Source: an uncultured Bacteroidota bacterium (GTDB taxonomy: Bacteria > CLD3 > SB21). From it: DNA of 64,000 nt. The translations under genes were made by a program, and so were the position numbers. Of the stretch, positions 1 to 64,000 are shown piece by piece (positions within the stretch are counted from its first letter, which is position 1; each line of letters opens with the position of its first letter). The DNA is taken from positions 15,480 to 79,479 of the forward strand of contig CAYZJB010000004.1 of NCBI GenBank assembly GCA_964478735.1. The letters are read 5' to 3'. The notes below the pieces were generated by a model. It was not told the DNA's origin, made no database searches, and saw only the letters and a program-made list of their open reading frames with translations.

Positions 1-29
1 TGGACGTCAAAAACGAAAATGACCAGCTC

Positions 30-1379
30 GTGGTGGAGTTTTTCCGGCACGAGCTTCCATATATCGACAAGGCGGTCCTGAAAGAAGACGATCCGGACAT
101 CAAAAAGGCGGCGCTGGCGTGCCGGTACCTCTCGGCCCGGCTCATGGCGCGTTTCGACATTCATCCCAATTACCTTCGGATGGCGACGGACCATATCCGG
201 CTCGATGCTGAAAAGCTTCCCGTCGAACTTCGGGACAATGAAGACGCGATGGCGGCAAAGGTAACCCTGTACAACGAGATCCGAAAGCGCGTCGGATTTT
301 TCAACAAAGCGGAGCGGGCATTCCTGACGATGAACGACGTCGAAGCAGCCATCGACGCGGAAAACATCGCCCTCACGCGTGACGGCGTCTTCCGCATTCT
401 GGAAAAGATCAACGAGATCGAATTGAAGCTGGCCGTTGCGGAGTACGTCAAGCGCGGGACGATCACCCGCGGACAGGACGACGGTACGTTTGATGCGGAG
501 ACCGTCGAAACCCGAGTCAAAGCGTTGTTCAAGACTTCCAGTATCGAAGCCATTGAAAAAGAAGCCGTCGAGAAAAATCTGATCCCGGAATCCATTTTAG
601 AAAAGGCGAAAGAAGAAAGGGAGTTTGACGATACCGTTGTCGATATCCGCAATTATGCAACGTATCTGGTCACACGGCGGCTCGACAAACCGGAGTATCC
701 ACGCCATCTGCAGCGCGCGCTGAATTTGATCGTAGCCCTTATTCAAGATGCCATCGGATGGAGGCATTTTGAAAATTCCCAGTTGCGCGCCAAACAGGAA
801 GTTGTCCCGCTCATCGAAGAGTACCATAACTTTCTGTCCCGTCTTCTCGATGCGCTGGCCGACGATCACGACCCGGAGCACGAGGAAATCATTTCCAAAC
901 TGCGTGACGACGATTTTTTTGCCGTCACGGACAACAAAGACAGTCTGGAAGCGGGCAAAAAATCGGCGCCGCAAGTCAAAGCGGAGTTTGTCTCGTTGAT
1001 GAACGACAATCGTTTCCAGCAATATATCGCCAAAGCGATGGTCTTCGCCAATCAGTCCAAATCGGAGGAATGGCGCGCGTATCGGGCGGGTCTCGATACG
1101 ACGCAGGCCCTGCTCAATACAAACCTGAACAAGACGCTGACGGTGCTGGAAAAAATCATCAATGCCATGCGCAGTGATTCCCAAAACGCGGAAAACTATC
1201 GGCCGTATATCCAGACCCTTGAAGGACGGTACTATGAATCCTTCAAGCGCATGCAAAACGATCTCAACGCATTTTTGAAACCGGCAAGCGTCGTGAAGAT
1301 CGAATACAATCGGGTAGCCAATTCGGAAAAATTCAAAGTCTTTTTAAAACACAGTTACGAGTTAATCAAAGAAATCTGA
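30..1379 (+). CDS. hypothetical protein (all-helical by composition, no recognisable family); 5' end may lie beyond window edge
   Basis: 449 aa ORF, GTG at 30, frame open back to nt 3; stop overlaps next start (TGATG at 1377-1381) implying coupling with bamD. Confidence 0.5.
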   Translation: MVEFFRHELPYIDKAVLKEDDPDIKKAALACRYLSARLMARFDIHPNYLRMATDHIRLDAEKLPVELRDNEDAMAAKVTLYNEIRKRVGFFNKAERAFLTMNDVEAAIDAENIALTRDGVFRILEKINEIELKLAVAEYVKRGTITRGQDDGTFDAETVETRVKALFKTSSIEAIEKEAVEKNLIPESILEKAKEEREFDDTVVDIRNYATYLVTRRLDKPEYPRHLQRALNLIVALIQDAIGWRHFENSQLRAKQEVVPLIEEYHNFLSRLLDALADDHDPEHEEIISKLRDDDFFAVTDNKDSLEAGKKSAPQVKAEFVSLMNDNRFQQYIAKAMVFANQSKSEEWRAYRAGLDTTQALLNTNLNKTLTVLEKIINAMRSDSQNAENYRPYIQTLEGRYYESFKRMQNDLNAFLKPASVVKIEYNRVANSEKFKVFLKHSYELIKEI

Positions 1380-1402
1380 TGGAGTTCGTGGAAAGGCAAT
1401 TC

Positions 1403-2194
1403 ATGAGGCGCTGGCCCCATATGATGTGCATCGCGGCGCTGATGCTGGCGTCGTGCGGCGGTAAAAAAGACGTGACGCAGTACATGACGTCCCGGGAACA
1501 TTTTGAATACGCCATGCGGTTCTTTAAAAAGAAGAACTGGACTAAGGCGCAGGAAGAGTTTGCTCTGGTGACGTATAAATACAGCGGCTCCGACGTGGCG
1601 GACGACGCTCAGTTTTACATCGGCGAGTGTTATTATAACCTCAAAGATTATGTCACGGCAGCCGCGGAATACGATCGCCTCGTGACCGCGTATCCGAAGA
1701 GCGATTGGGTCGAGATGGGCATGTACCGTCTTGTCCTGTGTTATTATGAACTGTCGCCCGGGTATGCCCTGGACCAAAAATTTACACTCGACGCCGTCAA
1801 CGCCATTCAGAACTTTTTGGATCTTTTTCCGAACAGCGAGCGGCGTGGTGAAGTGGAAAAATATTTCACCGAGATCAAAACCAAGCTGGCCAAAAAACAT
1901 TTTGAGAGCGCGCACATTTACCGGAGACTCGGGGAGTATGAAGCCGCCATCGTGTACTACGATCAGGTGATCACGGATTATTATGACGGACCTTACGTGG
2001 TTCCCGCCCACTACTGGAAAGGGTACTGTTACTATAAGATCAAGGACTTTGCGAAAGCGCGTCTCGTTCTCACCCGATTCATCGAAGAAAAAGGGGCCGA
2101 TCCCGAAATGATTAAAGAGGCCAAAGAAATACTTGTGGAGATCGGCAAGGACCAGGTTCGTCTCGAAAACACGGCCTCGCGCGACCAGCGCTGA
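1403..2194 (+). CDS. bamD: outer membrane protein assembly factor BamD (TPR lipoprotein)
   Basis: lipobox LMLASC at N-terminus, TPR-like repeats, GGAAAGG SD-like 6 nt upstream of ATG 1403 (alternative ATG 1379 overlaps upstream stop). Confidence 0.8.
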   Translation: MRRWPHMMCIAALMLASCGGKKDVTQYMTSREHFEYAMRFFKKKNWTKAQEEFALVTYKYSGSDVADDAQFYIGECYYNLKDYVTAAAEYDRLVTAYPKSDWVEMGMYRLVLCYYELSPGYALDQKFTLDAVNAIQNFLDLFPNSERRGEVEKYFTEIKTKLAKKHFESAHIYRRLGEYEAAIVYYDQVITDYYDGPYVVPAHYWKGYCYYKIKDFAKARLVLTRFIEEKGADPEMIKEAKEILVEIGKDQVRLENTASRDQR

Positions 2195-2199
2195 CGCTC

Positions 2200-2778
2200 A
2201 TGAAGATAGGGGTTTTCGGCGGGACGTTCGATCCCGTGCACCTGGCTCATCTGGTCGTCGCCGAATGCGCGCGCGACGCCGCGGGTCTGGATAAAGTTAT
2301 TTTTCTTCCTGCACCTCGTCCCCCTCACAAAAACACGAACGATCTGACGGGCTATCACCATCGTGTCGAAATGGTTCGACGCGCCATCGACGGCCGTCCG
2401 GAATTTGTGGTCTCCGATATCGAAAACCGGCTCGACGGACCGTCGTATACAACGCGGACCCTGGAGATTCTGTACAATGAATATCCGGGTTCGAACTGGT
2501 TTCTTATCATGGGCGCAGATTCCCTTCGCGACCTGCACACGTGGCGGGATCCCGAACGGCTGTGTACACAGGCGCGATTCATTGTCTTTCCGCGTCCGGA
2601 GGTCGACACGGCGTCCGTCCATCCTTCTTTTTTAATGAATACCGAATTCTTAAACGTACCGTATCTTGACATTGCCGCGACGGACTTGCGAGAACGGGTG
2701 CGGACGGGCCGGACGCTCCGTTATCTCGTTCCGGACGCAGTGATCGACTACATCGAACGAAACGGACTTTACCGATGA
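2200..2778 (+). CDS. nadD: nicotinate-nucleotide adenylyltransferase
   Basis: N-terminal GVFGGTFDPVHLAH nucleotidyltransferase motif, 192 aa. Confidence 0.9.
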   Translation: MKIGVFGGTFDPVHLAHLVVAECARDAAGLDKVIFLPAPRPPHKNTNDLTGYHHRVEMVRRAIDGRPEFVVSDIENRLDGPSYTTRTLEILYNEYPGSNWFLIMGADSLRDLHTWRDPERLCTQARFIVFPRPEVDTASVHPSFLMNTEFLNVPYLDIAATDLRERVRTGRTLRYLVPDAVIDYIERNGLYR

Positions 2779-4553
2779 TACTCCTGGAACATCTTTTGCC
2801 GTATTTGAAGCGTCACCGCTGGCTGTTGATCATCGGATTTGTATTCGTGATCCTTAAAAATCTTTTCCAATCCATGTCGCCGTTGGTCGTGCGGGAGGCG
2901 ATCGACAGCTTGTCGGAAACGCCCGTAGGATTTTTCTACGTTTACGTCGTCGAACCGATGTTTGGTTCCTCTGCCATCTCCGGGTTTGTCTTATGTTTTC
3001 TTTTTTTCGAATTGCTTCATGCGATGTTTTTGTACGGCATGCGCAGGACGCTCATCGTCACGTCACGCCGGGTCGAGTACGATTTTCGAAATGATTTTTT
3101 TGCCCATGTGCAGCGTCTTCATGCCGGTTTTTTCCAGACGACGAGGACGGGCGACCTGATGAGCCGGATGAACAGCGATCTGGGGGCCGTTCGCGACGTC
3201 CTGGGACCGGGCATTATGTACACGGCCAACACGATCGTATCGTTTCTCTACGTCGTACCGATGATGCTATCCATCAGTCCGTTGTTGACCGGGCTGGCGT
3301 TTTTACCGCTTCTGCTGTTGTCGTTTCTGATCCAGCGGCTATCGGGGCAAATCCACGTACGTTCTGAGCGTGTGCAGGAAAAACTCGCCGACATCAGTTC
3401 ACGCGCGCAGGAAAATTTCAGCGGAATCCGCGTCGTCATGAGCTTCGTTCGAGAAGCGTTTGAAATCGAGCGCTTCCGGGCCATGAACCGGGATTACGTC
3501 CGATTGAACATGGGACTCGTGCGGGTACGCGGCGTGATGATGGCGTCGGTCATTTTGACGATGGGGCTGAGCGTGGCCGTCCTGCTGGGATGGGGAGGGA
3601 AACTCGTGATGAGTGACGATATGTCGCTCGGTCAGTTCACCGCGTTCAGTTTTTATCTCGCCATTTTGATTTGGCCGATCATTGCGTTGGGCTGGGTGAT
3701 CAATATATTCCAACGGGGTTCGGCGTCCATGAAGCGCATCGTGGAAATTCTGCAAACGGAACCGCTCATCACGGATGCATCGGCGCATCCGCTGCATCCG
3801 GCCATTCGCGGGCAAATTGAATTTCGAAACCTCACGTTCAGTTACGGCGATCGACCGCCCGTGCTTCACGGCATATCGCTGCGAATCGACGCGGGGATGA
3901 CGTTGGCAATCGTCGGTGCAACGGGCAGCGGAAAAACGACACTGGTCAGCCTGATCCCGAGGATTTACGATGCATCGCCGGGCATGGTGCTGCTTGACGG
4001 GCAAAACATCGAATGCTACCCGTTGAATGTCTTGCGCGGATCGATCGGCATGGTTCCGCAGGATACGTTCTTATTTTCCGACACGATTCTTAATAATCTC
4101 CTTTTCGGCATCGATGGGGCAGATGCGAAAACGGGCCTGTGGGCGTCGGACATTGCCCAGTTGACTGAAGCGGTCCAGAGTTTCCCGGACGGCTACGGTA
4201 CGATGATCGGAGAACGCGGCATTACGTTATCCGGAGGGCAGAAACAGCGGCTGGCTATCGCACGGGCCGTTGCGAAGGAACCCCGGATTCTCATTTTAGA
4301 CGATGCCCTGTCGAGCGTCGATACACGTACCGAAGAAGCGATACTGGTCCGAATGAAAGAACTGATGCGCGAGCGGACCTCCATTGTTGTCAGCCATCGT
4401 CTGCAGACGATCCAACACGCCGATCATATCGTTTTGCTTGCCGACGGACGGATTGCCGAACAGGGAACCCACACGGAATTGCTCGCCCACCGCGGTGCCT
4501 ATTTAAGATTGTACGATCGGCAACAAATTGAGCAGGAACTCGCCGAGACATGA
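2775..4553 (+). CDS. ABC exporter, fused permease/ATPase (MsbA/lipid-exporter type)
   Basis: 6-TM N-terminal half, Walker A GATGSGKTT, ABC signature LSGGQKQRLAIARA, Walker B ILILDDA; ATGA overlap with nadD. Confidence 0.85.
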   Translation: MILLEHLLPYLKRHRWLLIIGFVFVILKNLFQSMSPLVVREAIDSLSETPVGFFYVYVVEPMFGSSAISGFVLCFLFFELLHAMFLYGMRRTLIVTSRRVEYDFRNDFFAHVQRLHAGFFQTTRTGDLMSRMNSDLGAVRDVLGPGIMYTANTIVSFLYVVPMMLSISPLLTGLAFLPLLLLSFLIQRLSGQIHVRSERVQEKLADISSRAQENFSGIRVVMSFVREAFEIERFRAMNRDYVRLNMGLVRVRGVMMASVILTMGLSVAVLLGWGGKLVMSDDMSLGQFTAFSFYLAILIWPIIALGWVINIFQRGSASMKRIVEILQTEPLITDASAHPLHPAIRGQIEFRNLTFSYGDRPPVLHGISLRIDAGMTLAIVGATGSGKTTLVSLIPRIYDASPGMVLLDGQNIECYPLNVLRGSIGMVPQDTFLFSDTILNNLLFGIDGADAKTGLWASDIAQLTEAVQSFPDGYGTMIGERGITLSGGQKQRLAIARAVAKEPRILILDDALSSVDTRTEEAILVRMKELMRERTSIVVSHRLQTIQHADHIVLLADGRIAEQGTHTELLAHRGAYLRLYDRQQIEQELAET

Positions 4554-4557
4554 AGCG

Positions 4558-5348
4558 ATGGCTTCCGTTCTGATGGTCGGATTCTCTGTCGTCGCCCAGG
4601 AGCCCCTGCCGTTGGAAACGGTGCCGTCCGATGCAGGGATCTCGTTGCATCTCCTCTATGCCGCTCATCAAGATCGTCAGGGTCTGATGTGGTTTGGCAC
4701 GATGCACGGTTTGATTCGGTACGACGGCGTGCGATATCGCGTTTTTCGTCATGATCCATCCTGTCGATCAGCCACGACGACATCGTATTGATCCATGAAG
4801 GTTCCGATGGATATCTCTGGATCGGAACGTTCGGCGGCGGAATCAACCGGTTGGATTCACGAACATCTGAATTGCTCCGATTTCCTAACCCTCCCGGCCG
4901 GTACTGTATGGGACATCGAGGGCGATGGTTCGGGACATCTGTGGCTTGCGACCGGGCATCCATTCTCAGGCTCACCGTTCATGAAGACGATGCCACCGTA
5001 TTCAAGGCGCTTTGCGCGGGTGCGAGCGGTTATCTGATCAAAACATCCGAACCGGCAAAAATTATCGCATCGATCCGTGACCTTCATGCCGGAGGAGCGC
5101 CCATGTCGCCCTCCATCGCTCGAATGGTCGTTCGCAGTTTTCAGAAACCGGTGCAGCACCATCTCACCGTTCGCGAAAAAGAAATTTTGGATTACCTATG
5201 CAGTGGGCATTCCTATCGTTCGATTGCCCATGCGTTGACCATCAGCAAGGATACGGTACACGCCCACTTAAAGAACATTTATCGTAAGCTCGAAGTCAAC
5301 TCCATGTCGGAGGCGGTTCTGAAGGCCATTCGGGATCGAATTGTTTAA
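4558..5348 (+). pseudogene. decayed chimera: N-terminal signal peptide + two-component-regulator beta-propeller repeats (sensor kinase-like) joined to C-terminal half of a LuxR-family response regulator; at least 2 frameshifts
   Basis: propeller repeat motifs (GLIRYDG, DGYLWIGTFGGGINRLD, GSGHLWLATG) lie in three different frames; tail VHEDDATVFKALCAGASGYLIK...LTVREKEILDYL...NIYRKLEV parallels the intact regulator at 8596-9243. Confidence 0.6.
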
Positions 5349-5444
5349 GACGCATTCCCCTTTTGGGGAAGAAGAAGCGTTCCTCGCGGAACGTTTACGC
5401 TTGGGAAAGACAAAATGTTTCGGTTTTAAAGAAAAACTACCTTC

Positions 5445-5467
5445 ACGGGTAATCTCACCCGTTTTTC
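5445..5467 (+). terminator. rho-independent terminator-like hairpin
   Basis: ACGGGT-aatctc-ACCCGT followed by TTTTT. Confidence 0.45.
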
Positions 5468-5654
5468 ACGTCACCACTCTCCAAAAAACATCCCCATTCA
5501 GGGAATTGTTTCACCTTCTCGATTAGCATAGACTACCGTAGGATCCAAAACGTTCAGGCGACGCCTGTTGACGAGCGACTCCAGAGTTTATGCTGTTTAT
5601 TCTGATAATCATGATGCCGTGTGGTCGTCGATGGATCGTCTGTTCGTATAACTT

Positions 5655-8594
5655 TTGGGAAATCATTTTTTGAACGCATTCATTTTTTTACGCTCCCTTT
5701 GTATTGCCGCTTCCCTTCAAGCGCAAAAATTTGTCCAGTTTACCGGATCGACGCCCATGACGCCGCATCGGATGATTCAAGACCGTGCCGGCTACATCTG
5801 GATGGCGTCCTATCGGGGTTTGAATCGATATGACGGCCATACGTTCAAAACGTTCGAACATGCCGTATATGATTCGACGTCCCTTTCCCACGAGATCGTC
5901 AATGATCTTCTGGAAGACAACGATGGACAACTGTGGATTGCGACCGAAGATGGCATTGACCGCTACGTTTCACGGACAGAATCTTTTGAACACATTCGTT
6001 TTCAAAACAGCAGCCTGAGGCCCAATAACGTTCGACGGTTATTTCAAACTCGGGACGGTCGTTACTGGGCGGCCACGCTTTTTTCGGTTTTTCAATTTGA
6101 TCCGCGAAAAGGTGCGGTGTCCCATTACCCGGGGTTTGATCGACTCGGCAAAGGAGTTGTTCGTCAATTTGTCGAATGGAATCGACACGTGTGGCTTCTG
6201 ACCATGCGAGGGCAATTGTATCGTCACGATCCCGTTTCAAAAAGTTTTCACCTTATCGATGTATCGGAAGATTGGATCGGGCGCATCGTGATCGATCTGG
6301 AAAATAATCTCTGGATCCTATCCTCCCGCACGGTCATCAAAATGAATCCGACCGGCATCGTATCGGCGCGTTATCAGGTCGATCATGCGTTACGCGACAG
6401 AGAAATTCTGGACGCCTTAATCGTCGACAATGGGATCTGGATAGGTACCGACGACGGCCTTTTCCATTTCGATACGTCGGGCGGGCACATACGATCGATA
6501 CAAGACTATATGGACAGGGATTATCTTGGCGGTCGTCGATCCATCGTATCGCTGTTGAGGGATCGCGAGGAAACCGTGTGGGCGTCGATACAGAGCAGCG
6601 GGCTTTACCGGTACAGTCCTTTCCGTCCGGATTTTCGCATCGTGCGCCATGATCCGGAGCGTCGTCGTTCACTCGGTTCCAATATGGTATTTCGAATTTA
6701 CGAAGACTCTGATTCGATTTTATGGATCGTAACCTCCGGCCGCGAGATCAATAAAATCGATACCGACGGCTCCATTACTCGAATCAAATCGAATGGCTTC
6801 GGAGTCCGGTCGTTTGCCGATGTGGGAGACGGGTCGCTCTGGATAGGCAAGTTGCGAGGATTGGAGCGAATTCACAGACTAACCGGAAAATCGATACGGC
6901 TGCAAAAAGAATTAGAAGTTTTTCAAGACGTTGCCGTCACCGAGATGCTGTCGTTGGATCAACAAAGCTGGCTATTTGGAACGTCCAGGGGTGTGGCGCA
7001 TGTGACCCGAACAAACGATGTCGTGAACGTCAAATGGTATCGTTCGAATTCGGACACGAACAGTCTTTCGTCCGACCTTATCTTTGCACTTTATCGCAGT
7101 CACCGCGGAGGGGCGTGGTTGGGAACGGAGGCCGGCCTCGACTATCTGGACTATCGTGCCGGCCGGGTGTTCAGGACCCATCAAGGGTCGGGTTTTCAAT
7201 CGGGGATGATGACCAGTTTGTGGGAAGATTCTCTCGGGCGTGTCTGGGTCGGAACATACGGTCATGGTTTGAAAGTTTATGATCCGTCCACCGGATCCTG
7301 GCGCAGTTATACCAAACGTGAAGGGCTGCCGAACGATCAGATTTACGGAATTCTTTCCGATGGCCGAGGCTGTTTGTGGTTAACGACGAACAACGGTCTG
7401 TGCCGTTTTTCCATCCATGACGAACAGATTCGCTGGTTTACTGAGGACGACGGGATTGCGGGAAATGAATTTAACGAAGGGGCGTGGTGCCGTCGACGAA
7501 ACGGTTCGATCGTGCTGGGTGGGCCCCGAGGCTTGACGTTATTCCATCCGGAACGAATCAAAACGAATCCCTATGTACCAGGAATTCAAATTGAAGGAAT
7601 GGAGATCAACGGCGCGTTTGTGCGTACCGGTTCTGATGAATGGAAGATGTCTTCGAGTGATAACTCATTTGAGATCATGTACACCGCGTTAAGTTTTCTG
7701 GTATCCAGCAAAAACCGTTTTCAATACCGGCTGCAAGGTTACGATGCCGGCTGGGTCGATGCCAAATACCGGCGCAGCGCTCCATACAGCAATGTTCCAC
7801 CGGGCCAATACACTTTTCAGGTCCGGGGGTCGAATAATGACGGCGTGTGGAATATGGCCGGTGCCAGCCTTCGGATAGCGGTTTTACCGGAAGTGTGGCA
7901 AACGTGGTGGTTCGTGGCACTGGTGTGCGTGGTCGTCGGAGCGTCGGTGTATGGCCTGGTCGCATTCCGAGTACGGCAACTCCTGGCGGTCGAGCGGCTT
8001 CGGACAACCATTGCCGCCGATCTTCATGATTCTGTCGGGAGCGGCCTGACCGATATTTCCATCCTTACGCAGTTGGTCGTCCAACAGCTTGACCAGCGCA
8101 CGCGGGGCCAGGTCGAGCAGCATCTCGTCAAAATTCACGAAACGACCGACGGCATAATCAAAAGTTTTGGCGACATCATCTGGATTGTCAATCCCAAACG
8201 GGACTCTCTCTCAGACCTTATCATCCGAACGAAGGATTTCTATCAGGACGTCTTGGCCCAGCTCGGTGTCCAGTTTACAACCAGCAATCTTAACGATTTA
8301 CAAAATCTGAAGCTAAAATTGGAGAAAAAGCAGCAATTGTACCTATTAATAAAGGAGGCCATCCATAATAGCTTGAAACACAGTCAATGTCATCAAATCC
8401 ATCTCGATGTCGCCGTGGATCGGACCGATTTCAAGATATCCATTACCGATGACGGACAGGGCTTCCGGTTAAACGGCGAGACGGGTAATGGTTTAAAAAA
8501 CATGCGGATGCGTGCCAGTCACTTGGGCGGTTCTCTTCTCATCCAGTCGTCACCCGGTGCGGGTACACGCGTCGAAATACAAGGAAAGGTATAA
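5655..8594 (+). CDS. sensor histidine kinase with periplasmic two-component-regulator propeller / Y_Y_Y domains, TM helix, HisKA_3 + HATPase_c
   Basis: signal peptide; repeated YxGxxxGLxxYDG / LWIGT propeller motifs; TM WWFVALVCVVVGASVYGLVAF; H-box ADLHDSVGSGLT; C-terminal ATPase G-boxes. Confidence 0.85.
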   Translation: MGNHFLNAFIFLRSLCIAASLQAQKFVQFTGSTPMTPHRMIQDRAGYIWMASYRGLNRYDGHTFKTFEHAVYDSTSLSHEIVNDLLEDNDGQLWIATEDGIDRYVSRTESFEHIRFQNSSLRPNNVRRLFQTRDGRYWAATLFSVFQFDPRKGAVSHYPGFDRLGKGVVRQFVEWNRHVWLLTMRGQLYRHDPVSKSFHLIDVSEDWIGRIVIDLENNLWILSSRTVIKMNPTGIVSARYQVDHALRDREILDALIVDNGIWIGTDDGLFHFDTSGGHIRSIQDYMDRDYLGGRRSIVSLLRDREETVWASIQSSGLYRYSPFRPDFRIVRHDPERRRSLGSNMVFRIYEDSDSILWIVTSGREINKIDTDGSITRIKSNGFGVRSFADVGDGSLWIGKLRGLERIHRLTGKSIRLQKELEVFQDVAVTEMLSLDQQSWLFGTSRGVAHVTRTNDVVNVKWYRSNSDTNSLSSDLIFALYRSHRGGAWLGTEAGLDYLDYRAGRVFRTHQGSGFQSGMMTSLWEDSLGRVWVGTYGHGLKVYDPSTGSWRSYTKREGLPNDQIYGILSDGRGCLWLTTNNGLCRFSIHDEQIRWFTEDDGIAGNEFNEGAWCRRRNGSIVLGGPRGLTLFHPERIKTNPYVPGIQIEGMEINGAFVRTGSDEWKMSSSDNSFEIMYTALSFLVSSKNRFQYRLQGYDAGWVDAKYRRSAPYSNVPPGQYTFQVRGSNNDGVWNMAGASLRIAVLPEVWQTWWFVALVCVVVGASVYGLVAFRVRQLLAVERLRTTIAADLHDSVGSGLTDISILTQLVVQQLDQRTRGQVEQHLVKIHETTDGIIKSFGDIIWIVNPKRDSLSDLIIRTKDFYQDVLAQLGVQFTTSNLNDLQNLKLKLEKKQQLYLLIKEAIHNSLKHSQCHQIHLDVAVDRTDFKISITDDGQGFRLNGETGNGLKNMRMRASHLGGSLLIQSSPGAGTRVEIQGKV

Positions 8595-8595
8595 A

Positions 8596-9243
8596 ATGAG
8601 AAATGCGATTCGAACGATCGTCGTTGACGACAATGAGACCGTCAGAGAAGGCTTGGCGGCTTTGATCAACGGAACAGAAGGCTACCAGTGCGTGGCGCAG
8701 TACAGCAATTGCGAAAGTCTGCTCAACCAGATCGATCGGTACTGGGCGGACGTCATTCTGATGGATATCCGGCTGCCCGGAATCAGCGGTATCGAAGGGG
8801 CAAAACGGATCAAACAACGTTTTCCTCAGGCCAATATTCTGATGTTGACCGTGTATGAGGAAAACGACCTGATCTTCGATGCCGTTTGCGCCGGTGCGTC
8901 CGGCTATCTGCTCAAGCGAACGCCTCCGGCACGACTTCTGGAAGCCGTCCGGGAAGCGTACGAAGGCGGTTCACCGATGAACTCACAAATCGCGCGGCGT
9001 CTCTTGACCATGATTCAAGAAAAAAGCGCAAGGCCGGAAATCGAATCCGGGGAGTCGTTCAACGAGCGGGAAAAGAACATCCTTGTCCGACTCGCCCAGG
9101 GACAAACGTATGAAGAGATTGCACAGGAACTATTTATCAGCGCCAATACGGTCAAATATTACGTTCGTAAAATTTATCAGAAACTGCACGCTTCATCCAA
9201 ATCGGAAGCGATATCAAAAGCGATACGAGCTGGAATGATTTAG
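8596..9243 (+). CDS. response regulator, NarL/LuxR family (REC + HTH_LuxR)
   Basis: IVVDDNETVREGL...ILMDIRLPGISG receiver motifs; C-terminal LuxR HTH EREKNILVRLAQGQTYEEIAQELFISANTVKYYVRKIY; ATG 2 nt after kinase stop. Confidence 0.9.
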   Translation: MRNAIRTIVVDDNETVREGLAALINGTEGYQCVAQYSNCESLLNQIDRYWADVILMDIRLPGISGIEGAKRIKQRFPQANILMLTVYEENDLIFDAVCAGASGYLLKRTPPARLLEAVREAYEGGSPMNSQIARRLLTMIQEKSARPEIESGESFNEREKNILVRLAQGQTYEEIAQELFISANTVKYYVRKIYQKLHASSKSEAISKAIRAGMI

Positions 9244-9269
9244 TTCTAGCCGACATCTCCTGATTCAAA

Positions 9270-9294
9270 AACCCCGAGCCCATCGGGGTTTTTG
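9270..9294 (+). terminator. rho-independent terminator
   Basis: CCCCGA-gccca-TCGGGG + TTTTTGTT immediately after regulator. Confidence 0.6.
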
Positions 9295-9601
9295 TTATTC
9301 GAAGCATCCAGCGGTTTTCAAAAGACTTAGAGTTCTCTGGACGGTCGAAAAATCTATCCATCGAGGTAAACTTTGACCCTTTTAAGGGAGTTCATAAGCG
9401 TCAGGACTACCCGGTCAGTTCATTGTTCAACGTAGCCACAGCGTCTACATTAACCGCGCGACACACATCATATCTCAACGATTCTGTTCGACATTGCTTT
9501 TTTCAGACCGTCCTGAAACGCAAAGTGAAAGGAGACTCGCCACGCCCATGCGACTAAATTTCCTTTTTTATCCACCGCATTCCTTAACCAAGGAGGACAG
9601 T

Positions 9602-12514
9602 ATGCGACATGTTACCAAACGCCTGCGAATGGCGCTGGTCATGGCCTGTTTTGTGCCGCAGTTGGTTCTGGCCGGCACGAACGGCAAAATAACCGGTCTT
9701 GTCAAAGACAAGGAAACCGGCGACGCCCTTCCGGGCGTGAACATCATTCTCGAAGGTACCACGATGGGCGCCGCGACGAATGCATCCGGAGAGTTTTTGA
9801 TCATCAATGTGCCGGCCGGTGTGTACACCGTGTCGACCAGCATGATCGGGTACTCGAAAGTGACGAAGCAAAATGTCCGCGTACTGCCGGACTTTACGAC
9901 GCGTTTGGACTTCGACTTGAGCGCGGCGGATCTGGGCGGCCAGGAAGTCGTCATCGTCGCGGAACGGCCCCTGATCCAGAAGGACCAAACGATGACCATG
10001 AGCGTCACGTCGTCCGATGAAATCAAAAATCTGCCGGTTCGCGGCTTCGCCAACGTGGCGACGCTGGGCGTTGGTATAACGATCGGCAACCTGAGATCGG
10101 TCGACGGCGGATTTGATAACATCAACGTCCGCGGCGGTCGTCCCAGTGAAACGGGCGTGATTGTTGACGGATTTTTGCAGAATAATCTATTGACGGGCGT
10201 TTCAACGGCTCAACTTCCCAGCGGTTCAGTCGAAGAACTGGTCGTCATCACCGGTGGATTCGATGCCGAGTTCGGACGCAATCAGTCCGGCATCATTCAA
10301 GTTACCTCCAAGGCGGGCGGACAGAGGTATTCGGGGTTTGCTGAATACGTCAATGATCGTCCGATGTTCGCTTTGAACAAAGACCATTATTTCGGATATG
10401 ACGTTTACAGCGCGGGTATCGGCGGTCCGTTGATCCCGGGAAATAATAACATACGGTTCTTCATTTCCGGCGAAGCCAAAGACATCACGGATGCCGATCC
10501 CAGTGTAACCGGATTCCCGGTCTATTCCCTGTCCGATGCAGGCACCCGTGGAGCCGCGGGAGAGTTGGACACGCTGATCTTCGAAACCACGTCGGATCCG
10601 ACCAAGGTCAAATTTGATAAAGGCGCTCGGCCAAAAAATTCCACCGGCTACGGCGTCAACAGTGATCGGGGCATCGCCCTGCAATCGAAACTGACTTACC
10701 AGGCGACTCCTTCACTGCGTTTTGACCTGAGCGGTAATTACACCAAAAACTGGCGGCGATTGTTTACTACGGATCAGACGGTCTCGTTGGATCTTGTCCA
10801 ACGCCGTCCACTGGAAAACATCAATGTTGGTATGATCGCGACGTACACACTGAACGAACGAAGTTTCTTTGACGTCGGCGCCAATTACTTCAAAAACAAG
10901 AGACGGATCTTGCATGACGTGTATGGATTCGATCCCAACACGTATATCGGGAAAGGAACGGGCACGACGGGATTCACGACCTATTACAATGACAATATCT
11001 TTAACGATATCGGATCCAGTGATCGAAACTTCCGCGAAGATCGCGACCAGTACTGGGCCGTGAAAGCGAATTACGTCAACCAGATTGACAAGCATAACCA
11101 GTTGAAAGCCGGTTTCGATTACTTCCGTCATGAAGTACGTTTCCTGAATATTCTTGATAACGACAATCCTTCCACGGGTTCGAACGACAATGTCGGATTC
11201 ATCGTCGATGAGAACAACAATCTGAAGGAAAACAATAAAGACGATCTGGATAATCGCCTGATCGGTCCGGCCAATCCGGTGTCGTTTGCTACGTACCTGC
11301 AGGATAAGTTGGAATACGAAGGATTGGTCGTTCGTGCAGGTTTAAGATATGATCTGTTCAATCCCGGGATCAAGCGGATCAAGAATCTGGCCGATCCTAC
11401 CGGACAAACGGATCCCGATCAAATTGGGGTTGTCGTGGGCGGCCGGAACCTTGCGGGATCTTTAGGTTCCGAGGATTATAAAGACGGCAAGACCCAGCAC
11501 AAGTTCAGTCCGCGATTCAGCGTGAGTTTCCCCGTTTCTGAGCGGACACAATTCCGAATGAGCTACGGCAAGTTCTTCCAGCAGCCCGATCTGCAGAACC
11601 TGTATGTCAGTCCGGACTTCCTAAGCCGGCAGTCGATTGCTCCTCCGTTTGCGACGGTGGTCGGCAATACCAATCTGGAGCCGGAACAAAGCACCCAGTA
11701 TGAAGTCGGCTTACGCCGTGCCATTTCCGATCATTTTGCCATCGATCTGAGCGCCTATTACAAGGACATCCAGGGTCTGACACAGGCCAACCTGGTCAAC
11801 TCGGTGCCCAATGCGTTGATCATGACGACCAACGACGACGAAGGTATTATTCAGGGCGTTACGATGGCGATGGATCTGCGGCGTGTCGGTAAGTTCCAGG
11901 GACGTGTGGCGTATACTCTCCAGTCCGCACGTGGAACCGGTTCCGGACAGGCGACGAATTTCCGTTCGGCCTGGCTCGGATTCCAGAGCGTCAAGCTTAG
12001 CGCACCGTTGAATTTCGATCAAACGCACACGATCAATGCGAATCTCGATATTCGGAATGCCAAAGGAGAAGGACCGGCGATCGGCGGATCTCGCCTTCTC
12101 GAAGAAGCGGGCTTGAACATACAGCTGAACACCGCGAGCGGCTTGCCGTATACGCCGTTTTCGATCGTTGCTTTCCAGACCCGAGGTGTTCCTCAGGGAC
12201 GGACGATAGGACGCCGGAACAGCCAGCGCCAGCCGTGGACGGTCCGTATCGATTTGAAAGCCGACAAGACCATCCATTTCAGCGAACGGTTCAATACGAA
12301 TATCTACGTTCAGGTGCTCAATGTGCTGAATCGCAAGAACGTGATCGCAGTTTATCCGTCTACCGGACGTGCGGATGACAATGGATTCCTGTCGACGGCT
12401 GCGGGTCAGGCACTGAGCGATCGTCAGAAACAGCAGTATGACGTCATCTACAATAACGGCTTGTTCTATGACACGCCGATGCAGGCGCGGCTTGGCGTCC
12501 TGTTTAATTTCTAA
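9602..12514 (+). CDS. TonB-dependent receptor with N-terminal carboxypeptidase-regulatory-like domain (Oar/SusC-type architecture)
   Basis: AAGGAGGA SD before ATG 9602; signal peptide; GxVxDxxTGxxLPGVNIIL...YSK CarbopepD_reg motif; plug region (NLPVRGF...NVRGG); long beta-barrel ending in aromatic (LFNF). Confidence 0.8.
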   Translation: MRHVTKRLRMALVMACFVPQLVLAGTNGKITGLVKDKETGDALPGVNIILEGTTMGAATNASGEFLIINVPAGVYTVSTSMIGYSKVTKQNVRVLPDFTTRLDFDLSAADLGGQEVVIVAERPLIQKDQTMTMSVTSSDEIKNLPVRGFANVATLGVGITIGNLRSVDGGFDNINVRGGRPSETGVIVDGFLQNNLLTGVSTAQLPSGSVEELVVITGGFDAEFGRNQSGIIQVTSKAGGQRYSGFAEYVNDRPMFALNKDHYFGYDVYSAGIGGPLIPGNNNIRFFISGEAKDITDADPSVTGFPVYSLSDAGTRGAAGELDTLIFETTSDPTKVKFDKGARPKNSTGYGVNSDRGIALQSKLTYQATPSLRFDLSGNYTKNWRRLFTTDQTVSLDLVQRRPLENINVGMIATYTLNERSFFDVGANYFKNKRRILHDVYGFDPNTYIGKGTGTTGFTTYYNDNIFNDIGSSDRNFREDRDQYWAVKANYVNQIDKHNQLKAGFDYFRHEVRFLNILDNDNPSTGSNDNVGFIVDENNNLKENNKDDLDNRLIGPANPVSFATYLQDKLEYEGLVVRAGLRYDLFNPGIKRIKNLADPTGQTDPDQIGVVVGGRNLAGSLGSEDYKDGKTQHKFSPRFSVSFPVSERTQFRMSYGKFFQQPDLQNLYVSPDFLSRQSIAPPFATVVGNTNLEPEQSTQYEVGLRRAISDHFAIDLSAYYKDIQGLTQANLVNSVPNALIMTTNDDEGIIQGVTMAMDLRRVGKFQGRVAYTLQSARGTGSGQATNFRSAWLGFQSVKLSAPLNFDQTHTINANLDIRNAKGEGPAIGGSRLLEEAGLNIQLNTASGLPYTPFSIVAFQTRGVPQGRTIGRRNSQRQPWTVRIDLKADKTIHFSERFNTNIYVQVLNVLNRKNVIAVYPSTGRADDNGFLSTAAGQALSDRQKQQYDVIYNNGLFYDTPMQARLGVLFNF

Positions 12515-12544
12515 TCGTACGGATCAATACTGGAGAATTTTGAC

Positions 12545-15500
12545 ATGAATAAAATCAAAAATACGCTGATCGTGGGCGCCCTTATCGGTGCTCTCGTATT
12601 CGCGTTCAGTGACTGGTCGACGGCGCGTGTAGACAAAAATACACGTCTCCGTGCCAAACTTCGCAAGGCGGACATCGTCGACATTGTCAATGTCGGGTAC
12701 AACAACTGGAATTACATCATGCGTAACCAGGGGTCCTATTTTTACGATGCTCCGAACGGAAACCCCGGGGGTGAATTCCCCCGGGGCTCCGGCAATACCA
12801 TCGTGTTTGCCGCCGGTGTGTATGTCGGAACGTTGAAAGACGGTGTACCCGTGGTCAGCGAAACGGAATTTGCTACCGAATTTCAACCTGGCCGTATTTC
12901 AAATTCCGATGTGCCTTTTGACGAATTGGAAGCCGAAGATCCGACTCGTGCCGATTTGCAAGTCTACCTGATCGATCGGTCTGCGTCCGGTTCGGATTAT
13001 GCCAACTGGCCGAGTGATGCGCCCAAAAATAGTTTGGGTCAACCTGCTCTAATTGCCGATGCCCAGACGTGGGCGGTATTCAACGATCTGGACATAACGC
13101 TGAGTCAGGAAGGGACGAGCATCAGTCCCGATCCGGGTTTGGGTCTGGAAATCGTTTTGGAATCCTTTGCTTTCAATGCCGGACCTCTGAGCAATGTTGT
13201 CTATTGTAAGTTTACGATCAAGAACGAGACGAATACCGATTATTCGGATTCGTATCTGGGTATGTGGATGGACGCCGATGTCGATGCGAATAATTCTACA
13301 AATGATATCGTCGGTATCGATACGGTACGGGGTTTGGGTTTTGTCTATAATTCGGACAATTCAGATTTTCCGGGTGCTGCCGGGTTTGACTTCTTACAGG
13401 GCCCGGTCGTCGATACGACCACCGTTGCTTCCAGTCTGGTTAACAAGTTCCGAAACAACAAAGTGACGCTGGTTTATGATCCTGCAGAGAACCGGTATAT
13501 TCCGACGACGTTGCCGGGGAATCAGATCTGGCTTGGCGCGACGGCTTTCAATACGTATGCAAATGGTACCGATCCGCAGAATAACGAAGAGCGGTACAAC
13601 CTGCTGGCCGGGCGTTTTACCGATGGAAATCCCAAAACCGGTACCGGCGCCTGCGACTATTACGCGTTTCGCGGCGATCCGATTACCCAACAGGGGAGTC
13701 CGGACGTCGGAGCCCCTCCGGGATCCGATCAGCGAATTTTGCACTGCGTCGGACCTTTTGTGATCGATGCCGGGTCGTCGCAGGAGGTATGGGTTGGAGT
13801 TGTCGGAGCGCAAGGAACGGATCGCCTGGATGCCATTCGGGTACTGCGCAATACGGATGATCAAGCTCAAATTACATTCGAAGCGGGTTTAATCGCGCCA
13901 GCTCCTCCCAATGTACCACAGATCAATGTTACAGGACTGGATGGCGCCGTGGCCATCACTTGGCAGAACAATGCGGAATATTCCGAAGATATCGCAGGTG
14001 AGATTCTGGAAATTGACCAGGCGCATGGCTATACCGCCGATTACAGAAAAAACGATTTCCAGGGATATCGTGTTTGGAAAAGCCGGACTGGAATTGTAGG
14101 CAGCTACACGGTACTTGCGGAATTCGATCTGGCGGATGGGATCACAACAGTGATCAATCAGGTCATCAATACGGCTGGAAATTTGGAGATTCGTGAAGAG
14201 CGTCTGGGAGATGACGTGGGTCTTCGCTATTCCTTCATTGATAACGATGTGGTGAACGGACAGGCCTACTTTTACTCCGTTACGGCTTATGATGCCCAAC
14301 CTTATATCGCGGGTCCCGGCGTATTCAGTCTTGGAACGACACAGACATTGATAAAGGGCGAAGCGACCGGTATCATTCTTTCCGATACCGAGCCGGTTGC
14401 GATTTGGGATCAAGGGGATATCTATCTTGACTCACTCGCGATGGTGAGCGATGCCACTTATGGTTCAAACGGTGGAACGCTTATCGGTGATACCGTTTAT
14501 GTTGAAGTCGATACACATACCGTCGGTAGCACGCCTCAACTGGCCATCCACGCCTTTGTTGCCACATCGGTCGAGCGAGAAGAGTTCAATTTCGATTTCA
14601 ACAGTCTTGCACCGGCATTCCGTGTGGAGGGAATCGAATCGCCGGATGACGTGTCGCTCGGGGATGGAGTTTCGACAAATGTGACATTCGGTTTCAGCGA
14701 CGGGCATGACGAAGCCAATATCTTCCGGCTTAAGGTCGTGGATATACAACAATACGATGGCTCGATTCCTGCACCTTCAGGACTTCCGATTTCGTTGGAA
14801 ACATCGCCGACGGCCAATGTAGTGTCCGTCATACCGATGAGTGCTCTGATTGGTCAGAATTTTGACGCCTCGGTGTCTGATGTTGTCCATACCGGGCCCA
14901 GCGACGGAGCGATAACAGTGGAAATTATCGATCCGACAAAAGTTCGAAGTGTAGACTACTCGCTGAGCTTTTTCACTATTCCGACGGACTGTACGGGGGC
15001 CCCGCTCCGGGGTGATGACTTCCTTCCGGCCAATGGAATTGCATATCGTATTCAGGTTGGTTCCAGCATTCTTACTCTCGACTCTCGTACGGACGATCCG
15101 AGAACCTATTATGATGTCAATGGAAACGATACGTTCAACGTTGGAATCGATGTTCGTCTCGATGACTCTAAGTTTGGAGTCGATCAGGCGGTTGTTGGCA
15201 TAACCGCTACTGAACAACCGGTCATCGTCGATGGAATGAAAATTACGGTTTTTGGACCCTCCAATGACGTGAAATTCTTCCAACTCATTGCAACGGCGGC
15301 AGGTACGCTGGCCGTTCCCGATATGGCTGCGTTCGCTTTCAATGGAAGCGGGTTCCCAACGATTGACGGTGGTGCGGCCGGAAATGATTATACGGCTCTT
15401 GGTGCGGGTGCTTTGAATGATCGACCCAACGTTCCGAATCTATTGACCACTGTAGCAGCCGCATCTGCCGCCAACGGTGGCAAATGGGGATTCCAAACGG

Positions 15501-16519
15501 GCGAAGTTGGTGGAGGGTTTACTTTCACCTTTTTTAAGAGCCGTGTTTTCAGAAACGATAACTTCAATCGGTTCGTTCCATCTGATTTTGAGATGCGATT
15601 TACGGCAGCGGGTGGACAAGGAGACTGGATATTTGACGGACTGGGGCAAGCTGCTGTTCCATTTGAACTGTGGAACATCGGTGTGAATACCCCAAATGAT
15701 CCATCCGATGATTATCGGATGTATCCTCGCGTTCTGAATTCAACCGTTGTACCTTCGGCGGTTTATGATATCAGTACCATCGATCACACGATTTCAGGTG
15801 GTGACAACGATCCCGAAATGGATTGGGTGTATTGGATGAACCCCGATGATCGCTCGCCCGGTCAGACCGGTTATAATGCTTCCGTTGCAGCCAACGGCGA
15901 GGCCTTACAGGCACCCAATGGTGAGGTCATGGCGCGGACCACTTTGATCAATTTCAATGGCGGCAGCGTCTCGGATGGATCATTCCCAGCAAATGTCAAT
16001 CAGGTTATTCCGGCAACGGGAACGGTATTCCGTATTATCAGTACGAAACCGAATACCGTGTTCGATTCTTATGCTTTCTCGGGAACGGCGAGGACAACGT
16101 CAGCGTCTAAAGCCCAGATGAAGGCATCTCTGAAAGACATCCGTGCCGTTCCGAATCCCTACTACGGTCAGTCGTTGTATCAGACGCAGGGACTCTTCGG
16201 CAAAGTGTTGAAGTTCACGCATCTGCCGGGTAGCTGTACCATCAAGATCTTCAACGTTGCAGGTGACCTGGTGACGACACTGGTGCATAACGCGTCGTCG
16301 ACGAATGGACGGTTGAATACCAACCCGCTCGATATCAATGCGACGGCGGCTCCAAAGGAAACCTCGGAAGAGTGGTGGGATTTGACGAATGCCGACGGCA
16401 AGTTCGTCGCGAGCGGCATGTATATCGCATTGATCGACGTTCCCGGCGTGGGTAAGAAAACGGTGAAGTTTGCCGTGATTCAGGAAGCGAACATCACCAA
16501 CGGACCGGAAATTCGATAA
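12545..16519 (+). CDS. very large secreted protein (1324 aa) with T9SS-type C-terminal sorting domain; catalytic domain not recognised
   Basis: signal peptide; C-terminal ~90 aa VPNPYYGQSLYQT...KIFNVAGDLVTTLV...SGMYIALIDVPGVGKKTVKFAVI resembles T9SS CTD; GGAG SD. Confidence 0.7.
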   Translation: MNKIKNTLIVGALIGALVFAFSDWSTARVDKNTRLRAKLRKADIVDIVNVGYNNWNYIMRNQGSYFYDAPNGNPGGEFPRGSGNTIVFAAGVYVGTLKDGVPVVSETEFATEFQPGRISNSDVPFDELEAEDPTRADLQVYLIDRSASGSDYANWPSDAPKNSLGQPALIADAQTWAVFNDLDITLSQEGTSISPDPGLGLEIVLESFAFNAGPLSNVVYCKFTIKNETNTDYSDSYLGMWMDADVDANNSTNDIVGIDTVRGLGFVYNSDNSDFPGAAGFDFLQGPVVDTTTVASSLVNKFRNNKVTLVYDPAENRYIPTTLPGNQIWLGATAFNTYANGTDPQNNEERYNLLAGRFTDGNPKTGTGACDYYAFRGDPITQQGSPDVGAPPGSDQRILHCVGPFVIDAGSSQEVWVGVVGAQGTDRLDAIRVLRNTDDQAQITFEAGLIAPAPPNVPQINVTGLDGAVAITWQNNAEYSEDIAGEILEIDQAHGYTADYRKNDFQGYRVWKSRTGIVGSYTVLAEFDLADGITTVINQVINTAGNLEIREERLGDDVGLRYSFIDNDVVNGQAYFYSVTAYDAQPYIAGPGVFSLGTTQTLIKGEATGIILSDTEPVAIWDQGDIYLDSLAMVSDATYGSNGGTLIGDTVYVEVDTHTVGSTPQLAIHAFVATSVEREEFNFDFNSLAPAFRVEGIESPDDVSLGDGVSTNVTFGFSDGHDEANIFRLKVVDIQQYDGSIPAPSGLPISLETSPTANVVSVIPMSALIGQNFDASVSDVVHTGPSDGAITVEIIDPTKVRSVDYSLSFFTIPTDCTGAPLRGDDFLPANGIAYRIQVGSSILTLDSRTDDPRTYYDVNGNDTFNVGIDVRLDDSKFGVDQAVVGITATEQPVIVDGMKITVFGPSNDVKFFQLIATAAGTLAVPDMAAFAFNGSGFPTIDGGAAGNDYTALGAGALNDRPNVPNLLTTVAAASAANGGKWGFQTGEVGGGFTFTFFKSRVFRNDNFNRFVPSDFEMRFTAAGGQGDWIFDGLGQAAVPFELWNIGVNTPNDPSDDYRMYPRVLNSTVVPSAVYDISTIDHTISGGDNDPEMDWVYWMNPDDRSPGQTGYNASVAANGEALQAPNGEVMARTTLINFNGGSVSDGSFPANVNQVIPATGTVFRIISTKPNTVFDSYAFSGTARTTSASKAQMKASLKDIRAVPNPYYGQSLYQTQGLFGKVLKFTHLPGSCTIKIFNVAGDLVTTLVHNASSTNGRLNTNPLDINATAAPKETSEEWWDLTNADGKFVASGMYIALIDVPGVGKKTVKFAVIQEANITNGPEIR

Positions 16520-16575
16520 CGAAGAACTCGGCGGGGACGTCATGAGGCGTTCCCGTCAAACTGGAGAATTGTCAC

Positions 16576-17616
16576 ATGAATAAAATATCCAAAGTGCTCG
16601 TTGGGCTAGCCATGCTGGCAGCGAGCGTAAGCGCCGGAGAGGAAAAGCGAGGTGAAGCGGGATTTGCTTTCCTACGGGTTCCCATCGGCGCCCGTGAAAC
16701 CGCCCTCGGTACGACCGGATTGACGCATGCGTCCGGAGCCAATGCATTGTACTGGAATCCGGCAAATGCGGCGGGTCTGGATCGTCCGTCGGTATCGGTG
16801 TCTTATTTGAATCACTTTGCCGGAATCAGTTCGAATTACTTTGCGGCCACGGTTCCGATGAGCGACGTCGGGACGTTCGGTTTCAGCCTTAACTATCTCA
16901 GCTATGGCGATATCGAACGTACGACAGAGGCCAGTCCGGATGGTAATCTCGGTTCGTACTCTCCGTTTGAGATTGCGGTCGGCTTCAGCTACGCCAAACA
17001 GATTACCGATCGTGTCAGCGGCGGTTTGACCGTGAAGTTCGTCTCGTCCAAGATCGATGCGGTCCAGGCGTCGGGTGTGGCGTTCGATTTCGGCTTCAGT
17101 TACAACACCGGTTTCCGCGGTTTGAAGCTCGGTTTTGTCGCGAGCAACATCGGTCCACAGGCGAAATATGACGGCGACGGTTTGTTGCGTCAGGTCAGTT
17201 TGCCCAATCCAAACGCGACCGGTGCGGGATCTCAAGGATTCCTTCAGTTCGAGTCGGAACCGTTCGAACTCCCGGCCTCGGTCAATTTCGGCGCAACGAT
17301 GGATCTGTACCGGAACGAACAGAATTCCGTTTCGGGTATTCTCGAGCAAAACATCAACAGTTTTGCCGTCAGCCGGACCAATCTGGGCCTGGAATACGGA
17401 TTCAAGAACATGTTCTTCGCCCGCGGCGGTTACACCAGCGCGTTGAAGCGTGACCGCGACTACAGGACGGGGAAGGCGTCGATGGCGGGATTAACCCTGG
17501 GCGCCGGGGTCGATTACAAATTCAATGATGCCTTCGGTGTGACCATCGATTACGGTTGGATGGATCTCGGTGAACTGAACGCGACGCACCGGTTCACGAT
17601 CGGTGTGAAGTTCTGA
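16576..17616 (+). CDS. PorV/PorQ-family-like outer membrane beta-barrel (T9SS cargo shuttle-like)
   Basis: signal peptide; N-terminal GARETALGTTG...ALYWNPANAAGL resembles GARAxAMGGA...WNPAGLA motif of PorV/FadL-like family; alternating beta-strand pattern; C-terminal F. Confidence 0.55.
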   Translation: MNKISKVLVGLAMLAASVSAGEEKRGEAGFAFLRVPIGARETALGTTGLTHASGANALYWNPANAAGLDRPSVSVSYLNHFAGISSNYFAATVPMSDVGTFGFSLNYLSYGDIERTTEASPDGNLGSYSPFEIAVGFSYAKQITDRVSGGLTVKFVSSKIDAVQASGVAFDFGFSYNTGFRGLKLGFVASNIGPQAKYDGDGLLRQVSLPNPNATGAGSQGFLQFESEPFELPASVNFGATMDLYRNEQNSVSGILEQNINSFAVSRTNLGLEYGFKNMFFARGGYTSALKRDRDYRTGKASMAGLTLGAGVDYKFNDAFGVTIDYGWMDLGELNATHRFTIGVKF

Positions 17617-17637
17617 TCTCCTTTCTCTGTGTGATTG

Positions 17638-17674
17638 AAGGCCGCCCGTGCGCTCTGCAGGGCGGCCTTTTTTA
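17638..17674 (+). terminator. rho-independent terminator
   Basis: AAGGCCGCCC-gtgcgctctgca-GGGCGGCCTT + TTTTTA after porV-like gene. Confidence 0.7.
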
Positions 17675-17854
17675 TTCCTCAGCGTATTTAGGTATGATCT
17701 CTCGCAAAGGGCGCAAAGCAGGCTAGGCTGTGGCTAAAAGTATTTGAGAATATCCTTGCGTGCTTTGCGAGAGTCATTTTTTTTGAAATGAGAAGAAAAA
17801 CCTACCCGTCCATCTTTCCGCTTCGTAAATTCTCCGCCTGAAACGATATCTGGT

Positions 17855-20800
17855 TTGTATAATTTTGCCATGATCATATTGCTATATATCCGCCATCTGG
17901 TCGTTTTGATGCTCTTTGTGTCAGTGATTTACGGGCAAACGATCACGGTGACAAGTTCCGCCGACAGCGGCCCGGGTACCCTGCGGGACGCCATTCAGCT
18001 GGCCAATGGAAGCCTGACGGTCGATACCATTCGATTTGATACGCTCTCGATGGGTTCAGCGGTTATTTCAATCACTACGGCCCTTCCGATACTGACGGAC
18101 GATTCGATTGTGATTGCGGGTCCGGTTTGGCCTGGCGGTGAACCGGCCGTCACGATTGACGGTGGCGCGCTGACGTCAGGAGAAAATACGATCACGATTT
18201 CAGGTTCGTTCTGTGAGGTTCAGTCCCTGACGCTGATCAACAATCAATCGACGGGTGCGGCGGTTGAAATCACGGGCGGCGTTTCCAATCGTGTGACGGG
18301 AAACACCATCGGACTCGACCGGATCGGACAGAATGCAATGCCCAATAGTGTCGGAGTCCTGATCACCGGAGGACAAGCCCACCGGATCGGCGATTCGTCG
18401 GCCGCCGGAGGGAATATTATTTCCGGTAACCTCGAGGACGGCATCCGGATCGTAGCGTCCCACGACAACGTCGTTTTGAACAATCGGATTGGCGTCAACC
18501 GTTTCGGAACTGCGGCCGGAAACGCCTCTTCAGGGATCCTGATCAATAGCGGCTCAAAGGCAACGCGGATCGGTAGCGGCACGCCATCCGGTCGAAATAT
18601 CATTGGCGGAAACCTTACGGGTATCCGGATTGCCGATAATGGTTCCGATTCTACAGCAATCGACGGTAATTGGATTGGCGTTCATTTTTCTTCATCTGTC
18701 GCAAACGGTACGGGGATCCGCATTGAAAACGGCGCCTCATCGACCCGGATCGGCCAATGGGGAAATGTCACGCCGAATACCATTTCCGGTAATACGGGAG
18801 ATGGAATTTCAATCGTTGGAAGTCTGACGCGCGGAACCACGATTCGAGGCAATCGCATCGGAACGGATACGACAGGCTCAACGGGGATCGGAAACGCCGG
18901 ATCGGGTATTTTCATCCAGGATGCGCGCCGGTCGACGATCGGGGGAGTCGCTGTCGGCGAATCCAACGTGATCTCGGGTAACGGATTCGACGGTATCCTT
19001 TTGGACGGGACGGATTCGACATTTGTCTACGGCAATCGGATCGGTGTGGATGGGTCCGGCATGCTGGCAATTCCCAATATGAACAACGGGATCGAGCTTC
19101 AGTCGGCTGCCCGCAATACCACGATTGGCGGGCGTTCAGCGGGACAGGGGAATGTCATTTCCGGAAATGACGCCATCGGCATTCTGATCGTTGACGAAGG
19201 GACGTCGCGAGCATCGATCGTTGGAAATCTCATCGGGGTTGCGCTCGACAGTGTCGGCGACGTCGGTAACGGCGAGTCCGGCGTACATTTGAGTTTTGGC
19301 GCGTCCCGCGACTCGGTGAATTACAACCTGATCGCTTACAACGGAGTGGGCATTGCGTATGAAGACGCAACCACCGACAGCAACGTTCACTTTGCCAATT
19401 CCATTTTCCGTAACGGACAGGGAATCGATATTGCTTTAAATGCACAGGGCGATATTATTCCGCCCGCCATTGCCTACGTATCGCTGGATACGACCGTTCA
19501 TGGTACGGCCGATCCGTTTGCCTTCGTACAGATTTATGCCGATTCCGTGGATCAGGGGCGATTTTTCCTCGATACGGCGCGAGCCGATGCCGCGGGTAAC
19601 TGGTCTCGAAAAGTTCAATTGCCGGGTGGAGCTCGAGTCCTGGCCATACAGGAAGCCGGCATGAGTTCCTCGGAATTTTCAACGCCGTTTGAGCCCTTCA
19701 TTGGTCCGGTGGGAGTTTCACTTCCGACGCTCTCGTTTGGAAACGTGTTCCTCGGTCAGACCGACACACAGTCGGTCCGAATATTTTCACTTTCGGGCGA
19801 CGTGATTTTGACCGATCAGTTTCTGAGCAGCCTCGGAGAGTTTACCGTACTGACGACTTTTGCTTTCCCGGAAACACTCGCCGTCGGCGACACGCTGACC
19901 ATCGAGATTGCCTTTACACCGGCAGATTTCGGGACACGTAACAGCAGTTGGCATATCCTCAACAATTCATCGATTCCTGTGTTTGGATTGCCATTGACGG
20001 GTTACGGTCAGGCCGGCAGTCTGATCGCAATGGATACGGTCGTTTTTCCCGAAACCATCGTCGGCGATTCTTCCTCGGTGACGATCAGCGTCAAAGCTGA
20101 AGATGCTCCGGTACAATTGACCGAAGCCGTGACACAAACTCCCGTATTCAGCATCGTGTCTCAGCCGACTCTGCCGTTTACCCTTCTAAACGGTGTGGTC
20201 GACTCGGTCTTATTCGAGATAAAATACCGCCCGTCTTTAAGTACGCTGCAGGGCGATACCTTGATCATCCAGAGCAATTCACCGGCCGGCGACCGGTACG
20301 TCCTTTTGCAAGGGCACGGTTTGCCCAACCAATCGCCCGGTTCGTTTCCATTGCTCCCTCTCCCGGGCGGTTCGACAACCAACAATCGGCGCCCAACGTT
20401 TTTATGGCGTCGCTCCGTAGATGCCGACGGCGATACCGTGATCTATACGCTTCAAATCAGTACGACGGCAAACTTTGCCTCGATCACACAAAGCGTGCAA
20501 ACGCCGGATACGGTTGTTGTTCTTCCGCTCCCACTGGATACGCTGCAGAGCTACTACTGGCGCGTTTTCGCGCGCGACGATAAAAACGGCGAAACCGTGA
20601 GCAATGTCGGTTTCTTTACGGTCGATGCCGTGGCACCGCGAGGATCGTTGAGGATCCTGCCCAGCCCGATATTGCAAACGTCCGCGGCGATATACGTTTA
20701 TTCCAGCGAACCTCTGGAAAGTGCATCGACGAGGATCAGGTTTTGGGACGTCGAACAACAACTTCTCGACAGTATCAATGTTCAATTGACGGAAATCCAA

Positions 20801-21565
20801 CCGTCGCTGTTCCAAACGTCTTATTCGGTATCGGAATCCGGTACACTGGAAATTGCGGCGACGTTGGAGGACTCTGCTGGAAATCAGACCGTACCGTCGA
20901 GAGTTTTTACCTTTGCGCTGCTGCCAAAGACCCGTGTGCTGGTCAGTCATGACCGGCGTGTGACTACGTCCTTGTCGCGGAGCCGAGGCATTTTGTGGTT
21001 GGGTGTCGAACCGGCGGAGAGGGCGGCCTTACCGATTTCCACGACTTATGCGATCGACGTGGGCGGGACGGTCGAGTCGGGTAATCCTCTTGAACTTTCG
21101 ATCGATTATTCGACGCTGGACGTCGGTGCGCTGGGTTGGACAGACGATTCAAAAATCGGGATTTATCGAATGGAATCCGGAACGCCGGTATACATCGGTG
21201 GGGCCGGCAGAGCCGGGCGTATCGCTTCTCAAATCGATCGCCTCGGACGATACGTGCTGGGCTATGATCCAAACCGACAAAGTTTGCCCCGTGAATTGCA
21301 TCTCGACAATTATCCCAATCCCTTCAATCCGATAACCTCGATACGGGTTGCGTTGCCGTTTTCATCGGACGTCCGCGTCGAGATATACAATCTTATCGGC
21401 CAACGGGTTAAAACGCTATATCGTGGCTTTCTTCCGGCCGGCCGCCATACCATGACGTGGAATGGTACCAGCGAAACAAGTAATCGTGTAGCCACGGGCG
21501 TTTATTTGTGCCGCGTTTCATTTGCCGGTCAGGTGACAACGAGAAAAATGCTGCTCGTCAAATAG
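17855..21565 (+). CDS. large secreted right-handed parallel beta-helix repeat protein (1236 aa) with T9SS C-terminal sorting domain
   Basis: signal peptide; >15 repeats of GNxIGxN / ISGNxxDGI beta-helix type; C-terminus NYPNPFNPITSIRVALP...VEIYNLIGQRVKTL...GVYLCRV canonical T9SS type-A CTD. Confidence 0.8.
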   Translation: MYNFAMIILLYIRHLVVLMLFVSVIYGQTITVTSSADSGPGTLRDAIQLANGSLTVDTIRFDTLSMGSAVISITTALPILTDDSIVIAGPVWPGGEPAVTIDGGALTSGENTITISGSFCEVQSLTLINNQSTGAAVEITGGVSNRVTGNTIGLDRIGQNAMPNSVGVLITGGQAHRIGDSSAAGGNIISGNLEDGIRIVASHDNVVLNNRIGVNRFGTAAGNASSGILINSGSKATRIGSGTPSGRNIIGGNLTGIRIADNGSDSTAIDGNWIGVHFSSSVANGTGIRIENGASSTRIGQWGNVTPNTISGNTGDGISIVGSLTRGTTIRGNRIGTDTTGSTGIGNAGSGIFIQDARRSTIGGVAVGESNVISGNGFDGILLDGTDSTFVYGNRIGVDGSGMLAIPNMNNGIELQSAARNTTIGGRSAGQGNVISGNDAIGILIVDEGTSRASIVGNLIGVALDSVGDVGNGESGVHLSFGASRDSVNYNLIAYNGVGIAYEDATTDSNVHFANSIFRNGQGIDIALNAQGDIIPPAIAYVSLDTTVHGTADPFAFVQIYADSVDQGRFFLDTARADAAGNWSRKVQLPGGARVLAIQEAGMSSSEFSTPFEPFIGPVGVSLPTLSFGNVFLGQTDTQSVRIFSLSGDVILTDQFLSSLGEFTVLTTFAFPETLAVGDTLTIEIAFTPADFGTRNSSWHILNNSSIPVFGLPLTGYGQAGSLIAMDTVVFPETIVGDSSSVTISVKAEDAPVQLTEAVTQTPVFSIVSQPTLPFTLLNGVVDSVLFEIKYRPSLSTLQGDTLIIQSNSPAGDRYVLLQGHGLPNQSPGSFPLLPLPGGSTTNNRRPTFLWRRSVDADGDTVIYTLQISTTANFASITQSVQTPDTVVVLPLPLDTLQSYYWRVFARDDKNGETVSNVGFFTVDAVAPRGSLRILPSPILQTSAAIYVYSSEPLESASTRIRFWDVEQQLLDSINVQLTEIQPSLFQTSYSVSESGTLEIAATLEDSAGNQTVPSRVFTFALLPKTRVLVSHDRRVTTSLSRSRGILWLGVEPAERAALPISTTYAIDVGGTVESGNPLELSIDYSTLDVGALGWTDDSKIGIYRMESGTPVYIGGAGRAGRIASQIDRLGRYVLGYDPNRQSLPRELHLDNYPNPFNPITSIRVALPFSSDVRVEIYNLIGQRVKTLYRGFLPAGRHTMTWNGTSETSNRVATGVYLCRVSFAGQVTTRKMLLVK

Positions 21566-22891
21566 ACGGGCCACAGGGATAAAAATTCAGGCAACCCCCA
21601 AAATTTTTTACTAACCCCTCCTTTGCTCCTCTTACGCACGGAATTTTTTCGGTATGATGAAAGCCTCCCGCTCGTTGAGGGCTTTTAGTGAAATTATTTT
21701 GATTGCTATCTGGAAGAGATTTAGAGCAGGGTTCAATCGAAATGTCACTCCTTCGGGGTTGACGTAAACATTTGTAGTAGTGTTTTTACAATCTGCATCC
21801 CTTCGGGATTGGCCCGCGATGGCAACACTCAAGCCCGAAGGGCTGAAATGATTGTATGAAGAACGTGCAAATAGAGTGCGAACCCCGAAGGGTGGTAGGG
21901 CCGTCCTCGGTAAAGCCGTCAGCTTTTCACACAACAAAAGGTGCTTTAGAGGTATCATCGTCTTTCGTGGACTGACCGCGTTCCCTCTCCTGCAGCACGG
22001 CAGTCCTGACTGCTCTTGAGCAAGATTGCGGGTTCACTTGAGCGGAGCAGGATGTGCACCGTATTTTTCGCAGCTCCTTTTGTTCCGTTATGGATTGGTT
22101 ACAACATCCGTGTACGACAAAAGGAGTTTTTTCTTGTATGTTCTTCAGCGCTCGAAAAAGAACCTTTTTTACCCTCAACAATTGCCGCCCGAGCATCTAA
22201 AATCAGGCCTTCGCGGGGGTTGTCTGTAGAAATTTGCCTTGACTATACACGACGGGACGGATTACCTTGGCCTGTCATGATACGGTGCTCGGGCTTTCTA
22301 TTACTGATTTCGTTTTCAGCGCTCCAGGCCTCCGAAGATTGCTCCGGACCTGTCGCTTCGAGGCCGGTTCCTGCATCATTTCAAAACTTCGATCATCTTC
22401 AATTTCCCGTTTTCCTTGGCTCGTTTCGAGAAGACTCCGACGGCAACACGTTCAGCCAGAAGACAAAACCCTACATCGCTTTTCTCCCGTCAAGTAACAT
22501 TTTACATCACTCGACAAAAAACGCTTTACGTTCGATTCTCCGTATTCACCACGGCCAGCTCGGCATCATTTCAGCCTTCCGTGCTCCTCCCGTCTTGTCC
22601 CTCCTTTAAGTAACAGGAACTAAAAGTTCAATCGGGTGCCGGCGTCTCCGATCCCTGATGGGACGCGGGCAATCGTAATTGCCTGTCCCGGCAGCGGCCG
22701 GTAGGGGCGCTTTTAAACGGCAACGTAACGGCCGTCATCATTTTACAATTTTTTTAAATACAGTCCGTCTTTATGGATGCATTAACCTTGTCTATCAGCG
22801 TCGCACTTATGGCTGCGCTGGTGGGGGTCTTCATTCACTTGATCATAAAATCAAAATCACAAAAAAATTAATAAAACGGAGTTTGACCTAT

Positions 22892-23173
22892 ATGCAGAAC
22901 ACGGAAACGTATCGGAATCTGATTTCCTGCGAGGAACTGTTTATGCAGGACCAGGAGTGGCTGGATAAACGAAACCGAGCCGTGAAAAAAATATTTAACG
23001 GTAATGAAAACGAATTCAAACAATTCCTGTCCCGCATCGAGCCGCTCCAGCAGTGGAAGGATGCGATGGTCGTCATCGAAGACGAGTTCTCCAAGCGGAA
23101 AGTGAAAAGCGATGCGCGGGAAGCCACCGGGTTGACCGACGTGCTTTTCAAGCGCTACTTCCCGTCGTACTGA
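22892..23173 (+). CDS. small hypothetical protein (93 aa)
   Basis: ATG 22892 preceded by GGAG 8 nt upstream; followed by bidirectional terminator. Confidence 0.45.
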   Translation: MQNTETYRNLISCEELFMQDQEWLDKRNRAVKKIFNGNENEFKQFLSRIEPLQQWKDAMVVIEDEFSKRKVKSDAREATGLTDVLFKRYFPSY

Positions 23174-23181
23174 AAACAGAT

Positions 23182-23213
23182 AAAAAAGCCGCTTCTCAAT
23201 GAGGCGGCTTTTG
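23182..23213. terminator. bidirectional rho-independent terminator
   Basis: AAAAAA-AGCCGCTTC-tcaat-GAGGCGGCT-TTTT between convergent small genes. Confidence 0.7.
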
Positions 23214-23232
23214 CATTCACGCCGATTCGGCA

Positions 23233-23397
23233 TTATCCCGCCAGGGCTTTGTCCACCTGATCCTGTGTGGCATAGCCTTTGGCGACGATAATCTCGCCGA
23301 GTTTTTTACCGCTGCTCTTCTGTTCGCTCAGACACTCGTCGAGTTGGGCCTGAGTGATGACTCCGTTTTTGATCAGCGTGTCACCGAGCATCGCCAT
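23233..23397 (-). CDS. 54 aa mini-protein consisting of two tandem MshEN / GspE-N-like motifs (putative c-di-GMP-binding module)
   Basis: not in ORF track (<60 aa); AGGAGG 8 nt upstream of ATG 23397; sequence MLGDTLIKNGVITQAQLDECLSEQ-KSSGK-KLGEIIVAKGYATQDQVDKALAG matches xLGxxLLxxGLLxxxxLxxxLxxQ-x5-repeat. Confidence 0.6.
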   Translation of the reverse strand: MAMLGDTLIKNGVITQAQLDECLSEQKSSGKKLGEIIVAKGYATQDQVDKALAG

Positions 23398-23423
23398 GGG
23401 GAACCTCCTGGTTTGATGATACG

Positions 23424-25559
23424 TTAGGGTTGGAAAAATTTACCGTTCGCAGCGGCCATGGAACGAAGCCGCGTGCATGGTTCAAAACGATTTCCATAGG
23501 TCCGGGAAAACGTGTCCAGCGTGGCGGTGATGGCCGGGGCGCCGACGACGTCTGCGTACCGCATTAACCCTCCACGAAACGGAGGAAATCCCGTTCCGAA
23601 AATCATACCGATATCGATATCGTCGACGGATGTAACAATGCGTTCGTCCAGACACCGAACCGCTTCATTGATCATCGGGAAGAGCATGCGCTGCAGCATG
23701 ACGTCATCGGATAGATTAAAGGTTGCGGCCGGCTGCAGGATGCCATAAACGTCGGGGTCGACGAGAGTTTCTTTGCCGTGACGGTAAAATCCCAACTGCC
23801 CTTTTTTACCGAGACGGCCCTTGTGATACAGTTTTTCCACGGCATGCGAACCTTGGACTCTCGATCCGAAACTCTGTTCGAAAATCTTGCCGACTTTGTA
23901 TGCGACATCGATCCCAACCTCGTCGATCAGCAAACACGGTCCCATCGGCATACCGAACGTCGTCATCACACGGTCCAGCCGGTCGATCGGACAGCCCTCT
24001 TCGACCAGGAACCCGGCCTCATTCAAGTACGGCATGAGGAGACGATTGACCAGGAAACCGGGGCCGTCATTGACCACGATCGGCGTTTTGCCAAGCCGTT
24101 TCGCGAATTCGTACAACGTAGCGACCGTGCCGTCGCTTGTCTGACGTCCCCGAATGATCTCGACAAGCGGCATGCGATGGACGGGATTGAAAAAATGCAT
24201 GCCGGCAAAGCGTTCGGGATGAGAGACCGCCTGGGCCATTTCGGTGATCGACAGCGACGACGTGTTGGACGCCACGACGCACGTCGTGGAGATGTGCGTG
24301 GAGAGATCGGATAGTACCTTTTTCTTGACGTCCATGTTCTCCACGATCGCCTCAATGACGATATCGTTCTGCCGAAAACCGGTGTAGTCCAGAGTTCCGC
24401 TGATGAACGACATTTTCCTGCGAACGTCGGTCCGCGTCATGCGCCGGCGCTTTAACCGGGAATCGAAAACTTTCCGCGCCGATCGCATTCCGAGGGCAAT
24501 CGCGTCCATCGAGATGTCTTTCAGTCGGACCGGTATGTCCCGGTCGGCCAGTAATTGCGCAATGCCTCCGCCCATCACACCCGCGCCGAGAACGCCCGCA
24601 TAGTCGATGGGACGGACGTTCACGGCCTTTCCGGAAAGCCCATTGTGCTTTTTGATCTTTTCGGTAAGAAAATAAATGTTGATCAAATACTTCGAGACGG
24701 ATGAAACGACGAGTCGACTGAGATAGTCCGCTTCAATGGCCAGTCCTTCGCGCAGGGGTCGGGGCAGGCCTCGGCGAACGGCTTCAATGGCATCGAGCGG
24801 AGCGGGATAATGGCCGTGGGTCTGTTTCATCACCGACTCGCGCGCTTTCGAATAAATCAGTGATTGACCGACGGACTCCAACAATGCCGACACGAGGCCC
24901 CGCGGTTTACGATGACGCACGAGTTTTTTGTGTTTTCCGGCGAGGATGTCCTCGATGAACGGAAGCACGTGAATCTCGTAATTGGCATGCGGAACCACAC
25001 GATCGACGATTCCCTGCCGGAAAGCTTTTTTGGCATCCAGGGCTTTTCCGGTCAGGATCAAGGGCAACGCGCGCTGCAGCCCGATCGTGCGCGGCAAGCG
25101 CTGGGTGCCGCCGAATCCGGGAATAATGCCAAGCATGACCTCGGGAAGGCCGATTTTAGTTTTCGGGTGATCCGTGGCGATCCGATAACTGCAGGCAAGC
25201 GCCAGTTCCAATCCACCGCCCAAGCAGGCGCCGTTGATGACCGCGATGACGGGGAACGGAAGTTTTTCCAATCGCAAGAATATCTCGTGGACCTTCATGA
25301 CCGATTCGCGTACGGCGGCGGGATCCGATGCAGACCGGATTTCTTCAATATCCGCGCCGGCGATAAAGATGTCGGGTTTGGCGCTTTGGATGATGAGTGC
25401 ACGGATCGAGGTCTGATCGGTTTCAACGGCGGCGAGCGCGTCGTTGAATGCCAGCAGGAACTGCGCGGAAAGTTTGTTGACCTTCTCGCCGGGGTAATCC
25501 AGAGTCAACCGGCCGATCGAATCCTGAATCGCAAGTGTCATTCCAAAAAAAGACGGCAT
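23424..25559 (-). CDS. fatty-acid oxidation multifunctional protein (enoyl-CoA hydratase + 3-hydroxyacyl-CoA dehydrogenase, FadB/FadJ-like)
   Basis: N-terminal crotonase fold, central Rossmann GVLGAGVMGGGIAQ, 711 aa. Confidence 0.85.
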   Translation of the reverse strand: MPSFFGMTLAIQDSIGRLTLDYPGEKVNKLSAQFLLAFNDALAAVETDQTSIRALIIQSAKPDIFIAGADIEEIRSASDPAAVRESVMKVHEIFLRLEKLPFPVIAVINGACLGGGLELALACSYRIATDHPKTKIGLPEVMLGIIPGFGGTQRLPRTIGLQRALPLILTGKALDAKKAFRQGIVDRVVPHANYEIHVLPFIEDILAGKHKKLVRHRKPRGLVSALLESVGQSLIYSKARESVMKQTHGHYPAPLDAIEAVRRGLPRPLREGLAIEADYLSRLVVSSVSKYLINIYFLTEKIKKHNGLSGKAVNVRPIDYAGVLGAGVMGGGIAQLLADRDIPVRLKDISMDAIALGMRSARKVFDSRLKRRRMTRTDVRRKMSFISGTLDYTGFRQNDIVIEAIVENMDVKKKVLSDLSTHISTTCVVASNTSSLSITEMAQAVSHPERFAGMHFFNPVHRMPLVEIIRGRQTSDGTVATLYEFAKRLGKTPIVVNDGPGFLVNRLLMPYLNEAGFLVEEGCPIDRLDRVMTTFGMPMGPCLLIDEVGIDVAYKVGKIFEQSFGSRVQGSHAVEKLYHKGRLGKKGQLGFYRHGKETLVDPDVYGILQPAATFNLSDDVMLQRMLFPMINEAVRCLDERIVTSVDDIDIGMIFGTGFPPFRGGLMRYADVVGAPAITATLDTFSRTYGNRFEPCTRLRSMAAANGKFFQP

Positions 25560-25561
25560 GG

Positions 25562-26554
25562 TTACGGCACTTCGATTTTGTTGACGATCTGTTCGATGAT
25601 GTTTTCACTGGTCACTTCTTCGGCCTCCGCTTCGTACGTCAGGATCACGCGGTGACGAAGTACGTCGAGTGCGATCGAACGAATGTCTTCGGGAATCACG
25701 TAACCGCGACGATGCAGGAAGGCCATCGCTTTGGACGCCAGCACCAGATTGATCGATGCGCGCGGTGAGGCGCCGAACTGAATCAGCGGATTCAACGACG
25801 CCAGGCCAAACCGGTCGGGATGACGCGTCGCAAAAATCAAATCCAGGATGTAATTTTCGATTTTTTCATCGATATAAATGTCGTTGGTCACGTCGCGCGC
25901 GCGTTTGATTTCCTCCGGAGAAACGACGGCCCGTGCTTTCGGTTTCCGGGCGTTGGTAGCCATTCGTCGCATGATCTCGAGCTCTTCCTCTCGGTTCGGA
26001 TACCCGACACGCAGCTTGAGCATAAAGCGGTCGACCTGCGCCTCCGGCAGCGGATACGTGCCTTCCTGTTCGATCGGATTTTGAGTCGCCAGAACGAGAA
26101 ACGGATCGTCGAGCGGATACGTCGTGTCGCTGATCGTCACCTGGCGCTCCTGCATGGCTTCGAGAAGTGCACTCTGCACTTTGGCCGGAGATCGGTTGAT
26201 TTCGTCGGCCAGGATGAGATTGGCAAAGATCGGTCCCTTACGCGTGGTAAAGCCGCCGTCTTTTTGGTTGTACATCAGCGTTCCGACAAGATCGGCAGGA
26301 AGCAGGTCCGGGGTAAATTGAATGCGACGGAAAGTCGTATGAATGGCGTCCGCCAGCGTATTGACGGTCAGCGTTTTGGCCAGCCCGGGTACACCTTCCA
26401 GCAGGATGTGGCCATTGGATAAGAGAGCGACAAGAATACGTTCAACCATGTACCGCTGTCCCACGATGACCTGACCGATTTCGCGAATCAACGTATCGAC
26501 AAAAGCGCTTTCCCTGTGAATTCTCTCGTTCAGTTCCTGAATGTCAATAGCCAT
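25562..26554 (-). CDS. MoxR-family AAA+ ATPase
   Basis: VIVGQRYMVERILVALLSNGHILLEGVPGLAKT Walker A region, ~330 aa; starts MAIDIQ; 2 nt from fadB-like start. Confidence 0.85.
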   Translation of the reverse strand: MAIDIQELNERIHRESAFVDTLIREIGQVIVGQRYMVERILVALLSNGHILLEGVPGLAKTLTVNTLADAIHTTFRRIQFTPDLLPADLVGTLMYNQKDGGFTTRKGPIFANLILADEINRSPAKVQSALLEAMQERQVTISDTTYPLDDPFLVLATQNPIEQEGTYPLPEAQVDRFMLKLRVGYPNREEELEIMRRMATNARKPKARAVVSPEEIKRARDVTNDIYIDEKIENYILDLIFATRHPDRFGLASLNPLIQFGASPRASINLVLASKAMAFLHRRGYVIPEDIRSIALDVLRHRVILTYEAEAEEVTSENIIEQIVNKIEVP

Positions 26555-28574
26555 ACGATCCTTCTTTATTTTCGAATTTGACGACGACGACGGTGATGTC
26601 GTCCTGCAGCGTTCCATCCGGTACGAACCGGATCACGGCATCGATGATTTTTTCCTGGATTTGTTTGGCGGGGAGATTGCGATGCTCTCGAACAATGGCA
26701 TGAACGGGTTCTTCTCCGAACATTTCGTCCGCGGCATTGAAAACCTCGGTGACGCCATCGGTATACAGCAGCAAGATGTCTCCGGGGTCGATCATACGCG
26801 GCATTTGAGAATATTCTTGATCGGCAAGAAAACCCAGCACGATTCCCCCGTGGCTCAGTTTGAAAACGTCTCCGTTTTTTTTGTACAGAAAAGGTGCGCA
26901 GTGTCCCGCGTTGGTATAGTACAGGATCAACGATTCGAAATCAATGACGGTATAGAAGAAGGTCGCGTACATGTTTTCGGCCGTATTGGCCCGGAGCAAG
27001 TTGTTCAACGCGGCCACGGTGTCGGACGTCGAATTAAATTCCCGTACGAACCCTCGGTATCCCGCGTACAGCAGGGCCATCATGATCGCGCCCGGAACGC
27101 CTTTGCCCGATACATCGCCCACGCAAATTCCGATCTGGTGATCGTTGAGTCGCAGTACGTCGTAAAAGTCGCCGCCGACGGAAAAGCAGGGGATGCTCGA
27201 TGCCGACATATCGAGGTTCTGAATTCTCGGCAGCCGATGCGGCAGGATGGCCTGCTGAATGCGTCCGGCGATTTGCAGTTCTTTTTCCATTTCCCGATTT
27301 CGCAGGGACGCTTCATAAAGCTGTGCATTCTTGATCGCGATAGCCGCCTCGGCCGCCAGCGCCGTAAGAATGTCGACAAAACCCTCATGGTAGGCCGCCA
27401 GATGGTCGCTTTCGAGGTTCATTACACCGATGACCGTCGGGCCGTCGCAGATGGGGACCACGATCTCCGATCGCGTGCTGGGACGCAAATTCACGTAGTG
27501 CTCGTCAAAACTGACGTCTTTGACGATCATCAACTTGTTGACCTTGGCGACGTGGCCGATCAAACCGGTTCCCACTTTGATGTCGATCTGTTCGAGAGCT
27601 TTTTCTTCATAACCGCGCACCACGGCGCTTTCGATTTCCTGGGAGCCCTCATTGACCAGAAAAATTCCTGCCGCGTCGTACGGCACGATCGCCCGAACCG
27701 CGTCGAGGATCATATCGAGCAATTGTTCCAGATTGGAGGTGTGGTTGAACCGTTTGGTGATGTCGAGGATCAGTTCCTTCTCCATCAGGCTTTTTTTCAA
27801 CTGCTGGCCGATGCGGGCGTCCTCCAACGTTTGTCCTACGCGCTGAAGCGAGTGCCACAGAATTTTTTTATCCTCACCCATCAACGCATTGCGGCTGTCG
27901 ACCTCCGGACCCAGCGCTACAAGATAGCTGATCTCCTCTTTTTTCCAGAGCGGAACCAGGTACGCCGTTCCCTCGCTCTTGAGGATATGGATCGGATCGG
28001 AAAAGACGGCGCCGTTTTGACGGGCCAAAAGTTCGTCAATGCTGAACATGCGGGGAAGCGACAGCCATTTTTCATATTGCATCATATCCGCGCGGATGCG
28101 TCGAGTGACGATTTCGTCGCGAACCGTTGAGCTGACAAGTGAAAAATGGTCCGGGATGGCGAGGTACAGATTGACGTGCCTGACGTGAAGAATGTCCTTG
28201 AGACTGGACGTGACCGTATCGGCAAGGGCTTTATAGTCGCTTTGCGACGACAACGTAGAATCTAATAAACGGATCTGGCGTTGCCGTTCATGATAGTAGG
28301 TGAACAGCCAGCGCCGCATACGGGCTTCCGTAAACGTGCGGAGCGGTTCGTAGAAGATCACGATCAACAGGGCCTTGAGAAAATGGATCTGGAGCTCGCG
28401 TACGCGAGGAAAATACAATTCAAACAGCGTCTCCATCGTCACAAAAATGACGATAAAGGCAAACGTCAGGATCGCATACAGGATCAGGTAATGAAAACGT
28501 CGAAAATATTTAAGCATTGCGATAGGATGGACATAAAAAAAGCGGCCCAAATATACGAGCCGCCCTTCTAACAA
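26544..28574 (-). CDS. membrane-anchored GAF domain + PP2C/SpoIIE-type serine phosphatase (RsbU-like)
   Basis: N-terminal TM helices, GAF-like middle, C-terminal PPM motifs (GDVSGKGVPGA..., LLLYTDGVTE); start ambiguous (TTG 28574 or ATG 28517). Confidence 0.8.
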   Translation of the reverse strand: MLEGRLVYLGRFFYVHPIAMLKYFRRFHYLILYAILTFAFIVIFVTMETLFELYFPRVRELQIHFLKALLIVIFYEPLRTFTEARMRRWLFTYYHERQRQIRLLDSTLSSQSDYKALADTVTSSLKDILHVRHVNLYLAIPDHFSLVSSTVRDEIVTRRIRADMMQYEKWLSLPRMFSIDELLARQNGAVFSDPIHILKSEGTAYLVPLWKKEEISYLVALGPEVDSRNALMGEDKKILWHSLQRVGQTLEDARIGQQLKKSLMEKELILDITKRFNHTSNLEQLLDMILDAVRAIVPYDAAGIFLVNEGSQEIESAVVRGYEEKALEQIDIKVGTGLIGHVAKVNKLMIVKDVSFDEHYVNLRPSTRSEIVVPICDGPTVIGVMNLESDHLAAYHEGFVDILTALAAEAAIAIKNAQLYEASLRNREMEKELQIAGRIQQAILPHRLPRIQNLDMSASSIPCFSVGGDFYDVLRLNDHQIGICVGDVSGKGVPGAIMMALLYAGYRGFVREFNSTSDTVAALNNLLRANTAENMYATFFYTVIDFESLILYYTNAGHCAPFLYKKNGDVFKLSHGGIVLGFLADQEYSQMPRMIDPGDILLLYTDGVTEVFNAADEMFGEEPVHAIVREHRNLPAKQIQEKIIDAVIRFVPDGTLQDDITVVVVKFENKEGSYGY

Positions 28575-28590
28575 TCAATTTATTTTAGAC

Positions 28591-29904
28591 TTAATCGTAA
28601 TATTCCAATCCCAAATGGGTGATCATTTCCTCGCCTTTCATCCATCGCAGCGTGTTTTTCAGTTTCATCAGTTGGATGAAAAGATCGTGTTCGGGATAAA
28701 GCCCCGGAGCCGTCATTGGCGACTTGAAATAAAACGACAACCATTCCTGAATACCCTTGAATCCCGTCCGTCCGGCGAGGTCCAAAAACAGGGCAAGATC
28801 GAGAACGATCGGCGCCGCCAGAATGGAATCCCGGCATAAAAAATCGACTTTGATCTGCATGGGATACCCGAGCCACCCGAAAATATCGATATTATCCCAG
28901 CCTTCTTTGTTGTCGCCGCGCGGCGGATAATAATTGATCCGAACGACGTGTGAAAACTTGTCATACAAATCAGGATACAATTCCGGCTGCAGGATGTGCT
29001 CCAGTACCGATAACTTGCTTTCTTCCTTCGTCTTAAAAGATTCCGGGTCATCGAGAACTTCACCGTCGCGATTTCCTAGGATATTGGTCGAGTACCACCC
29101 CTGGAGGCCGAGAAGGCGTGCTTTGAATCCCGGTGCAAGGATGGTTTTCATCAGCGTTTGTCCCGTTTTGAAATCCTTGCCGCAAATCGGGACCCTGTTT
29201 TTGTCGGCCAGTTCGATCAACGCGGGGACGTCGGCGGACAAATTGGGCGCGCCGTTGGCGTAGGGGATACCTTCCTGGATGGCCGCGTATGCGTAGATCA
29301 TGCTTGATGGAATGTTGGGATCATTCTCGCGAAGACCTTTTTCCAGCTTCTCGAGCGAGGAATGAACGTCGCTGGGCTTGATAAAAATTTCCGTCGAACC
29401 GCACCACACCATGACGAGGCGGCTGCAACCGTTTTTCTGTTTGAAGTCCCGGATGTCATGGCGAAGCTGGTCGGCCAGTTCCATCTTTGTTTTCCCTGAC
29501 TTCACGTTGCGTCCGTTGAGCCGTTTGACGTATTGTTGATCAAAGACCGCTTTCATCGGGATTATTTTTTCTAACTCGGGCCGGATGGCATTGAGCAGGT
29601 CCTTGTCCAATACTCCGGCTTTCATCGCAGCCTCATAGGCGTTGTCTTCGAAAATATCCCACCCACCGAACACGATGTCCGTCAACTCCGTCAGAGGGAC
29701 GAATTCTTTGATCGACGGAATGCGTTTGTCGGTTCTTTTTCCAAGCCGGATGGTTCCCATTTGTGTCAATGACCCAATCGGTTTGGACAGACCTTTCCGA
29801 ACGGCAATGGTCCCGGCAATCATCGTGGTGGCCACGGCGCCGAGGCCGGGCAGCAGGATACCGAGTTTCCCTTCCGCTTTTTTGATATCAACTGGCGATT
29901 TCAA
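28591..29904 (-). CDS. myo-inositol-1-phosphate synthase (inositol-3-phosphate synthase)
   Basis: GLGAVATT NAD-binding start, ...YANGAPN...CGKDFKTGQT..KT.L...SYN.LGNRDG aligns with conserved MIPS core (NGSPQN...GDDxKSGQTK...LGNNDG). Confidence 0.8.
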   Translation of the reverse strand: MKSPVDIKKAEGKLGILLPGLGAVATTMIAGTIAVRKGLSKPIGSLTQMGTIRLGKRTDKRIPSIKEFVPLTELTDIVFGGWDIFEDNAYEAAMKAGVLDKDLLNAIRPELEKIIPMKAVFDQQYVKRLNGRNVKSGKTKMELADQLRHDIRDFKQKNGCSRLVMVWCGSTEIFIKPSDVHSSLEKLEKGLRENDPNIPSSMIYAYAAIQEGIPYANGAPNLSADVPALIELADKNRVPICGKDFKTGQTLMKTILAPGFKARLLGLQGWYSTNILGNRDGEVLDDPESFKTKEESKLSVLEHILQPELYPDLYDKFSHVVRINYYPPRGDNKEGWDNIDIFGWLGYPMQIKVDFLCRDSILAAPIVLDLALFLDLAGRTGFKGIQEWLSFYFKSPMTAPGLYPEHDLFIQLMKLKNTLRWMKGEEMITHLGLEYYD

Positions 29905-29916
29905 TAGGTCGTTCTC

Positions 29917-30618
29917 CTAATTCTTGTTCTGTAAACTGAGCTTGTAGGTATGGTGCATACGCTGAATGGCAGTGAAGTTGGCCAGAACGGCTACGATCGC
30001 CAGCGGTACGGTAAAAACATACAGAGGTTTGAAAATCGGAATATCGTCATAAAACCAGATAAAGCCGGGATCGATGAAAAATGTCGAGAGCCCGCAAAAC
30101 AGCGAACCGACGCCCAACCACACGATCCGTTCCGCCCGCTGCATCAGTCCGACCTTGCATTCCAATTGAAGGGCTTCGGAGCGGGCTCGGATGTAGCTGA
30201 CCATCGTCGATCCGCCCAGCGCGATAAAACAGAAAACCGATTCATTAAAATAATTATGGGCAACGAGGTAATACCCCATTCCCAGAAACATCACGACTTC
30301 ACTGTAGCGATCCAACACGGAATCGTACAGGGCGCCGAAACGGGTTGCCTGGCCGGAACCGCGCGCAACCTTTCCGTCCAAAATGTCACAGATGCCGCCC
30401 ATGAGAATCCAGAAACCGCCCCAGCCGATATAGGCGAGATCGTCGCGTGAACCAAAACGAGCGCCCCACGCAAAACATCCGGCCCCGACGACGTTGAGCA
30501 TCAGACCGAGCGTGGTAAACCAGTTGGGATTGACACGAAATCTAGTAAATAACGTGATGGCAGGTTGGATGACGGTCAGAAAGCCGCGTTCCACAGCCTT
30601 GGGCAGCATGACACTCAA
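29917..30618 (-). CDS. CDP-alcohol phosphatidyltransferase family membrane protein (likely phosphatidylinositol-phosphate synthase given MIPS neighbour)
   Basis: DG(x2)AR(x8)G(x3)D(x3)D motif DILDGKVARGSGQATRFGALYDSVLD; multiple TM helices; 12 nt upstream of MIPS. Confidence 0.75.
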   Translation of the reverse strand: MSVMLPKAVERGFLTVIQPAITLFTRFRVNPNWFTTLGLMLNVVGAGCFAWGARFGSRDDLAYIGWGGFWILMGGICDILDGKVARGSGQATRFGALYDSVLDRYSEVVMFLGMGYYLVAHNYFNESVFCFIALGGSTMVSYIRARSEALQLECKVGLMQRAERIVWLGVGSLFCGLSTFFIDPGFIWFYDDIPIFKPLYVFTVPLAIVAVLANFTAIQRMHHTYKLSLQNKN

Positions 30619-30690
30619 GCAAAAACATCTCCGGGTTGATCAAAAAAACACGCGCGAATGTAGGCGGGGGGGTGGTAAAAATCAAGCAAC

Positions 30691-30725
30691 AAAAAAGCCC
30701 GGAACCCATGTTCCGGGCTTTTTAC
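30691..30725. terminator. bidirectional rho-independent terminator
   Basis: AAAAA-AGCCCGGAAC-ccat-GTTCCGGGCT-TTTTT. Confidence 0.75.
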
Positions 30726-30736
30726 TATCGGCTAAT

Positions 30737-31258
30737 TTACTTCAGGCGGATCAAGATTCCGAGATCGACACCGATCCGGGTTTCTTTGATTGCGCTGGGG
30801 GAAGTCTTAGTGAAATTGACTTCCGCGGTAATGGCGCCGCCTTCCATCGGCCAATATTTAATACCGACGCCGCCCATGATATTAAACGGAGCATCATCAC
30901 CGCCGGCTTTGCCTAACGGTCCATCACCGATTCCAAGATCCACGCCGACTTTGGCGTACGGCCACATTTTTTCTTTAGCTGCAAAGTGATAGGCGCCAAA
31001 CGCACCAATCTGGGCGCTAAACTTGTCATTGAAGGCATTGTCGCCACCAAACTTCAATATGGCTAGCTCGCCACCAACTTCAATCGCAGGAGTCAAAAAG
31101 AAACCTACGCCTGCAGCCGGACCAATCTGGCTGACTTCAGCTTCTGAAAGAGACGCAAAAAGAGGTCCGCCGAGTGAGAATTCCACCATGCCTTTGTCCG
31201 GCTGGGCAAAAGCCGTGGTCGTAAACAGGACGGCCACTGCTAACAGTAGCTTCTTCAT
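30737..31258 (-). CDS. small outer-membrane beta-barrel protein (OmpW/OmpA-barrel-like)
   Basis: signal peptide MKKLLLAVAVLFTTTAFA, glycine-rich amphipathic strands, 173 aa. Confidence 0.6.
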   Translation of the reverse strand: MKKLLLAVAVLFTTTAFAQPDKGMVEFSLGGPLFASLSEAEVSQIGPAAGVGFFLTPAIEVGGELAILKFGGDNAFNDKFSAQIGAFGAYHFAAKEKMWPYAKVGVDLGIGDGPLGKAGGDDAPFNIMGGVGIKYWPMEGGAITAEVNFTKTSPSAIKETRIGVDLGILIRLK

Positions 31259-31626
31259 GTCGTTTCTCCTTTAGTTAGGTTATTACTCCTCTTCCCTGAT
31301 TGGGAAAAGATAGGGACACTGCTTGAATCAACGTTTGTGGGTGAAAGTAAACGCAAGGACCGGGCTATTTGATCCGTCATGCGTTGGAAGTTTGGTTGAA
31401 AAGAACCGCGTTAAGGTAGAACGGAATTTCAGTAATGTCAAACGGATATTTACCATTACCAGTGATAACAGTTTGTTTCAAATAAACACTCCAAAGAATG
31501 ACGGACGTCAAGTCTATGCCGTGTCAAGAACATATAAAAAATCGAAAACAAGGCTGCCAGCGTGCGGTTCACATACTGTTCAACAAGAAGACAAATGACT
31601 TGAAACTTTGTTGCCGATCTTGGATA

Positions 31627-32529
31627 ATGGTGCCTATGATACGTCTGTGGGTCGCGATTAGTTTCATCACCGTCGTGCCACAACTGCTCGCACAGACCGC
31701 GATAACCGTACTTTTTACCAACAACACGAACGGCATCGCGGAAATCTGCGATTGCGGAACCGTACCGCTCGGCGGCCTGGCGCGGCGAAAGAGTTTTTTT
31801 GAATCCGTACAAAAACGGACGTCCGCTGTTCTCAAACTCGATGCGGGCGATTTCCTCGATGCCTTCGGATTCAATGCTAAAAAAGATGAACTCGTCATTC
31901 AACTTTATCGCGAACTGGGATATGATGCCGTCAATATCGGCGATCAGGAGTTTGCCAACGGCAGCGAGTTTATCCGGCAACAACTCCTTCGTTCGGAATT
32001 GCCCTTGATCTCGGCGAACCTTGGGTCCGGTGCAAATCCGTTGTCCGTCGAAAGCCGCGTTGTTATAACCAGACAAAACCTCCGCATCGGCGTGGTCGGG
32101 TATCTCCCATGGTCGAGTTTTTTGTATTTTTCCGATAAGACAAAGTTGCCCGTGAAACCGTACGGGGATGGTCTGGACCAACTTCAAAAATCAGTAGACG
32201 ACCTTCGACCGCAGGTCGACCTGTTGATCGTACTTTCGCAGGCCGGTTTTGAGAACGACGTCGAGTGGACTGAAAAAATCCACGGTGTGGACGTCGTCAT
32301 CGGCGGCCACAGCCAGACGGAATTGACGGCTCCTTACCGGCAGGCGGAAACCGTCATCGTTCAGGCCGGAAGCGGTGGAACACACGTCGGCAAGTTGGAT
32401 CTGGTTTTGCGGAACAAACAATGGACGGTTTCAGACTATCGTCTGGTTCCTCTCGATTCAACGATTCCGGAAGACACGAAGTTTCGGCTCGCGATCGATC
32501 GTTTTGAAAAACAAAAAGTCAAAAAATGA
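31627..32529 (+). CDS. 5'-nucleotidase/metallophosphoesterase-like secreted protein with degenerate metal-binding motifs
   Basis: signal peptide; LDAGD, NIGDQEF (cf. GNHEF), VIGGHSQ (cf. GGHSH), TNNTNG in place of the canonical DxH. Confidence 0.55.
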   Translation: MVPMIRLWVAISFITVVPQLLAQTAITVLFTNNTNGIAEICDCGTVPLGGLARRKSFFESVQKRTSAVLKLDAGDFLDAFGFNAKKDELVIQLYRELGYDAVNIGDQEFANGSEFIRQQLLRSELPLISANLGSGANPLSVESRVVITRQNLRIGVVGYLPWSSFLYFSDKTKLPVKPYGDGLDQLQKSVDDLRPQVDLLIVLSQAGFENDVEWTEKIHGVDVVIGGHSQTELTAPYRQAETVIVQAGSGGTHVGKLDLVLRNKQWTVSDYRLVPLDSTIPEDTKFRLAIDRFEKQKVKK

Positions 32530-32658
32530 GTTTGACGATCGTACCATTCCGGGGCATCCATAAGGCCGGGTGTGACGCCTTCGTATGCCCCCGATATGTC
32601 CTTGAATTCAACCGGTGAATCAGTCTACTTTTGAGACGACTGGTCATTACATAATCAC

Positions 32659-34047
32659 ATGACGCAACCCAAAATCGCACATCCGTTCAAGTTTCCAATC
32701 CTCGGGCAATCCTCCGACACGGCCGTTCCCCGGTCCGGCAGAAAAAACAAAGTAGCCTTTATCACCCTGGGATGTCCCAAAAACCAGGTCGACAGTGAAA
32801 TCATGATGGGCAATCTGCATCATTCTCGGATTGTCGAACGTGCGGAAGAGGCGGACACGATCGTGATCAATACCTGCGGCTTTATCGAAAGCGCCAAACA
32901 GGAATCCATCGACACGATCCTTGGAGCGATCCGGTTGAAGGAAACCTCGGCGAAACAGGGACACTGCAAGCGCGTCATCGTGACGGGTTGTCTGTCGGAA
33001 CGCTATCGGGATGAAATGAAAAAAGAATTGCCGGAAGTGGACGCGATGTTTGGCGTTCATGAATTCGATAAAGTCAATCAGGCCGTCGAGGGACATTATC
33101 AGCAGATTTTCCTGTCGGATCGTAAGCTTCTGAACGGGGGCCATTTTGCCTATCTAAAGATTTCCGAAGGCTGCAACCAGCGTTGCGGGTTTTGTTATAT
33201 CCCCATGATCCGCGGCAATCTGGTGAGCAAGTCCATCGAAGAAAACGTGGCCGAGGCGAGGATGCTGGCCGAGCGCGGAGTGAAAGAACTGATCGTCATT
33301 TCACAGGATACGTCGTCGTACGGTTACGACTTTGACCACAGCGCGGAAAACCGTCGTAACAACGTTCATCTGATCAAATTACTTCATCATCTCTCGGCGA
33401 TCGGCGGCATCGAATGGATCCGCCTCATGTATCTTTACCCGTCTATTTTTTCGGATGACTTGATCGAGACGATCGCCGAGTTGCCCAACGTTTGTAAATA
33501 CGTCGATCTTCCGGTTCAGCATATCTCCGATCGCATGCTGGCATCGATGCGGCGGCAGACGACGCAGTCGCAGACGCTGGATCTACTGGCGAAGATTCGT
33601 GAACGGATACCGGAGGCGGCCATCCGGACGTCGCTGATCGTGGGATACCCGGGAGAGACCGACTCCGATTTTCAGCAATTGTACGACTTTGTCGAGTCGA
33701 TCCGATTCGACCGTCTTGGCGTGTTTACGTATTCGCGCGAAGAGGGTACGATGGCATACGATCTGAACGATCAGGTACCCGATGCCGTCAAACGTGAACG
33801 GGCCGACCGTCTCATGCAGCTTCAACAGGAAATTTCTTACGAAAAAAACATCCGACGGGTCGGTCAGGCGTTTCGCGTGTTGATCGATCGCCGGGAAGAA
33901 CAAACGTGGATCGGCCGCACGCAATATGACGCTCCGGAAATTGACAATGAGGTCGTTGTCTCCGGAACGGCCCTGCAGGTCGGCAATTTCGTCGACGTAC
34001 GCGTGACCGATGCCATGGAGTACGATCTGATCGGACAATCCATTTAA
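32659..34047 (+). CDS. rimO: ribosomal protein S12 methylthiotransferase RimO (radical SAM)
   Basis: KVAFITLGCPKNQVDSE MTTase N-domain, CNQRCGFCYIP radical-SAM cysteines, TRAM-like C-terminus. Confidence 0.85.
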   Translation: MTQPKIAHPFKFPILGQSSDTAVPRSGRKNKVAFITLGCPKNQVDSEIMMGNLHHSRIVERAEEADTIVINTCGFIESAKQESIDTILGAIRLKETSAKQGHCKRVIVTGCLSERYRDEMKKELPEVDAMFGVHEFDKVNQAVEGHYQQIFLSDRKLLNGGHFAYLKISEGCNQRCGFCYIPMIRGNLVSKSIEENVAEARMLAERGVKELIVISQDTSSYGYDFDHSAENRRNNVHLIKLLHHLSAIGGIEWIRLMYLYPSIFSDDLIETIAELPNVCKYVDLPVQHISDRMLASMRRQTTQSQTLDLLAKIRERIPEAAIRTSLIVGYPGETDSDFQQLYDFVESIRFDRLGVFTYSREEGTMAYDLNDQVPDAVKRERADRLMQLQQEISYEKNIRRVGQAFRVLIDRREEQTWIGRTQYDAPEIDNEVVVSGTALQVGNFVDVRVTDAMEYDLIGQSI

Positions 34048-34060
34048 CAAGGGAATATCC

Positions 34061-35380
34061 ATGAAACTCCGAAAAGCCGTGTTGGGTTTGGTGGTTGCCG
34101 TGTCCTCCGTCGTGGCTCAAAAAGGCGCCGGCGGTCCGTTTTTTTTTCTCGATGCGGCCAATTTTGCCTCGCGCGACACCAACCTCGGCAGGATCGAAGT
34201 GTTCGTCAAAGTCGCCCATTCCGAGCTCGTGTTTTCCCGGTTTCAGACGGATTTTTTTCGGGCCCAGTACGAACTGACGTTTCAGATCTTCGATAAGGAA
34301 AAAAATCTCGTCAAACGCGACATTCAGGACCGGGAAATTCGTTTGTCGACGTATCAGGAAACGACGTCCGATGTGAAATTTCACTTCAGCCGTCTGACGA
34401 CCGACCTGGCGCCGGGCGACTACACGCTGATCGTTAACCTGACGGACCGGGAAACGCAAAAATCCGGCCAGCGTCAACTGGAAATTCCGGTCCGCGGATT
34501 TCGCGACCGCCCCGTCGGCATCAGTGATCTTATTTTCGCCGATCGTATTCAGAAAGACACACTCCTCGACATCGTGAATATTGTACCCAACGTATTCAAG
34601 AGTTTTGACAACGAGTACAAAAATTACGCGGTGTATTTTGAAATTTACAATGAACGGCTGGCGTACAAGTATCGCGACGAACAAGGAAAGATTCCGAAAG
34701 ACACGGACGACGTTAAAATTCATTATCGCGTGCTGGATAAAAATCAAAAACTCGTAATGGAAGACAGCCTTGAGAAAAAGGTATGGCAATTTCAAACGTT
34801 CAGTTCGGTCGAGATCAACAAAGGGGCATTGAGCTTTGGGAAGTACATCCTTGACGTGACCGTCCAGAAAGGTCCACACCGGGCGTCGACAAAATCGATC
34901 TTTGACGTGCGATTGTCCGCTTTTACTGCACCCTCACTTGCCGTGCAGACGTTCGATCTGGATCAGGCGATCAAACAAATGCGTCACATCGCGCGAAACG
35001 AAAACCTGTCCAAGATCCTGAAAAAACCCCAGTCGGAGAAACAGGAATTCTTCAAAGCGTTCTGGAAGCAGCGGGATCCATCGCCGGAAACCGAACGCAA
35101 CGAGTTGATGGAGGAATACTACCGCCGGATCGATTATGCCAACCGCTATTTTACGTCGGGTTTTCGTGAAGGCTGGGATACCGACCGCGGCATGGTTTAC
35201 ATCATCCTGAGTGCTCCCGACGATATTGAGCGTCATCCTTACGAGGCGAATTCCCAGCCGTACGAGATCTGGTATTTTTACAGCGCCAATCTGAAACTGG
35301 TCTTTGTCGATTTCAACGCCGTTGGCGACTACGAATTGTACAACCGTCTCGATTTTGAGAACTATATCGCCCTGCGCTAA
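34061..35380 (+). CDS. GWxTD-domain secreted protein
   Basis: signal peptide; C-terminal ...FWKQRDP...YYRRIDYANRYF...GWDTDRGMVYIILSAPDDIERHP...YEIWYFY. Confidence 0.7.
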   Translation: MKLRKAVLGLVVAVSSVVAQKGAGGPFFFLDAANFASRDTNLGRIEVFVKVAHSELVFSRFQTDFFRAQYELTFQIFDKEKNLVKRDIQDREIRLSTYQETTSDVKFHFSRLTTDLAPGDYTLIVNLTDRETQKSGQRQLEIPVRGFRDRPVGISDLIFADRIQKDTLLDIVNIVPNVFKSFDNEYKNYAVYFEIYNERLAYKYRDEQGKIPKDTDDVKIHYRVLDKNQKLVMEDSLEKKVWQFQTFSSVEINKGALSFGKYILDVTVQKGPHRASTKSIFDVRLSAFTAPSLAVQTFDLDQAIKQMRHIARNENLSKILKKPQSEKQEFFKAFWKQRDPSPETERNELMEEYYRRIDYANRYFTSGFREGWDTDRGMVYIILSAPDDIERHPYEANSQPYEIWYFYSANLKLVFVDFNAVGDYELYNRLDFENYIALR

Positions 35381-35882
35381 ACTCCTCATCATTACGGGAT
35401 TGCCCCACGTCGGCAAAACAACGGCCGTGGAACGCATTGCAGCGGCCAGTCCGGTACCGGCCTGTGGCTTTGTCACGCATGCCGTTTGGGAAAACGGATA
35501 TCGCGTTGCGCTGGATTGGGTCAACCACCGTCGTTGCACCTACCGCGTGGCGCGCCGGCAAGAACAAAAAAATGGCGGGTTTTTTGTCGTGGAGGATGAT
35601 ACTTTGACGCGTGCGCTGGCGGACACTTTTTCCGATGTCGACGCATCAATGTTGATCTACATGGATGAAGTAGGCAGCCTGTATTGTCGGTCGGACGATT
35701 TTGTCCGGTCCATCCGGTCCTTTATCGGTTGGTACCCGATGGTCGTGAGTATGCAGACTCGCGGACACGCTTTTCTTGAGGAAATGGTTCGATATACGAA
35801 TGCCGTCACGCTAGAGCTGACGGGCGACAACCGGGACGACGTCCCGACGGAGGCTTTGCGTGAACTCTTCTCCCGCATCTGA
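35304..35882 (+). CDS. P-loop NTPase (THEP1/COG1618-like); true start uncertain (possibly TTG/ATT near 35352-35390)
   Basis: LLIITGLPHVGKTTAVERI Walker A near N-terminus; overlaps 3' end of upstream gene. Confidence 0.5.
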   Translation: MSISTPLATTNCTTVSILRTISPCAKLLIITGLPHVGKTTAVERIAAASPVPACGFVTHAVWENGYRVALDWVNHRRCTYRVARRQEQKNGGFFVVEDDTLTRALADTFSDVDASMLIYMDEVGSLYCRSDDFVRSIRSFIGWYPMVVSMQTRGHAFLEEMVRYTNAVTLELTGDNRDDVPTEALRELFSRI

Positions 35883-36771
35883 TGCGAATTTTCATTCCGG
35901 CTACGTGACGATTCTCGGCCGTCCCAACGCCGGTAAATCCACGCTGCTCAACAGCCTCCTGAATTTCAAATTGTCCATCGTTTCTCCCAAGCCCCAAACG
36001 ACCCGCCGCCGGGTTCTCGGAATATGGAACGGGCCGTCGGCGCAGATTGTTTTTCTCGACACGCCGGGGCTGATCGATCCGCGATACCGACTTCAGGAAC
36101 GCATGATGAACTATGCCGCCGACGCGGTGGCCACGGCCGACGTGCTGCTTCCGATCGTCGACGCAACCGAATTCGCCGCCCACGATGGAGTCGAGACGCT
36201 GCGTCCGTATCTCGAAAAGGCCTCGCGGCCGCGCCTGCTTCTGTTAAATAAAATCGACAAGATCGCGAAGGACCACCTTCTGCCGATGATCGATCATTAT
36301 CATCGATTGGACTGGTTCAAGGAAATCATTCCCGTTTCGGCATTGACGGGAGATGGATTGGATCGCGTGAAATACAGCCTGATCGAATCGCTTCCGGTTC
36401 ATACGCCATACTACGATCCGGAAATATTGACCGAACAGCCGGAAAGGTTTTTTGTCACGGAGATCATTCGCGAAAAAATATTCGAACAGTTTTCCGAGGA
36501 AATTCCGTATTCAACGGACGTCACGGTGGACGAGTTCAAAGAAAAAAAAGGCCGCAAAGATTTTATTAAAGTCTCGATCATCGTCGAGCGGGCGTCGCAG
36601 AAAGCGATTTTGATCGGCAAACAGGGATCGGCGCTCAAAACACTGGGTGCCGAAGCGAGAAAAGATATCGAACAATTTCTCGGCCGGCCCGTTTTTTTGG
36701 AGCTGTGGGTGAAAGTTCAGGAAAAATGGAGAGACGACGATACCAAATTGCGACGATTGGGTTACGCCTGA
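35860..36771 (+). CDS. era: GTPase Era
   Basis: GYVTILGRPNAGKSTLLN G1, DTPG G3, NKID G4, C-terminal KH domain. Confidence 0.9.
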   Translation: MNSSPASDANFHSGYVTILGRPNAGKSTLLNSLLNFKLSIVSPKPQTTRRRVLGIWNGPSAQIVFLDTPGLIDPRYRLQERMMNYAADAVATADVLLPIVDATEFAAHDGVETLRPYLEKASRPRLLLLNKIDKIAKDHLLPMIDHYHRLDWFKEIIPVSALTGDGLDRVKYSLIESLPVHTPYYDPEILTEQPERFFVTEIIREKIFEQFSEEIPYSTDVTVDEFKEKKGRKDFIKVSIIVERASQKAILIGKQGSALKTLGAEARKDIEQFLGRPVFLELWVKVQEKWRDDDTKLRRLGYA

Positions 36772-37103
36772 TAGGAAATATTTTTATTCTCGTCGTGGCC
36801 TGTCAGGCGCCCGATCGGAGTCCCGGCCAAGTGGCAAGAGAATTTGCGTCGTCCTACCGTGACGGGATACGGGATTCCTCTTTTTACCGCCTCGTGGTCG
36901 GGAACGCCAAAAAAAAGCTGGCCCATGACCGCACCGATTTACAATCGATACAGATGGTTATAACGGACAGTGCATTGGAAAACGGGCAATCGGTATTTAC
37001 ATTTCGGCTGACCGAGCCCGGTTCGACGGTTCTTCCGCAGGAGCCATCGTTTCTGGAGGTCCGAATCGACTCCGGTAAGGTCATCGATTATCGTTTTCGC
37101 TAA
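36705..37103 (+). CDS. small lipoprotein, hypothetical
   Basis: MERRRYQ...ILVVAC lipobox signal; overlaps last 67 nt of era in another frame. Confidence 0.45.
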   Translation: MGESSGKMERRRYQIATIGLRLIGNIFILVVACQAPDRSPGQVAREFASSYRDGIRDSSFYRLVVGNAKKKLAHDRTDLQSIQMVITDSALENGQSVFTFRLTEPGSTVLPQEPSFLEVRIDSGKVIDYRFR

Positions 37104-37109
37104 AGAAAC

Positions 37110-38342
37110 ATGATTTCAGTCGAAGAAGCATTGCACATCGTATCGGCCCACGCGTTTCCTCTGGAAACGGAGCGCGTGACGCTGGAGGAAGCGGCCGGGC
37201 GAACACTGCGAGAGGACGTAATCAGTCCGGATGCCATTCCGCCGTTTGACAATTCTGCCGTCGACGGTTATGCCGTGAAAATATCCGATCTGTCCGAGGC
37301 ATCCCAATGGCGACCGGTCATGCTGACTTTGAAAGGGGTGGTGGGTGCCGGTCAAACACCGGAGCACACGCTTCGCGCAGGAGAAGCGTTTCAGATTATG
37401 ACGGGTGCGCCGCTGCCGACGGGAACCGAGGCCGTCGTCATGATCGAACAAACGGAAAAACTGCCCGATGGCAGGATCGGATTTATTGCGCCTGTGCATG
37501 CCGGCGACAATTGCCGCCGCGCGGGCGAAGACCTGTCCGCTGGACAGAAAATCCTTTCGTCGGGAGACGTTTTGCGTCCCTACGATGTCGGATTGTGCGC
37601 AACCGTCGGTCGCGACCGTCTTGCCGTAACGCGCAAGCCGCGTGTCGCCATCGTTGCGACCGGCAGCGAACTGGTGCCGCCCGGTCAACCTTTGAAGGGA
37701 GGACAAATCCGGGCGAGTACGGGTTATGCGCTGCACGGTCTGATCGAATCGGCCGGCGGCGAGGCCATCGACTATGGGATTGTCCGCGATGATCCTGAAG
37801 AAACCCGGCGCGTACTTTCCGAGGCGACTTCATGCGACGTCATACTGACTTGCGGCGGCGTTTCCATGGGGGAATTCGACTACGTCCGTCCGGCGATGGA
37901 AGAACTGAAAATCACGACCCATTTTTGGAAAGTACGTCAGCGTCCCGGTAAACCACTGGTGTTCGGCACGCGGGAGCGGCACCTGTTTTTCGGATTACCC
38001 GGCAATCCGGTAAGTTCGCTGATCTGTTTTGAGATTTACGTACGGCCCTGTCTTCATCGATTGCTCGGACGTTCGGGAGATGACGGAAAGCGGATCAAAG
38101 CAATGGCGGCTCAAAGCATTGCCTCCAAATCGGGTTTACATCAATTTATCCGCGTGCGTCTGGAGTATTCCGACGGCCGGTGGAAAGCATGGCCGTACGG
38201 TAAACAAAGTTCCGGTGTGCTCTCGACATTATCCGCGGCGCACGGTCTGCTGGAAATTCCGGAAAACGCTCCGGACGTTTGCGTCGGGGACGAGGCCGAC
38301 GTTTTGATTTTGAATGAACGTGCAATACTGGAGCAATTGTAA
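37110..38342 (+). CDS. moeA: molybdopterin molybdenumtransferase MoeA
   Basis: MoeA N/central MoCF-binding (GGVSMGEFD) and C-terminal domains, 410 aa. Confidence 0.85.
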   Translation: MISVEEALHIVSAHAFPLETERVTLEEAAGRTLREDVISPDAIPPFDNSAVDGYAVKISDLSEASQWRPVMLTLKGVVGAGQTPEHTLRAGEAFQIMTGAPLPTGTEAVVMIEQTEKLPDGRIGFIAPVHAGDNCRRAGEDLSAGQKILSSGDVLRPYDVGLCATVGRDRLAVTRKPRVAIVATGSELVPPGQPLKGGQIRASTGYALHGLIESAGGEAIDYGIVRDDPEETRRVLSEATSCDVILTCGGVSMGEFDYVRPAMEELKITTHFWKVRQRPGKPLVFGTRERHLFFGLPGNPVSSLICFEIYVRPCLHRLLGRSGDDGKRIKAMAAQSIASKSGLHQFIRVRLEYSDGRWKAWPYGKQSSGVLSTLSAAHGLLEIPENAPDVCVGDEADVLILNERAILEQL

Positions 38343-40723
38343 TGGAAGCGCCTTTCAGCCTCGCTGCGCTTGAATTCGACAAGCTGAAAGACACGCTGTC
38401 GAAGTACGCCCTGACGGAAATGGGCCGGGACCGCGTTAGTGTCCTTCGGCCGGTCCTTCGCAAAGAAGACGCGCTGGCCCAATTGTCGATCACGAAGGAA
38501 ATGCACGATTGTCTGGCCACCGGCGATCCTTTGCCGATCGACGGATTATCCGATCCACGGCCGTGGCTGGAAAAAATGCACGTCGCCGGACAGTTCTTCA
38601 ACACGACGGAACTTTTGAAAATCAGGAGATTTTTGGAAGTGACTCGCCGGATCAAAGTTTTTTTTAATTCGCGCCGTGAGACCTGTCCGTTGATCGGTCA
38701 GCAAACGGCCGCACTTGTCGCCATGCCGACGGAAGAGAAGCGGATCGGTGAGATCGTCGGAGACGAAGGTGAAATTTTGGATTCGGCGAGTCCGGAATTA
38801 CGCCGCATTCGTCGGGAGCTCGAGTCGACAAGCCATCAGCTCCGGAAAAAAATCGAAACGTTGGCCCGTTCGTACGTGAGCCAGGGCTATGCGCACGAGG
38901 CGCTGGTGACGGTGCGCGACGGACGCATGGTCATACCCGTTAAAGACGAATACAAAAACACGATCCGCGGTTTCGTGCACGATGCATCGGCGAGCGGACA
39001 GACGGTCTATATCGAACCGACGGAGGCGCTCGAACTCAACAACGCGGTCCGGACCCTTCAGTACCGTGAAGTACGAGAAATTGAACGAATTCTGCTCGAG
39101 ATCAGCAATCAATTGCGCGAGCGGCACGACGCGTTGACGGGTAACGCCGAGGTTATGGCGGAATTCGATTTTGCTTACGCGAAGGGCCGTCTGGCTCAGG
39201 TGTTACACGGCATCGTTCCGGTTGTACGTGACGACGGAGTATTGATCCTCCGGCGAGGGCAACATCCGTTGCTCTTGCTGAAAGAGTTGGCAAGACCGGA
39301 ACGCGAACGTCGTCCGGTCGTTCCGCTCGACTTTGAACTGGGGCGTCCCGATCGCCTGGTCATCATTTCCGGTCCGAATGCCGGCGGTAAAACCGTGGCC
39401 TTGAAGACGATCGGCCTGTTTGTGTTGATGACCCAGTGCGGTTTGCTGATCCCGTCCGCCGAAGATTCCGAAGTCAGCGTGTTTCACCGTGTGCTGGCCG
39501 ATATCGGCGATGAACAGAGCATCGAAAACGATCTCTCCACGTTTTCTTCGCACGTCAAAAATCTCGCGTCGATGACCCGCACGGTCGATCCGCTGACCCT
39601 GATCCTGATCGACGAACTGGGGAGCGGTACCGATCCGCGAGAAGGCGCGGCACTGTCGGTCGCGTTTTTGAACCATGTGCTTGCGTGCAAAGCCGCCGGC
39701 GTCGTTACCACGCACCACGGCGAATTGAAGGTGTACGCCCATGAGACGCCCGGCGTGACCAACGGCTCCATGGAGTTCGATCGGGCCACGCTGGCTCCTA
39801 CGTACGTGTACCGTCCCGGGATTCCGGGCAGCAGCTATGCCTTTGAAATTGCTCGCCGGATGGGCCTCGATGAACGATTGATCGAGGAAGCGCGGCACGT
39901 TGCCGGTCAGGAGTCGTTGAAACTTGACAATTTGATCAACGATTTACAGCAGCGGTTGATCCGCCACGAGCAAATGGTGCAGGAGCTGAGCCGTGAAAAA
40001 TCTCGGCTCGAAGGGCTGTCGAAATTCTACGACGTCAGGGCGCGTGAACTCAAACAAAAGGAACAAAAAGCCCGTAAGGAGTTGCTGGCCGAACGCGAAA
40101 AAATATTGCGCCAGGCGAATCGCGACATTGAAGAATGGATCCGTCGGATTCGCGAAAGCCAGGCCGACAGCGCCACGATCCAATCCTCGCGGGAGTTTTT
40201 GAAGCGCACGCGTACGGAGATTCAAACGGTCGAATCGGAGATCGAAAAGTCGTCGGAGCCCGTTGAGGAATTTCATCCGAAGCCCGGCGACCGGGTTTCC
40301 ATTCGCGGGATGGATGTCGAGGGTACCGTTCTTTCCGAACCGGACCGCCACCGTCAGGTTACCGTAGCGGCCGGTTCTCTGCAAATCAAGGTCAGTGTAT
40401 CCCAGTTGCGCCCGGCGCCCGCGGCGGTAAAAGCCGTGGGGGTCAAAGAAAAAATCGATTGGGATTCGGCAGCCGTCGGCCATGAGATCGATTTACGCGG
40501 CTTAACGGCAGAGGAAGCGCTTTACGAAACCGACAAATACATTTCGGACGCGCATGCGCTCGGCCTGCAGCGGGTGTCGCTGATCCACGGCAAGGGCGAA
40601 GGGATTCTGCGGCGCAAAATCAATGAGTTTTTGAAGAAAAATCCCCGCGTAGAAAATTTCCGTCTTGGACAATGGGGAGAGGGAGATACGGGAGTCACGA
40701 TCGTCGAACTCAAAGGCGATTGA
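38342..40723 (+). CDS. mutS2: endonuclease MutS2 (MutS domain + C-terminal Smr)
   Basis: Walker A ISGPNAGGKTV, DELGSGTDP, coiled-coil linker, Smr domain at C-terminus (LRGLTAEEAL...LIHGKGEGILR). Confidence 0.9.
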   Translation: MEAPFSLAALEFDKLKDTLSKYALTEMGRDRVSVLRPVLRKEDALAQLSITKEMHDCLATGDPLPIDGLSDPRPWLEKMHVAGQFFNTTELLKIRRFLEVTRRIKVFFNSRRETCPLIGQQTAALVAMPTEEKRIGEIVGDEGEILDSASPELRRIRRELESTSHQLRKKIETLARSYVSQGYAHEALVTVRDGRMVIPVKDEYKNTIRGFVHDASASGQTVYIEPTEALELNNAVRTLQYREVREIERILLEISNQLRERHDALTGNAEVMAEFDFAYAKGRLAQVLHGIVPVVRDDGVLILRRGQHPLLLLKELARPERERRPVVPLDFELGRPDRLVIISGPNAGGKTVALKTIGLFVLMTQCGLLIPSAEDSEVSVFHRVLADIGDEQSIENDLSTFSSHVKNLASMTRTVDPLTLILIDELGSGTDPREGAALSVAFLNHVLACKAAGVVTTHHGELKVYAHETPGVTNGSMEFDRATLAPTYVYRPGIPGSSYAFEIARRMGLDERLIEEARHVAGQESLKLDNLINDLQQRLIRHEQMVQELSREKSRLEGLSKFYDVRARELKQKEQKARKELLAEREKILRQANRDIEEWIRRIRESQADSATIQSSREFLKRTRTEIQTVESEIEKSSEPVEEFHPKPGDRVSIRGMDVEGTVLSEPDRHRQVTVAAGSLQIKVSVSQLRPAPAAVKAVGVKEKIDWDSAAVGHEIDLRGLTAEEALYETDKYISDAHALGLQRVSLIHGKGEGILRRKINEFLKKNPRVENFRLGQWGEGDTGVTIVELKGD

Positions 40724-41278
40724 TCACTCGTCCCAGAGGCCCTTGAAATAGCTTTCGTAAAATCCATTGACGCGTTCCACCAGCGCTTCCTCATCAGGAG
40801 GATCGGTATTCATCTGGCGGGCTTCTCTGAGAAAATGCGCGTACGCCTGCACGTCGTCGATCAACAATTGAACTTCGGGTTCGAGTTCGTTGCTGTATTC
40901 GACCGCGAGATCCGCCAGCGACGAAATGAAATACGGGCCGTCGATTTCATCGAAGAGATACCGTTCGATAAGTTTTCGCAGCGATCGGCGGAGAACGCGT
41001 TTGCGGTCTTTTTCAGATGGAACACTGTCGCCTGATATGTACTCGCGCATCCGGTAAATATAATCGCGCGTCAACTGAGCATCGTCCTTCGAGGAAATGT
41101 CGAGCAAATATTTTTCGATGTAATTTTTTCGCCCCTTTTTATGGCTTGCGACCATCAACATGGGGATGACGGCGTTTTTCAAATCTTTGGGCGAAACAAA
41201 ACCCAGCAGGAACTGATCCAGAAGGCGGATCATGTCCTTTTTTAGACTGCCGCGAGACCCCGACGTTCGTTTTTCCAT
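40724..41278 (-). CDS. hypothetical protein
   Basis: GAGGA SD 6 nt upstream of ATG 41278; convergent with mutS2 with zero spacer. Confidence 0.5.
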   Translation of the reverse strand: MEKRTSGSRGSLKKDMIRLLDQFLLGFVSPKDLKNAVIPMLMVASHKKGRKNYIEKYLLDISSKDDAQLTRDYIYRMREYISGDSVPSEKDRKRVLRRSLRKLIERYLFDEIDGPYFISSLADLAVEYSNELEPEVQLLIDDVQAYAHFLREARQMNTDPPDEEALVERVNGFYESYFKGLWDE

Positions 41279-41297
41279 CGGTTCCTCATTTTTGTTT

Positions 41298-42305
41298 TTA
41301 CGGGCGCCAGATCGGATAATAGGAACGATTGTCATCGATCAACCGGCGCGACTGGGTGCCGTCACGGTTCATGATGTAAATATATCCTCTTCCCGACAGG
41401 GTTCGAACGGCATAGACAATTTGTTGACCATCCGGTGACCACGCCGGGTCATAGTTAAACCCGCTGGTGGTCAGAGTGTCCAGGCCGGAGCCGTCGGGAT
41501 TGATCGTATAGATCTGGACCGAGTCGATTCCGTTCCGCCATAACGTCGAATAAAAAGAAATCTTGTCGCCGGATGGGGAAAACCTCGGCCGTGCATTGAT
41601 CGAGGCGCCGTTCTGAACCAGCGGCGCCTTCCCGGAACCGTCAAAATTCATGATCCAGATCTCTTCGGCATTGCCGTTTTTTTGTGTATAGAGGATTTTG
41701 GATCCGTCCGGTGAGAACGACGGATAACAGTTGACATCGATCGGGCTGGATGCATCGGTCAATGCAAACGGGATCGTATCTCCGGTGAGGCTGTCCGAGA
41801 TCGCGGTAATGAATATTTTAAAAATACTATCACGATTCGAAATGTACACCATCCGGTTTGATTCGCTGTGCCAATCGGGGCGCATGTTGAGCGTGGTGAA
41901 GACGTTTCCCAAAGTATCGACGACGACGGGACTGTAGGTAACGCGGCGAATGGCCGATTCAAGCGTTCTCGTGCTGTCCATGTTACGGATGTAAATATTG
42001 CTGTGCGTGATGACGCCGCCCTGGACCAGTTGTAAGTCGACATACGCGAATTTCCGACCGTCGTGCGACCACGTCGGATCGATGGCGCCGTACGGGCCAA
42101 ATAATGCCCCCGTTACCACGTTGATAATCGGATCGAACGTCGTGTCAAAAACGGCGTACACCTGAGGTAAACCTTCCGATTCTGATACAAAAAGGAGGTC
42201 AATCTGGTTTTTTGACAGATCCACAGTTATGATTTCGATCGTATCGCCATCGCATGCGGGGAGCACGAGGATCCAAGCGGTCGTAAGAATTCGAAAATAC
42301 TTCAT
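41298..42305 (-). CDS. TolB-like / PD40 beta-propeller lipoprotein
   Basis: lipobox LVLPAC; repeated PD40 motifs (FSPDGSKILY, WSPDGQQIVY, PRFSPSGDKISF). Confidence 0.7.
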   Translation of the reverse strand: MKYFRILTTAWILVLPACDGDTIEIITVDLSKNQIDLLFVSESEGLPQVYAVFDTTFDPIINVVTGALFGPYGAIDPTWSHDGRKFAYVDLQLVQGGVITHSNIYIRNMDSTRTLESAIRRVTYSPVVVDTLGNVFTTLNMRPDWHSESNRMVYISNRDSIFKIFITAISDSLTGDTIPFALTDASSPIDVNCYPSFSPDGSKILYTQKNGNAEEIWIMNFDGSGKAPLVQNGASINARPRFSPSGDKISFYSTLWRNGIDSVQIYTINPDGSGLDTLTTSGFNYDPAWSPDGQQIVYAVRTLSGRGYIYIMNRDGTQSRRLIDDNRSYYPIWRP

Positions 42306-42314
42306 GAACGTCCT

Positions 42315-43613
42315 TTAGGGTTTGAGTCGATGGATCATGCGCGGGAAAGGGATGGCCTCGCGAAGGTGCTGGATGCCGCAAATCCATGAGACCGTCCGTT
42401 CAACGCCAAGACCGAAACCGGCATGGGGAACGGAGCCGTACCGGCGAAGGTCAAGGTACCAATCGAATGCATCCAGGGGGAGGTTGTGTTCCTTGATGCG
42501 ATGAACCAGCGTGTCGTAATTGTCTTCTCGTTGACTGCCGCCGATGATTTCTCCGTAACCTTCCGGCGCGAGAATATCCATGGCCAGCGCTTTGTCGGGT
42601 TCATGGGGGTCCCGTTTCATATAAAACGCTTTGATGGCGGCCGGATAGTGATGAACGATGACGGGCCGGTCGAACTTTTCTGAAATCGCGGCTTCATCGG
42701 GCGCGCCAAAATCGCTGCCGCTCTCGAATGGCAAACCGGATTCGCGAATGATCTTGACGGCCTCATCATAATGCACTTTGGGGAACGGAGCTCTGACGTT
42801 CTGAAGTTTGGACGTATCACGTTCCAGAATGCTTAATTCGGCCGCCCGGTCCCGCAAAACGGTTTGCACGACATACTCGAGAAACGCCTCGGCCAGTTCC
42901 ATGTTTGCCTGCAAATCGGCATACGCCACTTCCGGCTCGACCATCCAGAATTCCGTCAAATGGCGCCGTGTCTTTGATTTTTCCGCGCGGAACGTGGGTC
43001 CAAAGCAATAAACTTTTCCGAACGCCATGGCTCCCGCCTCGGCGTAAAGTTGCCCGCTCTGCGTCAGATAGGCCTTGCCGTCGAAATAATTCGTTTCGAA
43101 CAACGTCGATGTGCCTTCACAGGCGGCTGGCGTAAAGATCGGCGTGTCCAGCAGGGTAAAACCCCGGCCATCGAAAAAGTCGCGGATTGCTTTGATGACG
43201 GCATGGCGGATGCGGAGGATCGCAAACTGGTTTTTCGAACGCAGCCAGAGATGGCGATGGTCGAGCAAAAATTCCGGTCCGTGTTCTTTCGGCGTAATCG
43301 GATAGTCGATAGCCACCTGTACCGGTTCGATTTTGACGACTTGAATTTCGTAGCCGTTGGGTGCACGGTCATCCTTGTGGATTTTGCCGTGTACGAGCAG
43401 TGACGATTCCTGGGTCAGCGACTCTGCGGCGGTAACCGACTCGGCGTCTACTGACGGTTTAAATACGGTACACTGAATAATCTGGGAACCGTCGCGAACC
43501 AGTAGAAAAATCAATTTGCCGCTCGATCGTTTATGATAAAGCCAGCCTTTGATCGTGATGTCGGTACCGTCGGCAACCTTGTGTGAGAAAATGTCGTCGA
43601 TGTATATGTACAT
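42315..43613 (-). CDS. asnS: asparagine--tRNA ligase
   Basis: class IIb aaRS: OB-fold N-domain, motif 2 [23 protein letters not shown], motif 3 [10 protein letters not shown]; 432 aa. Confidence 0.75.
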
Positions 43614-43627
43614 AAGGCCCTTCTGTT

Positions 43628-45028
43628 TTAACGGATGACCCGGAGTTCATTTTGATAGCTCGGATTGTTGTACTCGCCGCGGGCATTGGAGTGGATGAGT
43701 TTGAGGCTGCTGGATCCCGCCGTTTCTGCAAATACGAATAGCGTTTGGGTCGGTTGGTTCGGCAATTGCAAGTAATACCAGATCTGGTAGGGAATCACGT
43801 CCTGCTCAAATTCATGTTTTTCGATCTGAGCCGGTGGGCCATAGGTTATGTAGATACGGCCCATGTCGGATTTCCAGCCCGGTACGTTGGGTGAACTGAA
43901 CCGCTGCTCAGCCTCATCGAATCGGCGATAGTATTCGATCAGCTGTTCATTCGTTTTGGTACCGGGCGAGGGGTCGCGGTCTTTCCAGAACCGATCCAAA
44001 AATTCACGTTTGCCGGCAAGGTCCAGTTTGTCGTAAATCTTCTTTTCGTCCTGTTTGCCGATATACGAAATGATATAACCGGCCCGCTCGGCGCTTTTTT
44101 CGTCCAGAGTACTGAAATAAGATTCCTCGCTTTTGATCTCATCAAACGATTCGCCTTCACGAAAGACGACAAAAAGTTCGTTGCTCTGAGTCTGTTTTTT
44201 CGAATCCAAATCGGTGACCCGAACGGTCAATTGATACCGGCCTGTTTTAAACCCGATTACCGGGATGGAATGGAGGATCACCGCCGTACTGCCGGCTTTA
44301 TTCTGTACTTTGGCAGGATATTCCTTGATCACGCTTCCGGACTCGTCCGTGATGATATACTCGAGCTGATACGTTCCGGGCGACTCTGATTTATATTCCA
44401 AATTATAAACTTCGGCATACAGGAAAAGCCGCGGTAAATTGGATCCGAAAAATTTGGACGGATTGGGATATACGGTCATCCCATTTTTGACGAACATTTC
44501 TTCGGCGTTTCCACCCTTATAAATTTGCGATGCGAGTTCGATATGACTGGTCATGAGATCGTTACCGGAATAATCGGACACGTTGATCGATTCGGTAAAC
44601 CGGCCGTACCGGCTGGTATCCGAGATGTCCCGTAGAATGACCGTCGCCTTGTACAAGCCGGGTTTCAGTGCAAAATTATTTTCAAAGATCAACGGGACAT
44701 CTTTTGTTGAGTCCACCGCAACGTCTCCCTGAATCGTTGACGACCAACTCCTTTCAAAGACATTGGTTGCATCCTTTGTATCCTGCATGTGCAGGGCCAC
44801 GACGTAAGAAGCCGCCGGGCCTTTTTCCGTCTCGACAAATTTGAATGCACTGCGCTGGACGAAGAAATGAAGCTGTAAATAGGTAAGATCGGGTTGATTC
44901 AGCATTTTGAAGCAACTGGCGTCGACGTAAAATTCAATCGGACCTTCGCTCTGATTGCCGGGCGACCCGGCAAAAGCCGTCCCGCAATATATCGCGAGAC
45001 CCAGCAACAACATGACCGTGCGTTTCAT
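43628..45028 (-). CDS. GWxTD-domain secreted protein (paralog of 34061-35380)
   Basis: signal peptide; ...FWKDRDPSP...[12 protein letters not shown]...[16 protein letters not shown]...YQIWYY. Confidence 0.7.
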
Positions 45029-45037
45029 AGTGGTTCC

Positions 45038-45610
45038 TTACGCCTTTTGAACGGTTTGATATATTCTTTTGATAAGCGCGAGTTGCCCTTCGCCGGAAAC
45101 CGAGGAGTAATGCACGATATCGCCGAACGTCTTCTTCAGCAGGTCCAGATGACGGGCACGCTGCGATGGCCGAACTCGGTCGATTTTGCCGGCGACCGTG
45201 ATCGTCACGATGCCGGTCTGCCCTAACCATTCCCTGAGCTGCATGTCCGACGATTGTGGCGCCAGGCTGCCATCGATAAGATGTATGATGGATTTGGGAA
45301 CCCGGTGTTGGAAGCACCATTCATCGACCATGCGGCGCCACGCCGTGCGCAGCTTCGGTCCCGATTTGGCAAAACCGTATCCCGGGACGTCGACAAGCCA
45401 AAACGTTTGGTCGACAAGGTAGTAGTTCAAGGATTGCGTCTTTCCCGGTGTTTTGCTGACGCGTGCGATTTTTTTTCCTGCCAGCGAATTGATCATCGAT
45501 GATTTTCCGACATTGGATCGGCCGAAAAGCGCGATTTCGGCCACCGCATCCTGCGGCAATTGCTCCAATTTATAATAACTTCCCACGAATTCGCACGATT
45601 CAAACGTCAC
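45038..45610 (-). CDS. engB: ribosome biogenesis GTP-binding protein EngB/YihA
   Basis: GRSNVGKSSMINSL G1, LVDVPGYGF G3, 190 aa. Confidence 0.85.
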   Translation of the reverse strand: MTFESCEFVGSYYKLEQLPQDAVAEIALFGRSNVGKSSMINSLAGKKIARVSKTPGKTQSLNYYLVDQTFWLVDVPGYGFAKSGPKLRTAWRRMVDEWCFQHRVPKSIIHLIDGSLAPQSSDMQLREWLGQTGIVTITVAGKIDRVRPSQRARHLDLLKKTFGDIVHYSSVSGEGQLALIKRIYQTVQKA

Positions 45611-45615
45611 GGCGG

Positions 45616-47016
45616 TTAAATGTGAATCGCTTCTCCGTACGCGTTCAATACCGCTTCCATCATCGATTCCGACAGCGTCGGGTGGGCGTGAACGGTATGG
45701 GCAAATTCCTTGTGCGTGGCCTCCATGGTTTTGGCGATGCCGAACTCGGCAATCATTTCCGTGGCCTCGCTGCCGAGGATGTGCGCGCCGAGGAGTTCAC
45801 CGTACTTGGCGTCAAAAATAACTTTGACAAAGCCGTCCCGTTCACCGATGGCACGGGCCTTCCCGCTGGCCGAAAATGGAAACTTGCCGACTTTGATGGT
45901 ATATCCTTTTTCTTTCGCTTTCTTTTCCGTGAGACCGATGCTTGCGACTTGTGGCTGGCAATAAGTACATCCGGGAATCGAATCGTAGTCGACCGGATGA
46001 GTATCTTTGCCGGCGATTTTTTCGACGCAAACGATGCCTTCATGTTCGGCAACGTGCGCCAGCCAGGGTGCGCCGATGATGTCACCGATGGCGTATACGC
46101 CCGGCACGTTAGTCTTTCCGAATCCGTCCACTTTGATCCATCCTTTTTCGGTCGTGACGCCAATTTTCTCGAGACCGATGTTTTCGATATTGCCCTGCAC
46201 GCCGATGGCAACCAGGCACTGATCGGCCTCCAACGTCTTTTTACCGTCCTTCGACGATACCGCGATTTTGACGCCTTTGCCGGACGTGTCGACGGATTCG
46301 ACCCTGGTGTCCGTCAGGATATCCATGCCTTTTTTGGCAAAAATTTTGGTCAACGCCTGCGACACTTCTTCATCTTCGACCGGCAGGATCGTCGGCAGCA
46401 TTTCCACGACGGTAACTTTAACGCCAAATACATTGAAGAAATAAGCGAACTCGATTCCGATGGCTCCGGCCCCAATGACGATGATCGACTTCGGCAAGTC
46501 CGTATTCAACATCGCCTCGGTACTCGTCAAAATTTTCTTTCCGTCGGCTTTCAGATTTGGCAGCATCCGCGCCCGTGCTCCGGTGGCAATAATGATGTGC
46601 TTCCCTTTAACCTGAAACAATTCCTTCCCCGAAGGATCTTTGACACTGAGCGTGCTTTTGTCGATGAAGGATCCCGTACCTTTCAGAACGTCGATTTTGT
46701 TTTTCTTCATCAGGAAATCGCCGCCTTTGGAATTGGCATCGGCAACGTCCCGGCTGCGTTTGATAATGGCTTTGTAATCGAATTTGAGATTGTCATAGGA
46801 GAAACCGAAGTCGGAAGCATGTTTAAAATGTTCGTAGATTTCCGCATTTTTGAGAAGCGCCTTAGTCGGGATACAACCGATATTGACACACACTCCGCCG
46901 ATTTTTTCACGCTCGACGACCGCAGTTTTGAACCCGAGTTGCGCCGCACGAATCGCGGCCACATAACCGCCCGGTCCGCCTCCGAGTATAACCACGTCAA
47001 AACTCTTCGTCTCCAT
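45616..47016 (-). CDS. lpdA: dihydrolipoyl dehydrogenase
   Basis: GGGPGGYVAAIRAAQLG FAD motif, redox CVNIGCIPTK, NAD GAGAIGIEFA, HAHPT C-terminal. Confidence 0.9.
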   Translation of the reverse strand: METKSFDVVILGGGPGGYVAAIRAAQLGFKTAVVEREKIGGVCVNIGCIPTKALLKNAEIYEHFKHASDFGFSYDNLKFDYKAIIKRSRDVADANSKGGDFLMKKNKIDVLKGTGSFIDKSTLSVKDPSGKELFQVKGKHIIIATGARARMLPNLKADGKKILTSTEAMLNTDLPKSIIVIGAGAIGIEFAYFFNVFGVKVTVVEMLPTILPVEDEEVSQALTKIFAKKGMDILTDTRVESVDTSGKGVKIAVSSKDGKKTLEADQCLVAIGVQGNIENIGLEKIGVTTEKGWIKVDGFGKTNVPGVYAIGDIIGAPWLAHVAEHEGIVCVEKIAGKDTHPVDYDSIPGCTYCQPQVASIGLTEKKAKEKGYTIKVGKFPFSASGKARAIGERDGFVKVIFDAKYGELLGAHILGSEATEMIAEFGIAKTMEATHKEFAHTVHAHPTLSESMMEAVLNAYGEAIHI

Positions 47017-47127
47017 GCCAATCCTCTTGATTAGGTGATGTATAAATAGTAGTTTAGCTCGTGTTTGAGGATTAGCAAACTACTTAAACGGTCAGACATA
47101 ATCAATTTTTTTTAGGCCGGAGACAAC

Positions 47128-47346
47128 ATGCCTATCTATGAGTTTAAGTGCCGTAAGTGTAAGACAACTTTTCAGGACCTATTTTCCAGTTCGGCGATCG
47201 ACGTGGATGCGGTCGTCTGTCCCGAGTGCGGGGAAAGGCAGGCCGACAAACTCCTGTCCGTCTTTGCGTCCGACGTGAAATCTTCCGATCAGGCGACCAT
47301 GCCCGCCGCAGCGTGCGGTCCGCACTGCGCCTGCCATCCGGCATAG
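47128..47346 (+). CDS. FmdB-family zinc-ribbon protein
   Basis: MPIYEFKCRKCKTTF...CPECGE two CxxC pairs. Confidence 0.7.
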   Translation: MPIYEFKCRKCKTTFQDLFSSSAIDVDAVVCPECGERQADKLLSVFASDVKSSDQATMPAAACGPHCACHPA

Positions 47347-47551
47347 GCTGCAAACAGTACGACGACCCGCCTTCTATCACAATGCCCTAATGGGGTAACC
47401 CACCGACTTAGCTATCCCTCCTCTGACGTCCACCGTTTAACCAAATTTGGGTATTGTGGTTTCATGCATGACTCTGTATCGTGGTAGCGTTACGATAGGT
47501 TGCTGGTGGTGGTGAATTCCGTAATGGCGCAATCGAATTGGGGGGGATTCG

Positions 47552-48378
47552 TTGTTTGGTATCGAAAAAATACGATGCGGCCCTGAAGGCGTTTCAATCG
47601 GCGCTGAAGTAAAATCCAAAGGACGCGTATGCGGCCGTACGTGCCGACCATTCCGCGCAGGCCATGGGGCAATATCAACAATCGCTGGAATTCTACGATC
47701 AGGCGGAGCAATCAGATACTGGCCCAACGCGGTATTTTTTCGCCGTGCACGGGTCCATGCTTTGCTTAAGAACAAAGAAGCGGCGTTCGACTGGCTCCAT
47801 AGACTCGTTCAGGCCGTCTTTCCCAACGCGGGAATGCTGAAAGCCGAAAAAGATCTCGATGTTGTCCGAGAGGACAAGCGATTTGCTGCGGTGCTGGCTA
47901 AAGCCGATTCCAATTCTCGTCCCTGCATGTACGTTCCCGAGTGGAGGCAGTTCGACTTCTGGATTGGAGAGTGGATGTCTACACGCCGCAGGGACAACTG
48001 GCCGGAAACAATGTCATCCAAAACGCAGAAGCCGGTTGTCTGTTGATCGAAAACTGGGCGGGCAGTCTCGGCGGTACCGGCAAGAGCATTAATTTTTACG
48101 ACAAAGAAATGGGGAAGTGGCGTCAGATCTGGGTGGGCAACAACGGCACGATCACGGAGTTTGCCGGCAGTTATGACGAAAAAGAACGGATTATGAAGTT
48201 GTACGGAGAAACTCAGCCTCGCAGTGGTACAAAAATTTTACGTAAACTATTTTTCTATAATCTCGCGCCGGGCAAAGTTCGTCAATACTCCGAACAGTCC
48301 ACGGACGACGGTAAAACGTGGACGGTCGCGTACGATTTTACCTACATCCTGAAAACATCCGCAATGGATGCGAAATAA
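47552..48378 (+). pseudogene. decayed gene: TPR-like N-region fused to a ~150 aa secreted-domain paralog of 48394-48903, with at least 3 frameshifts
   Basis: FDFWIGEW then frame jump to DVYTPQGQ... (one G missing in GGG run at about 47965); upstream TPR-like fragments in two other frames; G7 homopolymer at about 47535. Confidence 0.5.
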
Positions 48379-48393
48379 AATATCGGAGGTACA

Positions 48394-48903
48394 ATGTTGA
48401 TTCGATGCATGATCTTATGTCTCGCCATGTTCGGCAAGATGGCGGCCCAGAATGCCTCGCCCTGTGCCGATCCGGAAGCGTCCCAGTTTGACTTCTGGGT
48501 CGGAGAATGGGATCTCACGTGGGATGACGGAAAAGGCGGGATCGCAACGGGTAAAAATATTATTGAAAAAATCCTTGGATGCGTGATTTCGGAAAACTTC
48601 GAAGATCCCGGTTCGGGGTTTGCCGGTAAAAGCTATTCTCTTTTCGATCAGAAATCCGGGTCGTGGAAACAGACGTGGGTGGACAACGCCGGTTCGTACC
48701 TCGATTTCGACGGCAGATTTGCCGACGGAAAGATGGTTCTGACACGGTCGTTCAAATCGAAGGATGGCAAAGATACGATGCAGCGCATGGTCTGGTATAA
48801 TATTCAGCCCCATTCTCTGGATTGGAACTGGGAGGCATCCACCGACGGCGGTAAAACGTGGAAATTGAACTGGGAAATTCACTATGAACGCAAAAAGGAC
48901 TGA
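48394..48903 (+). CDS. secreted hypothetical protein (intact paralog of the preceding pseudogene domain)
   Basis: signal peptide; FDFWVGEWDLTW...WKQTWVDN...GKTWKLNWE conserved with upstream copy. Confidence 0.6.
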   Translation: MLIRCMILCLAMFGKMAAQNASPCADPEASQFDFWVGEWDLTWDDGKGGIATGKNIIEKILGCVISENFEDPGSGFAGKSYSLFDQKSGSWKQTWVDNAGSYLDFDGRFADGKMVLTRSFKSKDGKDTMQRMVWYNIQPHSLDWNWEASTDGGKTWKLNWEIHYERKKD

Positions 48904-48956
48904 AACAAAAGTCGGTAAGGGGTCGTTTAAACCTCCATACGAACCGGAGGTACGAC

Positions 48957-49847
48957 ATGAAAACCCTGTGGCTCCTTGCGTTTGGATTGCTCGTCGGAGC
49001 GGCCCGTGCAGGTGAAAAAACTTTTGAGAAAAAATTTACTGTTTCGTCAGGCGGGATACTGAAAATTAAAACGGACGTCGGCAGTATCCGCGTGACGGGG
49101 GCGAAGAACGACGAAGTGTCCATCACGGCCAATGTCTGGGGAAACGACGACGAGGTCGAACGGTTTGAATTCGAAGCCGTCCAAACGAGTTCCGGCGTTG
49201 AAGTCTATGGACGAGTCAATCGGGGACGCTGGTTTAAATGGAGCTCGCGCCTCGGAGCGGATTTTGTCATTACGGTCCCACGAGACTACAACCTGCTGAT
49301 GGAGACGGCCGGCGGCAATCTCGAAGTCACGGATCTGCGCGGCCGTGTCGACGGTCAAACGTCGGGAGGCAACATCGATTTACAGAACATCGCCGGCAAC
49401 ATCACGCTGGGAACGTCGGGCGGTAATCTGAGGGCTGAAAAAATCACGGGCAACCTTCGGATGGAAACGTCCGGTGGAAACGTTCGCATTTCTGAAGTTC
49501 TCGGCGACGTGGAGGCCAGCACGTCCGGCGGGCACATCAAGGTCCTCGACGTCGAGGGTAAGGTCAATGTCTCAACGTCCGGTGGACATATCGACGTAGG
49601 CGTCAAAAACAAACATCACGGGATCCATGCGGAAACCTCCGGCGGAACGATCACCATTTCCGTTCCGCGCAACATAGCCGCCAACCTTGACCTTCATACC
49701 TCCGGCGGAGAAGTCGATTGCCGGCTTCCAATTACCATCGAGGGAAAGATCAGCGACTCGAAAGTACGTGGAACGTTAAACGGAGGCGGTCAACTCATTT
49801 ACGCCTATACGTCCGGAGGGGACGTCCGTATCCATCCTGTCGATTGA
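48957..49847 (+). CDS. DUF4097-like beta-helical putative adhesin
   Basis: signal peptide; 8+ repeats of TSGGNI/TSGGHI-x-V every ~20 aa; GGAGG SD. Confidence 0.65.
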   Translation: MKTLWLLAFGLLVGAARAGEKTFEKKFTVSSGGILKIKTDVGSIRVTGAKNDEVSITANVWGNDDEVERFEFEAVQTSSGVEVYGRVNRGRWFKWSSRLGADFVITVPRDYNLLMETAGGNLEVTDLRGRVDGQTSGGNIDLQNIAGNITLGTSGGNLRAEKITGNLRMETSGGNVRISEVLGDVEASTSGGHIKVLDVEGKVNVSTSGGHIDVGVKNKHHGIHAETSGGTITISVPRNIAANLDLHTSGGEVDCRLPITIEGKISDSKVRGTLNGGGQLIYAYTSGGDVRIHPVD

Positions 49848-50001
49848 TCGATCGGATTTTACAGGACTGCCCAAAGAGGCATCTTGCCGTATTGCTGAAT
49901 ACGGCGTGGCTTGTTCGGCAGCCCTTTCTGTTTGTCCATCCATTTGCGTTTCAGACTCTAAAGCTACATTATTGTAGTTAATAAATAATTTTTGGGGTTC
50001 G

Positions 50002-50469
50002 ATGATTCGTGCTTTCTTGACGTGGTGCGGCGTATGGTGTCTGCCCCTGCTCGTTCCTGCGTACGGCTACGTTTTTTTTCCTATCGATGGTGGGCTTCCG
50101 GTGACCGGGCTACATCGGGTAGAGGGTTGGCTGTTGACCTCAATTGCCGGGATAGTTGCCGTTTTTGATTGGTACCGGCTGAACGTACAGAGTGAAAGAC
50201 GTGAGACTCGAAGATTGATTCTCTTTTTTCACGTCATTGCCGCCGTGATAACGACGACATTGACCTATGTTGGCATCCGGCTGGCCGACCTGATCGTGAT
50301 ATGGAATGCAAAACCCGGCGGACTGGCCCTCGACGTGTCATCGCGTCTGGATGTCTGGTGGCAGGCGGTTCAGGGCATATCTTGGTGGATTATTCCGGCG
50401 GTTGCGATTGCCCCCGTGTTCCACCGGCTGGGATCGGCGATGGGAAAAAAATCCGAGGAAATCAAATGA
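50002..50469 (+). CDS. small integral membrane protein, hypothetical
   Basis: 4 predicted TM helices; ATGA overlap with downstream peptidase. Confidence 0.45.
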   Translation: MIRAFLTWCGVWCLPLLVPAYGYVFFPIDGGLPVTGLHRVEGWLLTSIAGIVAVFDWYRLNVQSERRETRRLILFFHVIAAVITTTLTYVGIRLADLIVIWNAKPGGLALDVSSRLDVWWQAVQGISWWIIPAVAIAPVFHRLGSAMGKKSEEIK

Positions 50470-52091
50470 AACGCGTTTTGTGGATCGTCGGAATGATCGT
50501 GCTTGTTGTACTGCTCGTCGCTGCCGGAGTAACAGGATATTTCGTTTATCGATACGGGAAGCTGGGACTTTATGCGTCCGGCGGCGCATTATCCGATGTG
50601 CAATCGAGTTACGACGTGATTCAATATGACGTGGCCTTGCACGTGTATCCGGATGACAAGAAAATCGCCGGAAAAGCCGGAATTACGGTCCGCATCTGGA
50701 ACCCCATTTCCTCGATCGAACTGGACCTGTTGCATCAATTGAACGTCACGGCCGTGTCCGTTGACGGGGCGTCGACATCTTTCGAGAGGGACGAGGATAA
50801 ACTATGGGTGCGGTTGCCCGAATCGTCCGATGCCGTTCGAACCGTGCACGTCGTGTACGACGGTCAACCCCTTGAAGCGCTGCGCCCGCCGTGGATCGGC
50901 GGGTTCAACTGGAGCCGCGATGCAGACGGCCGGCATTGGATAGGTCTGTCGTGCCAGGGTGAAGGAGCCAAAATATGGATGCCGTGCAAGGACCATCCGT
51001 CGGATGAACCCGACAGCGTAACGTTGTCGATCACTGTTCCGCGACCGTATGTTGTCGTCGCAAACGGATTGCTGCGCGGGATCGATTCATCGGAAACCGA
51101 TGGGTTGACCTACCGCTGGGGCACGAATTATCCGATCAATAATTACGGTATCAATTTCAGCGTCGGGTTGTACCGACAAGCGCAACGAACGTACCGGACG
51201 GACGATGGCGGCGCCATGCCGGTGATCTTTTATTATCTGCCGCAGAGTTCGGCCTGCGCGGACCGTCACGTCGACATGGCCGTGGACATGTTGAAAACGT
51301 ACCGCAAGTTTTTCGGAGAATATCCTTTTTTTCGTGAAAAATTTTCCGTGGTCGAAACGGATTATCTCGGCATGGAACATCAGACGGTCAATGCTTACGG
51401 CAACCGCTTCCGATACGATACGCTGCAGGGTCATGGGTTCGATGAATTGATGCTGCATGAAATGGGACATGAGTGGTGGGGGAATAAGGTCACGGTCGAC
51501 GACTGGGCAGACTTCTGGATCCATGAAGGCATCTGTACCTACGGCGAGGCTCTGTATCACCTGGATAAGACGGGTGAATCCGGTTATCACGCCGCCATGG
51601 CGTCGGTCGTCTCAGCCGTCAAAAACCGGCAGCCGATTTTACCGAAACGGCCCGCGTCGTCCGTCGATGCCTATTCTCCCGATATCTACACCAAAGGCGC
51701 GGCGCTGATGCACAGCCTCCGTTATATTCTTGGCGATTCGCTGTTTTTTCCTTTTTTGAAATCCTTTGCGACCGACTCCTCGACCACGTACCGGAATCTC
51801 GTATCGACAGAGAAATTTTTACAGCGATTGGGGTCTATCTCCCCGGCGTATGTCGTACCCTATGCGCTGCGGTTTCTCCAGACGACCGACATCCCGCATA
51901 TCCGTATCGCATCGGTCGGGGATGGAGTATACGAGATCCGTCTCAACGGTTTCGAATTGCCGATGGATATTGTCACCGATCGGGGATTGCAGCGGGTAAT
52001 GCTTTCCGATCAGCCGGTGCGATTTTATTCCGCTTATCCGCCGAGAGTCGATCCGCGGAACTGGTACATCAAGGCCGTTCAGATTTTGTAA
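50466..52091 (+). CDS. M1-family zinc metallopeptidase, N-terminally membrane anchored
   Basis: TM anchor; GMEHQT (GxMEN-like) and HEMGHEWWG-x17-E gluzincin motif. Confidence 0.8.
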   Translation: MKRVLWIVGMIVLVVLLVAAGVTGYFVYRYGKLGLYASGGALSDVQSSYDVIQYDVALHVYPDDKKIAGKAGITVRIWNPISSIELDLLHQLNVTAVSVDGASTSFERDEDKLWVRLPESSDAVRTVHVVYDGQPLEALRPPWIGGFNWSRDADGRHWIGLSCQGEGAKIWMPCKDHPSDEPDSVTLSITVPRPYVVVANGLLRGIDSSETDGLTYRWGTNYPINNYGINFSVGLYRQAQRTYRTDDGGAMPVIFYYLPQSSACADRHVDMAVDMLKTYRKFFGEYPFFREKFSVVETDYLGMEHQTVNAYGNRFRYDTLQGHGFDELMLHEMGHEWWGNKVTVDDWADFWIHEGICTYGEALYHLDKTGESGYHAAMASVVSAVKNRQPILPKRPASSVDAYSPDIYTKGAALMHSLRYILGDSLFFPFLKSFATDSSTTYRNLVSTEKFLQRLGSISPAYVVPYALRFLQTTDIPHIRIASVGDGVYEIRLNGFELPMDIVTDRGLQRVMLSDQPVRFYSAYPPRVDPRNWYIKAVQIL

Positions 52092-52151
52092 AAAAATCAA
52101 CCTTTTCATAGCGTCGTTTGCCGGAAGTTCGTATGTTACCCGCGTTTTGTA

Positions 52152-52475
52152 TTGATGCCAACGAACCTTACATACACACGAATCTGGTCCGTCATCGAGA
52201 AAATTCCCAAAGGCCGCGTGGCGACGTACGGTCAGGTTGCGGAATTGGCTGGCCTTCCGCATCAAGCACGACTTGTGGGATACGCCCTGCACGCGGCCCC
52301 GGACAGTCTGAAGCTGCCGTGGCATCGCGTGATCAATTCGCGAGGACAAATCTCGTTTCCACCGCGCACGAGATTGCATCACGAACAGCGCCGGCGCCTG
52401 ATCAAAGAAGGTATTTCCATTGAACATCGAGCGGTGGATCTGGCAAAGTACCGGTGGAAACCGCTTCTGAAGTAA
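52152..52475 (+). CDS. MGMT-family DNA-binding protein lacking active-site Cys (YbaZ-like)
   Basis: GRVATYGQVAELAG...LPWHRVIN: PWHRV in place of PCHRV. Confidence 0.7.
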   Translation: MMPTNLTYTRIWSVIEKIPKGRVATYGQVAELAGLPHQARLVGYALHAAPDSLKLPWHRVINSRGQISFPPRTRLHHEQRRRLIKEGISIEHRAVDLAKYRWKPLLK

Positions 52476-52487
52476 TGGAGGAGCCCG

Positions 52488-53492
52488 TTGCCCGTCATCA
52501 CAACGTCGAGCTATACGGCACGGGGCCTATGGCGTTCCGCCCATTTCCAGACCATTTACCCGTCTCTTTTTCGTCGCGTCGACGACGTCGTTTATAAAAG
52601 AGAACGCGTCGAACTCCCGGATGGTGATTTTATCGACGTGGACCGATCCTCCGTCGGATCGGAGCGTCTGGGTATTGTCCTGCACGGTTTGGAAGGGAAT
52701 GCCGGTCGGGCGTACGTGCGTGGGATGGTTCGCGCGTTGAATCGGACGGGTATCGACGCGGCGGCGGTCAATTTTCGCGGATGCAGCGGCGAGATCAATC
52801 GCCTTCCGCGTTTTTATCACAGCGGAGACACGGACGACGTACGATTTTTGGTCCGGCGTTTTTCGTCGATCTCCGAACTTTATCTCATTGGATTCAGCAT
52901 GGGCGGCAATGTGATCTTAAAATACCTGGGTGAAGAAGGTTCACGCGTTCAACGGAATCTTCGTCGCGCCGTTGTTTTTTCCGTTCCTTGTCATCTGGCG
53001 TCCAGTGCCGACCGGCTCGCACGGCGGACCAACCGAATTTACATGCGGCGTTTTCTCGGCATGCTGCGCCAAAAAATCGAAATAAAAAGCGGTCAGGTAA
53101 AGGATGCGCTCAGTGCGGACGGATTCGAGTCCATACGAAATTTTAAAGATTTTGACGACCGATATACCGCGCCGCTGCATGGATTTCGGAATGCCGAAGA
53201 TTACTGGGAACAATCGAGTTCGATCCGATTTCTTCCGGCCGTTTCTATTCCGACGTTGATGATCAACAGTCTCGACGATCCATTTCTGGCCCCGCCGTGT
53301 TATCCGGTCGCAATCGCACAGGACCATCCGCACGTCACACTAGAATTACCGCGCTGGGGTGGACACGTCGGATTCGTCAAGAAGGGCGGTATGTACTGGT
53401 CGGAACAACGCGCGATGGAATTTTTGAATTCACCACACCCGGGTCGCTCCGGTATCAACCCACAGGACACGAAACATGTTTATGGATCCTAA
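52488..53492 (+). CDS. alpha/beta-fold hydrolase (YheT/COG0429-like)
   Basis: LHGLEG...GFSMGGN nucleophile elbow, ~330 aa. Confidence 0.7.
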
Positions 53493-55008
53493 GGCTGTCA
53501 AAAAGTCTTTTTTCTTTCGGATTCTGGACTGGATTGAACGAGTGGGCAACCTGCTGCCGCACCCGGTCATGCTTTTTGCATTATTTGCAGTATGCGTGAT
53601 TCTTGCGTCAGGAATGGCAGCCGCATTCGGATTATCGGCCGTGCATCCCGGAACGGGGGAATCGGTCGAGCCGGTGAATCTTCTGTCGGGCGACGGACTC
53701 CGGTACATCATGACGAGCCTCGTTCGCAACTTTACCGGGTTTGCGCCGCTCGGTACCGTGCTGGTTGCGCTGCTTGGGATTGGAATCGCCGAAGGGTCCG
53801 GATTTATCGGCAGTGTGTTACGACTGCTGGTGACGTCGGCCCCGCCCCGACTGCTCACCGGCGTCATCGTTTTTTGCGGTGTTATTTCCAATATGGCGTC
53901 GGAAGTAGGCTATGTGCTTCTCGTGCCGCTGGCGGGGATTATCTTTCTGGCGGTTGGACGGCACCCCCTGGCCGGAATGGCCGCTGCATTTGCCGGTGTC
54001 TCCGGCGGATACAGCGCCAACGTAGCGCTCGGTACGGTCGATCCACTGCTCGCGGGCATTTCACAGGAGGCGGCGAGGATTATCGATCCGGAGTACGTCG
54101 TCAACCCGGCGTGCAATTATTACTTCATGTTCGTTTCGACTTTCGTACTGACGATCGTCGGAACGTTGATTTCCGAAAAGATCGTCGAACCGCGATTGGG
54201 AAAGTATGACGGCGATGAAAAGCCGATGACGATTGAAAAACTGTCGGTACAGGAGAAGAGGGGCCTGCGTTTTGCCGTAATCGCCGGCGTCGTCATTATC
54301 ATTTTGCTCGTGCTCAGCGCGCTTCCCGGCGGGGCGCTGCGGGATCCGAAAACCGACGGTTTTCTCCACTCGCCGTTTATGTCCGGCATTGTTGCGATCG
54401 TATTTTTCGGCGCCGGCATCATGGGAGTGTCGTACGGCATCGGGGCCGGTACGATTCGCAAAAACGACGACGTGGCCGTCTCGATGGGCAAAGCGATGTC
54501 GACGCTCGGGTCGTATATCGCCCTTGTTTTTTTTGCCGCCCAGTTTGTCGCTTATTTTAACGAATCCCAATTGGGACTCATCCTCGCCGTCAAAGGCGCA
54601 GAAGTTATCAAAGCGATCGGGTTGCCGCCCATTCCGCTGTTTCTGCTTTTCATCCTCGTTTCGGCGTCGATCAACATGATGATGGGGAGCGCGTCGGCCA
54701 AATGGGCGATCATGGCGCCGGTATTTGTTCCCATGTTCATGTTACTTGGATACACTCCCGAGGTCACGCAGGCGGCGTACCGCGTCGGCGATTCGTCGAC
54801 GAATATTATTTCACCGATGATGTCGTATTTTGCGCTCATCGTTGCCTACGTGCAACGTTATGCCAAACACGCCGGACTCGGTACCGTCATTTCCACCATG
54901 ATGCCGTTTACGATTGGGTTTCTGATCGTGTGGTCGCTCTTGTTTACGTTGTTTATGGCGCTGGACATTCCCGTCGGACCGGGCGCCCAGTTGCATCTTT
55001 CAAAATGA
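53476..55008 (+). CDS. AbgT-family transporter (copy 1)
   Basis: N-terminal ...[24 protein letters not shown]..., 12+ TM, ~510 aa. Confidence 0.75.
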
Positions 55009-55018
55009 CCGGAAACGA

Positions 55019-56539
55019 ATGACGGCTGCGAAGAAAAAATCACTTGTAGCGCGAATACTCGACGGGATCGAGAAGATCGGGAATAAACTTCCGCATCCCG
55101 TCATCTTGTTCGCTCTTTTCGCTGTGCTGGTTATTATCGCATCGGCCATGGCCAGCGCGATAGGGATTCGTGCGACACACCCCGGAACGGGCGAAGACGT
55201 TGTGCCGGTCAATCTCCTTTCCGGCGACGGACTGCGGTACGTCATGACGAGCCTCGTGCGGAATTTTACAGGTTTTGCTCCGCTGGGTACCGTGCTCGTG
55301 GCGTTACTCGGGATCGGGATCGCGGAGGGAACTGGCTTCATCGGCAGCGCGATTCGTCTCCTGGTGACGTCGGCGCCGCCGCGTTTGCTGACGGCCGTGA
55401 TCGTTTTCAGCGGAATCCTTTCCAATGCGGCGTCGGAGGTCGGGTACGTACTTCTGGTTCCGCTTGCGGGGATCATTTATCTTGCCGTCGGTCGCCATCC
55501 CATTGCCGGCATTGCGGCGGCGTTTGCGGGTGTTTCGGGAGGATACAGCGCCAATCTCGCCCTGGGTACGGTCGATCCGCTGCTGGCGGGTATCTCACAA
55601 GAAGCAGCGAGAATCATTGATCCCGAATACGTCGTCAATCCGGCCTGTAATTATTATTTCATGGTGGTGTCGACGTTTTTGCTGACCATCGTGGGAACGC
55701 TGGTATCGGATAAGATTGTCGAGCCGCGGTTGGGGAGGTACGATGGCGATGAAAAACCGATGCCAATCGAAAAACTCAACGCCGACGAGAAGCGCGGACT
55801 GCGATTTGCGGCGTGGGCGGGAGTGATCACAACCGGTTTACTGGTTCTCAGTATTTTGCCCGGCGGTGTACTGCGCGACCCGGCGACGGACGGATTTTTA
55901 CATTCGCCGTTCATGTCCGGTATCGTTGCGATCGTTTTTTTTGCAGCCGGGATCGTCGGTGTGGCGTACGGCGTCGGCGCCCGAACGATCAAGCAAAACG
56001 ACGACATCGCCCATGCCATGGGTAAGGCCATGTCGACGCTCGGTTCGTATATCGCGCTGGTGTTTTTTGCAGCTCAATTTGTCGGATACTTCAACGAGTC
56101 GAATTTGGGTCTGATCGTTGCCGTAAAGGGAGCCGAAGTGCTCAAGGCCGTCGGCCTGTCGACGGTCCCCCTTATGCTGGTTTTTATTGTCGTATCGGCC
56201 GTCATCAATCTCATCATGGGCAGCGCATCGGCCAAGTGGGCGATCATGGCGCCGGTGTTCATTCCCATGTTCATGCTGCTCGGTTATTCTCCGGAGGTGA
56301 CACAAACGGCCTATCGCATCGGCGATTCGACGACCAACGTCATTTCACCGATGATGTCTTATTTTGCCCTGATCGTTGCGTTCGTCCAGCGTTATGTAAA
56401 ACAGGCGGGGTTGGGTACGGTCATTTCAACCATGATGCCGTTTAGCATGGCGTTTCTTGTCGCGTGGGCGATTTTGTTTTCGCTTTTTCTGGCTTTTGAT
56501 ATTCCCGTGGGGCCGGGAGTGGGCGTACATTTAAAGTAG
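55019..56539 (+). CDS. AbgT-family transporter (copy 2, tandem paralog)
   Basis: ~80% identical to copy 1 throughout. Confidence 0.75.
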
Positions 56540-56543
56540 GAAA

Positions 56544-57446
56544 TTACCCGCCGATTTTTTTTCGCTTCGTCATAAATTCCAACAGCGCGTGATCGTACGG
56601 GGTACGCGTGTCGAGCAAGACGTAGTCGATGCGCTGCTCGTGGCACTGCCGCCGGTAGTCGTCGAGGAAGGCGCGCATTTGCGCCCGATAATCGGTACGA
56701 ATGTGCCAGGGCTGCGTATGGATTCTTTCTTTGGACTCCATGTCCTCGAAAATGACGTCGCCCGAATACGCGAATTCCCGTTCCTGAGGATCGAGGACGT
56801 GAAAGACAATGACTTCATGTCGACGGTGGCGAAAATGCTTGAGTCCCATCATGATCGTATCCGGATCGTCGAGCAAATCACTGATCAGGATGATGAGACC
56901 CCGGCGCCGAATCCGTTCGGCGATTTCGTGGAGGATGGGTGAAATGGCCGTCTCCCGATGATCGGAATGGCCGGCCAATGCTTCTTCAATGGTTTTGATA
57001 TAACTCAACGTCGAGCGGGGCGGCAAGTAGCGTTGGATTTTGTGATCGAAGATCGTCAGGCCGGCGGCATCGCGCTGATGGATCAATAGATACGCCAGTG
57101 CCGCCGCGAGACAGGACGCATATTCGATCTTGCTTACGGTATGCGACGAAAACGTCATGGAATTGCTCGTATCCAGCAGGATGGTGCTTTTCAGATTGGT
57201 CTCTTCTTCGAATCGCCGAACGTAATAGCGGGACGTGCGCCCGTACACTTTCCAGTCGATCGTTCGGATCTCATCGCCGGGCATATACGGACGATGTTCC
57301 GCGAATTCGACGCTAAAACCGTGGTAAGGGCTTTTGTGCAGACCCGTCATGAATCCTTCGACGACGAGCCGGGCCTTGAGTTCGAGATTGGACAGGCGGG
57401 CAACGACCTGCGGGTCGAGATACTTACGATATTCCGCGACGCTCAT
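56544..57446 (-). CDS. DUF58-domain protein (vWA-like, usual MoxR partner)
   Basis: LSNLELKARLVVEGFMTGLHKSPYHGFSVEFAEHRPY... DUF58 hallmark; 300 aa. Confidence 0.75.
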   Translation of the reverse strand: MSVAEYRKYLDPQVVARLSNLELKARLVVEGFMTGLHKSPYHGFSVEFAEHRPYMPGDEIRTIDWKVYGRTSRYYVRRFEEETNLKSTILLDTSNSMTFSSHTVSKIEYASCLAAALAYLLIHQRDAAGLTIFDHKIQRYLPPRSTLSYIKTIEEALAGHSDHRETAISPILHEIAERIRRRGLIILISDLLDDPDTIMMGLKHFRHRRHEVIVFHVLDPQEREFAYSGDVIFEDMESKERIHTQPWHIRTDYRAQMRAFLDDYRRQCHEQRIDYVLLDTRTPYDHALLEFMTKRKKIGG

Positions 57447-58762
57447 GGAATGGTCTCGCCGGCGACGATCTGTTCGGACCAGCGCGCGTATTTTTCCAGC
57501 CGCTGCAAAACGCCGTACGCCGCGATTTGGAAAGTCCGTACCTTCGACTCCATGATTTCGTCACGAATGTCGGCGATCGATTCGCGATACATCGGGAGCA
57601 GGGCATCCCGGAAGTACGATCGGTATTGCAGATTCCGTTCAACGTATTTTCCGCCGTCGTATGTGTAAATGTCGTACCAGCTGGCGGCTATGCCGGGATT
57701 AAAATGCGTACGGATGCACGTCAGAATTTCGTCCACCCCGTCCTGGTCGACGTCGCGCGGTTCCGCAAAGGGACCAAATTCATGAAGACGATATTTTCCA
57801 TCGGCGAAGTGGATCAACACGGTTCCGTTCTGTCCCCATTTGTTTCCGTAATCGAAAAACCGGAGGAAAACGTCGAAGCCCGGTGAGCGGTCGGAATTGA
57901 TCACGCGGATATCGTTTTCGTGGAATGAGTTGAACAGATATGATTTTTCGAGAACGACGCGATCGCCGGCCGACGTTCGTTCGAGTAATCGCAGGAAACA
58001 TTTGTCTTCCGTGATTTCCACCGTTCGACGCATTCCGACGATCAGGAGTTCGTTGTGTCCGTCGCCGTTGATGTCGATTTCAAAACCGCGTGTTTCACCG
58101 ACGTACCATACTCCGGGGTCCGGTATTTCAGAAAGGGAGATTAATTTTTGGGCAAGAAGTTCTTTTTGCGTTTTGACCGGAAAGGTCCTTCGGAAAGAAG
58201 CCGTCAAACGGTCGAAAACGGCATTCGACTCTCCGGGGGACATGATTTCCACGCACGAGACGTTCCGATCTCCGGAAAACTGAACGGGCATATACGCGAG
58301 CCGGGCGAGCGAATCGCCGTCGAAGCGCGCCCACGGAACCTCGCGGTCTCGACTCACCGGTGCAAGGAGGGAAAACCCTGTCTGACCGTCACGGGACATC
58401 GCGGGTCCGGGCAGGCGAAAGTCGGTCCGCAGATACGCGTGGTCACGCGGGTACGTCTTGATCAGGTATTCGTCGATCGGAAGGCTCGTCAATGTCGCTT
58501 TTTCGGGAACCGTCTGAACTCGTACGTATCCCTTCCCCTTCGGGTCCTTGATTTCCAAACCGTCCCCGAGAAATTGTCGGGACCATCGCGCCGGGTAATC
58601 GAACGTGAAGCCGTATTTGATGTTGGAGAACGACGTCCACTCGTCGGGCTCGTCGACCGTAATCACGTGTCGAACCGGGTGACAGATCAAAAAATTGAAA
58701 ATGTAGAAGAGGAACAGGGCACATCCGTAACCTGCGGTACGCAGAATGCGATGAGCGCGCAT
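57443..58762 (-). CDS. hypothetical N-terminally anchored protein with FG-GAP-like motif
   Basis: TM anchor; FEIDINGDGHNELLIVG; ATGA-type overlap with DUF58 gene. Confidence 0.5.
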   Translation of the reverse strand: MRAHRILRTAGYGCALFLFYIFNFLICHPVRHVITVDEPDEWTSFSNIKYGFTFDYPARWSRQFLGDGLEIKDPKGKGYVRVQTVPEKATLTSLPIDEYLIKTYPRDHAYLRTDFRLPGPAMSRDGQTGFSLLAPVSRDREVPWARFDGDSLARLAYMPVQFSGDRNVSCVEIMSPGESNAVFDRLTASFRRTFPVKTQKELLAQKLISLSEIPDPGVWYVGETRGFEIDINGDGHNELLIVGMRRTVEITEDKCFLRLLERTSAGDRVVLEKSYLFNSFHENDIRVINSDRSPGFDVFLRFFDYGNKWGQNGTVLIHFADGKYRLHEFGPFAEPRDVDQDGVDEILTCIRTHFNPGIAASWYDIYTYDGGKYVERNLQYRSYFRDALLPMYRESIADIRDEIMESKVRTFQIAAYGVLQRLEKYARWSEQIVAGETIP

Positions 58763-58791
58763 GACCCGTCTCCTCCCGGAGGGTTAGTGGT

Positions 58792-59334
58792 TTATGCTTT
58801 CAACTGTGCCAGACAACGGCAGACATGGTCGGAATACAGCGTCGGATTGGACGTTTTGACCCACAAATTATGAAAAATTTGCGGGTGTTCGCCGCCGTAC
58901 CGTCCGATGACGATCGGCGCTCCGCATGCCCGAAGCGCGTGGGCGAACGTGACGTCAAACGACGTACTGAGATCGACGACAATGTCGAAATTGCGTTCTT
59001 TGAGTTTTTGAATGATTTCCGGCCGTATAATTCGAAAAAAACGCAGCGATGCTTTGGAGACCGCGTGAATTTGAGCGGAACGCTCCTTCATCACTTGCTG
59101 CAGCGCATCCGGACAGTCCGCCGCGCACAAAAAATCGACCACGGGATTCTGGAAAACGGCCGTGAGTTGCTTCAGAAAAGCGGCAAGGTGGGGCGGCGCA
59201 TAGGTCGAAGGGACATGGATCAAAAAGCGCCGGGACTGTGCCGCGGCGTTTCGGAAATCCAGCAACGGCGCATCGTGATAACGATGCGACCACAGCAGGT
59301 ATCGGGTTGTCAGGTATTTGATCAGTGCGTTCAT
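58792..59334 (-). CDS. hypothetical protein (weak GT9/heptosyltransferase-like C-terminal resemblance)
   Basis: ATG 59334 shares one base with surA-like stop (TGATG coupling). Confidence 0.4.
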   Translation of the reverse strand: MNALIKYLTTRYLLWSHRYHDAPLLDFRNAAAQSRRFLIHVPSTYAPPHLAAFLKQLTAVFQNPVVDFLCAADCPDALQQVMKERSAQIHAVSKASLRFFRIIRPEIIQKLKERNFDIVVDLSTSFDVTFAHALRACGAPIVIGRYGGEHPQIFHNLWVKTSNPTLYSDHVCRCLAQLKA

Positions 59335-60617
59335 CACATGCGTATATCCACGAAGAATCTGGACCGGATCTCGTCCAGCCATTTGCTCATTTCTTTGTTC
59401 TGTTTCTGGTTGAGCGCATAGTTTTCGATGGTCTGCCAGTCTTCCTTGAGCGTCAGAATCCGTTCCTTCCGCCGGTCATTAAGGCGGATGACGTGATACC
59501 CCGTGACGAGACTGGATTCCACGGGTTCCGAAATGGCGTTTTTCTCAAGGCCCTGAGCGGCCAGCAAAAAGGCCTTATCCTGGAGGGACGATATTTCAAT
59601 CCATCCCAGATTTCCGAGATTTCCTTTTTTGGCGGGATCATCGGAATATTGCACGGCGGCGTTTTCGAAAGAGACTTTGTTGTCCAGGATGTCCTGGCGA
59701 ATGTCGCGAATCCGCTGGAGCGTCCGGTCTTTGTCTTCCTGTGTCGTTTTGACGCCGATGAGAATGTGTTTGGTGTGAATTTTATCGCCGGATCGTCCGA
59801 GTAGTTGAATGATGTGATATCCGAACTGGGTTTTGACCAGGTCAGAAATTTGCCCTTCTTCGAGACGAACGGCCGCATCGGCGTATTCCTTGACGAAGTC
59901 GGAACGGTTGAACCAGCCGAGGTCGCCTCCTTTGCGGGCGGAACCGGGGTCGGAGGAGAACGCCTTCGCCAGTTCATCGAAGTTTCCACCCTTGCGGCGA
60001 ATGGAATCGAGCAGTGACTGGGCCAGCGCCCGTGCCTCACGGTAAGCGGATTCGCCCGGTTTGACTTCGAGTAAGATGTGCGACAGGTTGACGGACTCTC
60101 CGACCTTGGGGAGGCTGTCTTTGTACGTCGCGTAGAACTGTTCGACGTCCGAACGGGACACTTTGACGTCGTTGAACCGGGTCGACTGAATTTGCTGCGT
60201 CAACAGCTGTTTTCGTACGTCATTGCGATAGAAACGGCGCAATTCGCTGATCTTTTTTCCCAGAATTTTTTCGAGGGCTTCTTCGCCGCCGGCTTGGTCG
60301 ATACGCTGCTGGATTTGCTGGTCCAGGGCCTGATCGACCTGGCTTTCTTGAACGACAATGCTGTCGACTTTGGCCTGAGCCAGAAGAATTTTCTGGTTGA
60401 TCAGGCTTTCCAGTATCCGTTTTTCAAGCGCTTGATAAGCGGTCTTGTCCTTTTCCAGGTCGATCTTCTGATTGACCGCTTCAAAATAGGCGTATTGCTG
60501 TACTTCGGATTGGAGGATGATCTCATCGTCTACGACGGCGACAATCCGGTCGATCAACTGTCGTTCCTGGCTCCAGAGGGAAAACCCGATAAGCGGGAGA
60601 ATGGCCAAAAGCCTCAT
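59334..60617 (-). CDS. SurA-like periplasmic chaperone / parvulin PPIase
   Basis: signal peptide; two PpiC domains (FGYHIIQL, GYHVIRL). Confidence 0.75.
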   Translation of the reverse strand: MRLLAILPLIGFSLWSQERQLIDRIVAVVDDEIILQSEVQQYAYFEAVNQKIDLEKDKTAYQALEKRILESLINQKILLAQAKVDSIVVQESQVDQALDQQIQQRIDQAGGEEALEKILGKKISELRRFYRNDVRKQLLTQQIQSTRFNDVKVSRSDVEQFYATYKDSLPKVGESVNLSHILLEVKPGESAYREARALAQSLLDSIRRKGGNFDELAKAFSSDPGSARKGGDLGWFNRSDFVKEYADAAVRLEEGQISDLVKTQFGYHIIQLLGRSGDKIHTKHILIGVKTTQEDKDRTLQRIRDIRQDILDNKVSFENAAVQYSDDPAKKGNLGNLGWIEISSLQDKAFLLAAQGLEKNAISEPVESSLVTGYHVIRLNDRRKERILTLKEDWQTIENYALNQKQNKEMSKWLDEIRSRFFVDIRM

Positions 60618-60728
60618 TCCTGTTTCCTTGTTCAGTAGGGTTTTGTTTAATCCGGACGGCAAGAAGGGGTTGTGAAACGCCCGGATGTGTTGTGTTTTAA
60701 ATTATACTTTTTGCAGAGCCGTCGGTCG

Positions 60729-62195
60729 TCAATTCAGGTCGACCCAGACCGACTTGACCTGCGTGTAAAATTCGTAAATGGCTTCCATGCCACATTCGCG
60801 CGTAAATCCGGACATTTTATATCCGCCGTAAGGCATGGCCGCGTCGTACATGTTATACGTATTGATCCATACGGTTCCCGCCTTGATCCGGCGGGCCAGC
60901 GTATGCGCCTTTTTGATGTCCCGCGTCCATATTCCGGCCGCCAGTCCGTAATAGGTATCATTGGCGACCTTCACCGCATCGTCAAAGTCTTTGAATTTCA
61001 GGCAAGAGAGGACGGGGCCGAAAATTTCATCCGTCGCGATTTTCATGTTGTTCGTCACGTTCCCGAAGACGGTCGGTTGGAAAAAGTAGCCTTCCGTACC
61101 GATGCGCTGGCCTCCGGCAAGAAGTTGTGCTCCTTCGGATTTGCCGGCGTCGACGTAGGTCGAAACCTTGCGCAGTTGTACATCCGACGTCAGAGGTCCG
61201 AGCCGCGTTTCGGGATGAAGCGGATCGCCCGGCGCCATCTTGGCGGCGCGGGCCGCAAGTTTGTCGACGAACGCGTCGTACACGGATTCCTCGATCAGGA
61301 GGCGGGAACCGGCCGTACAGACTTCGCCTTTGTTGTAAAAGATCGCGGCCGCGGCCATCTTGACTGTCGTATCGATGTCCGAATCCGCAAAAACAATGTT
61401 AGGACTCTTGCCGCCGAGTTCCAACGACAGGCGTTTCATCGTCTGGGCGGCAACCCGCATGATGTCTTGCCCGGTCGTCGTCGATCCGGTAAATGCAATA
61501 CCGTCGACCCGCGGATGGGCGACCAGCGCTGTGCCTGCGGTTTTTCCAAAACCGGTCACGACATTAAAAACGCCTTCAGGAAAACCGGCTTCTGCGACGA
61601 GTTGAGCGAGTTTGAGTGTGCTGAGCGGTGTGAATTCCGACGGCTTGACCACAACCGTATTGCCCGCGGCAAGTGCGGCTGCAATTTTACGTGCGGCCGT
61701 AATCAGGGGGAAGTTCCAAGGGATGATCAAACCGACCACGCCAAGGGGTTCTCGAAGCGTATAGTTGAAAAAGTTTCCGTTGACCGGTATGGTTTCTCCC
61801 TCGATTTTGGTCGCGGCACCGGCATAGTAGGAAAAAATGTCGGCCGTAATCGGAATTTCGATATTCGTAGTCTCAGATATCGGTTTACCGCAATCGATCG
61901 TTTCGAGATAGGCAAGTTCCTGTGCATTTTCACTGATCAATTCACTCAGTTTCCAAAGCAGTTTTCCTCTTTTACTCGCACTTGTCGTTGACCACTTCCC
62001 GCTGTCGAATGCCATACGTGCCGCCTGAACGGCTTTATCGATATCTGCTGCTTCTCCAGCGGCGATAGAAGCAATTGCTTTACCCGTTGCGGGATTTATT
62101 GTCTCAAAAGTCAAACCTTGTTGAGACTCACAGAAGGCATTGTTTATAAAAAGCTTAGTCGCCGATATGTCAAAATTCTTAACACTAATTGACAC
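60729..62195 (-). CDS. NAD(P)-dependent aldehyde dehydrogenase
   Basis: ELGGKSP catalytic Glu region, GEVCTAGSR catalytic Cys, 488 aa. Confidence 0.85.
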   Translation of the reverse strand: MSISVKNFDISATKLFINNAFCESQQGLTFETINPATGKAIASIAAGEAADIDKAVQAARMAFDSGKWSTTSASKRGKLLWKLSELISENAQELAYLETIDCGKPISETTNIEIPITADIFSYYAGAATKIEGETIPVNGNFFNYTLREPLGVVGLIIPWNFPLITAARKIAAALAAGNTVVVKPSEFTPLSTLKLAQLVAEAGFPEGVFNVVTGFGKTAGTALVAHPRVDGIAFTGSTTTGQDIMRVAAQTMKRLSLELGGKSPNIVFADSDIDTTVKMAAAAIFYNKGEVCTAGSRLLIEESVYDAFVDKLAARAAKMAPGDPLHPETRLGPLTSDVQLRKVSTYVDAGKSEGAQLLAGGQRIGTEGYFFQPTVFGNVTNNMKIATDEIFGPVLSCLKFKDFDDAVKVANDTYYGLAAGIWTRDIKKAHTLARRIKAGTVWINTYNMYDAAMPYGGYKMSGFTRECGMEAIYEFYTQVKSVWVDLN

Positions 62196-62258
62196 TGGTA
62201 TGGATACTCCGGTAGAAATTAAGATTTGTCAGGTTATGTTATTGTTTTATAACAAAAT

Positions 62259-62288
62259 AAAATAGACAGGGTGTTGTCAAAAGTCAAG
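62259..62288 (-). promoter_or_regulatory. sigma70-like promoter for aldehyde dehydrogenase gene
   Basis: minus strand TTGACT-18 nt-TATTTT, about 60 nt upstream of ATG 62195. Confidence 0.35.
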
Positions 62289-62346
62289 CGGTTTTCTTCG
62301 AATTTAACAAGTTATCCACATGTGTAAATCAAGTTTTACACTTCGA

Positions 62347-63693
62347 CTAATGATTCTTCGTTTGTTCTTTTACCTTCGGCATCAGGTCGTTTTGATTGAT
62401 CTGAAATCGCCACATCACTTTCCCGTCTGCATTTACTGTTTCGATGGTGAGGGTTCGGTTTTTTCGTGGTCCGGAAAACTTGAGCAGCCCGAAATTGTGA
62501 TCGTCGCTGACGAGACTGCTGTCGACGATCATCGGATTGATCAGTTTTTTTGCATTTCGAAAAAGGCCTGCCGTGATGGAGGATGAACTGTAGTCATAAA
62601 AAGGATAAAAATCCGGGTTATCCTGTTTGATCATGACGCTGTGGTGCACGTCGCCGGAGATGAAAAAAACTCCCGGTATGTTGTTGTCCCGGATAAACGT
62701 CAACAAATCTTCACGTTCGAACTTGTGCAAATTGTACGACTCGTGGTCGGTATTTTGATTCACCACCTGGCTGCCGCAAACGATCACTTTGAAAGGAGCA
62801 CGGCTGGTCATCAAACCGTCTTTCAACCACAGCAATTGTTCTTTACCGAGAAACGCCTTGTCCGGTCCGTCCTTCATGCGCTGAGGCGCCCGGTAAAACC
62901 GGTCGTCAAGCATAAAAAAATCGATGTCGTTCCAGGCGAACTGAAAAAAAACACCGGGTACATTTGGAAAACCGTACGCCGGGTTTCCCCAGTACAGTTT
63001 GAACACCTCGAGTGAAGTGAACTTTTGCATGAATCCGCGGTCCGAGTCGTTGGGCCCGTAGTCATGATCGTCCCACGTGGCATACTGAGGGCACATCGAC
63101 AGGATGGGCTGTAGGCCAGGATAGGAACGGGTGTGGCGGTAGCGGTAGAGCATGCCGGAACGTGTGTTCCAGTCGACTTCGCGTAAGTACACATTATCGC
63201 CCATCCATATCATCAGGTCCGGTTTGACCTTTGCCATGGTTTCAAAGATGTGAAAGTCGCTTCCGTACGGTTCTTCCGGACGATCGAATTCCGGCTCATT
63301 GATATAGGCGCAGGAGCCAATCATGGCTGTGAAGTCGGGCGGGTCCGTTCTCCACTCCCACAGAACCTGTGTTTTGAACGTCAGGCTCTGTCGCACGGCC
63401 TTCCCGTTTATAAGCACATCATATGAATAGGCCGTTCCGGGCGACAGTTGACCGATCACTACATGGGCGATAAAATCGCGTTCGGCGAGCGTTTGGATCG
63501 GGATCGTCGTCACCGGTTTCGATTTTCCGCTTTCGGTATAACGAATCTGGACGGACGCTGACGTTTTGGTTTGAACCCATATCAGCACTTCGCGTTTATC
63601 CGCGTATCCGAGCATAGGTCCCGACTGAATGGGATCATCTGCCGCCGCCAGAGTCGAGATGCTGACGAACCACAGCAAAACAAATCGTTTCAT
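62347..63693 (-). CDS. PhoD-like alkaline phosphatase / metallophosphoesterase
   Basis: signal peptide from MKRFVLLWFVS; GDNVYL, ATWDDHDYGPND PhoD motifs; ORF-track upstream extension rejected. Confidence 0.75.
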   Translation of the reverse strand: MKRFVLLWFVSISTLAAADDPIQSGPMLGYADKREVLIWVQTKTSASVQIRYTESGKSKPVTTIPIQTLAERDFIAHVVIGQLSPGTAYSYDVLINGKAVRQSLTFKTQVLWEWRTDPPDFTAMIGSCAYINEPEFDRPEEPYGSDFHIFETMAKVKPDLMIWMGDNVYLREVDWNTRSGMLYRYRHTRSYPGLQPILSMCPQYATWDDHDYGPNDSDRGFMQKFTSLEVFKLYWGNPAYGFPNVPGVFFQFAWNDIDFFMLDDRFYRAPQRMKDGPDKAFLGKEQLLWLKDGLMTSRAPFKVIVCGSQVVNQNTDHESYNLHKFEREDLLTFIRDNNIPGVFFISGDVHHSVMIKQDNPDFYPFYDYSSSSITAGLFRNAKKLINPMIVDSSLVSDDHNFGLLKFSGPRKNRTLTIETVNADGKVMWRFQINQNDLMPKVKEQTKNH

Positions 63694-63773
63694 ACCGACC
63701 TCGTACGTGTGGGTTGAGTAAAACTGGAGGACAGGGTAATCACCGGCGAAGCCTGCCGTCTCGCCGGTGGGCG

Positions 63774-64000
63774 CTACAGTTTCAGCTTCGCGATGTTGTC
63801 CTTGACGTCCTGCGCCGATTTGTTCAACGCGGCCTGTTCGTCGGACGACAACTTCACGTTCAGGATCTGTTCCATCCCTTGACGGCCGATCTTGATCGGA
63901 ACGCCGACGAAAACGTCGCGCAGACCGTATTCTCCCTGCAGCCAGACCGAACACGGGAGCACGCGCTTTTTGTCTCGGACAATCGACTCGATCATTTGAA
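63774..64000 (-). CDS. mdh: malate dehydrogenase, C-terminal part (gene continues beyond window)
   Basis: C-terminal LDH/MDH-like ...GVPIKIGRQGMEQIL...LSSDEQAALNKSAQDVKDNIAKL. Confidence 0.7.
   Translation of the reverse strand, partial: QMIESIVRDKKRVLPCSVWLQGEYGLRDVFVGVPIKIGRQGMEQILNVKLSSDEQAALNKSAQDVKDNIAKLKL

Follow-up and report, generated by a model that had tools for sequence, protein, structure and literature searches.

A conserved gene trio for a TonB-dependent transporter, a large protein with a T9SS-type C-terminal domain and a PorV/PorQ-family barrel: a possible outer-membrane nutrient-capture unit

[quoted passage not shown] Type-B cargo genes cluster with those for their cognate PorP/SprF barrels (PMC10202324; PMC10994853), and T9SS genes are reported in Ignavibacteriota, Gemmatimonadetes and related phyla (PMC11285876). 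In the window analyzed here, a 64-kb stretch of DNA, we found three adjoining genes encoding a TonB-dependent transporter, a large secreted protein (hereafter geneB) and a PorV/PorQ-family barrel. This trio is a module without an earlier description, conserved in order across many Bacteroidota-related phyla; the literature that we searched holds no account of it.

All three genes lie on the forward strand (Table 1) with spacers of 30 and 56 nt, and positions 9602–17616 form a single transcription unit with terminator hairpins on both sides. Upstream, a hairpin with a T-run (9270–9296) closes the regulator genes, while the stem arms of the terminator behind the barrel gene read directly as GGCCGCCC (17640–17647) and GGGCGGCC (17660–17667), followed by TTTTTT. 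A GGAG motif stands ahead of geneB and of the barrel gene as well. The first-pass annotation, which had proposed a terminator-closed operon for a receptor, a CTD protein and a PorV-like barrel in a Shine-Dalgarno-using genome, is thus confirmed. Its interpretation held for a dedicated module, but not for the rarity of that module, a catalytic domain, the status of a PUL analogue or a general shuttle.

The same histidine kinase gene precedes the trio in two syntenic relatives (L087 and L088), and the response regulator is 100% identical in these and in L090. Judging by adjacency, the kinase is a candidate regulator of the operon; sensors of the Reg_prop/Y_Y_Y type sense oligosaccharides in Bacteroides hybrid systems. 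Downstream, the beta-helix neighbor, which also matches NosD/para_beta_helix and choice-of-anchor D models, carries a canonical type-A CTD and so provides evidence that the organism makes ordinary T9SS cargo. Canonical cargo genes (BNR-like, FG-GAP/RGL11-like, beta-helix) adjoin the trio in many loci. In about 30 loci from Ignavibacteria, Kryptonia and Chlorobiota, the gene directly 3' of the barrel gene encodes an ortholog of the GWxTD protein (phmmer E 1e-53), and this protein is possibly an unlinked fourth partner.

Table 1. Positions of the trio, its parts and its neighbors in the window.
Feature	Position	Strand	Details and evidence
Sensor histidine kinase	5655..8594	+	Periplasmic Reg_prop beta-propeller/Y_Y_Y sensor, HisKA_3, HATPase_c; Pfam
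LuxR/NarL-type response regulator	8596..9243	+	215 aa as called in relatives; Pfam Response_reg + GerE
Shine-Dalgarno AAGGAGG	9590..9596	+	5 nt before transporter ATG; sequence
TonB-dependent transporter	9602..12514	+	970 aa; Pfam, sequence
geneB	12545..16519	+	1324 aa, secreted multidomain surface protein without lipobox
geneB N-domain	12626..13894	+	Residues 28–450; galactose-mutarotase-like beta-supersandwich
geneB FN3-like domain	13907..14314	+	Residues 455–590; model secondary structure, weak PDB Fn3 match
geneB variable middle	14315..16114	+	Residues 591–1190; beta-sandwich domains
geneB divergent type-A-like T9SS CTD	16136..16483	+	Residues 1198–1313
geneB post-CTD tail EANITNGPEIR	16484..16516	+	11 residues; candidate docking determinant
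PorV/PorQ-family outer-membrane beta-barrel	16576..17616	+	346 aa; NF033709 199.7 bits, cutoff 90
Intrinsic terminator	17640..17673	+	8-bp GC stem, then TTTTTT; direct reading, also partly detected
Parallel beta-helix protein (separate gene)	17871..21565	+	About 1231 aa, canonical type-A T9SS CTD; TIGR04183 37.3 bits, cutoff 23
Second GWxTD paralog	34061–35380	+	
GWxTD-domain protein	43628..45028	-	466 aa; Pfam, TIGR04514

The transporter consists of a signal peptide, a CarboxypepD_reg-like N-terminal extension (NTE; residues 30–118), a plug (residues 127–230) and a barrel ending in ...LFNF. Its Pfam matches (CarbopepD_reg_2, E 1e-18; Plug, 5e-9; TonB_dep_Rec_b-barrel, 8e-22) bear out the receptor of roughly 970 aa that had been called from the sequence. 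The TonB-box-like QEVVIVAERP spans residues 114–123 (nt 9941–9970), and an ExVxVxAERPLI consensus is kept in the ortholog alignment A5, the profile of which matches CirA, PhuR, PfeA/FepA and XusA in the PDB, the last (9gbc) with E 5.6e-19 across NTE, plug and barrel. The transporter scores below the curated SusC/RagA threshold (49.5 vs. 368 bits) and no Oar-specific model is found among the Pfam matches, so the earlier Oar/SusC label is not supported. Lacking SusD and scoring below the SusC threshold, the locus is not a PUL as defined.

geneB matches no curated family. A single-sequence search gave no Pfam match, and the sole NCBIfam match is to the C-terminus of PorZ (18.8 vs. 260 bits). A signal peptide is present but no lipobox, and a lipobox-like string occurs in just 3 of the 72 family members. 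Its N-domain is confidently modeled as a galactose-mutarotase-like beta-supersandwich, typical of carbohydrate-active enzymes or their accessory domains and present also in non-glycan contexts, e.g., the P1 domain of YidC. Within WMDADVD...NDIVGID lies an acidic cluster with D243 and D254 invariant and D245 and D259 nearly so. The FN3-like domain is kept in all family members, though the PDB Fn3 match of the family profile is weak, whereas residues 591–738 are confined to the full-length relatives closest to geneB. The earlier suggestion of an enzymatic domain was not borne out, as neither domain searches nor the structure model revealed a catalytic fold. With its modeled supersandwich and FN3/Ig-like domains, geneB resembles a protein for binding or display.

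As for the CTD, the claim of a T9SS-type signal fails on the single sequence, where the match is sub-threshold (PF18962, E 0.075, 13.8 bits vs. cutoff 27), and stands on family profile and fold. Aligned by hhalign with canonical type-A CTDs, the family C-termini reach a probability of 97.4% (E 1e-11); the best PDB matches of the CTD model are the CTDs of PorZ, PorU, mirolase, RemA, RemZ and NucA, with the retained CTDs of PorZ and PorU the closest in fold. The geneB CTD holds two insertions relative to canonical CTDs. A type B/CHU_C assignment was rejected (E 0.08) in favor of derivation from type A.

The third gene product, suggested before to be PorV/PorQ-like, exceeds the family cutoff more than twofold. 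It possesses a signal peptide, ends in ...GVKF and aligns with F. johnsoniae PorV (6h3i_F, E 3.8e-12). Of the two equivalog models PorQ is the closest (140.8 bits, cutoff 220; PorV 89.2, cutoff 250), both below cutoff, and the same scoring pattern recurs in all 43 trio barrels. Assignment to PorP/SprF was discarded (TIGR03519, 21.9 bits vs. cutoff 90.55). A post-CTD tail occurs in 42 of the 46 geneB-family members with a PorV/PorQ gene downstream of them and in 2 of the 31 without one, as raw counts that ignore kinship, and tandem-array copies lacking the barrel lack the tail as well. This makes the tail a candidate for the element that docks geneB on its barrel. The barrel itself is more likely a fixed cognate anchor in the style of PorZ-PorQ than the general shuttle proposed at first.

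The transporter-geneB-barrel order is conserved in 39 of 61 evaluable relatives, which speaks for the trio as a unit. These come from at least seven FCB lineages (CLD3-type MAGs, Ignavibacteria, Kryptonia, Neomarinimicrobiota, Gemmatimonadota, KSB1 and Caldithrix), in a sample biased by the retrieval of loci with peptide patterns from CLD3-type sequences; relatives of the source genome are non-Bacteroidia FCB-lineage MAGs. Given this spread and some 3,300 representatives of the N-domain family at 50% clustering, the module is hardly the rarity that the first-pass annotation took it for. The three proteins co-diverge: their pairwise distances correlate at 0.75–0.80, a level reached by 0 of 999 permutations. 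Among four syntenic relatives divergence is highest in geneB, followed by gene4 and the transporter, a pattern that fits surface exposure, with the barrel and cytoplasmic neighbors diverging much more slowly. No part of the locus diverges more between close relatives than geneB, which is hypervariable between near-identical genomes. Its middle part is exchanged, and positions 14007–16137 have no DNA match in one relative with flanks 92–96% identical.

We tentatively favor, at somewhat below an even chance, the reading of the operon as an outer-membrane nutrient-capture unit, in which a T9SS-exported geneB on its cognate PorQ-like barrel feeds the transporter. geneB would reach the periplasm by Sec, as suggested by a signal peptide without a lipobox, and cross the outer membrane through the organism's T9SS by means of its divergent type-A-like CTD. 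This domain would stay uncleaved, so that CTD and tail dock geneB on the neighboring barrel, as PorZ docks on PorQ and PorU on PorV in Porphyromonas. The displayed supersandwich, FN3 and variable Ig-like domains may then capture a polymer, probably a glycan, at the cell surface, and this substrate or its fragments would pass to the adjoining transporter for import with TonB energy. Expression would probably be controlled by the upstream histidine kinase and LuxR-type regulator.

We infer T9SS dependence, CTD retention, complex formation, ligand class and transport direction from several lines. Import is suggested by the conserved TonB-box-like motif, the plug and barrel, the profile matches to importers including XusA, and an N-domain of carbohydrate type lacking a catalytic domain. 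Anchoring is suggested by the homology of the CTD to type A, nearest to PorZ and PorU, and by a barrel closest to PorQ. The tail that tracks the barrel gene, the conserved order, the co-divergence, the single transcription unit behind a two-component sensor and the canonical cargo nearby argue for one capture unit. Points against it are the non-glycan occurrences of the supersandwich, the apparently single-copy housekeeping setting of the module in Ignavibacteria, the sub-threshold CTD match and the absence of T9SS core genes (porK/L/M/N, sov) from the 64-kb window.

Another reading, which we consider unlikely, takes the module for T9SS sorting/attachment machinery of non-Bacteroidia FCB bacteria, with geneB and the barrel as counterparts of PorZ and PorQ: geneB would bind a glycolipid, which its carbohydrate-binding-type fold would suit, and present it to a PorU-like sortase, and the transporter would play the role of PG0534, a TonB-dependent-receptor-like barrel required for T9SS function in P. 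gingivalis (PMC5445135). Besides the likeness of CTD and barrel to PorZ/PorU and PorQ and the NCBIfam match, this reading draws on Ignavibacteria, where the module appears single-copy amid housekeeping genes, with no adjoining regulator or CAZyme and with the GWxTD gene next, a setting more suggestive of core envelope machinery than of a substrate-specific uptake locus. A PorU-related C25 protein is encoded two genes upstream in L083 (NF052324, 375 bits), yet in this one locus only. geneB, moreover, lacks the beta-propellers of PorZ and scores far below its model, its hypervariability and exchanged middle are unusual for core machinery, some genomes hold two or more trios, also in tandem (L064; L019/L028; L008/L023), and the operon here lies behind a dedicated two-component system.

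Still less probable is the display of a surface coat or adhesin: geneB would be a variable protein of the surface layer, an adhesin or a decoy for phages, anchored on a PorQ-like barrel of its own, with the transporter loosely coupled or unrelated. The large, all-beta, multidomain and fast-evolving geneB with its exchangeable middle would agree with this, S-layer proteins and adhesins are among the known T9SS cargo (PMC10202324), and tandem arrays of 4–5 geneB paralogs in CLD3-type MAGs (L004, L009, L016) resemble variable surface-protein repertoires. However, the array copies are exactly those without barrel gene and tail, and the order conserved across phyla together with co-divergence argues for a functional tie of geneB to the transporter. 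Finally, an Oar-type route, T9SS-independent or ancestral, by which the TonB-dependent barrel exports geneB or other CTD proteins and hands them to the PorV-like barrel, is very improbable: the shared CarboxypepD_reg N-domain, the joint inheritance of the three genes, the lack of core genes in the window and the need for Oar in PopC protease secretion (PMC6434023) speak for it, but the CTD of geneB shares homology with the docking signal for SprA-PorV translocons, some array paralogs carry the same CTD with no transporter gene next to them, no Oar-specific model was matched, and nearby type-A cargo along with T9SS genes in related phyla (PMC11285876) makes conventional T9SS the simpler route.

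Compared with known systems, the trio resembles the PorZ-PorQ and PorU-PorV pairs of the P. gingivalis attachment complex in having a CTD-retaining protein, as we propose, on a PorV/PorQ-family barrel. It differs in that geneB possesses neither beta-propellers (PorZ) nor a C25 peptidase domain (PorU), its CTD is enlarged by two insertions and followed by the additional tail, the barrel falls below both equivalog cutoffs, the genes adjoin and are co-transcribed with that of a TonB-dependent transporter, and the lineage is not Bacteroidia. In type-B pairs such as SprB-SprF of Flavobacterium johnsoniae, the cargo gene likewise clusters with that of a dedicated PorV-like barrel, which carries or anchors the cargo, in contrast to a type-A-derived CTD and a PorV/PorQ-family, not PorP/SprF, barrel here. 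In Oar/PopC of Myxococcus xanthus (PMC6434023), too, a secreted protein is linked to a TonB-dependent barrel that has a CarboxypepD_reg N-domain; the trio partner has a T9SS-type CTD and a PorV-like barrel, and the data can be explained without export through the transporter. PG0534 of P. gingivalis, judged by its description, shows that a TonB-receptor-like outer-membrane barrel can be functionally tied to T9SS, though PMC5445135 mentions no clustering of its gene with one for a CTD protein or a PorQ-like barrel. With SusC/SusD, XusA/XusB and BtuB/BtuG the trio shares a transporter with an N-terminal extension adjoining a putative surface binding protein, and a sensor-regulator pair nearby. 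Unlike SusD, XusB and BtuG, the partner here is not a lipoprotein and not SusD- or propeller-like, measures about 1,100–1,300 aa and carries a T9SS CTD; the transporter scores below the SusC threshold, and the third gene, for the barrel, is obligatory. If the capture reading is true, the trio would represent a pair of this type in which T9SS export and a cognate PorQ-like anchor take the place of the lipid anchor.

We found that the gene for a large secreted protein (geneB) is positioned between the genes for a TonB-dependent transporter and a PorV/PorQ-family barrel, forming a transporter-geneB-barrel module (trio). As the first-pass annotation had it, the three genes are co-directional with short spacers (30 and 56 nt), and a strong terminator, composed of an 8-bp GC stem (17640-17647/17660-17667) and a TTTTTT stretch, stands directly 3' of the barrel gene. 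AAGGAGG precedes the transporter ATG and GGAG motifs precede geneB and the barrel gene, while a hairpin with a T-run (9270-9296) ends the upstream regulator genes. Both terminators are taken from direct reading of the sequence, since a generic promoter/terminator scan showed no enrichment over shuffles. Given the spacing and the flanking hairpins, the trio reads as a single transcription unit.

Features of the trio and its surroundings (nucleotides of the window or residues of geneB), with amino acid identity between the window and four syntenic close relatives
Feature	Position	Strand	Description	Identity
TonB-dependent transporter gene	9602-12514	+	ORF, 970 aa	89-92%
geneB	12545-16519	+	ORF, 1324 aa	
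geneB signal peptide	N-terminus	+	present, without lipobox	
geneB N-domain	res 28-450	+	galactose-mutarotase-like beta-supersandwich model	76-78%
geneB FN3-like domain	res 455-590	+	BLAST and AlphaFold map	
geneB variable beta-sandwich set	res 591-1190	+	BLAST and AlphaFold map	
geneB C-terminal domain	res 1198-1313	+	BLAST and AlphaFold map	
geneB C-half				35-53%
geneB 11-residue tail	16484-16516	+	after last CTD strand	
PorV/PorQ-family barrel gene	16576-17616	+	ORF, 346 aa	96.5-98%
gene4	17871-21565		beta-helix protein (NosD/para_beta_helix, choice-of-anchor D), ~1231 aa; canonical type-A CTD, fast-evolving	64-86%
GWxTD-domain gene, first	34061-35380	+		
GWxTD-domain gene, second	43628-45028	-	orthologs directly downstream of barrel gene elsewhere	
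Response regulator				100%
MoxR				99%
FadB				98%

One genome per GTDB species was scanned with conserved peptides of the geneB family, yielding 77 distinct loci (best-matching GTDB representative, 65% identity); as the peptides follow CLD3-type patterns, too few copies may have been counted in remote lineages. Neighbors were assigned by searching every ORF at these loci with phmmer, the three window proteins serving as queries. In 39 of the 61 evaluable family members the transporter gene is located directly upstream and the barrel gene directly downstream, on the same strand. The exceptions are mostly frameshifted genes or, in CLD3-type MAGs, tandem arrays of 2-5 geneB paralogs (3-5 in the arrays at L004, 9989-22668; L009, 4934-20287; L016, 3440-12731), which range from ~750 to ~1200 aa and lack the transporter gene, the barrel gene and the C-terminal tail. 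Trios are encoded by CLD3-type MAGs labelled "bacterium" or "Bacteroidota," Ignavibacteria (including MAGs of Ignavibacterium album and Melioribacter roseus and the complete genome of Ca. Tepidiaquacella), Ca. Kryptonium, Neomarinimicrobiota, Gemmatimonadota, KSB1, and Caldithrix. Pairwise distances of the three proteins correlate at 0.75-0.80 across 38 trios, a level reached in 0 of 999 permutations, which is consistent with inheritance of the trio as a unit. The dedicated module of receptor, cargo and PorV-like barrel proposed at first pass is real, kept together in relatives and uncharacterised, yet widespread across lineages rather than rare. In the paper library searched we found no description of it, no paper joining PorV, TonB-dependent and Ignavibacteria, and nothing relevant on PorV2.

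The transporter consists of a CarboxypepD_reg-type N-terminal extension followed by a plug (PF07715, 37.1 bits; cutoff 23.9) and a TonB-dependent barrel (PF00593, 79.1 bits; cutoff 27), the combination of N-terminal plug and barrel that marks the TonB-dependent class of 22-strand barrels. At the motif level it may contact TonB through a putative TonB-box-like sequence, QEVVIVAERP (residues 114-123), placed past the extension and ahead of the plug; 34 orthologs share it in the form ExVxVxAERPLI. The transporter terminates in VLFNF, with an aromatic last residue. The ortholog profile matches the importers CirA (1e-25), PhuR, PfeA, and FepA in PDB, as well as the Bacteroides xenosiderophore transporter XusA (9gbc, 6e-19). 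The SusC architecture and PUL analogue suggested earlier do not extend to SusC/RagA membership. On the SusC/RagA model TIGR04056 the protein scores 49.5 bits against a cutoff of 368.25, with only the N-terminal 190 residues aligned; the downstream geneB product carries no SusD or other Pfam match and no lipobox, so that by definition the locus is not a PUL.

The barrel aligns with nearly the whole PorV/PorQ family model NF033709 (199.7 bits, cutoff 90; positions 2-326 of 326), in agreement with its first description as PorV/PorQ-like, and matches F. johnsoniae PorV (6h3i_F) at E 4e-12. It is neither PorV proper (NF033710 equivalog, 89.2 bits; cutoff 250) nor PorQ proper (NF033711 equivalog, 140.8 bits; cutoff 220). 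Barrels of trios at other loci (42-43 tested) all match NF033709 at E <= 1e-5 and hit the same four models as the window barrel; the best PorQ-model E-value among 43 orthologs (1.5e-42) is in effect no stronger than the below-cutoff 5e-41 of the window barrel. Since proteins falling below the PorQ and PorV cutoffs match the same models, the trio barrels appear to form a separate branch of the family.

In turn, geneB proved hard to classify. Pfam gave no match for the whole protein or three fragments of it, NCBIfam no family save a weak match to the PorZ C-terminus, and PDB searches with the single sequence and the family profile only the PorZ CTD (E 0.005) and a weak Fn3 match. The domain map was based on BLAST against 75 homologs and two AlphaFold models, of which that of the C-half is of moderate confidence except for region 769-929 and the CTD. 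The enzymatic domain assumed at first pass was not found: the models contain no (alpha/alpha)6 or other catalytic fold, and the family alignment keeps glycines, one proline, and the acidic residues D243 and D254 invariant, the latter two forming with the nearly invariant D245 and D259 a cluster that resembles a metal site. For these reasons we treat the N-domain as a predicted binding module rather than an enzyme, although its match to GH174 leaves a small possibility of catalysis. At E <= 1e-3 the N-domain family pools 3,289 representatives (326 at E <= 1e-30) among 1.84 billion 50%-cluster representatives. GeneB is not a PorU sortase (no NF033707/peptidase C25 match, no invariant Cys or His in the family), nor PorZ (NF052228, 18.8 bits, cutoff 260, in the CTD only; supersandwich N-domain and no propeller), and the missing lipobox speaks against lipoprotein anchoring.

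The T9SS-type C-terminus claimed for geneB holds at the family level, whereas the curated single-sequence models fall short. PF18962 reaches 13.8 bits (E 0.075; cutoff 27) on the last 154 aa, and TIGR04183 is absent among the NCBIfam matches at E <= 0.01. When 66 family C-termini were aligned with 44 canonical type-A CTDs by hhalign, however, homology was recovered with 97.4% probability (E 1e-11); relative to the canonical domain, geneB carries two insertions, one of ~10 aa that follows the NPxY motif and one of ~18 aa that precedes the W-D-L motif. In more remote members of the family (P0059-P0061, P0065, P0071) this position is taken by a canonical Por_Secre_tail, and the last ~80-120 residues of geneB combine type-A CTD homology with an Ig-like beta-sandwich fold.

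The short tail beyond the last CTD strand follows the distribution of the barrel gene. It is present in 42 of 46 family genes with the barrel gene next to them and in 2 of 31 without (Fisher p 1e-14, kinship ignored), and measures 8-11 residues in the barrel-followed members (L006-L082 and the window). The CLD3-type tail reads KFAVIQ-EEIxINGPDVR and the array copies without a barrel gene terminate at KFAVIQ, a contrast seen even inside one MAG (L006 vs. L009). Elsewhere the tails are of the type QERINF, PEQRIDVY, PQKQIQxY, or GTEELGVF, with F or Y at the end outside CLD3-type MAGs. A MAG labelled Cytophagia (L064) carries two full trios in tandem (925-8378 and 8778-15808), in which both geneB copies are tailless.

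The trio is often flanked by genes for canonical type-A cargo (BNR-like, FG-GAP/RGL11-like, DUF4394, beta-helix). In the window this is gene4, the CTD of which exceeds the curated TIGR04183 cutoff (37.3 bits, cutoff 23); the organism therefore makes ordinary T9SS cargo. No T9SS core gene (gldK/L/M/N = porK/L/M/N, sprA/sov) is located within the 64 kb. In ~30 loci of Ignavibacteria, Kryptonia, and Chlorobiota (e.g., L083, L084) a GWxTD gene directly follows the barrel gene, so that the module is four genes long in those lineages; no paper in the library searched mentions GWxTD. The window also contains tandem AbgT-family transporter genes (53476-55008 and 55019-56539, each with PF03806 at ~E 1e-195) and an ORF (31498-32529) with no Pfam match at E <= 1e-5 and 130 bits on an UshA-like (seleno)protein NCBIfam model (cutoff 275), which overlaps an antisense ORF (31456-32187). 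In the close relative L087, three or four small genes (5162-6440; window counterpart 9243-9602), including 3-dmu-9_3-mt, DUF1801 and glyoxalase-like genes, separate the transporter gene from the response regulator, and upstream there is a further kinase/regulator pair.

In known systems, PorV collects type-A cargo, PorU, PorZ, and PorA retain their CTDs (that of PorU on PorV and that of PorZ on PorQ), and genes for type-B cargo are grouped with those of the cognate PorP/SprF barrels, the probable cargo anchors (PMC10202324; PMC11285876; PMC10994853). The PorZ/PorU-like CTD, the barrel-tracking tail, the lack of a lipid anchor, and the adjacent barrel of the PorQ kind make it simplest to suppose that geneB would be exported by the T9SS and, with its CTD presumably kept, would remain attached to its own barrel. 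The strict link to a transporter with plug and TonB box, the carbohydrate-enzyme-type fold, the adjoining periplasmic Reg_prop/Y_Y_Y sensor kinase and LuxR-type regulator, and the neighboring secreted proteins in turn suggest that geneB may capture a substrate and, in a putative complex, feed it to the transporter. We favor this reading tentatively, at rather less than even odds.

Another, unlikely explanation is that the trio is an analogue of the T9SS attachment machinery, in which geneB and the barrel would play the part of PorZ-PorQ and the transporter that of the TonB-receptor-like PG0534. It would suit Ignavibacteria, where the cluster appears to be single-copy and is surrounded by housekeeping genes, and also a PorU-related neighbor seen in a single locus, L083 (1267-6114), where a 1615-aa Peptidase_C25, CARDB and CTD protein is encoded two genes upstream of the trio (375 bits on NCBIfam "PorU2," cutoff 450; 260 bits on PorU, cutoff 420). 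Yet, several trios in some genomes, the dedicated regulator, and the hypervariability of geneB argue against it.

Between otherwise near-identical genomes (the window and L087-L090), geneB is a hot spot of divergence, whereas the barrel, the regulator and metabolic neighbors are 96-100% identical. Residues 591-738 of the window geneB are missing from the syntenic relatives, and in L087, the sole relative compared at the DNA level, nothing matches window positions 14007-16137. This pattern looks like that of a surface-exposed protein under diversifying selection or cassette exchange. That geneB is a variable surface coat or adhesin, to which the transporter would be merely loosely coupled, seems to us more doubtful still.

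Oar-type export of geneB through the transporter is improbable. It has a precedent in PopC/Oar (PMC6434023). An Oar-like transporter would pair a CarboxypepD_reg N-domain with an Oar-type barrel; the N-domain, recognized at first pass, is present (PF13620, 63.5 bits), and the only barrel model among the matches at E <= 0.01 is the generic PF00593, none being Oar-specific, so that the transporter may or may not be Oar-like. The CTD homology together with ordinary cargo makes the conventional T9SS route simpler. We give least credence to a self-contained TonB-energised secretion-and-anchoring device (including the GWxTD protein in some lineages), in which an Oar-like barrel would move the CTD-bearing protein across and pass it to the PorV-like barrel. 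Non-Bacteroidia FCB phyla would then have a route that is either an alternative to SprA-based type IX secretion or ancestral to it. If true, the machinery or export readings would bear directly on the working or origin of the T9SS outside Bacteroidota.

If, as we prefer, geneB is a barrel-docked capture protein, a large share of FCB lineages would pair capture protein and transporter differently from Bacteroidia, relying on type IX export and on a PorQ-like barrel as dedicated anchor where Bacteroidia use a surface lipoprotein. Among these lineages, which abound in sediments, oceans, soils, and reactors, are Ignavibacteria, Neomarinimicrobiota, Gemmatimonadota, Kryptonia, and CLD3. Nutrient uptake would then join two machinery proteins and the type-B adhesins as a setting for the principle of a cognate PorV-like barrel, the short tail would be a candidate anchoring code, and a thousands-strong family without a Pfam or NCBIfam model would gain a testable role. 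The cultured carriers M. roseus and I. album make the module open to direct testing, and it should be of interest to specialists in T9SS and outer-membrane transport. On this reading the trio would unite two known kinds, PorV-like anchoring between cognate partners and TonB-dependent transport with a surface partner. Similar to SusCD, XusAB, and BtuBG, the trio would combine a transporter with a surface capture partner; unlike them, it would employ a T9SS-anchored protein in place of the lipoprotein.

Follow-up and report, generated by a model that had tools for sequence, protein, structure and literature searches.

The stretch between positions 21566 and 22891 of the window (the whole 64-kb stretch of DNA that was analysed) raises the question of whether a set of nested, inverted motif copies represents a regulatory RNA or repeat DNA. 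The original prediction described this 1.3 kb as lacking any credible ORF and offered both readings for the four copies of CCTTCGGG found there. The copies lie where predicted and in the predicted orientations, at 21750-21760 (A) and 21799-21808 (B) on the forward strand and, inverted, at 21833-21843 (C) and 21881-21891 (D), with a start-to-start distance of 50 nt in each direct pair. An inverted-repeat search bore out the proposed pairings as well, with A and D complementary at 11/11 nucleotides and B and C pairing at 9/9, the latter extending to 16 nt at 88%. This clustering is far above chance: four CCTTCGGG/CCCGAAGG 8-mers fall within 150 nt (P ~ 1e-7, an analytic estimate under a first-order Markov model), while about 2.9 are expected over the whole 64 kb. 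As RNA, 21745-21895 folds into a single long imperfect hairpin (-70.9 kcal/mol, z = -4.0), and the ssDNA of the two strands gives z = -5.8 and -6.1; the segment is a '++--' module of four units that forms one long hairpin from either strand. A tRNA/tmRNA scan and a tandem-repeat scan found nothing.

The stretch is modestly more AT-rich than its surroundings, as had been noted (GC 0.45-0.52 vs 0.51-0.59 in the flanks), but it is not devoid of genes. A three-orthologue alignment identified a conserved gene on the forward strand at 22277-22609, part of a 197-aa ORF (22016-22609), whose 110-aa product has a signal-peptide-like N-terminus, is 34-61% identical to the three orthologues and contains an invariant FPVFLGSFR block. 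A second conserved gene, at 22773-22871 on the same strand and directly upstream of a 93-aa gene (22892-23173), encodes a 32-aa hydrophobic membrane peptide (MDALTLSISVALMAALVGVFIHLIIKSKSQKN) with counterparts in the related loci L003, L004 and L125; L003 and L005 have gene calls at this point. Additionally, a promoter-like block (TTGACT ... GATTACCTTG) at 22239-22270 on the forward strand recurs in L003, L004 and L125 at an equal distance to the ATG. With these two small genes added to the annotation, only about 21566-22276 and 22610-22772 are noncoding within 21566-22891.

A scan for the motif across genomes revealed a widespread extragenic repeat family at at least 119 loci, with a unit of ~28 nt and the consensus CTAyAATCATGTCAyCCCTTCGGGrTTGG, an extended sequence that window units A to C have in common. 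In nhmmer searches with the family profile, unit A (AAATGTCACTCCTTCGGGGTTGA; 21733-21762, forward strand) scored 20.2 bits (E 2.8e-5) and is 95% identical over 21-22 nt to units at many loci; unit B (TACAATCTGCATCCCTTCGGGATTGG; 21786-21812, forward strand), in which the TAyAAT box is present, scored 16.6 bits and is 93% identical to units of L057, L069 and L092; and unit C (21829-21858, reverse strand, where it reads CATACAATCATTTCAGCCCTTCGGGCTTGA) scored 15.5 bits, with 88-93% identity to units at many loci. Unit D (21881-21900, reverse strand, CCTACCACCCTTCGGGGTT) is degenerate, scoring 8.8 bits (E 0.14) and in the alignment lacking one stem base and the TAyAAT box. The '++--' arrangement itself recurs, colinearly, in L116 (Ignavibacteriales), L069 (Chloroflexi) and L122 (Anaerolineales), counted as three other phylum-level lineages.

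Among the matches listed, most belong to Bacteroidota, Ignavibacteriota and Chloroflexota and a few to Kryptoniota, Caldithrix and Planctomycetota; the units are spaced with a mode of 47-57 nt and form either direct arrays of up to about 20 (17-20) or inverted sets, and only 3/425 fall within ORFs of 200 aa or more, which take up 67% of bases. Window units A to D likewise sit between genes. Several family loci can occur in one genome, with at least four in Jettenia ecosi J2 and at least six in MAG JPNG_maxbin.068. In Jettenia, four units are surrounded by a 295-nt composite element, with sharp ends and short terminal inverted repeats (TIRs), that is 95-99.6% identical at four loci, which we count as support for apparently recent mobility. 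No family units were found in ~55 kb of sequence from related loci, and typical family arrays gave no Rfam match. Taken together, these findings indicate that the CCTTCGGG cluster is very probably a four-unit module of a REP-like DNA repeat family and not a regulatory RNA. It weighs against this reading that the family-profile search of the 64-kb window returned this cluster alone and that a Y1 transposase gene, which adjoins the units elsewhere (see below), is missing from the window.

Alignment of the family also settled how a single unit pairs. Local C(UUCG)G tetraloop hairpins had been envisaged, and we dropped this cUUCGg register, which is 73.8% paired and shows no covariation, in favour of a 5-bp stem with a triloop, TTC on one strand and GAA on the opposite one, preceded by a conserved 5' flank. 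In this stem 96.6% of cells are paired, and column pair 19:29 covaries (CG 93, UA 50, GC 1), the G-C variant of window unit C providing the third compensatory pair type. The observed stem covariation score was reached by 0/500 shuffles, a result carried by the one pair variable enough to inform it, most positions of the stem having been set by the scan pattern.

Could the nested copies nevertheless act as a cis-regulatory switch, an attenuator or riboswitch platform for the downstream gene? Alternative pairings are available, A with D and B with C as opposed to local hairpins, and 22072-22084 has two possible partners, 21933-21945 and 22117-22126. The mutually exclusive structures are only apparent, however, as inverted copies of a palindromic unit produce them, and inverted repeats of similar size are common here (31 pairs in 1.6 kb). 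Units of this family moreover occur in hundreds of unrelated intergenic contexts in both orientations. We rejected the riboswitch or attenuator because Rfam yielded no match (none at gathering score in the 64 kb, and at E<=10 only chance-level hits in 21400-23000, E 1.3-5.7) and because the segment is not conserved at homologous loci: 21588-22226 is absent from L003, L004 and L125, orthologous loci in which the downstream gene is retained together with its promoter-like block. As far as sequence comparison reaches, the switch is already contradicted by comparative data, and we regard it as exceedingly improbable.

The same three loci define the cluster as part of a lineage-specific, MITE-like insertion of 639 bp (21588-22226). 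They keep both flanking genes, and in each 20-110 nt at most lie between the T9SS-cargo stop codon and the promoter-like block that serves the following gene. Exactly at the boundaries set by these three empty sites lie 12-bp TIRs, CAGGCAACCCCC on the left (21588-21599, forward strand) and GGGGGTTGTCTG on the right (22215-22226, forward strand), which are complementary at 11/12 positions. Adjoining the left TIR is an 8-bp direct repeat, TAAAAATT (21580-21587), a candidate target-site duplication that is matched at 7/8 positions by TAGAAATT (22227-22234) on the right; in L003 and L125 the empty site has a single GAAATTT/GAAAAAT, i.e. one GAAA(A/T)T. TIRs at the exact ends and a candidate target-site duplication whose empty site is found in relatives are two of the features expected of a MITE. 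By eye, CTAAAATCAGGCCTTCGCGGGGGTTG before the right TIR looks like a degenerate fifth unit, and the family profile does not detect it.

These ends raise the possibility that a DDE transposase moved the insertion as an ordinary MITE, with the units as passengers or later arrivals and no involvement of a Y1 enzyme. TIRs with an 8-bp duplication are the signature of DDE-type cut-and-paste elements and not of Y1 enzymes, and the module may ride only as a passenger; inside the insertion there is no transposase ORF and nothing Y1-like, Pfam offers no match for its two longest ORFs, and the Jettenia composite element likewise has short TIRs and sharp ends. Furthermore, contigs from two sequencing runs of the same organism end inside the insertion, at 21649/21662 and at 22103, which would fit a repeated, multi-copy core and could equally be explained by strain polymorphism. 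Exact-protein look-ups of the 108-aa, 110-aa and 89-aa ORFs, aimed at contigs that span the insertion, returned no record. Against this origin, no second copy of the insertion was found by self-BLAST of the 64-kb window, among the family loci, in the plasmid collection or in metagenomes, where a scan with a 22-mer from the non-repeat part gave 0 matches. The inner TIR (CAACCCC / GGGGTTG) is also identical to the 3' end of the unit, and because of this identity the insertion ends may themselves derive from units. We consider a DDE-driven origin possible, if on the doubtful side; it would account for the outer element only and is compatible with REP-like units inside. The remaining ~480 nt of the insertion count against our reading of the locus as Y1-associated repeat DNA, as they match nothing in the family loci, the metagenome scan or the plasmids, and the 119 listed family loci share the unit region alone with the insertion.

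The interior could alternatively be a decayed gene, such as a Y1 transposase remnant or another frameshifted protein. Its length without the 155-nt module, ~435 nt, is near that of a Y1 gene, and it terminates in sequences similar to the inverted units that bracket Y1 genes. However, a six-frame profile search of 21566-22276 remained empty even at E<=100, and blastn and tblastx against 25 Y1 genes gave chance-level matches only. The 108-aa and 197-aa ORFs belong to no Pfam family. A decayed gene is therefore, in our judgement, very unlikely.

Somewhat less remote, though still unlikely, is that the insertion encodes a small RNA of ~340 nt, running from the -10-like TACAAT of unit B to a hairpin at 22072-22135. 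A promoter-like site is present at 21765-21792, with TAAACA 16 nt upstream of TACAAT, and the hairpin (forward strand, -24.7 kcal/mol, z = -4.4) is followed by TTTTTT in the manner of an intrinsic terminator; it was not listed by a simple terminator scan because its apical part is long. The insertion as a whole also folds better than its shuffles (z = -3.6). Yet promoter-like sites occur at chance level (2 found vs 1.7 expected in shuffles), there is no Rfam match, and the non-repeat part has no homologue in the family loci or the metagenome scans. The TAyAAT box is, moreover, conserved in Bacteroidota too, where the main promoter motif is TAnnTTTG; this speaks for the box as a DNA recognition element and against a promoter. 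A metagenome scan with the 22072-22135 stem, which looked for further copies of the non-repeat part, gave 103 loci, mostly from gut, that show no extended similarity and so represent chance terminators. The weaker terminator-like hairpin predicted at 21661-21686 does exist on the forward strand (-9.4 kcal/mol, z = -1.4), but 15/200 shuffles fold as well, and it is absent from the terminator scan list.

Returning to the reading of the cluster as REP-like repeat DNA, its closest link to an enzyme comes from other genomes. Among the matches listed, a 153-aa Y1 (IS200-like) transposase gene, identified by Y1_Tnp (PF01797, E 1e-22 to 1e-25) and NF033573, directly adjoins units at 25 loci, and about half of these genes have units on both sides. 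The units around the gene are inverted, antisense upstream and sense downstream, and abut its start and stop codons; such inverted bracketing is the REP/RAYT layout. The unit-associated proteins carry Y..ILNQEEHH, DHVH and WQ motifs, placing them in class 1, subclass 1.2 (Quentin et al. 2018, PMC6006769) and not in the RAYT clade of class 2, which is marked by Y...NP. Like the described members of this subclass (PMC6006769), they are ~150 aa long, carry the diagnostic DH[IV]H, WQ and Y...Q..HH motifs, end in a conserved C-terminal tail and occur in Bacteroidetes. The same survey lists subclass 1.2 as low in copy number, unlike an IS and lacking REPs (PMC6006769), whereas the 25 genes here adjoin unit arrays and their hosts extend to Chloroflexota, Ignavibacteriota and Planctomycetota. 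Since these transposases are listed without REPs, the repeat family may be undescribed; a search of the open-access literature for the motif and for REP-RAYT systems in these phyla did not bring up a description, which is no proof of novelty.

We tentatively propose, with slightly less than even confidence, that these units supply the cognate repeats so far missing for the 'orphan' subclass-1.2 Y1 enzymes, and that the two make up an undescribed REP/RAYT-like system that arose in the IS200 branch independently of the proteobacterial RAYTs and whose range would take in Bacteroidota, Ignavibacteriota, Kryptoniota, Chloroflexota and Planctomycetota. It would be marked by a mini-hairpin with a TAyAAT box and a GAA/TTC triloop, by tandem arrays with a 50-nt period that reach about 20 units, and by four-unit palindromic modules that would also give rise to larger mobile composites, the 639-bp insertion among them. 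Within the window, neither tblastn nor profile searches detected a Y1 gene or remnant; the enzyme acting here would presumably be encoded elsewhere in this genome.

The proposed system shares much with REP/BIME/REPIN-RAYT systems of Proteobacteria (E. coli, Pseudomonas, Stenotrophomonas). In both, the repeats are short, extragenic, imperfect palindromes, the ~28-nt unit falling within the 20-40 nt of a REP with a stem-loop; in both, a small HUH/Y1 gene can lie between inverted copies (here in other genomes); and inverted unit pairs give longer hairpins, as in REPINs. REPs occur as singletons, in head-to-tail, head-to-head or tail-to-tail dimers and in tandem clusters (PMC3733652), arrangements that the units show too. 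In contrast, the GTAG (or CGTC) tetranucleotide that tags one end of the REP palindrome (PMC3733652) is found in neither consensus strand, which instead have the conserved 5' flank CTAyAATCATGTCA, ...AATCATGTCA; this, together with a transposase of class 1.2 (Y...Q..HH) and not a class 2 RAYT (Y...NP), speaks against classical REP identity. The stem is also only 5 bp long with a TTC/GAA triloop, the direct arrays, which can reach about 20 units, have a regular period of ~50 nt, and the carriers belong to Bacteroidota, Ignavibacteriota, Chloroflexota and Planctomycetota.

Two other kinds of element invite comparison. As in IS200/IS605 elements (IS608, ISDra2), the enzyme is a Y1 HUH transposase of PF01797 and NF033573, and subterminal DNA hairpins with conserved sequence 5' of the hairpin foot would serve as recognition elements. 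IS200/IS605 ends are two different hairpins on one strand and the entire IS is multi-copy, whereas here identical inverted units flank the gene and the units, not the gene, are numerous. The insertion, in turn, resembles Correia/NEMIS (Neisseria), BOX (Streptococcus pneumoniae) and ERIC elements, noncoding insertions of 100-600 bp with TIRs and target duplications, a modular interior, strong secondary structure and intergenic positions beside promoters or terminators; it differs in having no sequence similarity to them and in that its internal modules are Y1-associated units.

The two direct and two inverted units build the 150-nt hairpin, and single-stranded unit hairpins would be the recognition substrates of a Y1 enzyme that spreads and maintains the units, as RAYTs do with REPs and REPINs. 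The four-unit module rides in the transposase-less insertion, whose landing site lies after the T9SS-cargo stop codon and ahead of the promoter-like block of the small secreted-protein gene. Any effects on neighbouring genes would be a by-product, candidates being stabilisation or termination of the upstream transcript by a 3' stem-loop and insulation of the downstream gene by the terminator-like hairpin at 22072-22135.

For the locus itself, these results remove a false riboswitch or attenuator lead and reveal its odd structure as a recent insertion of repeat DNA. More broadly, the comparison ties a very widespread short repeat of environmental Bacteroidota, Ignavibacteriota, Chloroflexota and anammox Planctomycetota to an IS200-like Y1 branch. 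If confirmed, the association would represent a second, independent origin of a partnership between a transposase and satellite repeats like that of REPIN-RAYT, would account for many of the assembly breaks and spurious 'PSGL'-repeat ORFs seen in MAGs from these phyla, and would make available to biochemistry a compact enzyme whose ssDNA substrate is roughly 28 nt long. Cultured carriers of the family exist, e.g. Pseudochryseolinea flava SDU1-6.

Four copies of the motif lie at 21750, 21800, 21833 and 21881, two direct and two inverted, where the original prediction placed them. As it also stated, copies A and D can pair over 11/11 nt and copies B and C over 9/9 nt. The latter pairing is extendable to 16 nt at 88%, and each direct pair is spaced by exactly 50 nt from start to start. 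Under a first-order Markov model, ~2.9 CCTTCGGG/CCCGAAGG 8-mers are expected in the 64 kb window, and the probability of finding four of them within 150 nt is ~1e-7. The stretch 21745-21895 folds into a single long imperfect hairpin (RNA fold, -70.9 kcal/mol, z = -4.0), with z-scores of -5.8 and -6.1 for its two strands as single-stranded DNA. The GC content of the region is lower than that of its flanks, by a modest difference, and the hairpin described at 21661-21686 does exist, as a weak one (z = -1.4).

The claim that this interval lacks ORFs was half right: two small genes lie within it, and the remainder is noncoding. The product of one (22277-22609), a 110-aa protein whose N-terminus looks like a signal peptide, matches no Pfam family and shares 34-61% identity, including an invariant FPVFLGSFR block, with counterparts at three loci of relatives (L003, L004 and L125), which were retrieved via the 93-aa protein encoded at 22892-23173. 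A conserved promoter-like block, TTGACT...GATTACCTTG, stands just 5' of this unannotated-looking gene. The other (22773-22871) encodes a 32-aa hydrophobic peptide conserved at the same three loci, and the gene for the 93-aa protein, which has no Pfam match, follows 20 nt further 3'. This pair is kept in all three relatives; in a further relative (L005), a 44-aa gene precedes the homologue of the 93-aa gene. Next after the 93-aa gene comes a minus-strand ORF (23233-23397), 54 aa long and conserved.

When the region was compared with the relatives by BLAST, the alignment took in the last part of the T9SS-cargo gene, whose stop codon lies at 21565, and resumed directly at 22230; at L003, L004 and L125, the promoter-like block is found ~20-110 nt after the T9SS-cargo stop codon. 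The noncoding remainder of the interval is an insertion, 639 bp in length (21588-22226) and extra relative to these loci. Its ends, CAGGCAACCCCC on the left and GGGGGTTGTCTG on the right, are terminal inverted repeats that are 11/12 complementary. Direct repeats, TAAAAATT and TAGAAATT (7/8 match), flank it, and at the corresponding empty site L003 and L125 have a single GAAA(A/T)T. No transposase ORF was found within the insertion, whose anatomy is that of a non-autonomous TIR element. The four-unit module, now 180 nt downstream of the T9SS-cargo gene, would either have come within this TIR/TSD element or have inserted into it. All data on the outer element would also fit a MITE mobilised by a DDE enzyme, with the units as its passengers. 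The module could possibly influence mRNA 3' end stability or termination.

Contigs of the same organism from two sequencing runs (SRR10095373 and SRR10095374; L128, L129, L001 and L002) are 100% identical to the window, yet those on the left side end at 21649/21662 and those on the right side begin at 22103. The right-side ends are identical at 22103, and the centre (~21650-22102) is joined to neither flank, a pattern of breaks that fits either a multi-copy core or strain polymorphism.

The regulatory-RNA interpretation offered originally proved wrong. Empty orthologous sites and the lack of an Rfam match contradict a riboswitch or attenuator. Support for a pseudogene was not found. A small RNA that would start at unit B and end at the terminator-like hairpin 22072-22135 (-24.7 kcal/mol, z = -4.4) seems improbable and found no comparative support. 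Short AAAAGG(A/T)G/CTCCTTTTGT repeats in the insertion (21933-21947, 22072-22084, 22114-22130 and 22157-22168) make alternative pairings with this hairpin possible and are within the chance level for the region, where 1.6 kb holds 31 inverted pairs. The alternative reading of the original prediction, a REP-like cluster, was right, in that the units match a widespread extragenic family that elsewhere brackets a Y1 gene.

To find the family, one genome per species was scanned for pairs of CCTTCGGGRTTG separated by 30-50 nt, yielding more than 119 loci. While a minority of the matches listed are coding repeats or chance (e.g. Methanosarcina and some Proteobacteria), the bulk come from Bacteroidota, Ignavibacteriota, Kryptoniota, Caldithrix, Chloroflexota (Anaerolineae) and Planctomycetota (Jettenia), and in these the motif is embedded in a longer conserved unit, CTAyAATCATGTCAyCCCTTCGGGrTTGG. 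Among the matches listed, units are spaced 47-57 nt apart, form either inverted sets or direct arrays that reach 17-20 units, and occur at several loci per genome. They are extragenic: ORFs ≥200 aa long contain 3/425 units, compared with 67% of bases. The family profile is matched by window units A, B and C, D being a degenerate copy, and finds no units beyond A-D in the 64 kb window. Unit by unit, the '++--' module is colinear with modules in an Ignavibacteriales MAG (L116), a Chloroflexi MAG (L069) and an Anaerolineales MAG (L122). Its best DNA matches among those listed are in the Ignavibacteriales MAG NC_groundwater_753, whose GC content of 55% is like that of the window. PorV and T9SS-sorted proteins are encoded in the window, placing the source bacterium in the FCB group. 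No Rfam family covers the arrays. Translation of direct arrays (L064 3083-3643, L123 2006-2665 and similar) gives spurious ORFs in which 'PSGL/TPSGLG' motifs recur, and falsely extends the Y1 gene at its N-terminal end; in MAG annotations these are likely mistaken for proteins.

Across 521 unique units, covariation links the position 5' of the CCC run to that 3' of the GGG run (C-G 329, T-A 141, G-C 7, T-G 13; ~30 mismatches). A 5-bp stem with a 3-nt loop gave 96.6% paired cells (148 units) and a covariation score reached by 0/500 shuffles, in a test where one pair alone varies and most stem positions are fixed by the search pattern. The paired cells and covariation thus define the conserved hairpin as A-T, Y-R, C-G, C-G, C-G, closed by TTC. 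The cUUCGg tetraloop register gave 73.8% paired cells and no covariation. On the opposite strand, the TTC loop reads C(GAA)G; d(C-GAA-G) is a DNA mini-hairpin of unusual stability, which would fit a single-stranded-DNA role.

When all ORFs ≥100 aa in the 119 listed loci were clustered, one family, present in 25 of these loci, was found to encode a ~153-aa protein matching Y1_Tnp (PF01797, E 1e-22 to 1e-25) and the NCBIfam IS200/IS605 transposase. This Y1 gene directly adjoins unit arrays in 25/25 loci, on both sides in about half, with upstream units antisense and downstream units sense. At L101, its start and stop codons lie inside the AT-rich boxes of flanking inverted units (3383-3410 and 3860-3885), the junctions being GGGGTGATATAATT-ATG and TAA-TTATTTCACCCC, such that the gene sits between two hairpins without a spacer. 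Extragenic position, a palindromic sequence, conservation across phyla and bracketing of a Y1 gene are established for the units. Such an inverted bracket matches the arrangement of RAYT genes with their REPs and is unlike that of IS200/IS605.

REPs, which are linked to RAYT Y1 transposases, are short palindromes outside genes and are found singly, as dimers in three orientations or in tandem clusters (PMC3733652), properties shared by the family described here. Two defining features set it apart: in contrast to REPs, these units have no GTAG/CGTC tag, and, unlike class 2 RAYTs (Y...NP), the transposase carries DHVH, WQ and Y...Q..HH, the signature of 'subclass 1.2' (Quentin et al., 2018, PMC6006769). 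We file the family as REP-like, outside the GTAG/CGTC REP-RAYT families. No later description of it was found in the searchable literature. By itself the window locus is of modest importance; the link between a widespread repeat family and a Y1 branch previously thought to lack repeats is of moderate importance.

We infer that the Y1 enzyme would recognise the single-stranded hairpin and conserved 5' flank of the unit, in the course of replication, with IS608 TnpA and E. coli TnpA_REP as the analogues. It may then copy or move units, and new units inserting beside existing ones would build the 50-nt arrays. The TAyAAT box resembles a -10 promoter element; Bacteroidota housekeeping promoters use a different motif. 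Since the box is equally conserved in Bacteroidota and, in the Y1-gene brackets, is directed away from the gene, we read it as part of a predicted DNA recognition or cleavage site.

The genome of Candidatus Jettenia ecosi J2 carries a sharply bounded 295-nt composite element (TATAGTAC...GATCACTATA), with four units in '--++' order at its core. Its copies at four loci (L079 2868-3172, L096 533-912, L114 6691-6994 and L121 1711-2009) are 95-99.6% identical, indicating that unit-carrying composites moved recently there. The L096 copy holds an extra 81-nt insert (~780-860) with inverted ends of its own (AGTACCTGA...TCAGGTACT) between TA dinucleotides, a second, tiny MITE nested in the composite. 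A Flavipsychrobacter locus with a 15-unit array (L009) also contains a cobalamin riboswitch (933-1144, 97 bits), unrelated to the repeats.

Follow-up and report, generated by a model that had tools for sequence, protein, structure and literature searches.

Two adjacent genes in a 64-kb stretch of DNA (the whole of the sequence analyzed, called the window here) raise the question of whether they encode a minimal route to inositol phospholipids, where their transcription unit ends, and which enzyme would complete the pathway. Both genes are on the minus strand. The upstream one (29917..30618, TTG start) encodes a 233-aa transferase that is predicted to be a PIP synthase (PIPS) of the BT_1523 type. 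It is followed by the gene for a 437-aa myo-inositol-1-phosphate (inositol-3-phosphate) synthase (MIPS; 28591..29904, TTG start). The earlier note had described a MIPS and a transferase with a signature motif separated by 12 nt, and both open reading frames (ORFs), the motif, and a gap of exactly 12 nt (29905..29916, minus strand, read from the sequence) were found in place. A Shine-Dalgarno-like GGAG (30629..30632, minus strand) was read 10 nt 5' of the transferase TTG, and an AGGAG made up from the stop codon and the 12-nt gap was read 9 nt 5' of the MIPS TTG. The conserved N-terminus MS(V/L)MLP of related proteins agrees with the TTG start of the transferase; one gene caller placed the start 3 codons later, which yields a 230-aa form. 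We hold with good confidence, on the sequence evidence set out below, that the two genes make up one bicistronic operon and that their products catalyze the two initial steps by which bacteria synthesize inositol phospholipids.

The transferase was placed in a family by ranking its scores against curated hidden Markov models and by inspecting its pocket residues. In Pfam, PF01066 (53.2 bits; gathering threshold 22) was the only domain in the protein. The signature D75-x2-D-G-x2-A-R-x8-G-x3-D-x3-D100 (DILDGKVARGSGQATRFGALYDSVLD, residues 75-100 of the 230-aa form) was invariant in 28 homologues. The top NCBIfam model was NF052561, PIPSynBT1523 (262.5 bits, positions 5-226 of 232). Because this score falls short of the equivalog cut-off of 350 bits, the transferase is assigned to a sister clade of the BT_1523 type and not to its strict orthologues; as a member of that clade, it should work like a PIP synthase. 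The archaetidylinositol-P synthase model was second best (132.6 bits, below its cut-off of 180), and the actinobacterial PIPSynth model scored 106.2 bits. Over its full length, the protein was 46% identical to the enzyme of a Bacteroides oleiciplenus cluster. Relatives were numerous: among representatives of 50%-identity clusters, 42 matched at E<=1e-30, and loosening the limit to E<=1e-10 raised the number to 2016. Given these counts, and since the wide distribution of the same inositol lipid pathway in Bacteroidota has been demonstrated (PMC9246714), the earlier description of such lipids as uncommon in bacteria was overstated.

The nearest solved structures were the PIP synthases of M. tuberculosis, M. 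kansasii, and Renibacterium; PgsA1 of M. tuberculosis (6h53) was matched at E 9e-14, or 1.3e-22 with a family profile. The positively charged inositol-phosphate pocket of PgsA1 comprises R94, S132, Y133, K135, R137, R152, R155, and R195 (PMC6506517). In the alignment to PgsA1, the counterparts of these residues are R104, S141, Y142, R144, R146, R161, R164, and R220, all of which were invariant in the 28 homologues.

In the MIPS, PF07994 was matched over its full length (1-321/321) at 362 bits (gathering threshold 25), and PF01658 at 113.6 bits (gathering threshold 27). Residues D244, N274, D280, K293, K297, K333, D359, and K394 aligned with identical residues of the A. fulgidus enzyme, namely D225, N255, D261, K274, K278, K306, D332, and K367, which we take to be the active-site residues. 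The N-terminal Rossmann glycine motif PGLGAVATT aligned with GVGGAVATT of the B. thetaiotaomicron enzyme and GAYGIVSTT of the A. fulgidus enzyme; relative to the B. thetaiotaomicron counterpart, it lacks one residue. Against PDB entry 7nwr, the MIPS BT_1526, the match had an E-value of 6.5e-172 with identities at 263/419 aligned positions (63%); BT_1526 has been both crystallized and assayed (PMC9246714).

The direct order of PIPS then MIPS recurred in four related lineages, in which the PIPS identity to the window protein ranged from 86 to 62% (86% in L001, 69% in L086/L087). These members of the window's own clade (L001 and L086-L089) were reached by exact-protein look-ups; a scan of a genome collection returned Bacteroidota-type loci at 43-51% identity among the matches listed. 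The spacing of the two genes varied from a 4-nt overlap in L001 to gaps of 18 nt in L086, 34 nt in L088, and 38 nt in L089, and their adjacency was kept in L001, L086/L087, L088, and L089 while the flanks changed. Further afield, 57 of the 80 Bacteroidota/Chlorobiota loci listed had a MIPS gene <=8 kb from their PIPS homologue. With this recurrence in four related lineages and in 57 of 80 loci, the adjacency is not due to chance. The gene content of the window (a T9SS PorV-like protein and a TonB receptor) identifies the host as a bacterium. It is tentatively regarded as a deep FCB-type lineage outside Bacteroidota proper, and one relative is labeled as phylum CLD3. Assignment to CLD3 is tentative as well, because the label comes from the ENA contig name of that one relative and because the GC content of the window (about 0.49-0.56) is above the range of 34-49% in ten CLD3 genomes (PMC11382960).

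Two other readings of the pair were weighed against these data. The MIPS might furnish soluble inositol as an osmolyte or precursor, with the transferase making not a lipid but a solute that contains inositol phosphate, for example di-myo-inositol phosphate. DIPPS is likewise a PF01066 enzyme with inositol-1-phosphate as acceptor, and in the Krumholzibacteriota locus L090 a MIPS belonging to the same subfamily (79% identity) is next to an inositol monophosphatase gene with no transferase; this MIPS clade therefore serves other ends, too. Against such a role here, no cytidylyltransferase or nucleotidyltransferase domain was detected by Pfam in the transferase or in the neighboring genes scanned, no inositol monophosphatase gene adjoins the pair, the DIPPS model NF041135 gave 46.5 bits (cut-off 580), the DIPPS structure 4mnd was the weakest of seven PDB matches, and the closest characterized relative of the transferase forms a lipid (PMC9246714). 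We thus regard this reading as very improbable, and the argument of the earlier note that a transferase not fused to a cytidylyltransferase speaks against the di-myo-inositol-phosphate route was borne out. The other reading, to which we attach hardly any probability, is that the transferase is a housekeeping phosphatidylglycerophosphate, cardiolipin, or phosphatidylserine synthase that stands beside the MIPS gene by accident. The transferase does bear the signature motif of CDP-alcohol transferases, and homologues carry the label "phosphatidylglycerophosphate synthase" in several source databases; however, the relevant models scored far below their cut-offs (pgsA TIGR00560, 28.4 bits versus 109.1; PRK10832, 21.7 versus 304; ClsA, 24.9 versus 240). 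Moreover, E. coli PgsA aligned with the transferase across the signature motif alone (29% identity over 69 aa) and has K at the position of R104, the Arg-rich inositol-phosphate pocket is conserved, and so is the adjacency to MIPS across lineages. The pathway reading, a PIP-synthase-type transferase paired with a MIPS as a minimal inositol-lipid route, is therefore supported by the ranking and pocket of the transferase, the missing cytidylyltransferase, and the ~63% identity and intact active site of the MIPS.

The limits of the transcription unit were approached through the flanking hairpins. Upstream of the pair is an outer-membrane beta-barrel gene (30737..31258), the intrinsic terminator of which (30692..30723, minus strand) has a 14-bp stem with 7 GC pairs, a 4-nt loop, and a T-run. 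When folded with its surroundings (61 nt), it had a dG of -27.5 kcal/mol and a z of -5.15, and 0/200 shuffles were as good. Because this strong terminator is located just 5' of the transferase gene, the pair can be taken to head its transcription unit, as the earlier note had proposed. A scan for sigma-70 promoters, with a tool that does not cover FCB-type promoters, returned a count not above that of shuffles, and none of the sites fell within the 73 nt preceding the transferase gene. The search for known RNA elements around the pair yielded nothing beyond a sub-threshold Thr_leader match; it was on the opposite strand, coincided with the terminator hairpin of the outer-membrane protein gene, and was rejected as a chance match.

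At the other end, the 73-nt gap between the MIPS gene and the next gene contains a terminator-like hairpin (28535..28563, minus strand). It has an 8-bp GC-rich stem, a 6-nt loop, and a run of seven U behind it, and its stability (dG -20.8 kcal/mol) is moderately better than that of shuffles (z -2.45, 2/200 as good). Hairpins with U-runs were also present after MIPS in L086 (z -6.66) and L088 (z -4.68); that of L001 was weaker and without a U-run. The hairpin at 28535..28563 is the probable 3' end of a two-gene unit, with some degree of read-through into the following gene possible. The latter (26544..28517, minus strand; 657 aa with the ATG at 28517 as start, a gene call also found in the identical contig L084) encodes a membrane-anchored protein with GAF (PF01590, 59.4 bits) and PP2C/SpoIIE (PF07228, 158 bits) domains. 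The "membrane phosphatase" of the earlier note has an N-terminal hydrophobic segment at residues 5-37, and it belongs to the protein phosphatases and not to the lipid phosphatases of PgpA, PAP2, or HAD fold. Next come the genes for a MoxR-type AAA+ ATPase (25562..26554, minus strand), the reading frame of which shares 11 nt with that of the phosphatase, and for a FadJ/FadB-type enoyl-CoA hydratase/3-hydroxyacyl-CoA dehydrogenase (23424..25559, minus strand), both assigned using Pfam and NCBIfam.

Could all five genes form one unit, with the GAF-PP2C enzyme dephosphorylating PIP-DAG or regulating the pathway? The five genes share a strand, and their order is identical in L001 and L086/L087. The phosphatase has its hydrophobic anchor, no other candidate for a PIP phosphatase was found nearby, and the slot that PgpA occupies directly after MIPS in L083 and L072 is taken here by the hairpin and then the PP2C gene. 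Set against these points are the U7 hairpin and its equivalents in L086 and L088, and the absence of the phosphatase-MoxR-FadJ order in L088, where unrelated genes (EPSP-synthase-like, GFO_IDH_MocA, and HD) follow the pair. PP2C enzymes (PF07228) are Ser/Thr protein phosphatases, and we know of none that acts on a lipid. Further, a homologue of the phosphatase was near PIPS in 0 of the 80 Bacteroidota/Chlorobiota loci listed (blastp, E<=1e-10). A five-gene operon with such a role is accordingly judged quite unlikely, and there is reason to doubt the proposal of the earlier note that the pair shares a transcript with the phosphatase and downstream genes. The GAF-PP2C gene is probably a unit separate from the PIPS-MIPS operon, and on present evidence its product adds nothing to the inositol pathway.

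Accessory genes of the pathway were sought by searching all stop-to-stop ORFs of >=40 aa in the window with PgpA, GtrA, PAP2_3, and DUF4833 profiles from Bacteroidota, and no homologue was found among them. With profiles of 63 PgpA and 72 PAP2_3 sequences, nothing was detected in the 64-kb window, L001, L086, L088, or L089 (best E 1.7-2.4), the contig of the last-named ending ~400 nt after MIPS; neither profile matched the GAF-PP2C phosphatase. The positive controls L072 and L083 were recovered by the PgpA/PAP2_3 profiles at E 1e-54. In L001, L086, and L088, the ~9-10 kb around the pair likewise had no gene for PgpA, GtrA, or PAP2_3, and neither did L089 up to its contig end; among the 80 Bacteroidota/Chlorobiota loci listed, such genes were present in 63, 58, and 71, respectively. 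Pfam searches of ten small or unassigned and ten large ORFs of the window revealed no PIP phosphatase or inositol-phosphoceramide (IPC) synthase. The one match to DUF5686, at 9398..12511, was discarded: the protein is a TonB-dependent receptor, with the CarboxypepD_reg domain in common.

With no PgpA-type gene in the window or the related loci, the last step to phosphatidylinositol (PI) is unaccounted for. It is conceivable, if unlikely, that the lineage kept PIPS and MIPS alone and lost, or never had, a linked PgpA, such that PIP-DAG is the end-product or a non-orthologous PIP phosphatase finishes the pathway. The nearest candidate for the latter may be the GAF-PP2C enzyme, the gene for which directly follows the pair in some members of the clade. 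If this were true, the enzyme would represent a new class, acting at a step for which mycobacteria, too, have no assigned enzyme. The absence of a linked PIP phosphatase is the sole point of wider interest at this locus.

For the two-gene operon, the following scheme is proposed. Transcription would begin beyond the strong terminator and most probably stop at the U-run hairpin past MIPS, and the 12-nt gap and Shine-Dalgarno-like sites would place the two genes close together for translation. The MIPS, with bound NAD+, would cyclize glucose-6-phosphate to L-myo-inositol-1-phosphate, and the six-helix membrane transferase would combine the inositol phosphate with CDP-diacylglycerol to give PIP-DAG and CMP. 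CDP-diacylglycerol is the predicted lipid donor, the choice between it and other CDP-activated lipids being unreadable from the sequence. Conversion of PIP-DAG to phosphatidylinositol would be expected from a phosphatase encoded elsewhere. The route itself (glucose-6-phosphate to inositol-1-phosphate, PIP-DAG, and PI) is already known and proven in Actinobacteria and Bacteroidota; what the locus would add is its extension to a deep, uncultured, and little-known lineage in the smallest form of the inositol lipid module, a two-gene operon. It also helps to trace the spread of inositol lipids among bacteria. Several source databases name homologues of the transferase for phosphatidylglycerophosphate synthesis, and because of these labels the locus is useful for annotation.

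Among known systems, archaeal AIPS and IPCT/DIPPS share the superfamily and the inositol-1-phosphate acceptor with the window transferase, which differs from them in its sub-cut-off AIPS and DIPPS scores, in having no IPCT domain, and in its bacterial host. Closer are PgsA1 (M. tuberculosis Rv2612c) and the Renibacterium PIPS (5d91/5d92), the nearest enzymes of solved structure: the metal-binding Asp motif and every inositol-phosphate pocket residue of PgsA1 have counterparts in the window enzyme. In contrast to PgsA1, the window enzyme possesses an extra segment of ~10 residues (GSRDDLAYIGWGG) between helices 2 and 3, as do its relatives from Bacteroidota. Actinobacterial PIP synthase feeds PIM/LAM synthesis and, to our knowledge, is not paired with ino1 in the manner seen here. 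In the Chlorobiota/Chitinophagales loci L083 and L072, PIPS precedes MIPS as in the window, with gaps of 32 and 41 nt, respectively; there PgpA follows directly, whereas in the window MIPS is followed by the terminator-like hairpin and then by the PP2C gene, which is unrelated. The best-understood counterpart is the inositol lipid cluster BT_1522-BT_1526 of B. thetaiotaomicron (Heaver et al. 2022, PMC9246714), in which knock-outs of BT_1523 and BT_1526 lose PI-DAG and a knock-out of BT_1525 accumulates PIP-DAG. The window and related loci are without equivalents of BT_1525 (the PgpA-type PIP phosphatase), BT_1524 (GtrA), and BT_1522 (the PAP2_3 inositol-phosphoceramide synthase). The window further differs from that cluster in its PIPS-then-MIPS order with a 12-nt gap, in a transferase below the equivalog cut-off, and in a host that appears to lie outside Bacteroidota proper. 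The core enzymes are nonetheless the same, with a MIPS ~63% identical to BT_1526 and a transferase that scores best on the BT_1523 model and bears the same signature motif, and the same chemistry would be expected of them: glucose-6-phosphate to inositol-1-phosphate, and thence, with CDP-diacylglycerol, to PIP-DAG.

[quoted passage not shown] GGAG is located 10 nt upstream of the transferase TTG, and AGGAG is found 9 nt upstream of that of MIPS. One gene caller placed the transferase start at an ATG three codons downstream (230 aa); the longer, 233-aa form was favored because the N-terminus MS(V/L)MLP is common to relatives. The transferase matched Pfam CDP-OH_P_transf at 53.2 bits (gathering score 22), and both MIPS Pfam domains were matched in the MIPS ORF (362 and 113.6 bits). 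The CDP-alcohol transferase motif, DILDGKVARGSGQATRFGALYDSVLD, is invariant across 28 homologues. The adjacency, gap and motif described in the earlier note were thus confirmed.

The transferase was ranked by bit score against NCBI curated models, each with its own cut-off. The scores were 262.5 bits for NF052561 (PIPSynBT1523; positions 5-226 of 232; cut-off 350), 132.6 for the archaetidylinositol-phosphate synthase model (cut-off 180), 106.2 for the actinobacterial PIPSynth model (cut-off 170), and 46.5 for the IPCT/DIPPS model (cut-off 580). Because 262.5 bits is below the equivalog cut-off, the protein was assigned to a sister clade expected to act as a phosphatidylinositol-phosphate (PIP) synthase (PIPS), not to the strict orthologues of BT_1523, the B. 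thetaiotaomicron PIPS. It shares 46% full-length identity with a Bacteroides oleiciplenus protein encoded in a BT-type cluster. The nearest solved structures are PIP synthases from M. tuberculosis, M. kansasii, and Renibacterium; the M. tuberculosis enzyme (6h53) was matched at E 9e-14, or 1.3e-22 with the family profile. The inositol phosphate pocket of Mtb PgsA1 is lined by R94, S132, Y133, K135, R137, R152, R155, and R195, of which R94, R155, and R195 are critical (PMC6506517). In alignments, their respective counterparts are R104, S141, Y142, R144, R146, R161, R164, and R220, all invariant in the family alignment. The earlier note had named clustering of the transferase with phosphatidylglycerophosphate or cardiolipin synthases as a refuting outcome. 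Neither identity was supported by the model ranking (pgsA, TIGR00560, 28.4 bits, cut-off 109.1; ClsA, 24.9 bits, cut-off 240), and E. coli PgsA could be aligned only across the signature motif, at 29% identity in 69 aa, with Lys at the R104 position.

MIPS residues D244, N274, D280, K293, K297, K333, D359, and K394 align with A. fulgidus D225, N255, D261, K274, K278, K306, D332, and K367, active-site residues of that enzyme. MIPS has the N-terminal glycine motif in a form one residue shorter than that of the B. thetaiotaomicron enzyme. The latter (BT_1526; PDB 7nwr), which has been assayed and crystallised (PMC9246714), was the top PDB match (E 6.5e-172; 263 identities in 419 aligned positions). 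MIPS would make inositol-1-phosphate, and the transferase, like its counterparts in Bacteroides and mycobacteria, would most likely condense it with CDP-DAG to yield PIP-DAG. The PIPSynBT1523 ranking, the pocket residues, and the BT_1526-like MIPS all support the proposed inositol phospholipid pathway.

Directly upstream of the transferase, a terminator hairpin (30723..30692, minus strand; 14-bp stem, T-run) ends the gene for an outer-membrane beta-barrel protein (OMP); the surrounding 61 nt folded with a dG of -27.5 kcal/mol (z -5.15). The transferase thus heads a transcription unit, as had been proposed. A sub-threshold Rfam Thr_leader match (30619..30727, plus strand; 28.8 bits vs. 55) coincides with this hairpin and was dismissed as a chance resemblance. 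Between MIPS and the next gene's ATG (28517) is a 73-nt gap with a terminator-like hairpin (28563..28535, minus strand; 8-bp GC-rich stem, 6-nt loop, seven U; dG -20.8 kcal/mol, z -2.45). U-run hairpins also occur 3' of MIPS in the related loci L086 (z -6.66) and L088 (z -4.68); that in L001 is weaker and has no U-run. Beyond the gap are tightly packed genes (23424..28517, minus strand; 11-nt overlap, then 2-nt gap) for a GAF-SpoIIE/PP2C phosphatase, a MoxR AAA+ ATPase, and a FadJ-type beta-oxidation enzyme. The architecture is most likely [OMP] terminator [PIPS-MIPS] terminator-like hairpin [PP2C-MoxR-FadJ], although read-through into the trio may occur. Co-transcription of the pair with a membrane phosphatase and downstream genes, as the earlier note had it, is disfavored by the intervening hairpin and by the different genes after MIPS in L088. 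The phosphatase does have an N-terminal hydrophobic anchor, followed by GAF and SpoIIE/PP2C (158 bits) domains, but its family is wrong for a lipid step: by domain content, it belongs with regulatory Ser/Thr protein phosphatases and is neither a PgpA, a PAP2, nor a HAD lipid phosphatase. The trio, which combines a regulatory phosphatase with a chaperone-like ATPase and an enzyme of fatty-acid oxidation, recurs at L001 12098..17176 and L086 12212..17439.

The pair was found in related lineages with PIPS identities of 86% (L001-L003; genes overlapping by 4 nt), 69% (L086/L087, from an ENA contig named Bacteria_p_CLD3; 18-nt gap), 67% (L088; 34-nt gap), and 62% (L089; 38-nt gap, contig ending after MIPS). 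Because the trio follows only in L001-L003 and L086/L087, the pair was taken as the conserved functional unit. Past the MIPS terminator, L088 (11216..14188) carries an EPSP-synthase-like gene, a GFO_IDH_MocA oxidoreductase, and an HD-domain hydrolase; the GFO_IDH_MocA family includes inositol dehydrogenases, and a tie to inositol metabolism is possible. Synteny with L001 breaks downstream of FadJ (21600..23400), where the window has only short ORFs without Pfam matches (22016..22609, 22679..23173) and L001 has a GHL10 gene, then the rplQ-rpoA ribosomal cluster.

FCB-type features of the window are its PorV-like T9SS protein, its GWxTD proteins, and a TonB receptor that carries a CarboxypepD_reg domain. 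For MutS2, the nearest relatives are 100, 85, 70, and 61% identical, followed by bacterial entries at ~51% and then by KSB1, Calditrichota, Bacteroidota, and Rhodothermus at ~40%, as would fit a deep, uncultured lineage. The name CLD3 is taken from a single contig name, that of L086/L087. CLD3 genomes are described as of wastewater and bioreactor origin, with 34-49% GC (PMC11382960). The GC content of the window is 49-56%, and assignment to phylum CLD3 is therefore tentative. Two GWxTD proteins are encoded less than 10 kb apart, one identified by domain scan (43628..45028, minus strand) and one inferred from its domain-bearing L001 counterpart (34061..35380, plus strand). Three long plus-strand ORFs had no Pfam match at E<=1e-5: 30..1379 (449 aa), 45499..47034 (511 aa), and 12545..16519 (1324 aa), the last flanked by the TonB-dependent receptor (9494..12514) and the PorV-like protein (16576..17616).

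In a library of 50%-identity cluster representatives, the transferase had 42 relatives at E<=1e-30 and 2016 at E<=1e-10; its own clade was represented once (P0004, 72%). The same MIPS subfamily occurs in Acidobacteriota and Krumholzibacteriota (76-79% identity). In a Krumholzibacteriota MAG (L090 7057..10314), genes for an inositol monophosphatase and a LysR regulator, but none for a transferase, neighbor a MIPS gene whose product is 79% identical to that of the window; by this context, that MIPS probably serves free inositol production.

For comparison, 80 Bacteroidota/Chlorobiota loci among the matches listed (43-51% PIPS identity) were surveyed. MIPS was within 8 kb of the PIPS homologue in 57 of them, and accessory families were frequent: PgpA in 63/80, GtrA in 58/80, PAP2_3 in 71/80, and DUF4833 in 63/80. 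DUF4833, for which we know of no function, closely follows the distribution of the inositol lipid cluster; many Bacteroidota have it fused to the PIP synthase or encoded right after it (e.g. Pedobacter L008 8001..9290), with DUF5686/CarboxypepD_reg, GtrA, PgpA, fatty-acid hydroxylase, and PAP2_3 genes as neighbors. In B. thetaiotaomicron, PIP phosphatase activity resides in BT_1525, a PgpA-family protein, and inositol phosphoceramide synthesis in the PAP2-type BT_1522 (PMC9246714). Family profiles for PgpA, GtrA, and PAP2_3 had no match in the 64-kb window, L001, L086, L088, or L089, nor had the DUF4833 profile in the window; the positive controls L072 (Chitinophagales) and L083 (a Chlorobiota MAG) were recovered at about E 1e-54. 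These two loci (L072 1242..3898; L083 7845..13411), of the PIPS-MIPS-PgpA(-GtrA-DUF5686) type, share the PIPS-MIPS order with the window but have PgpA directly after MIPS, which the window lineage lacks there. The lack of a linked PIP phosphatase in the PIPS-MIPS loci of the window lineage is the point of interest. Compared to the BT-type cluster, PIPS and MIPS are retained while PgpA, GtrA, and PAP2_3 are absent from the window and related loci, and the lineage thus appears to carry a stripped-down version of the known cluster. The PIPS-MIPS route is already known from Bacteroides and mycobacteria; what is new is its host, a poorly known lineage.
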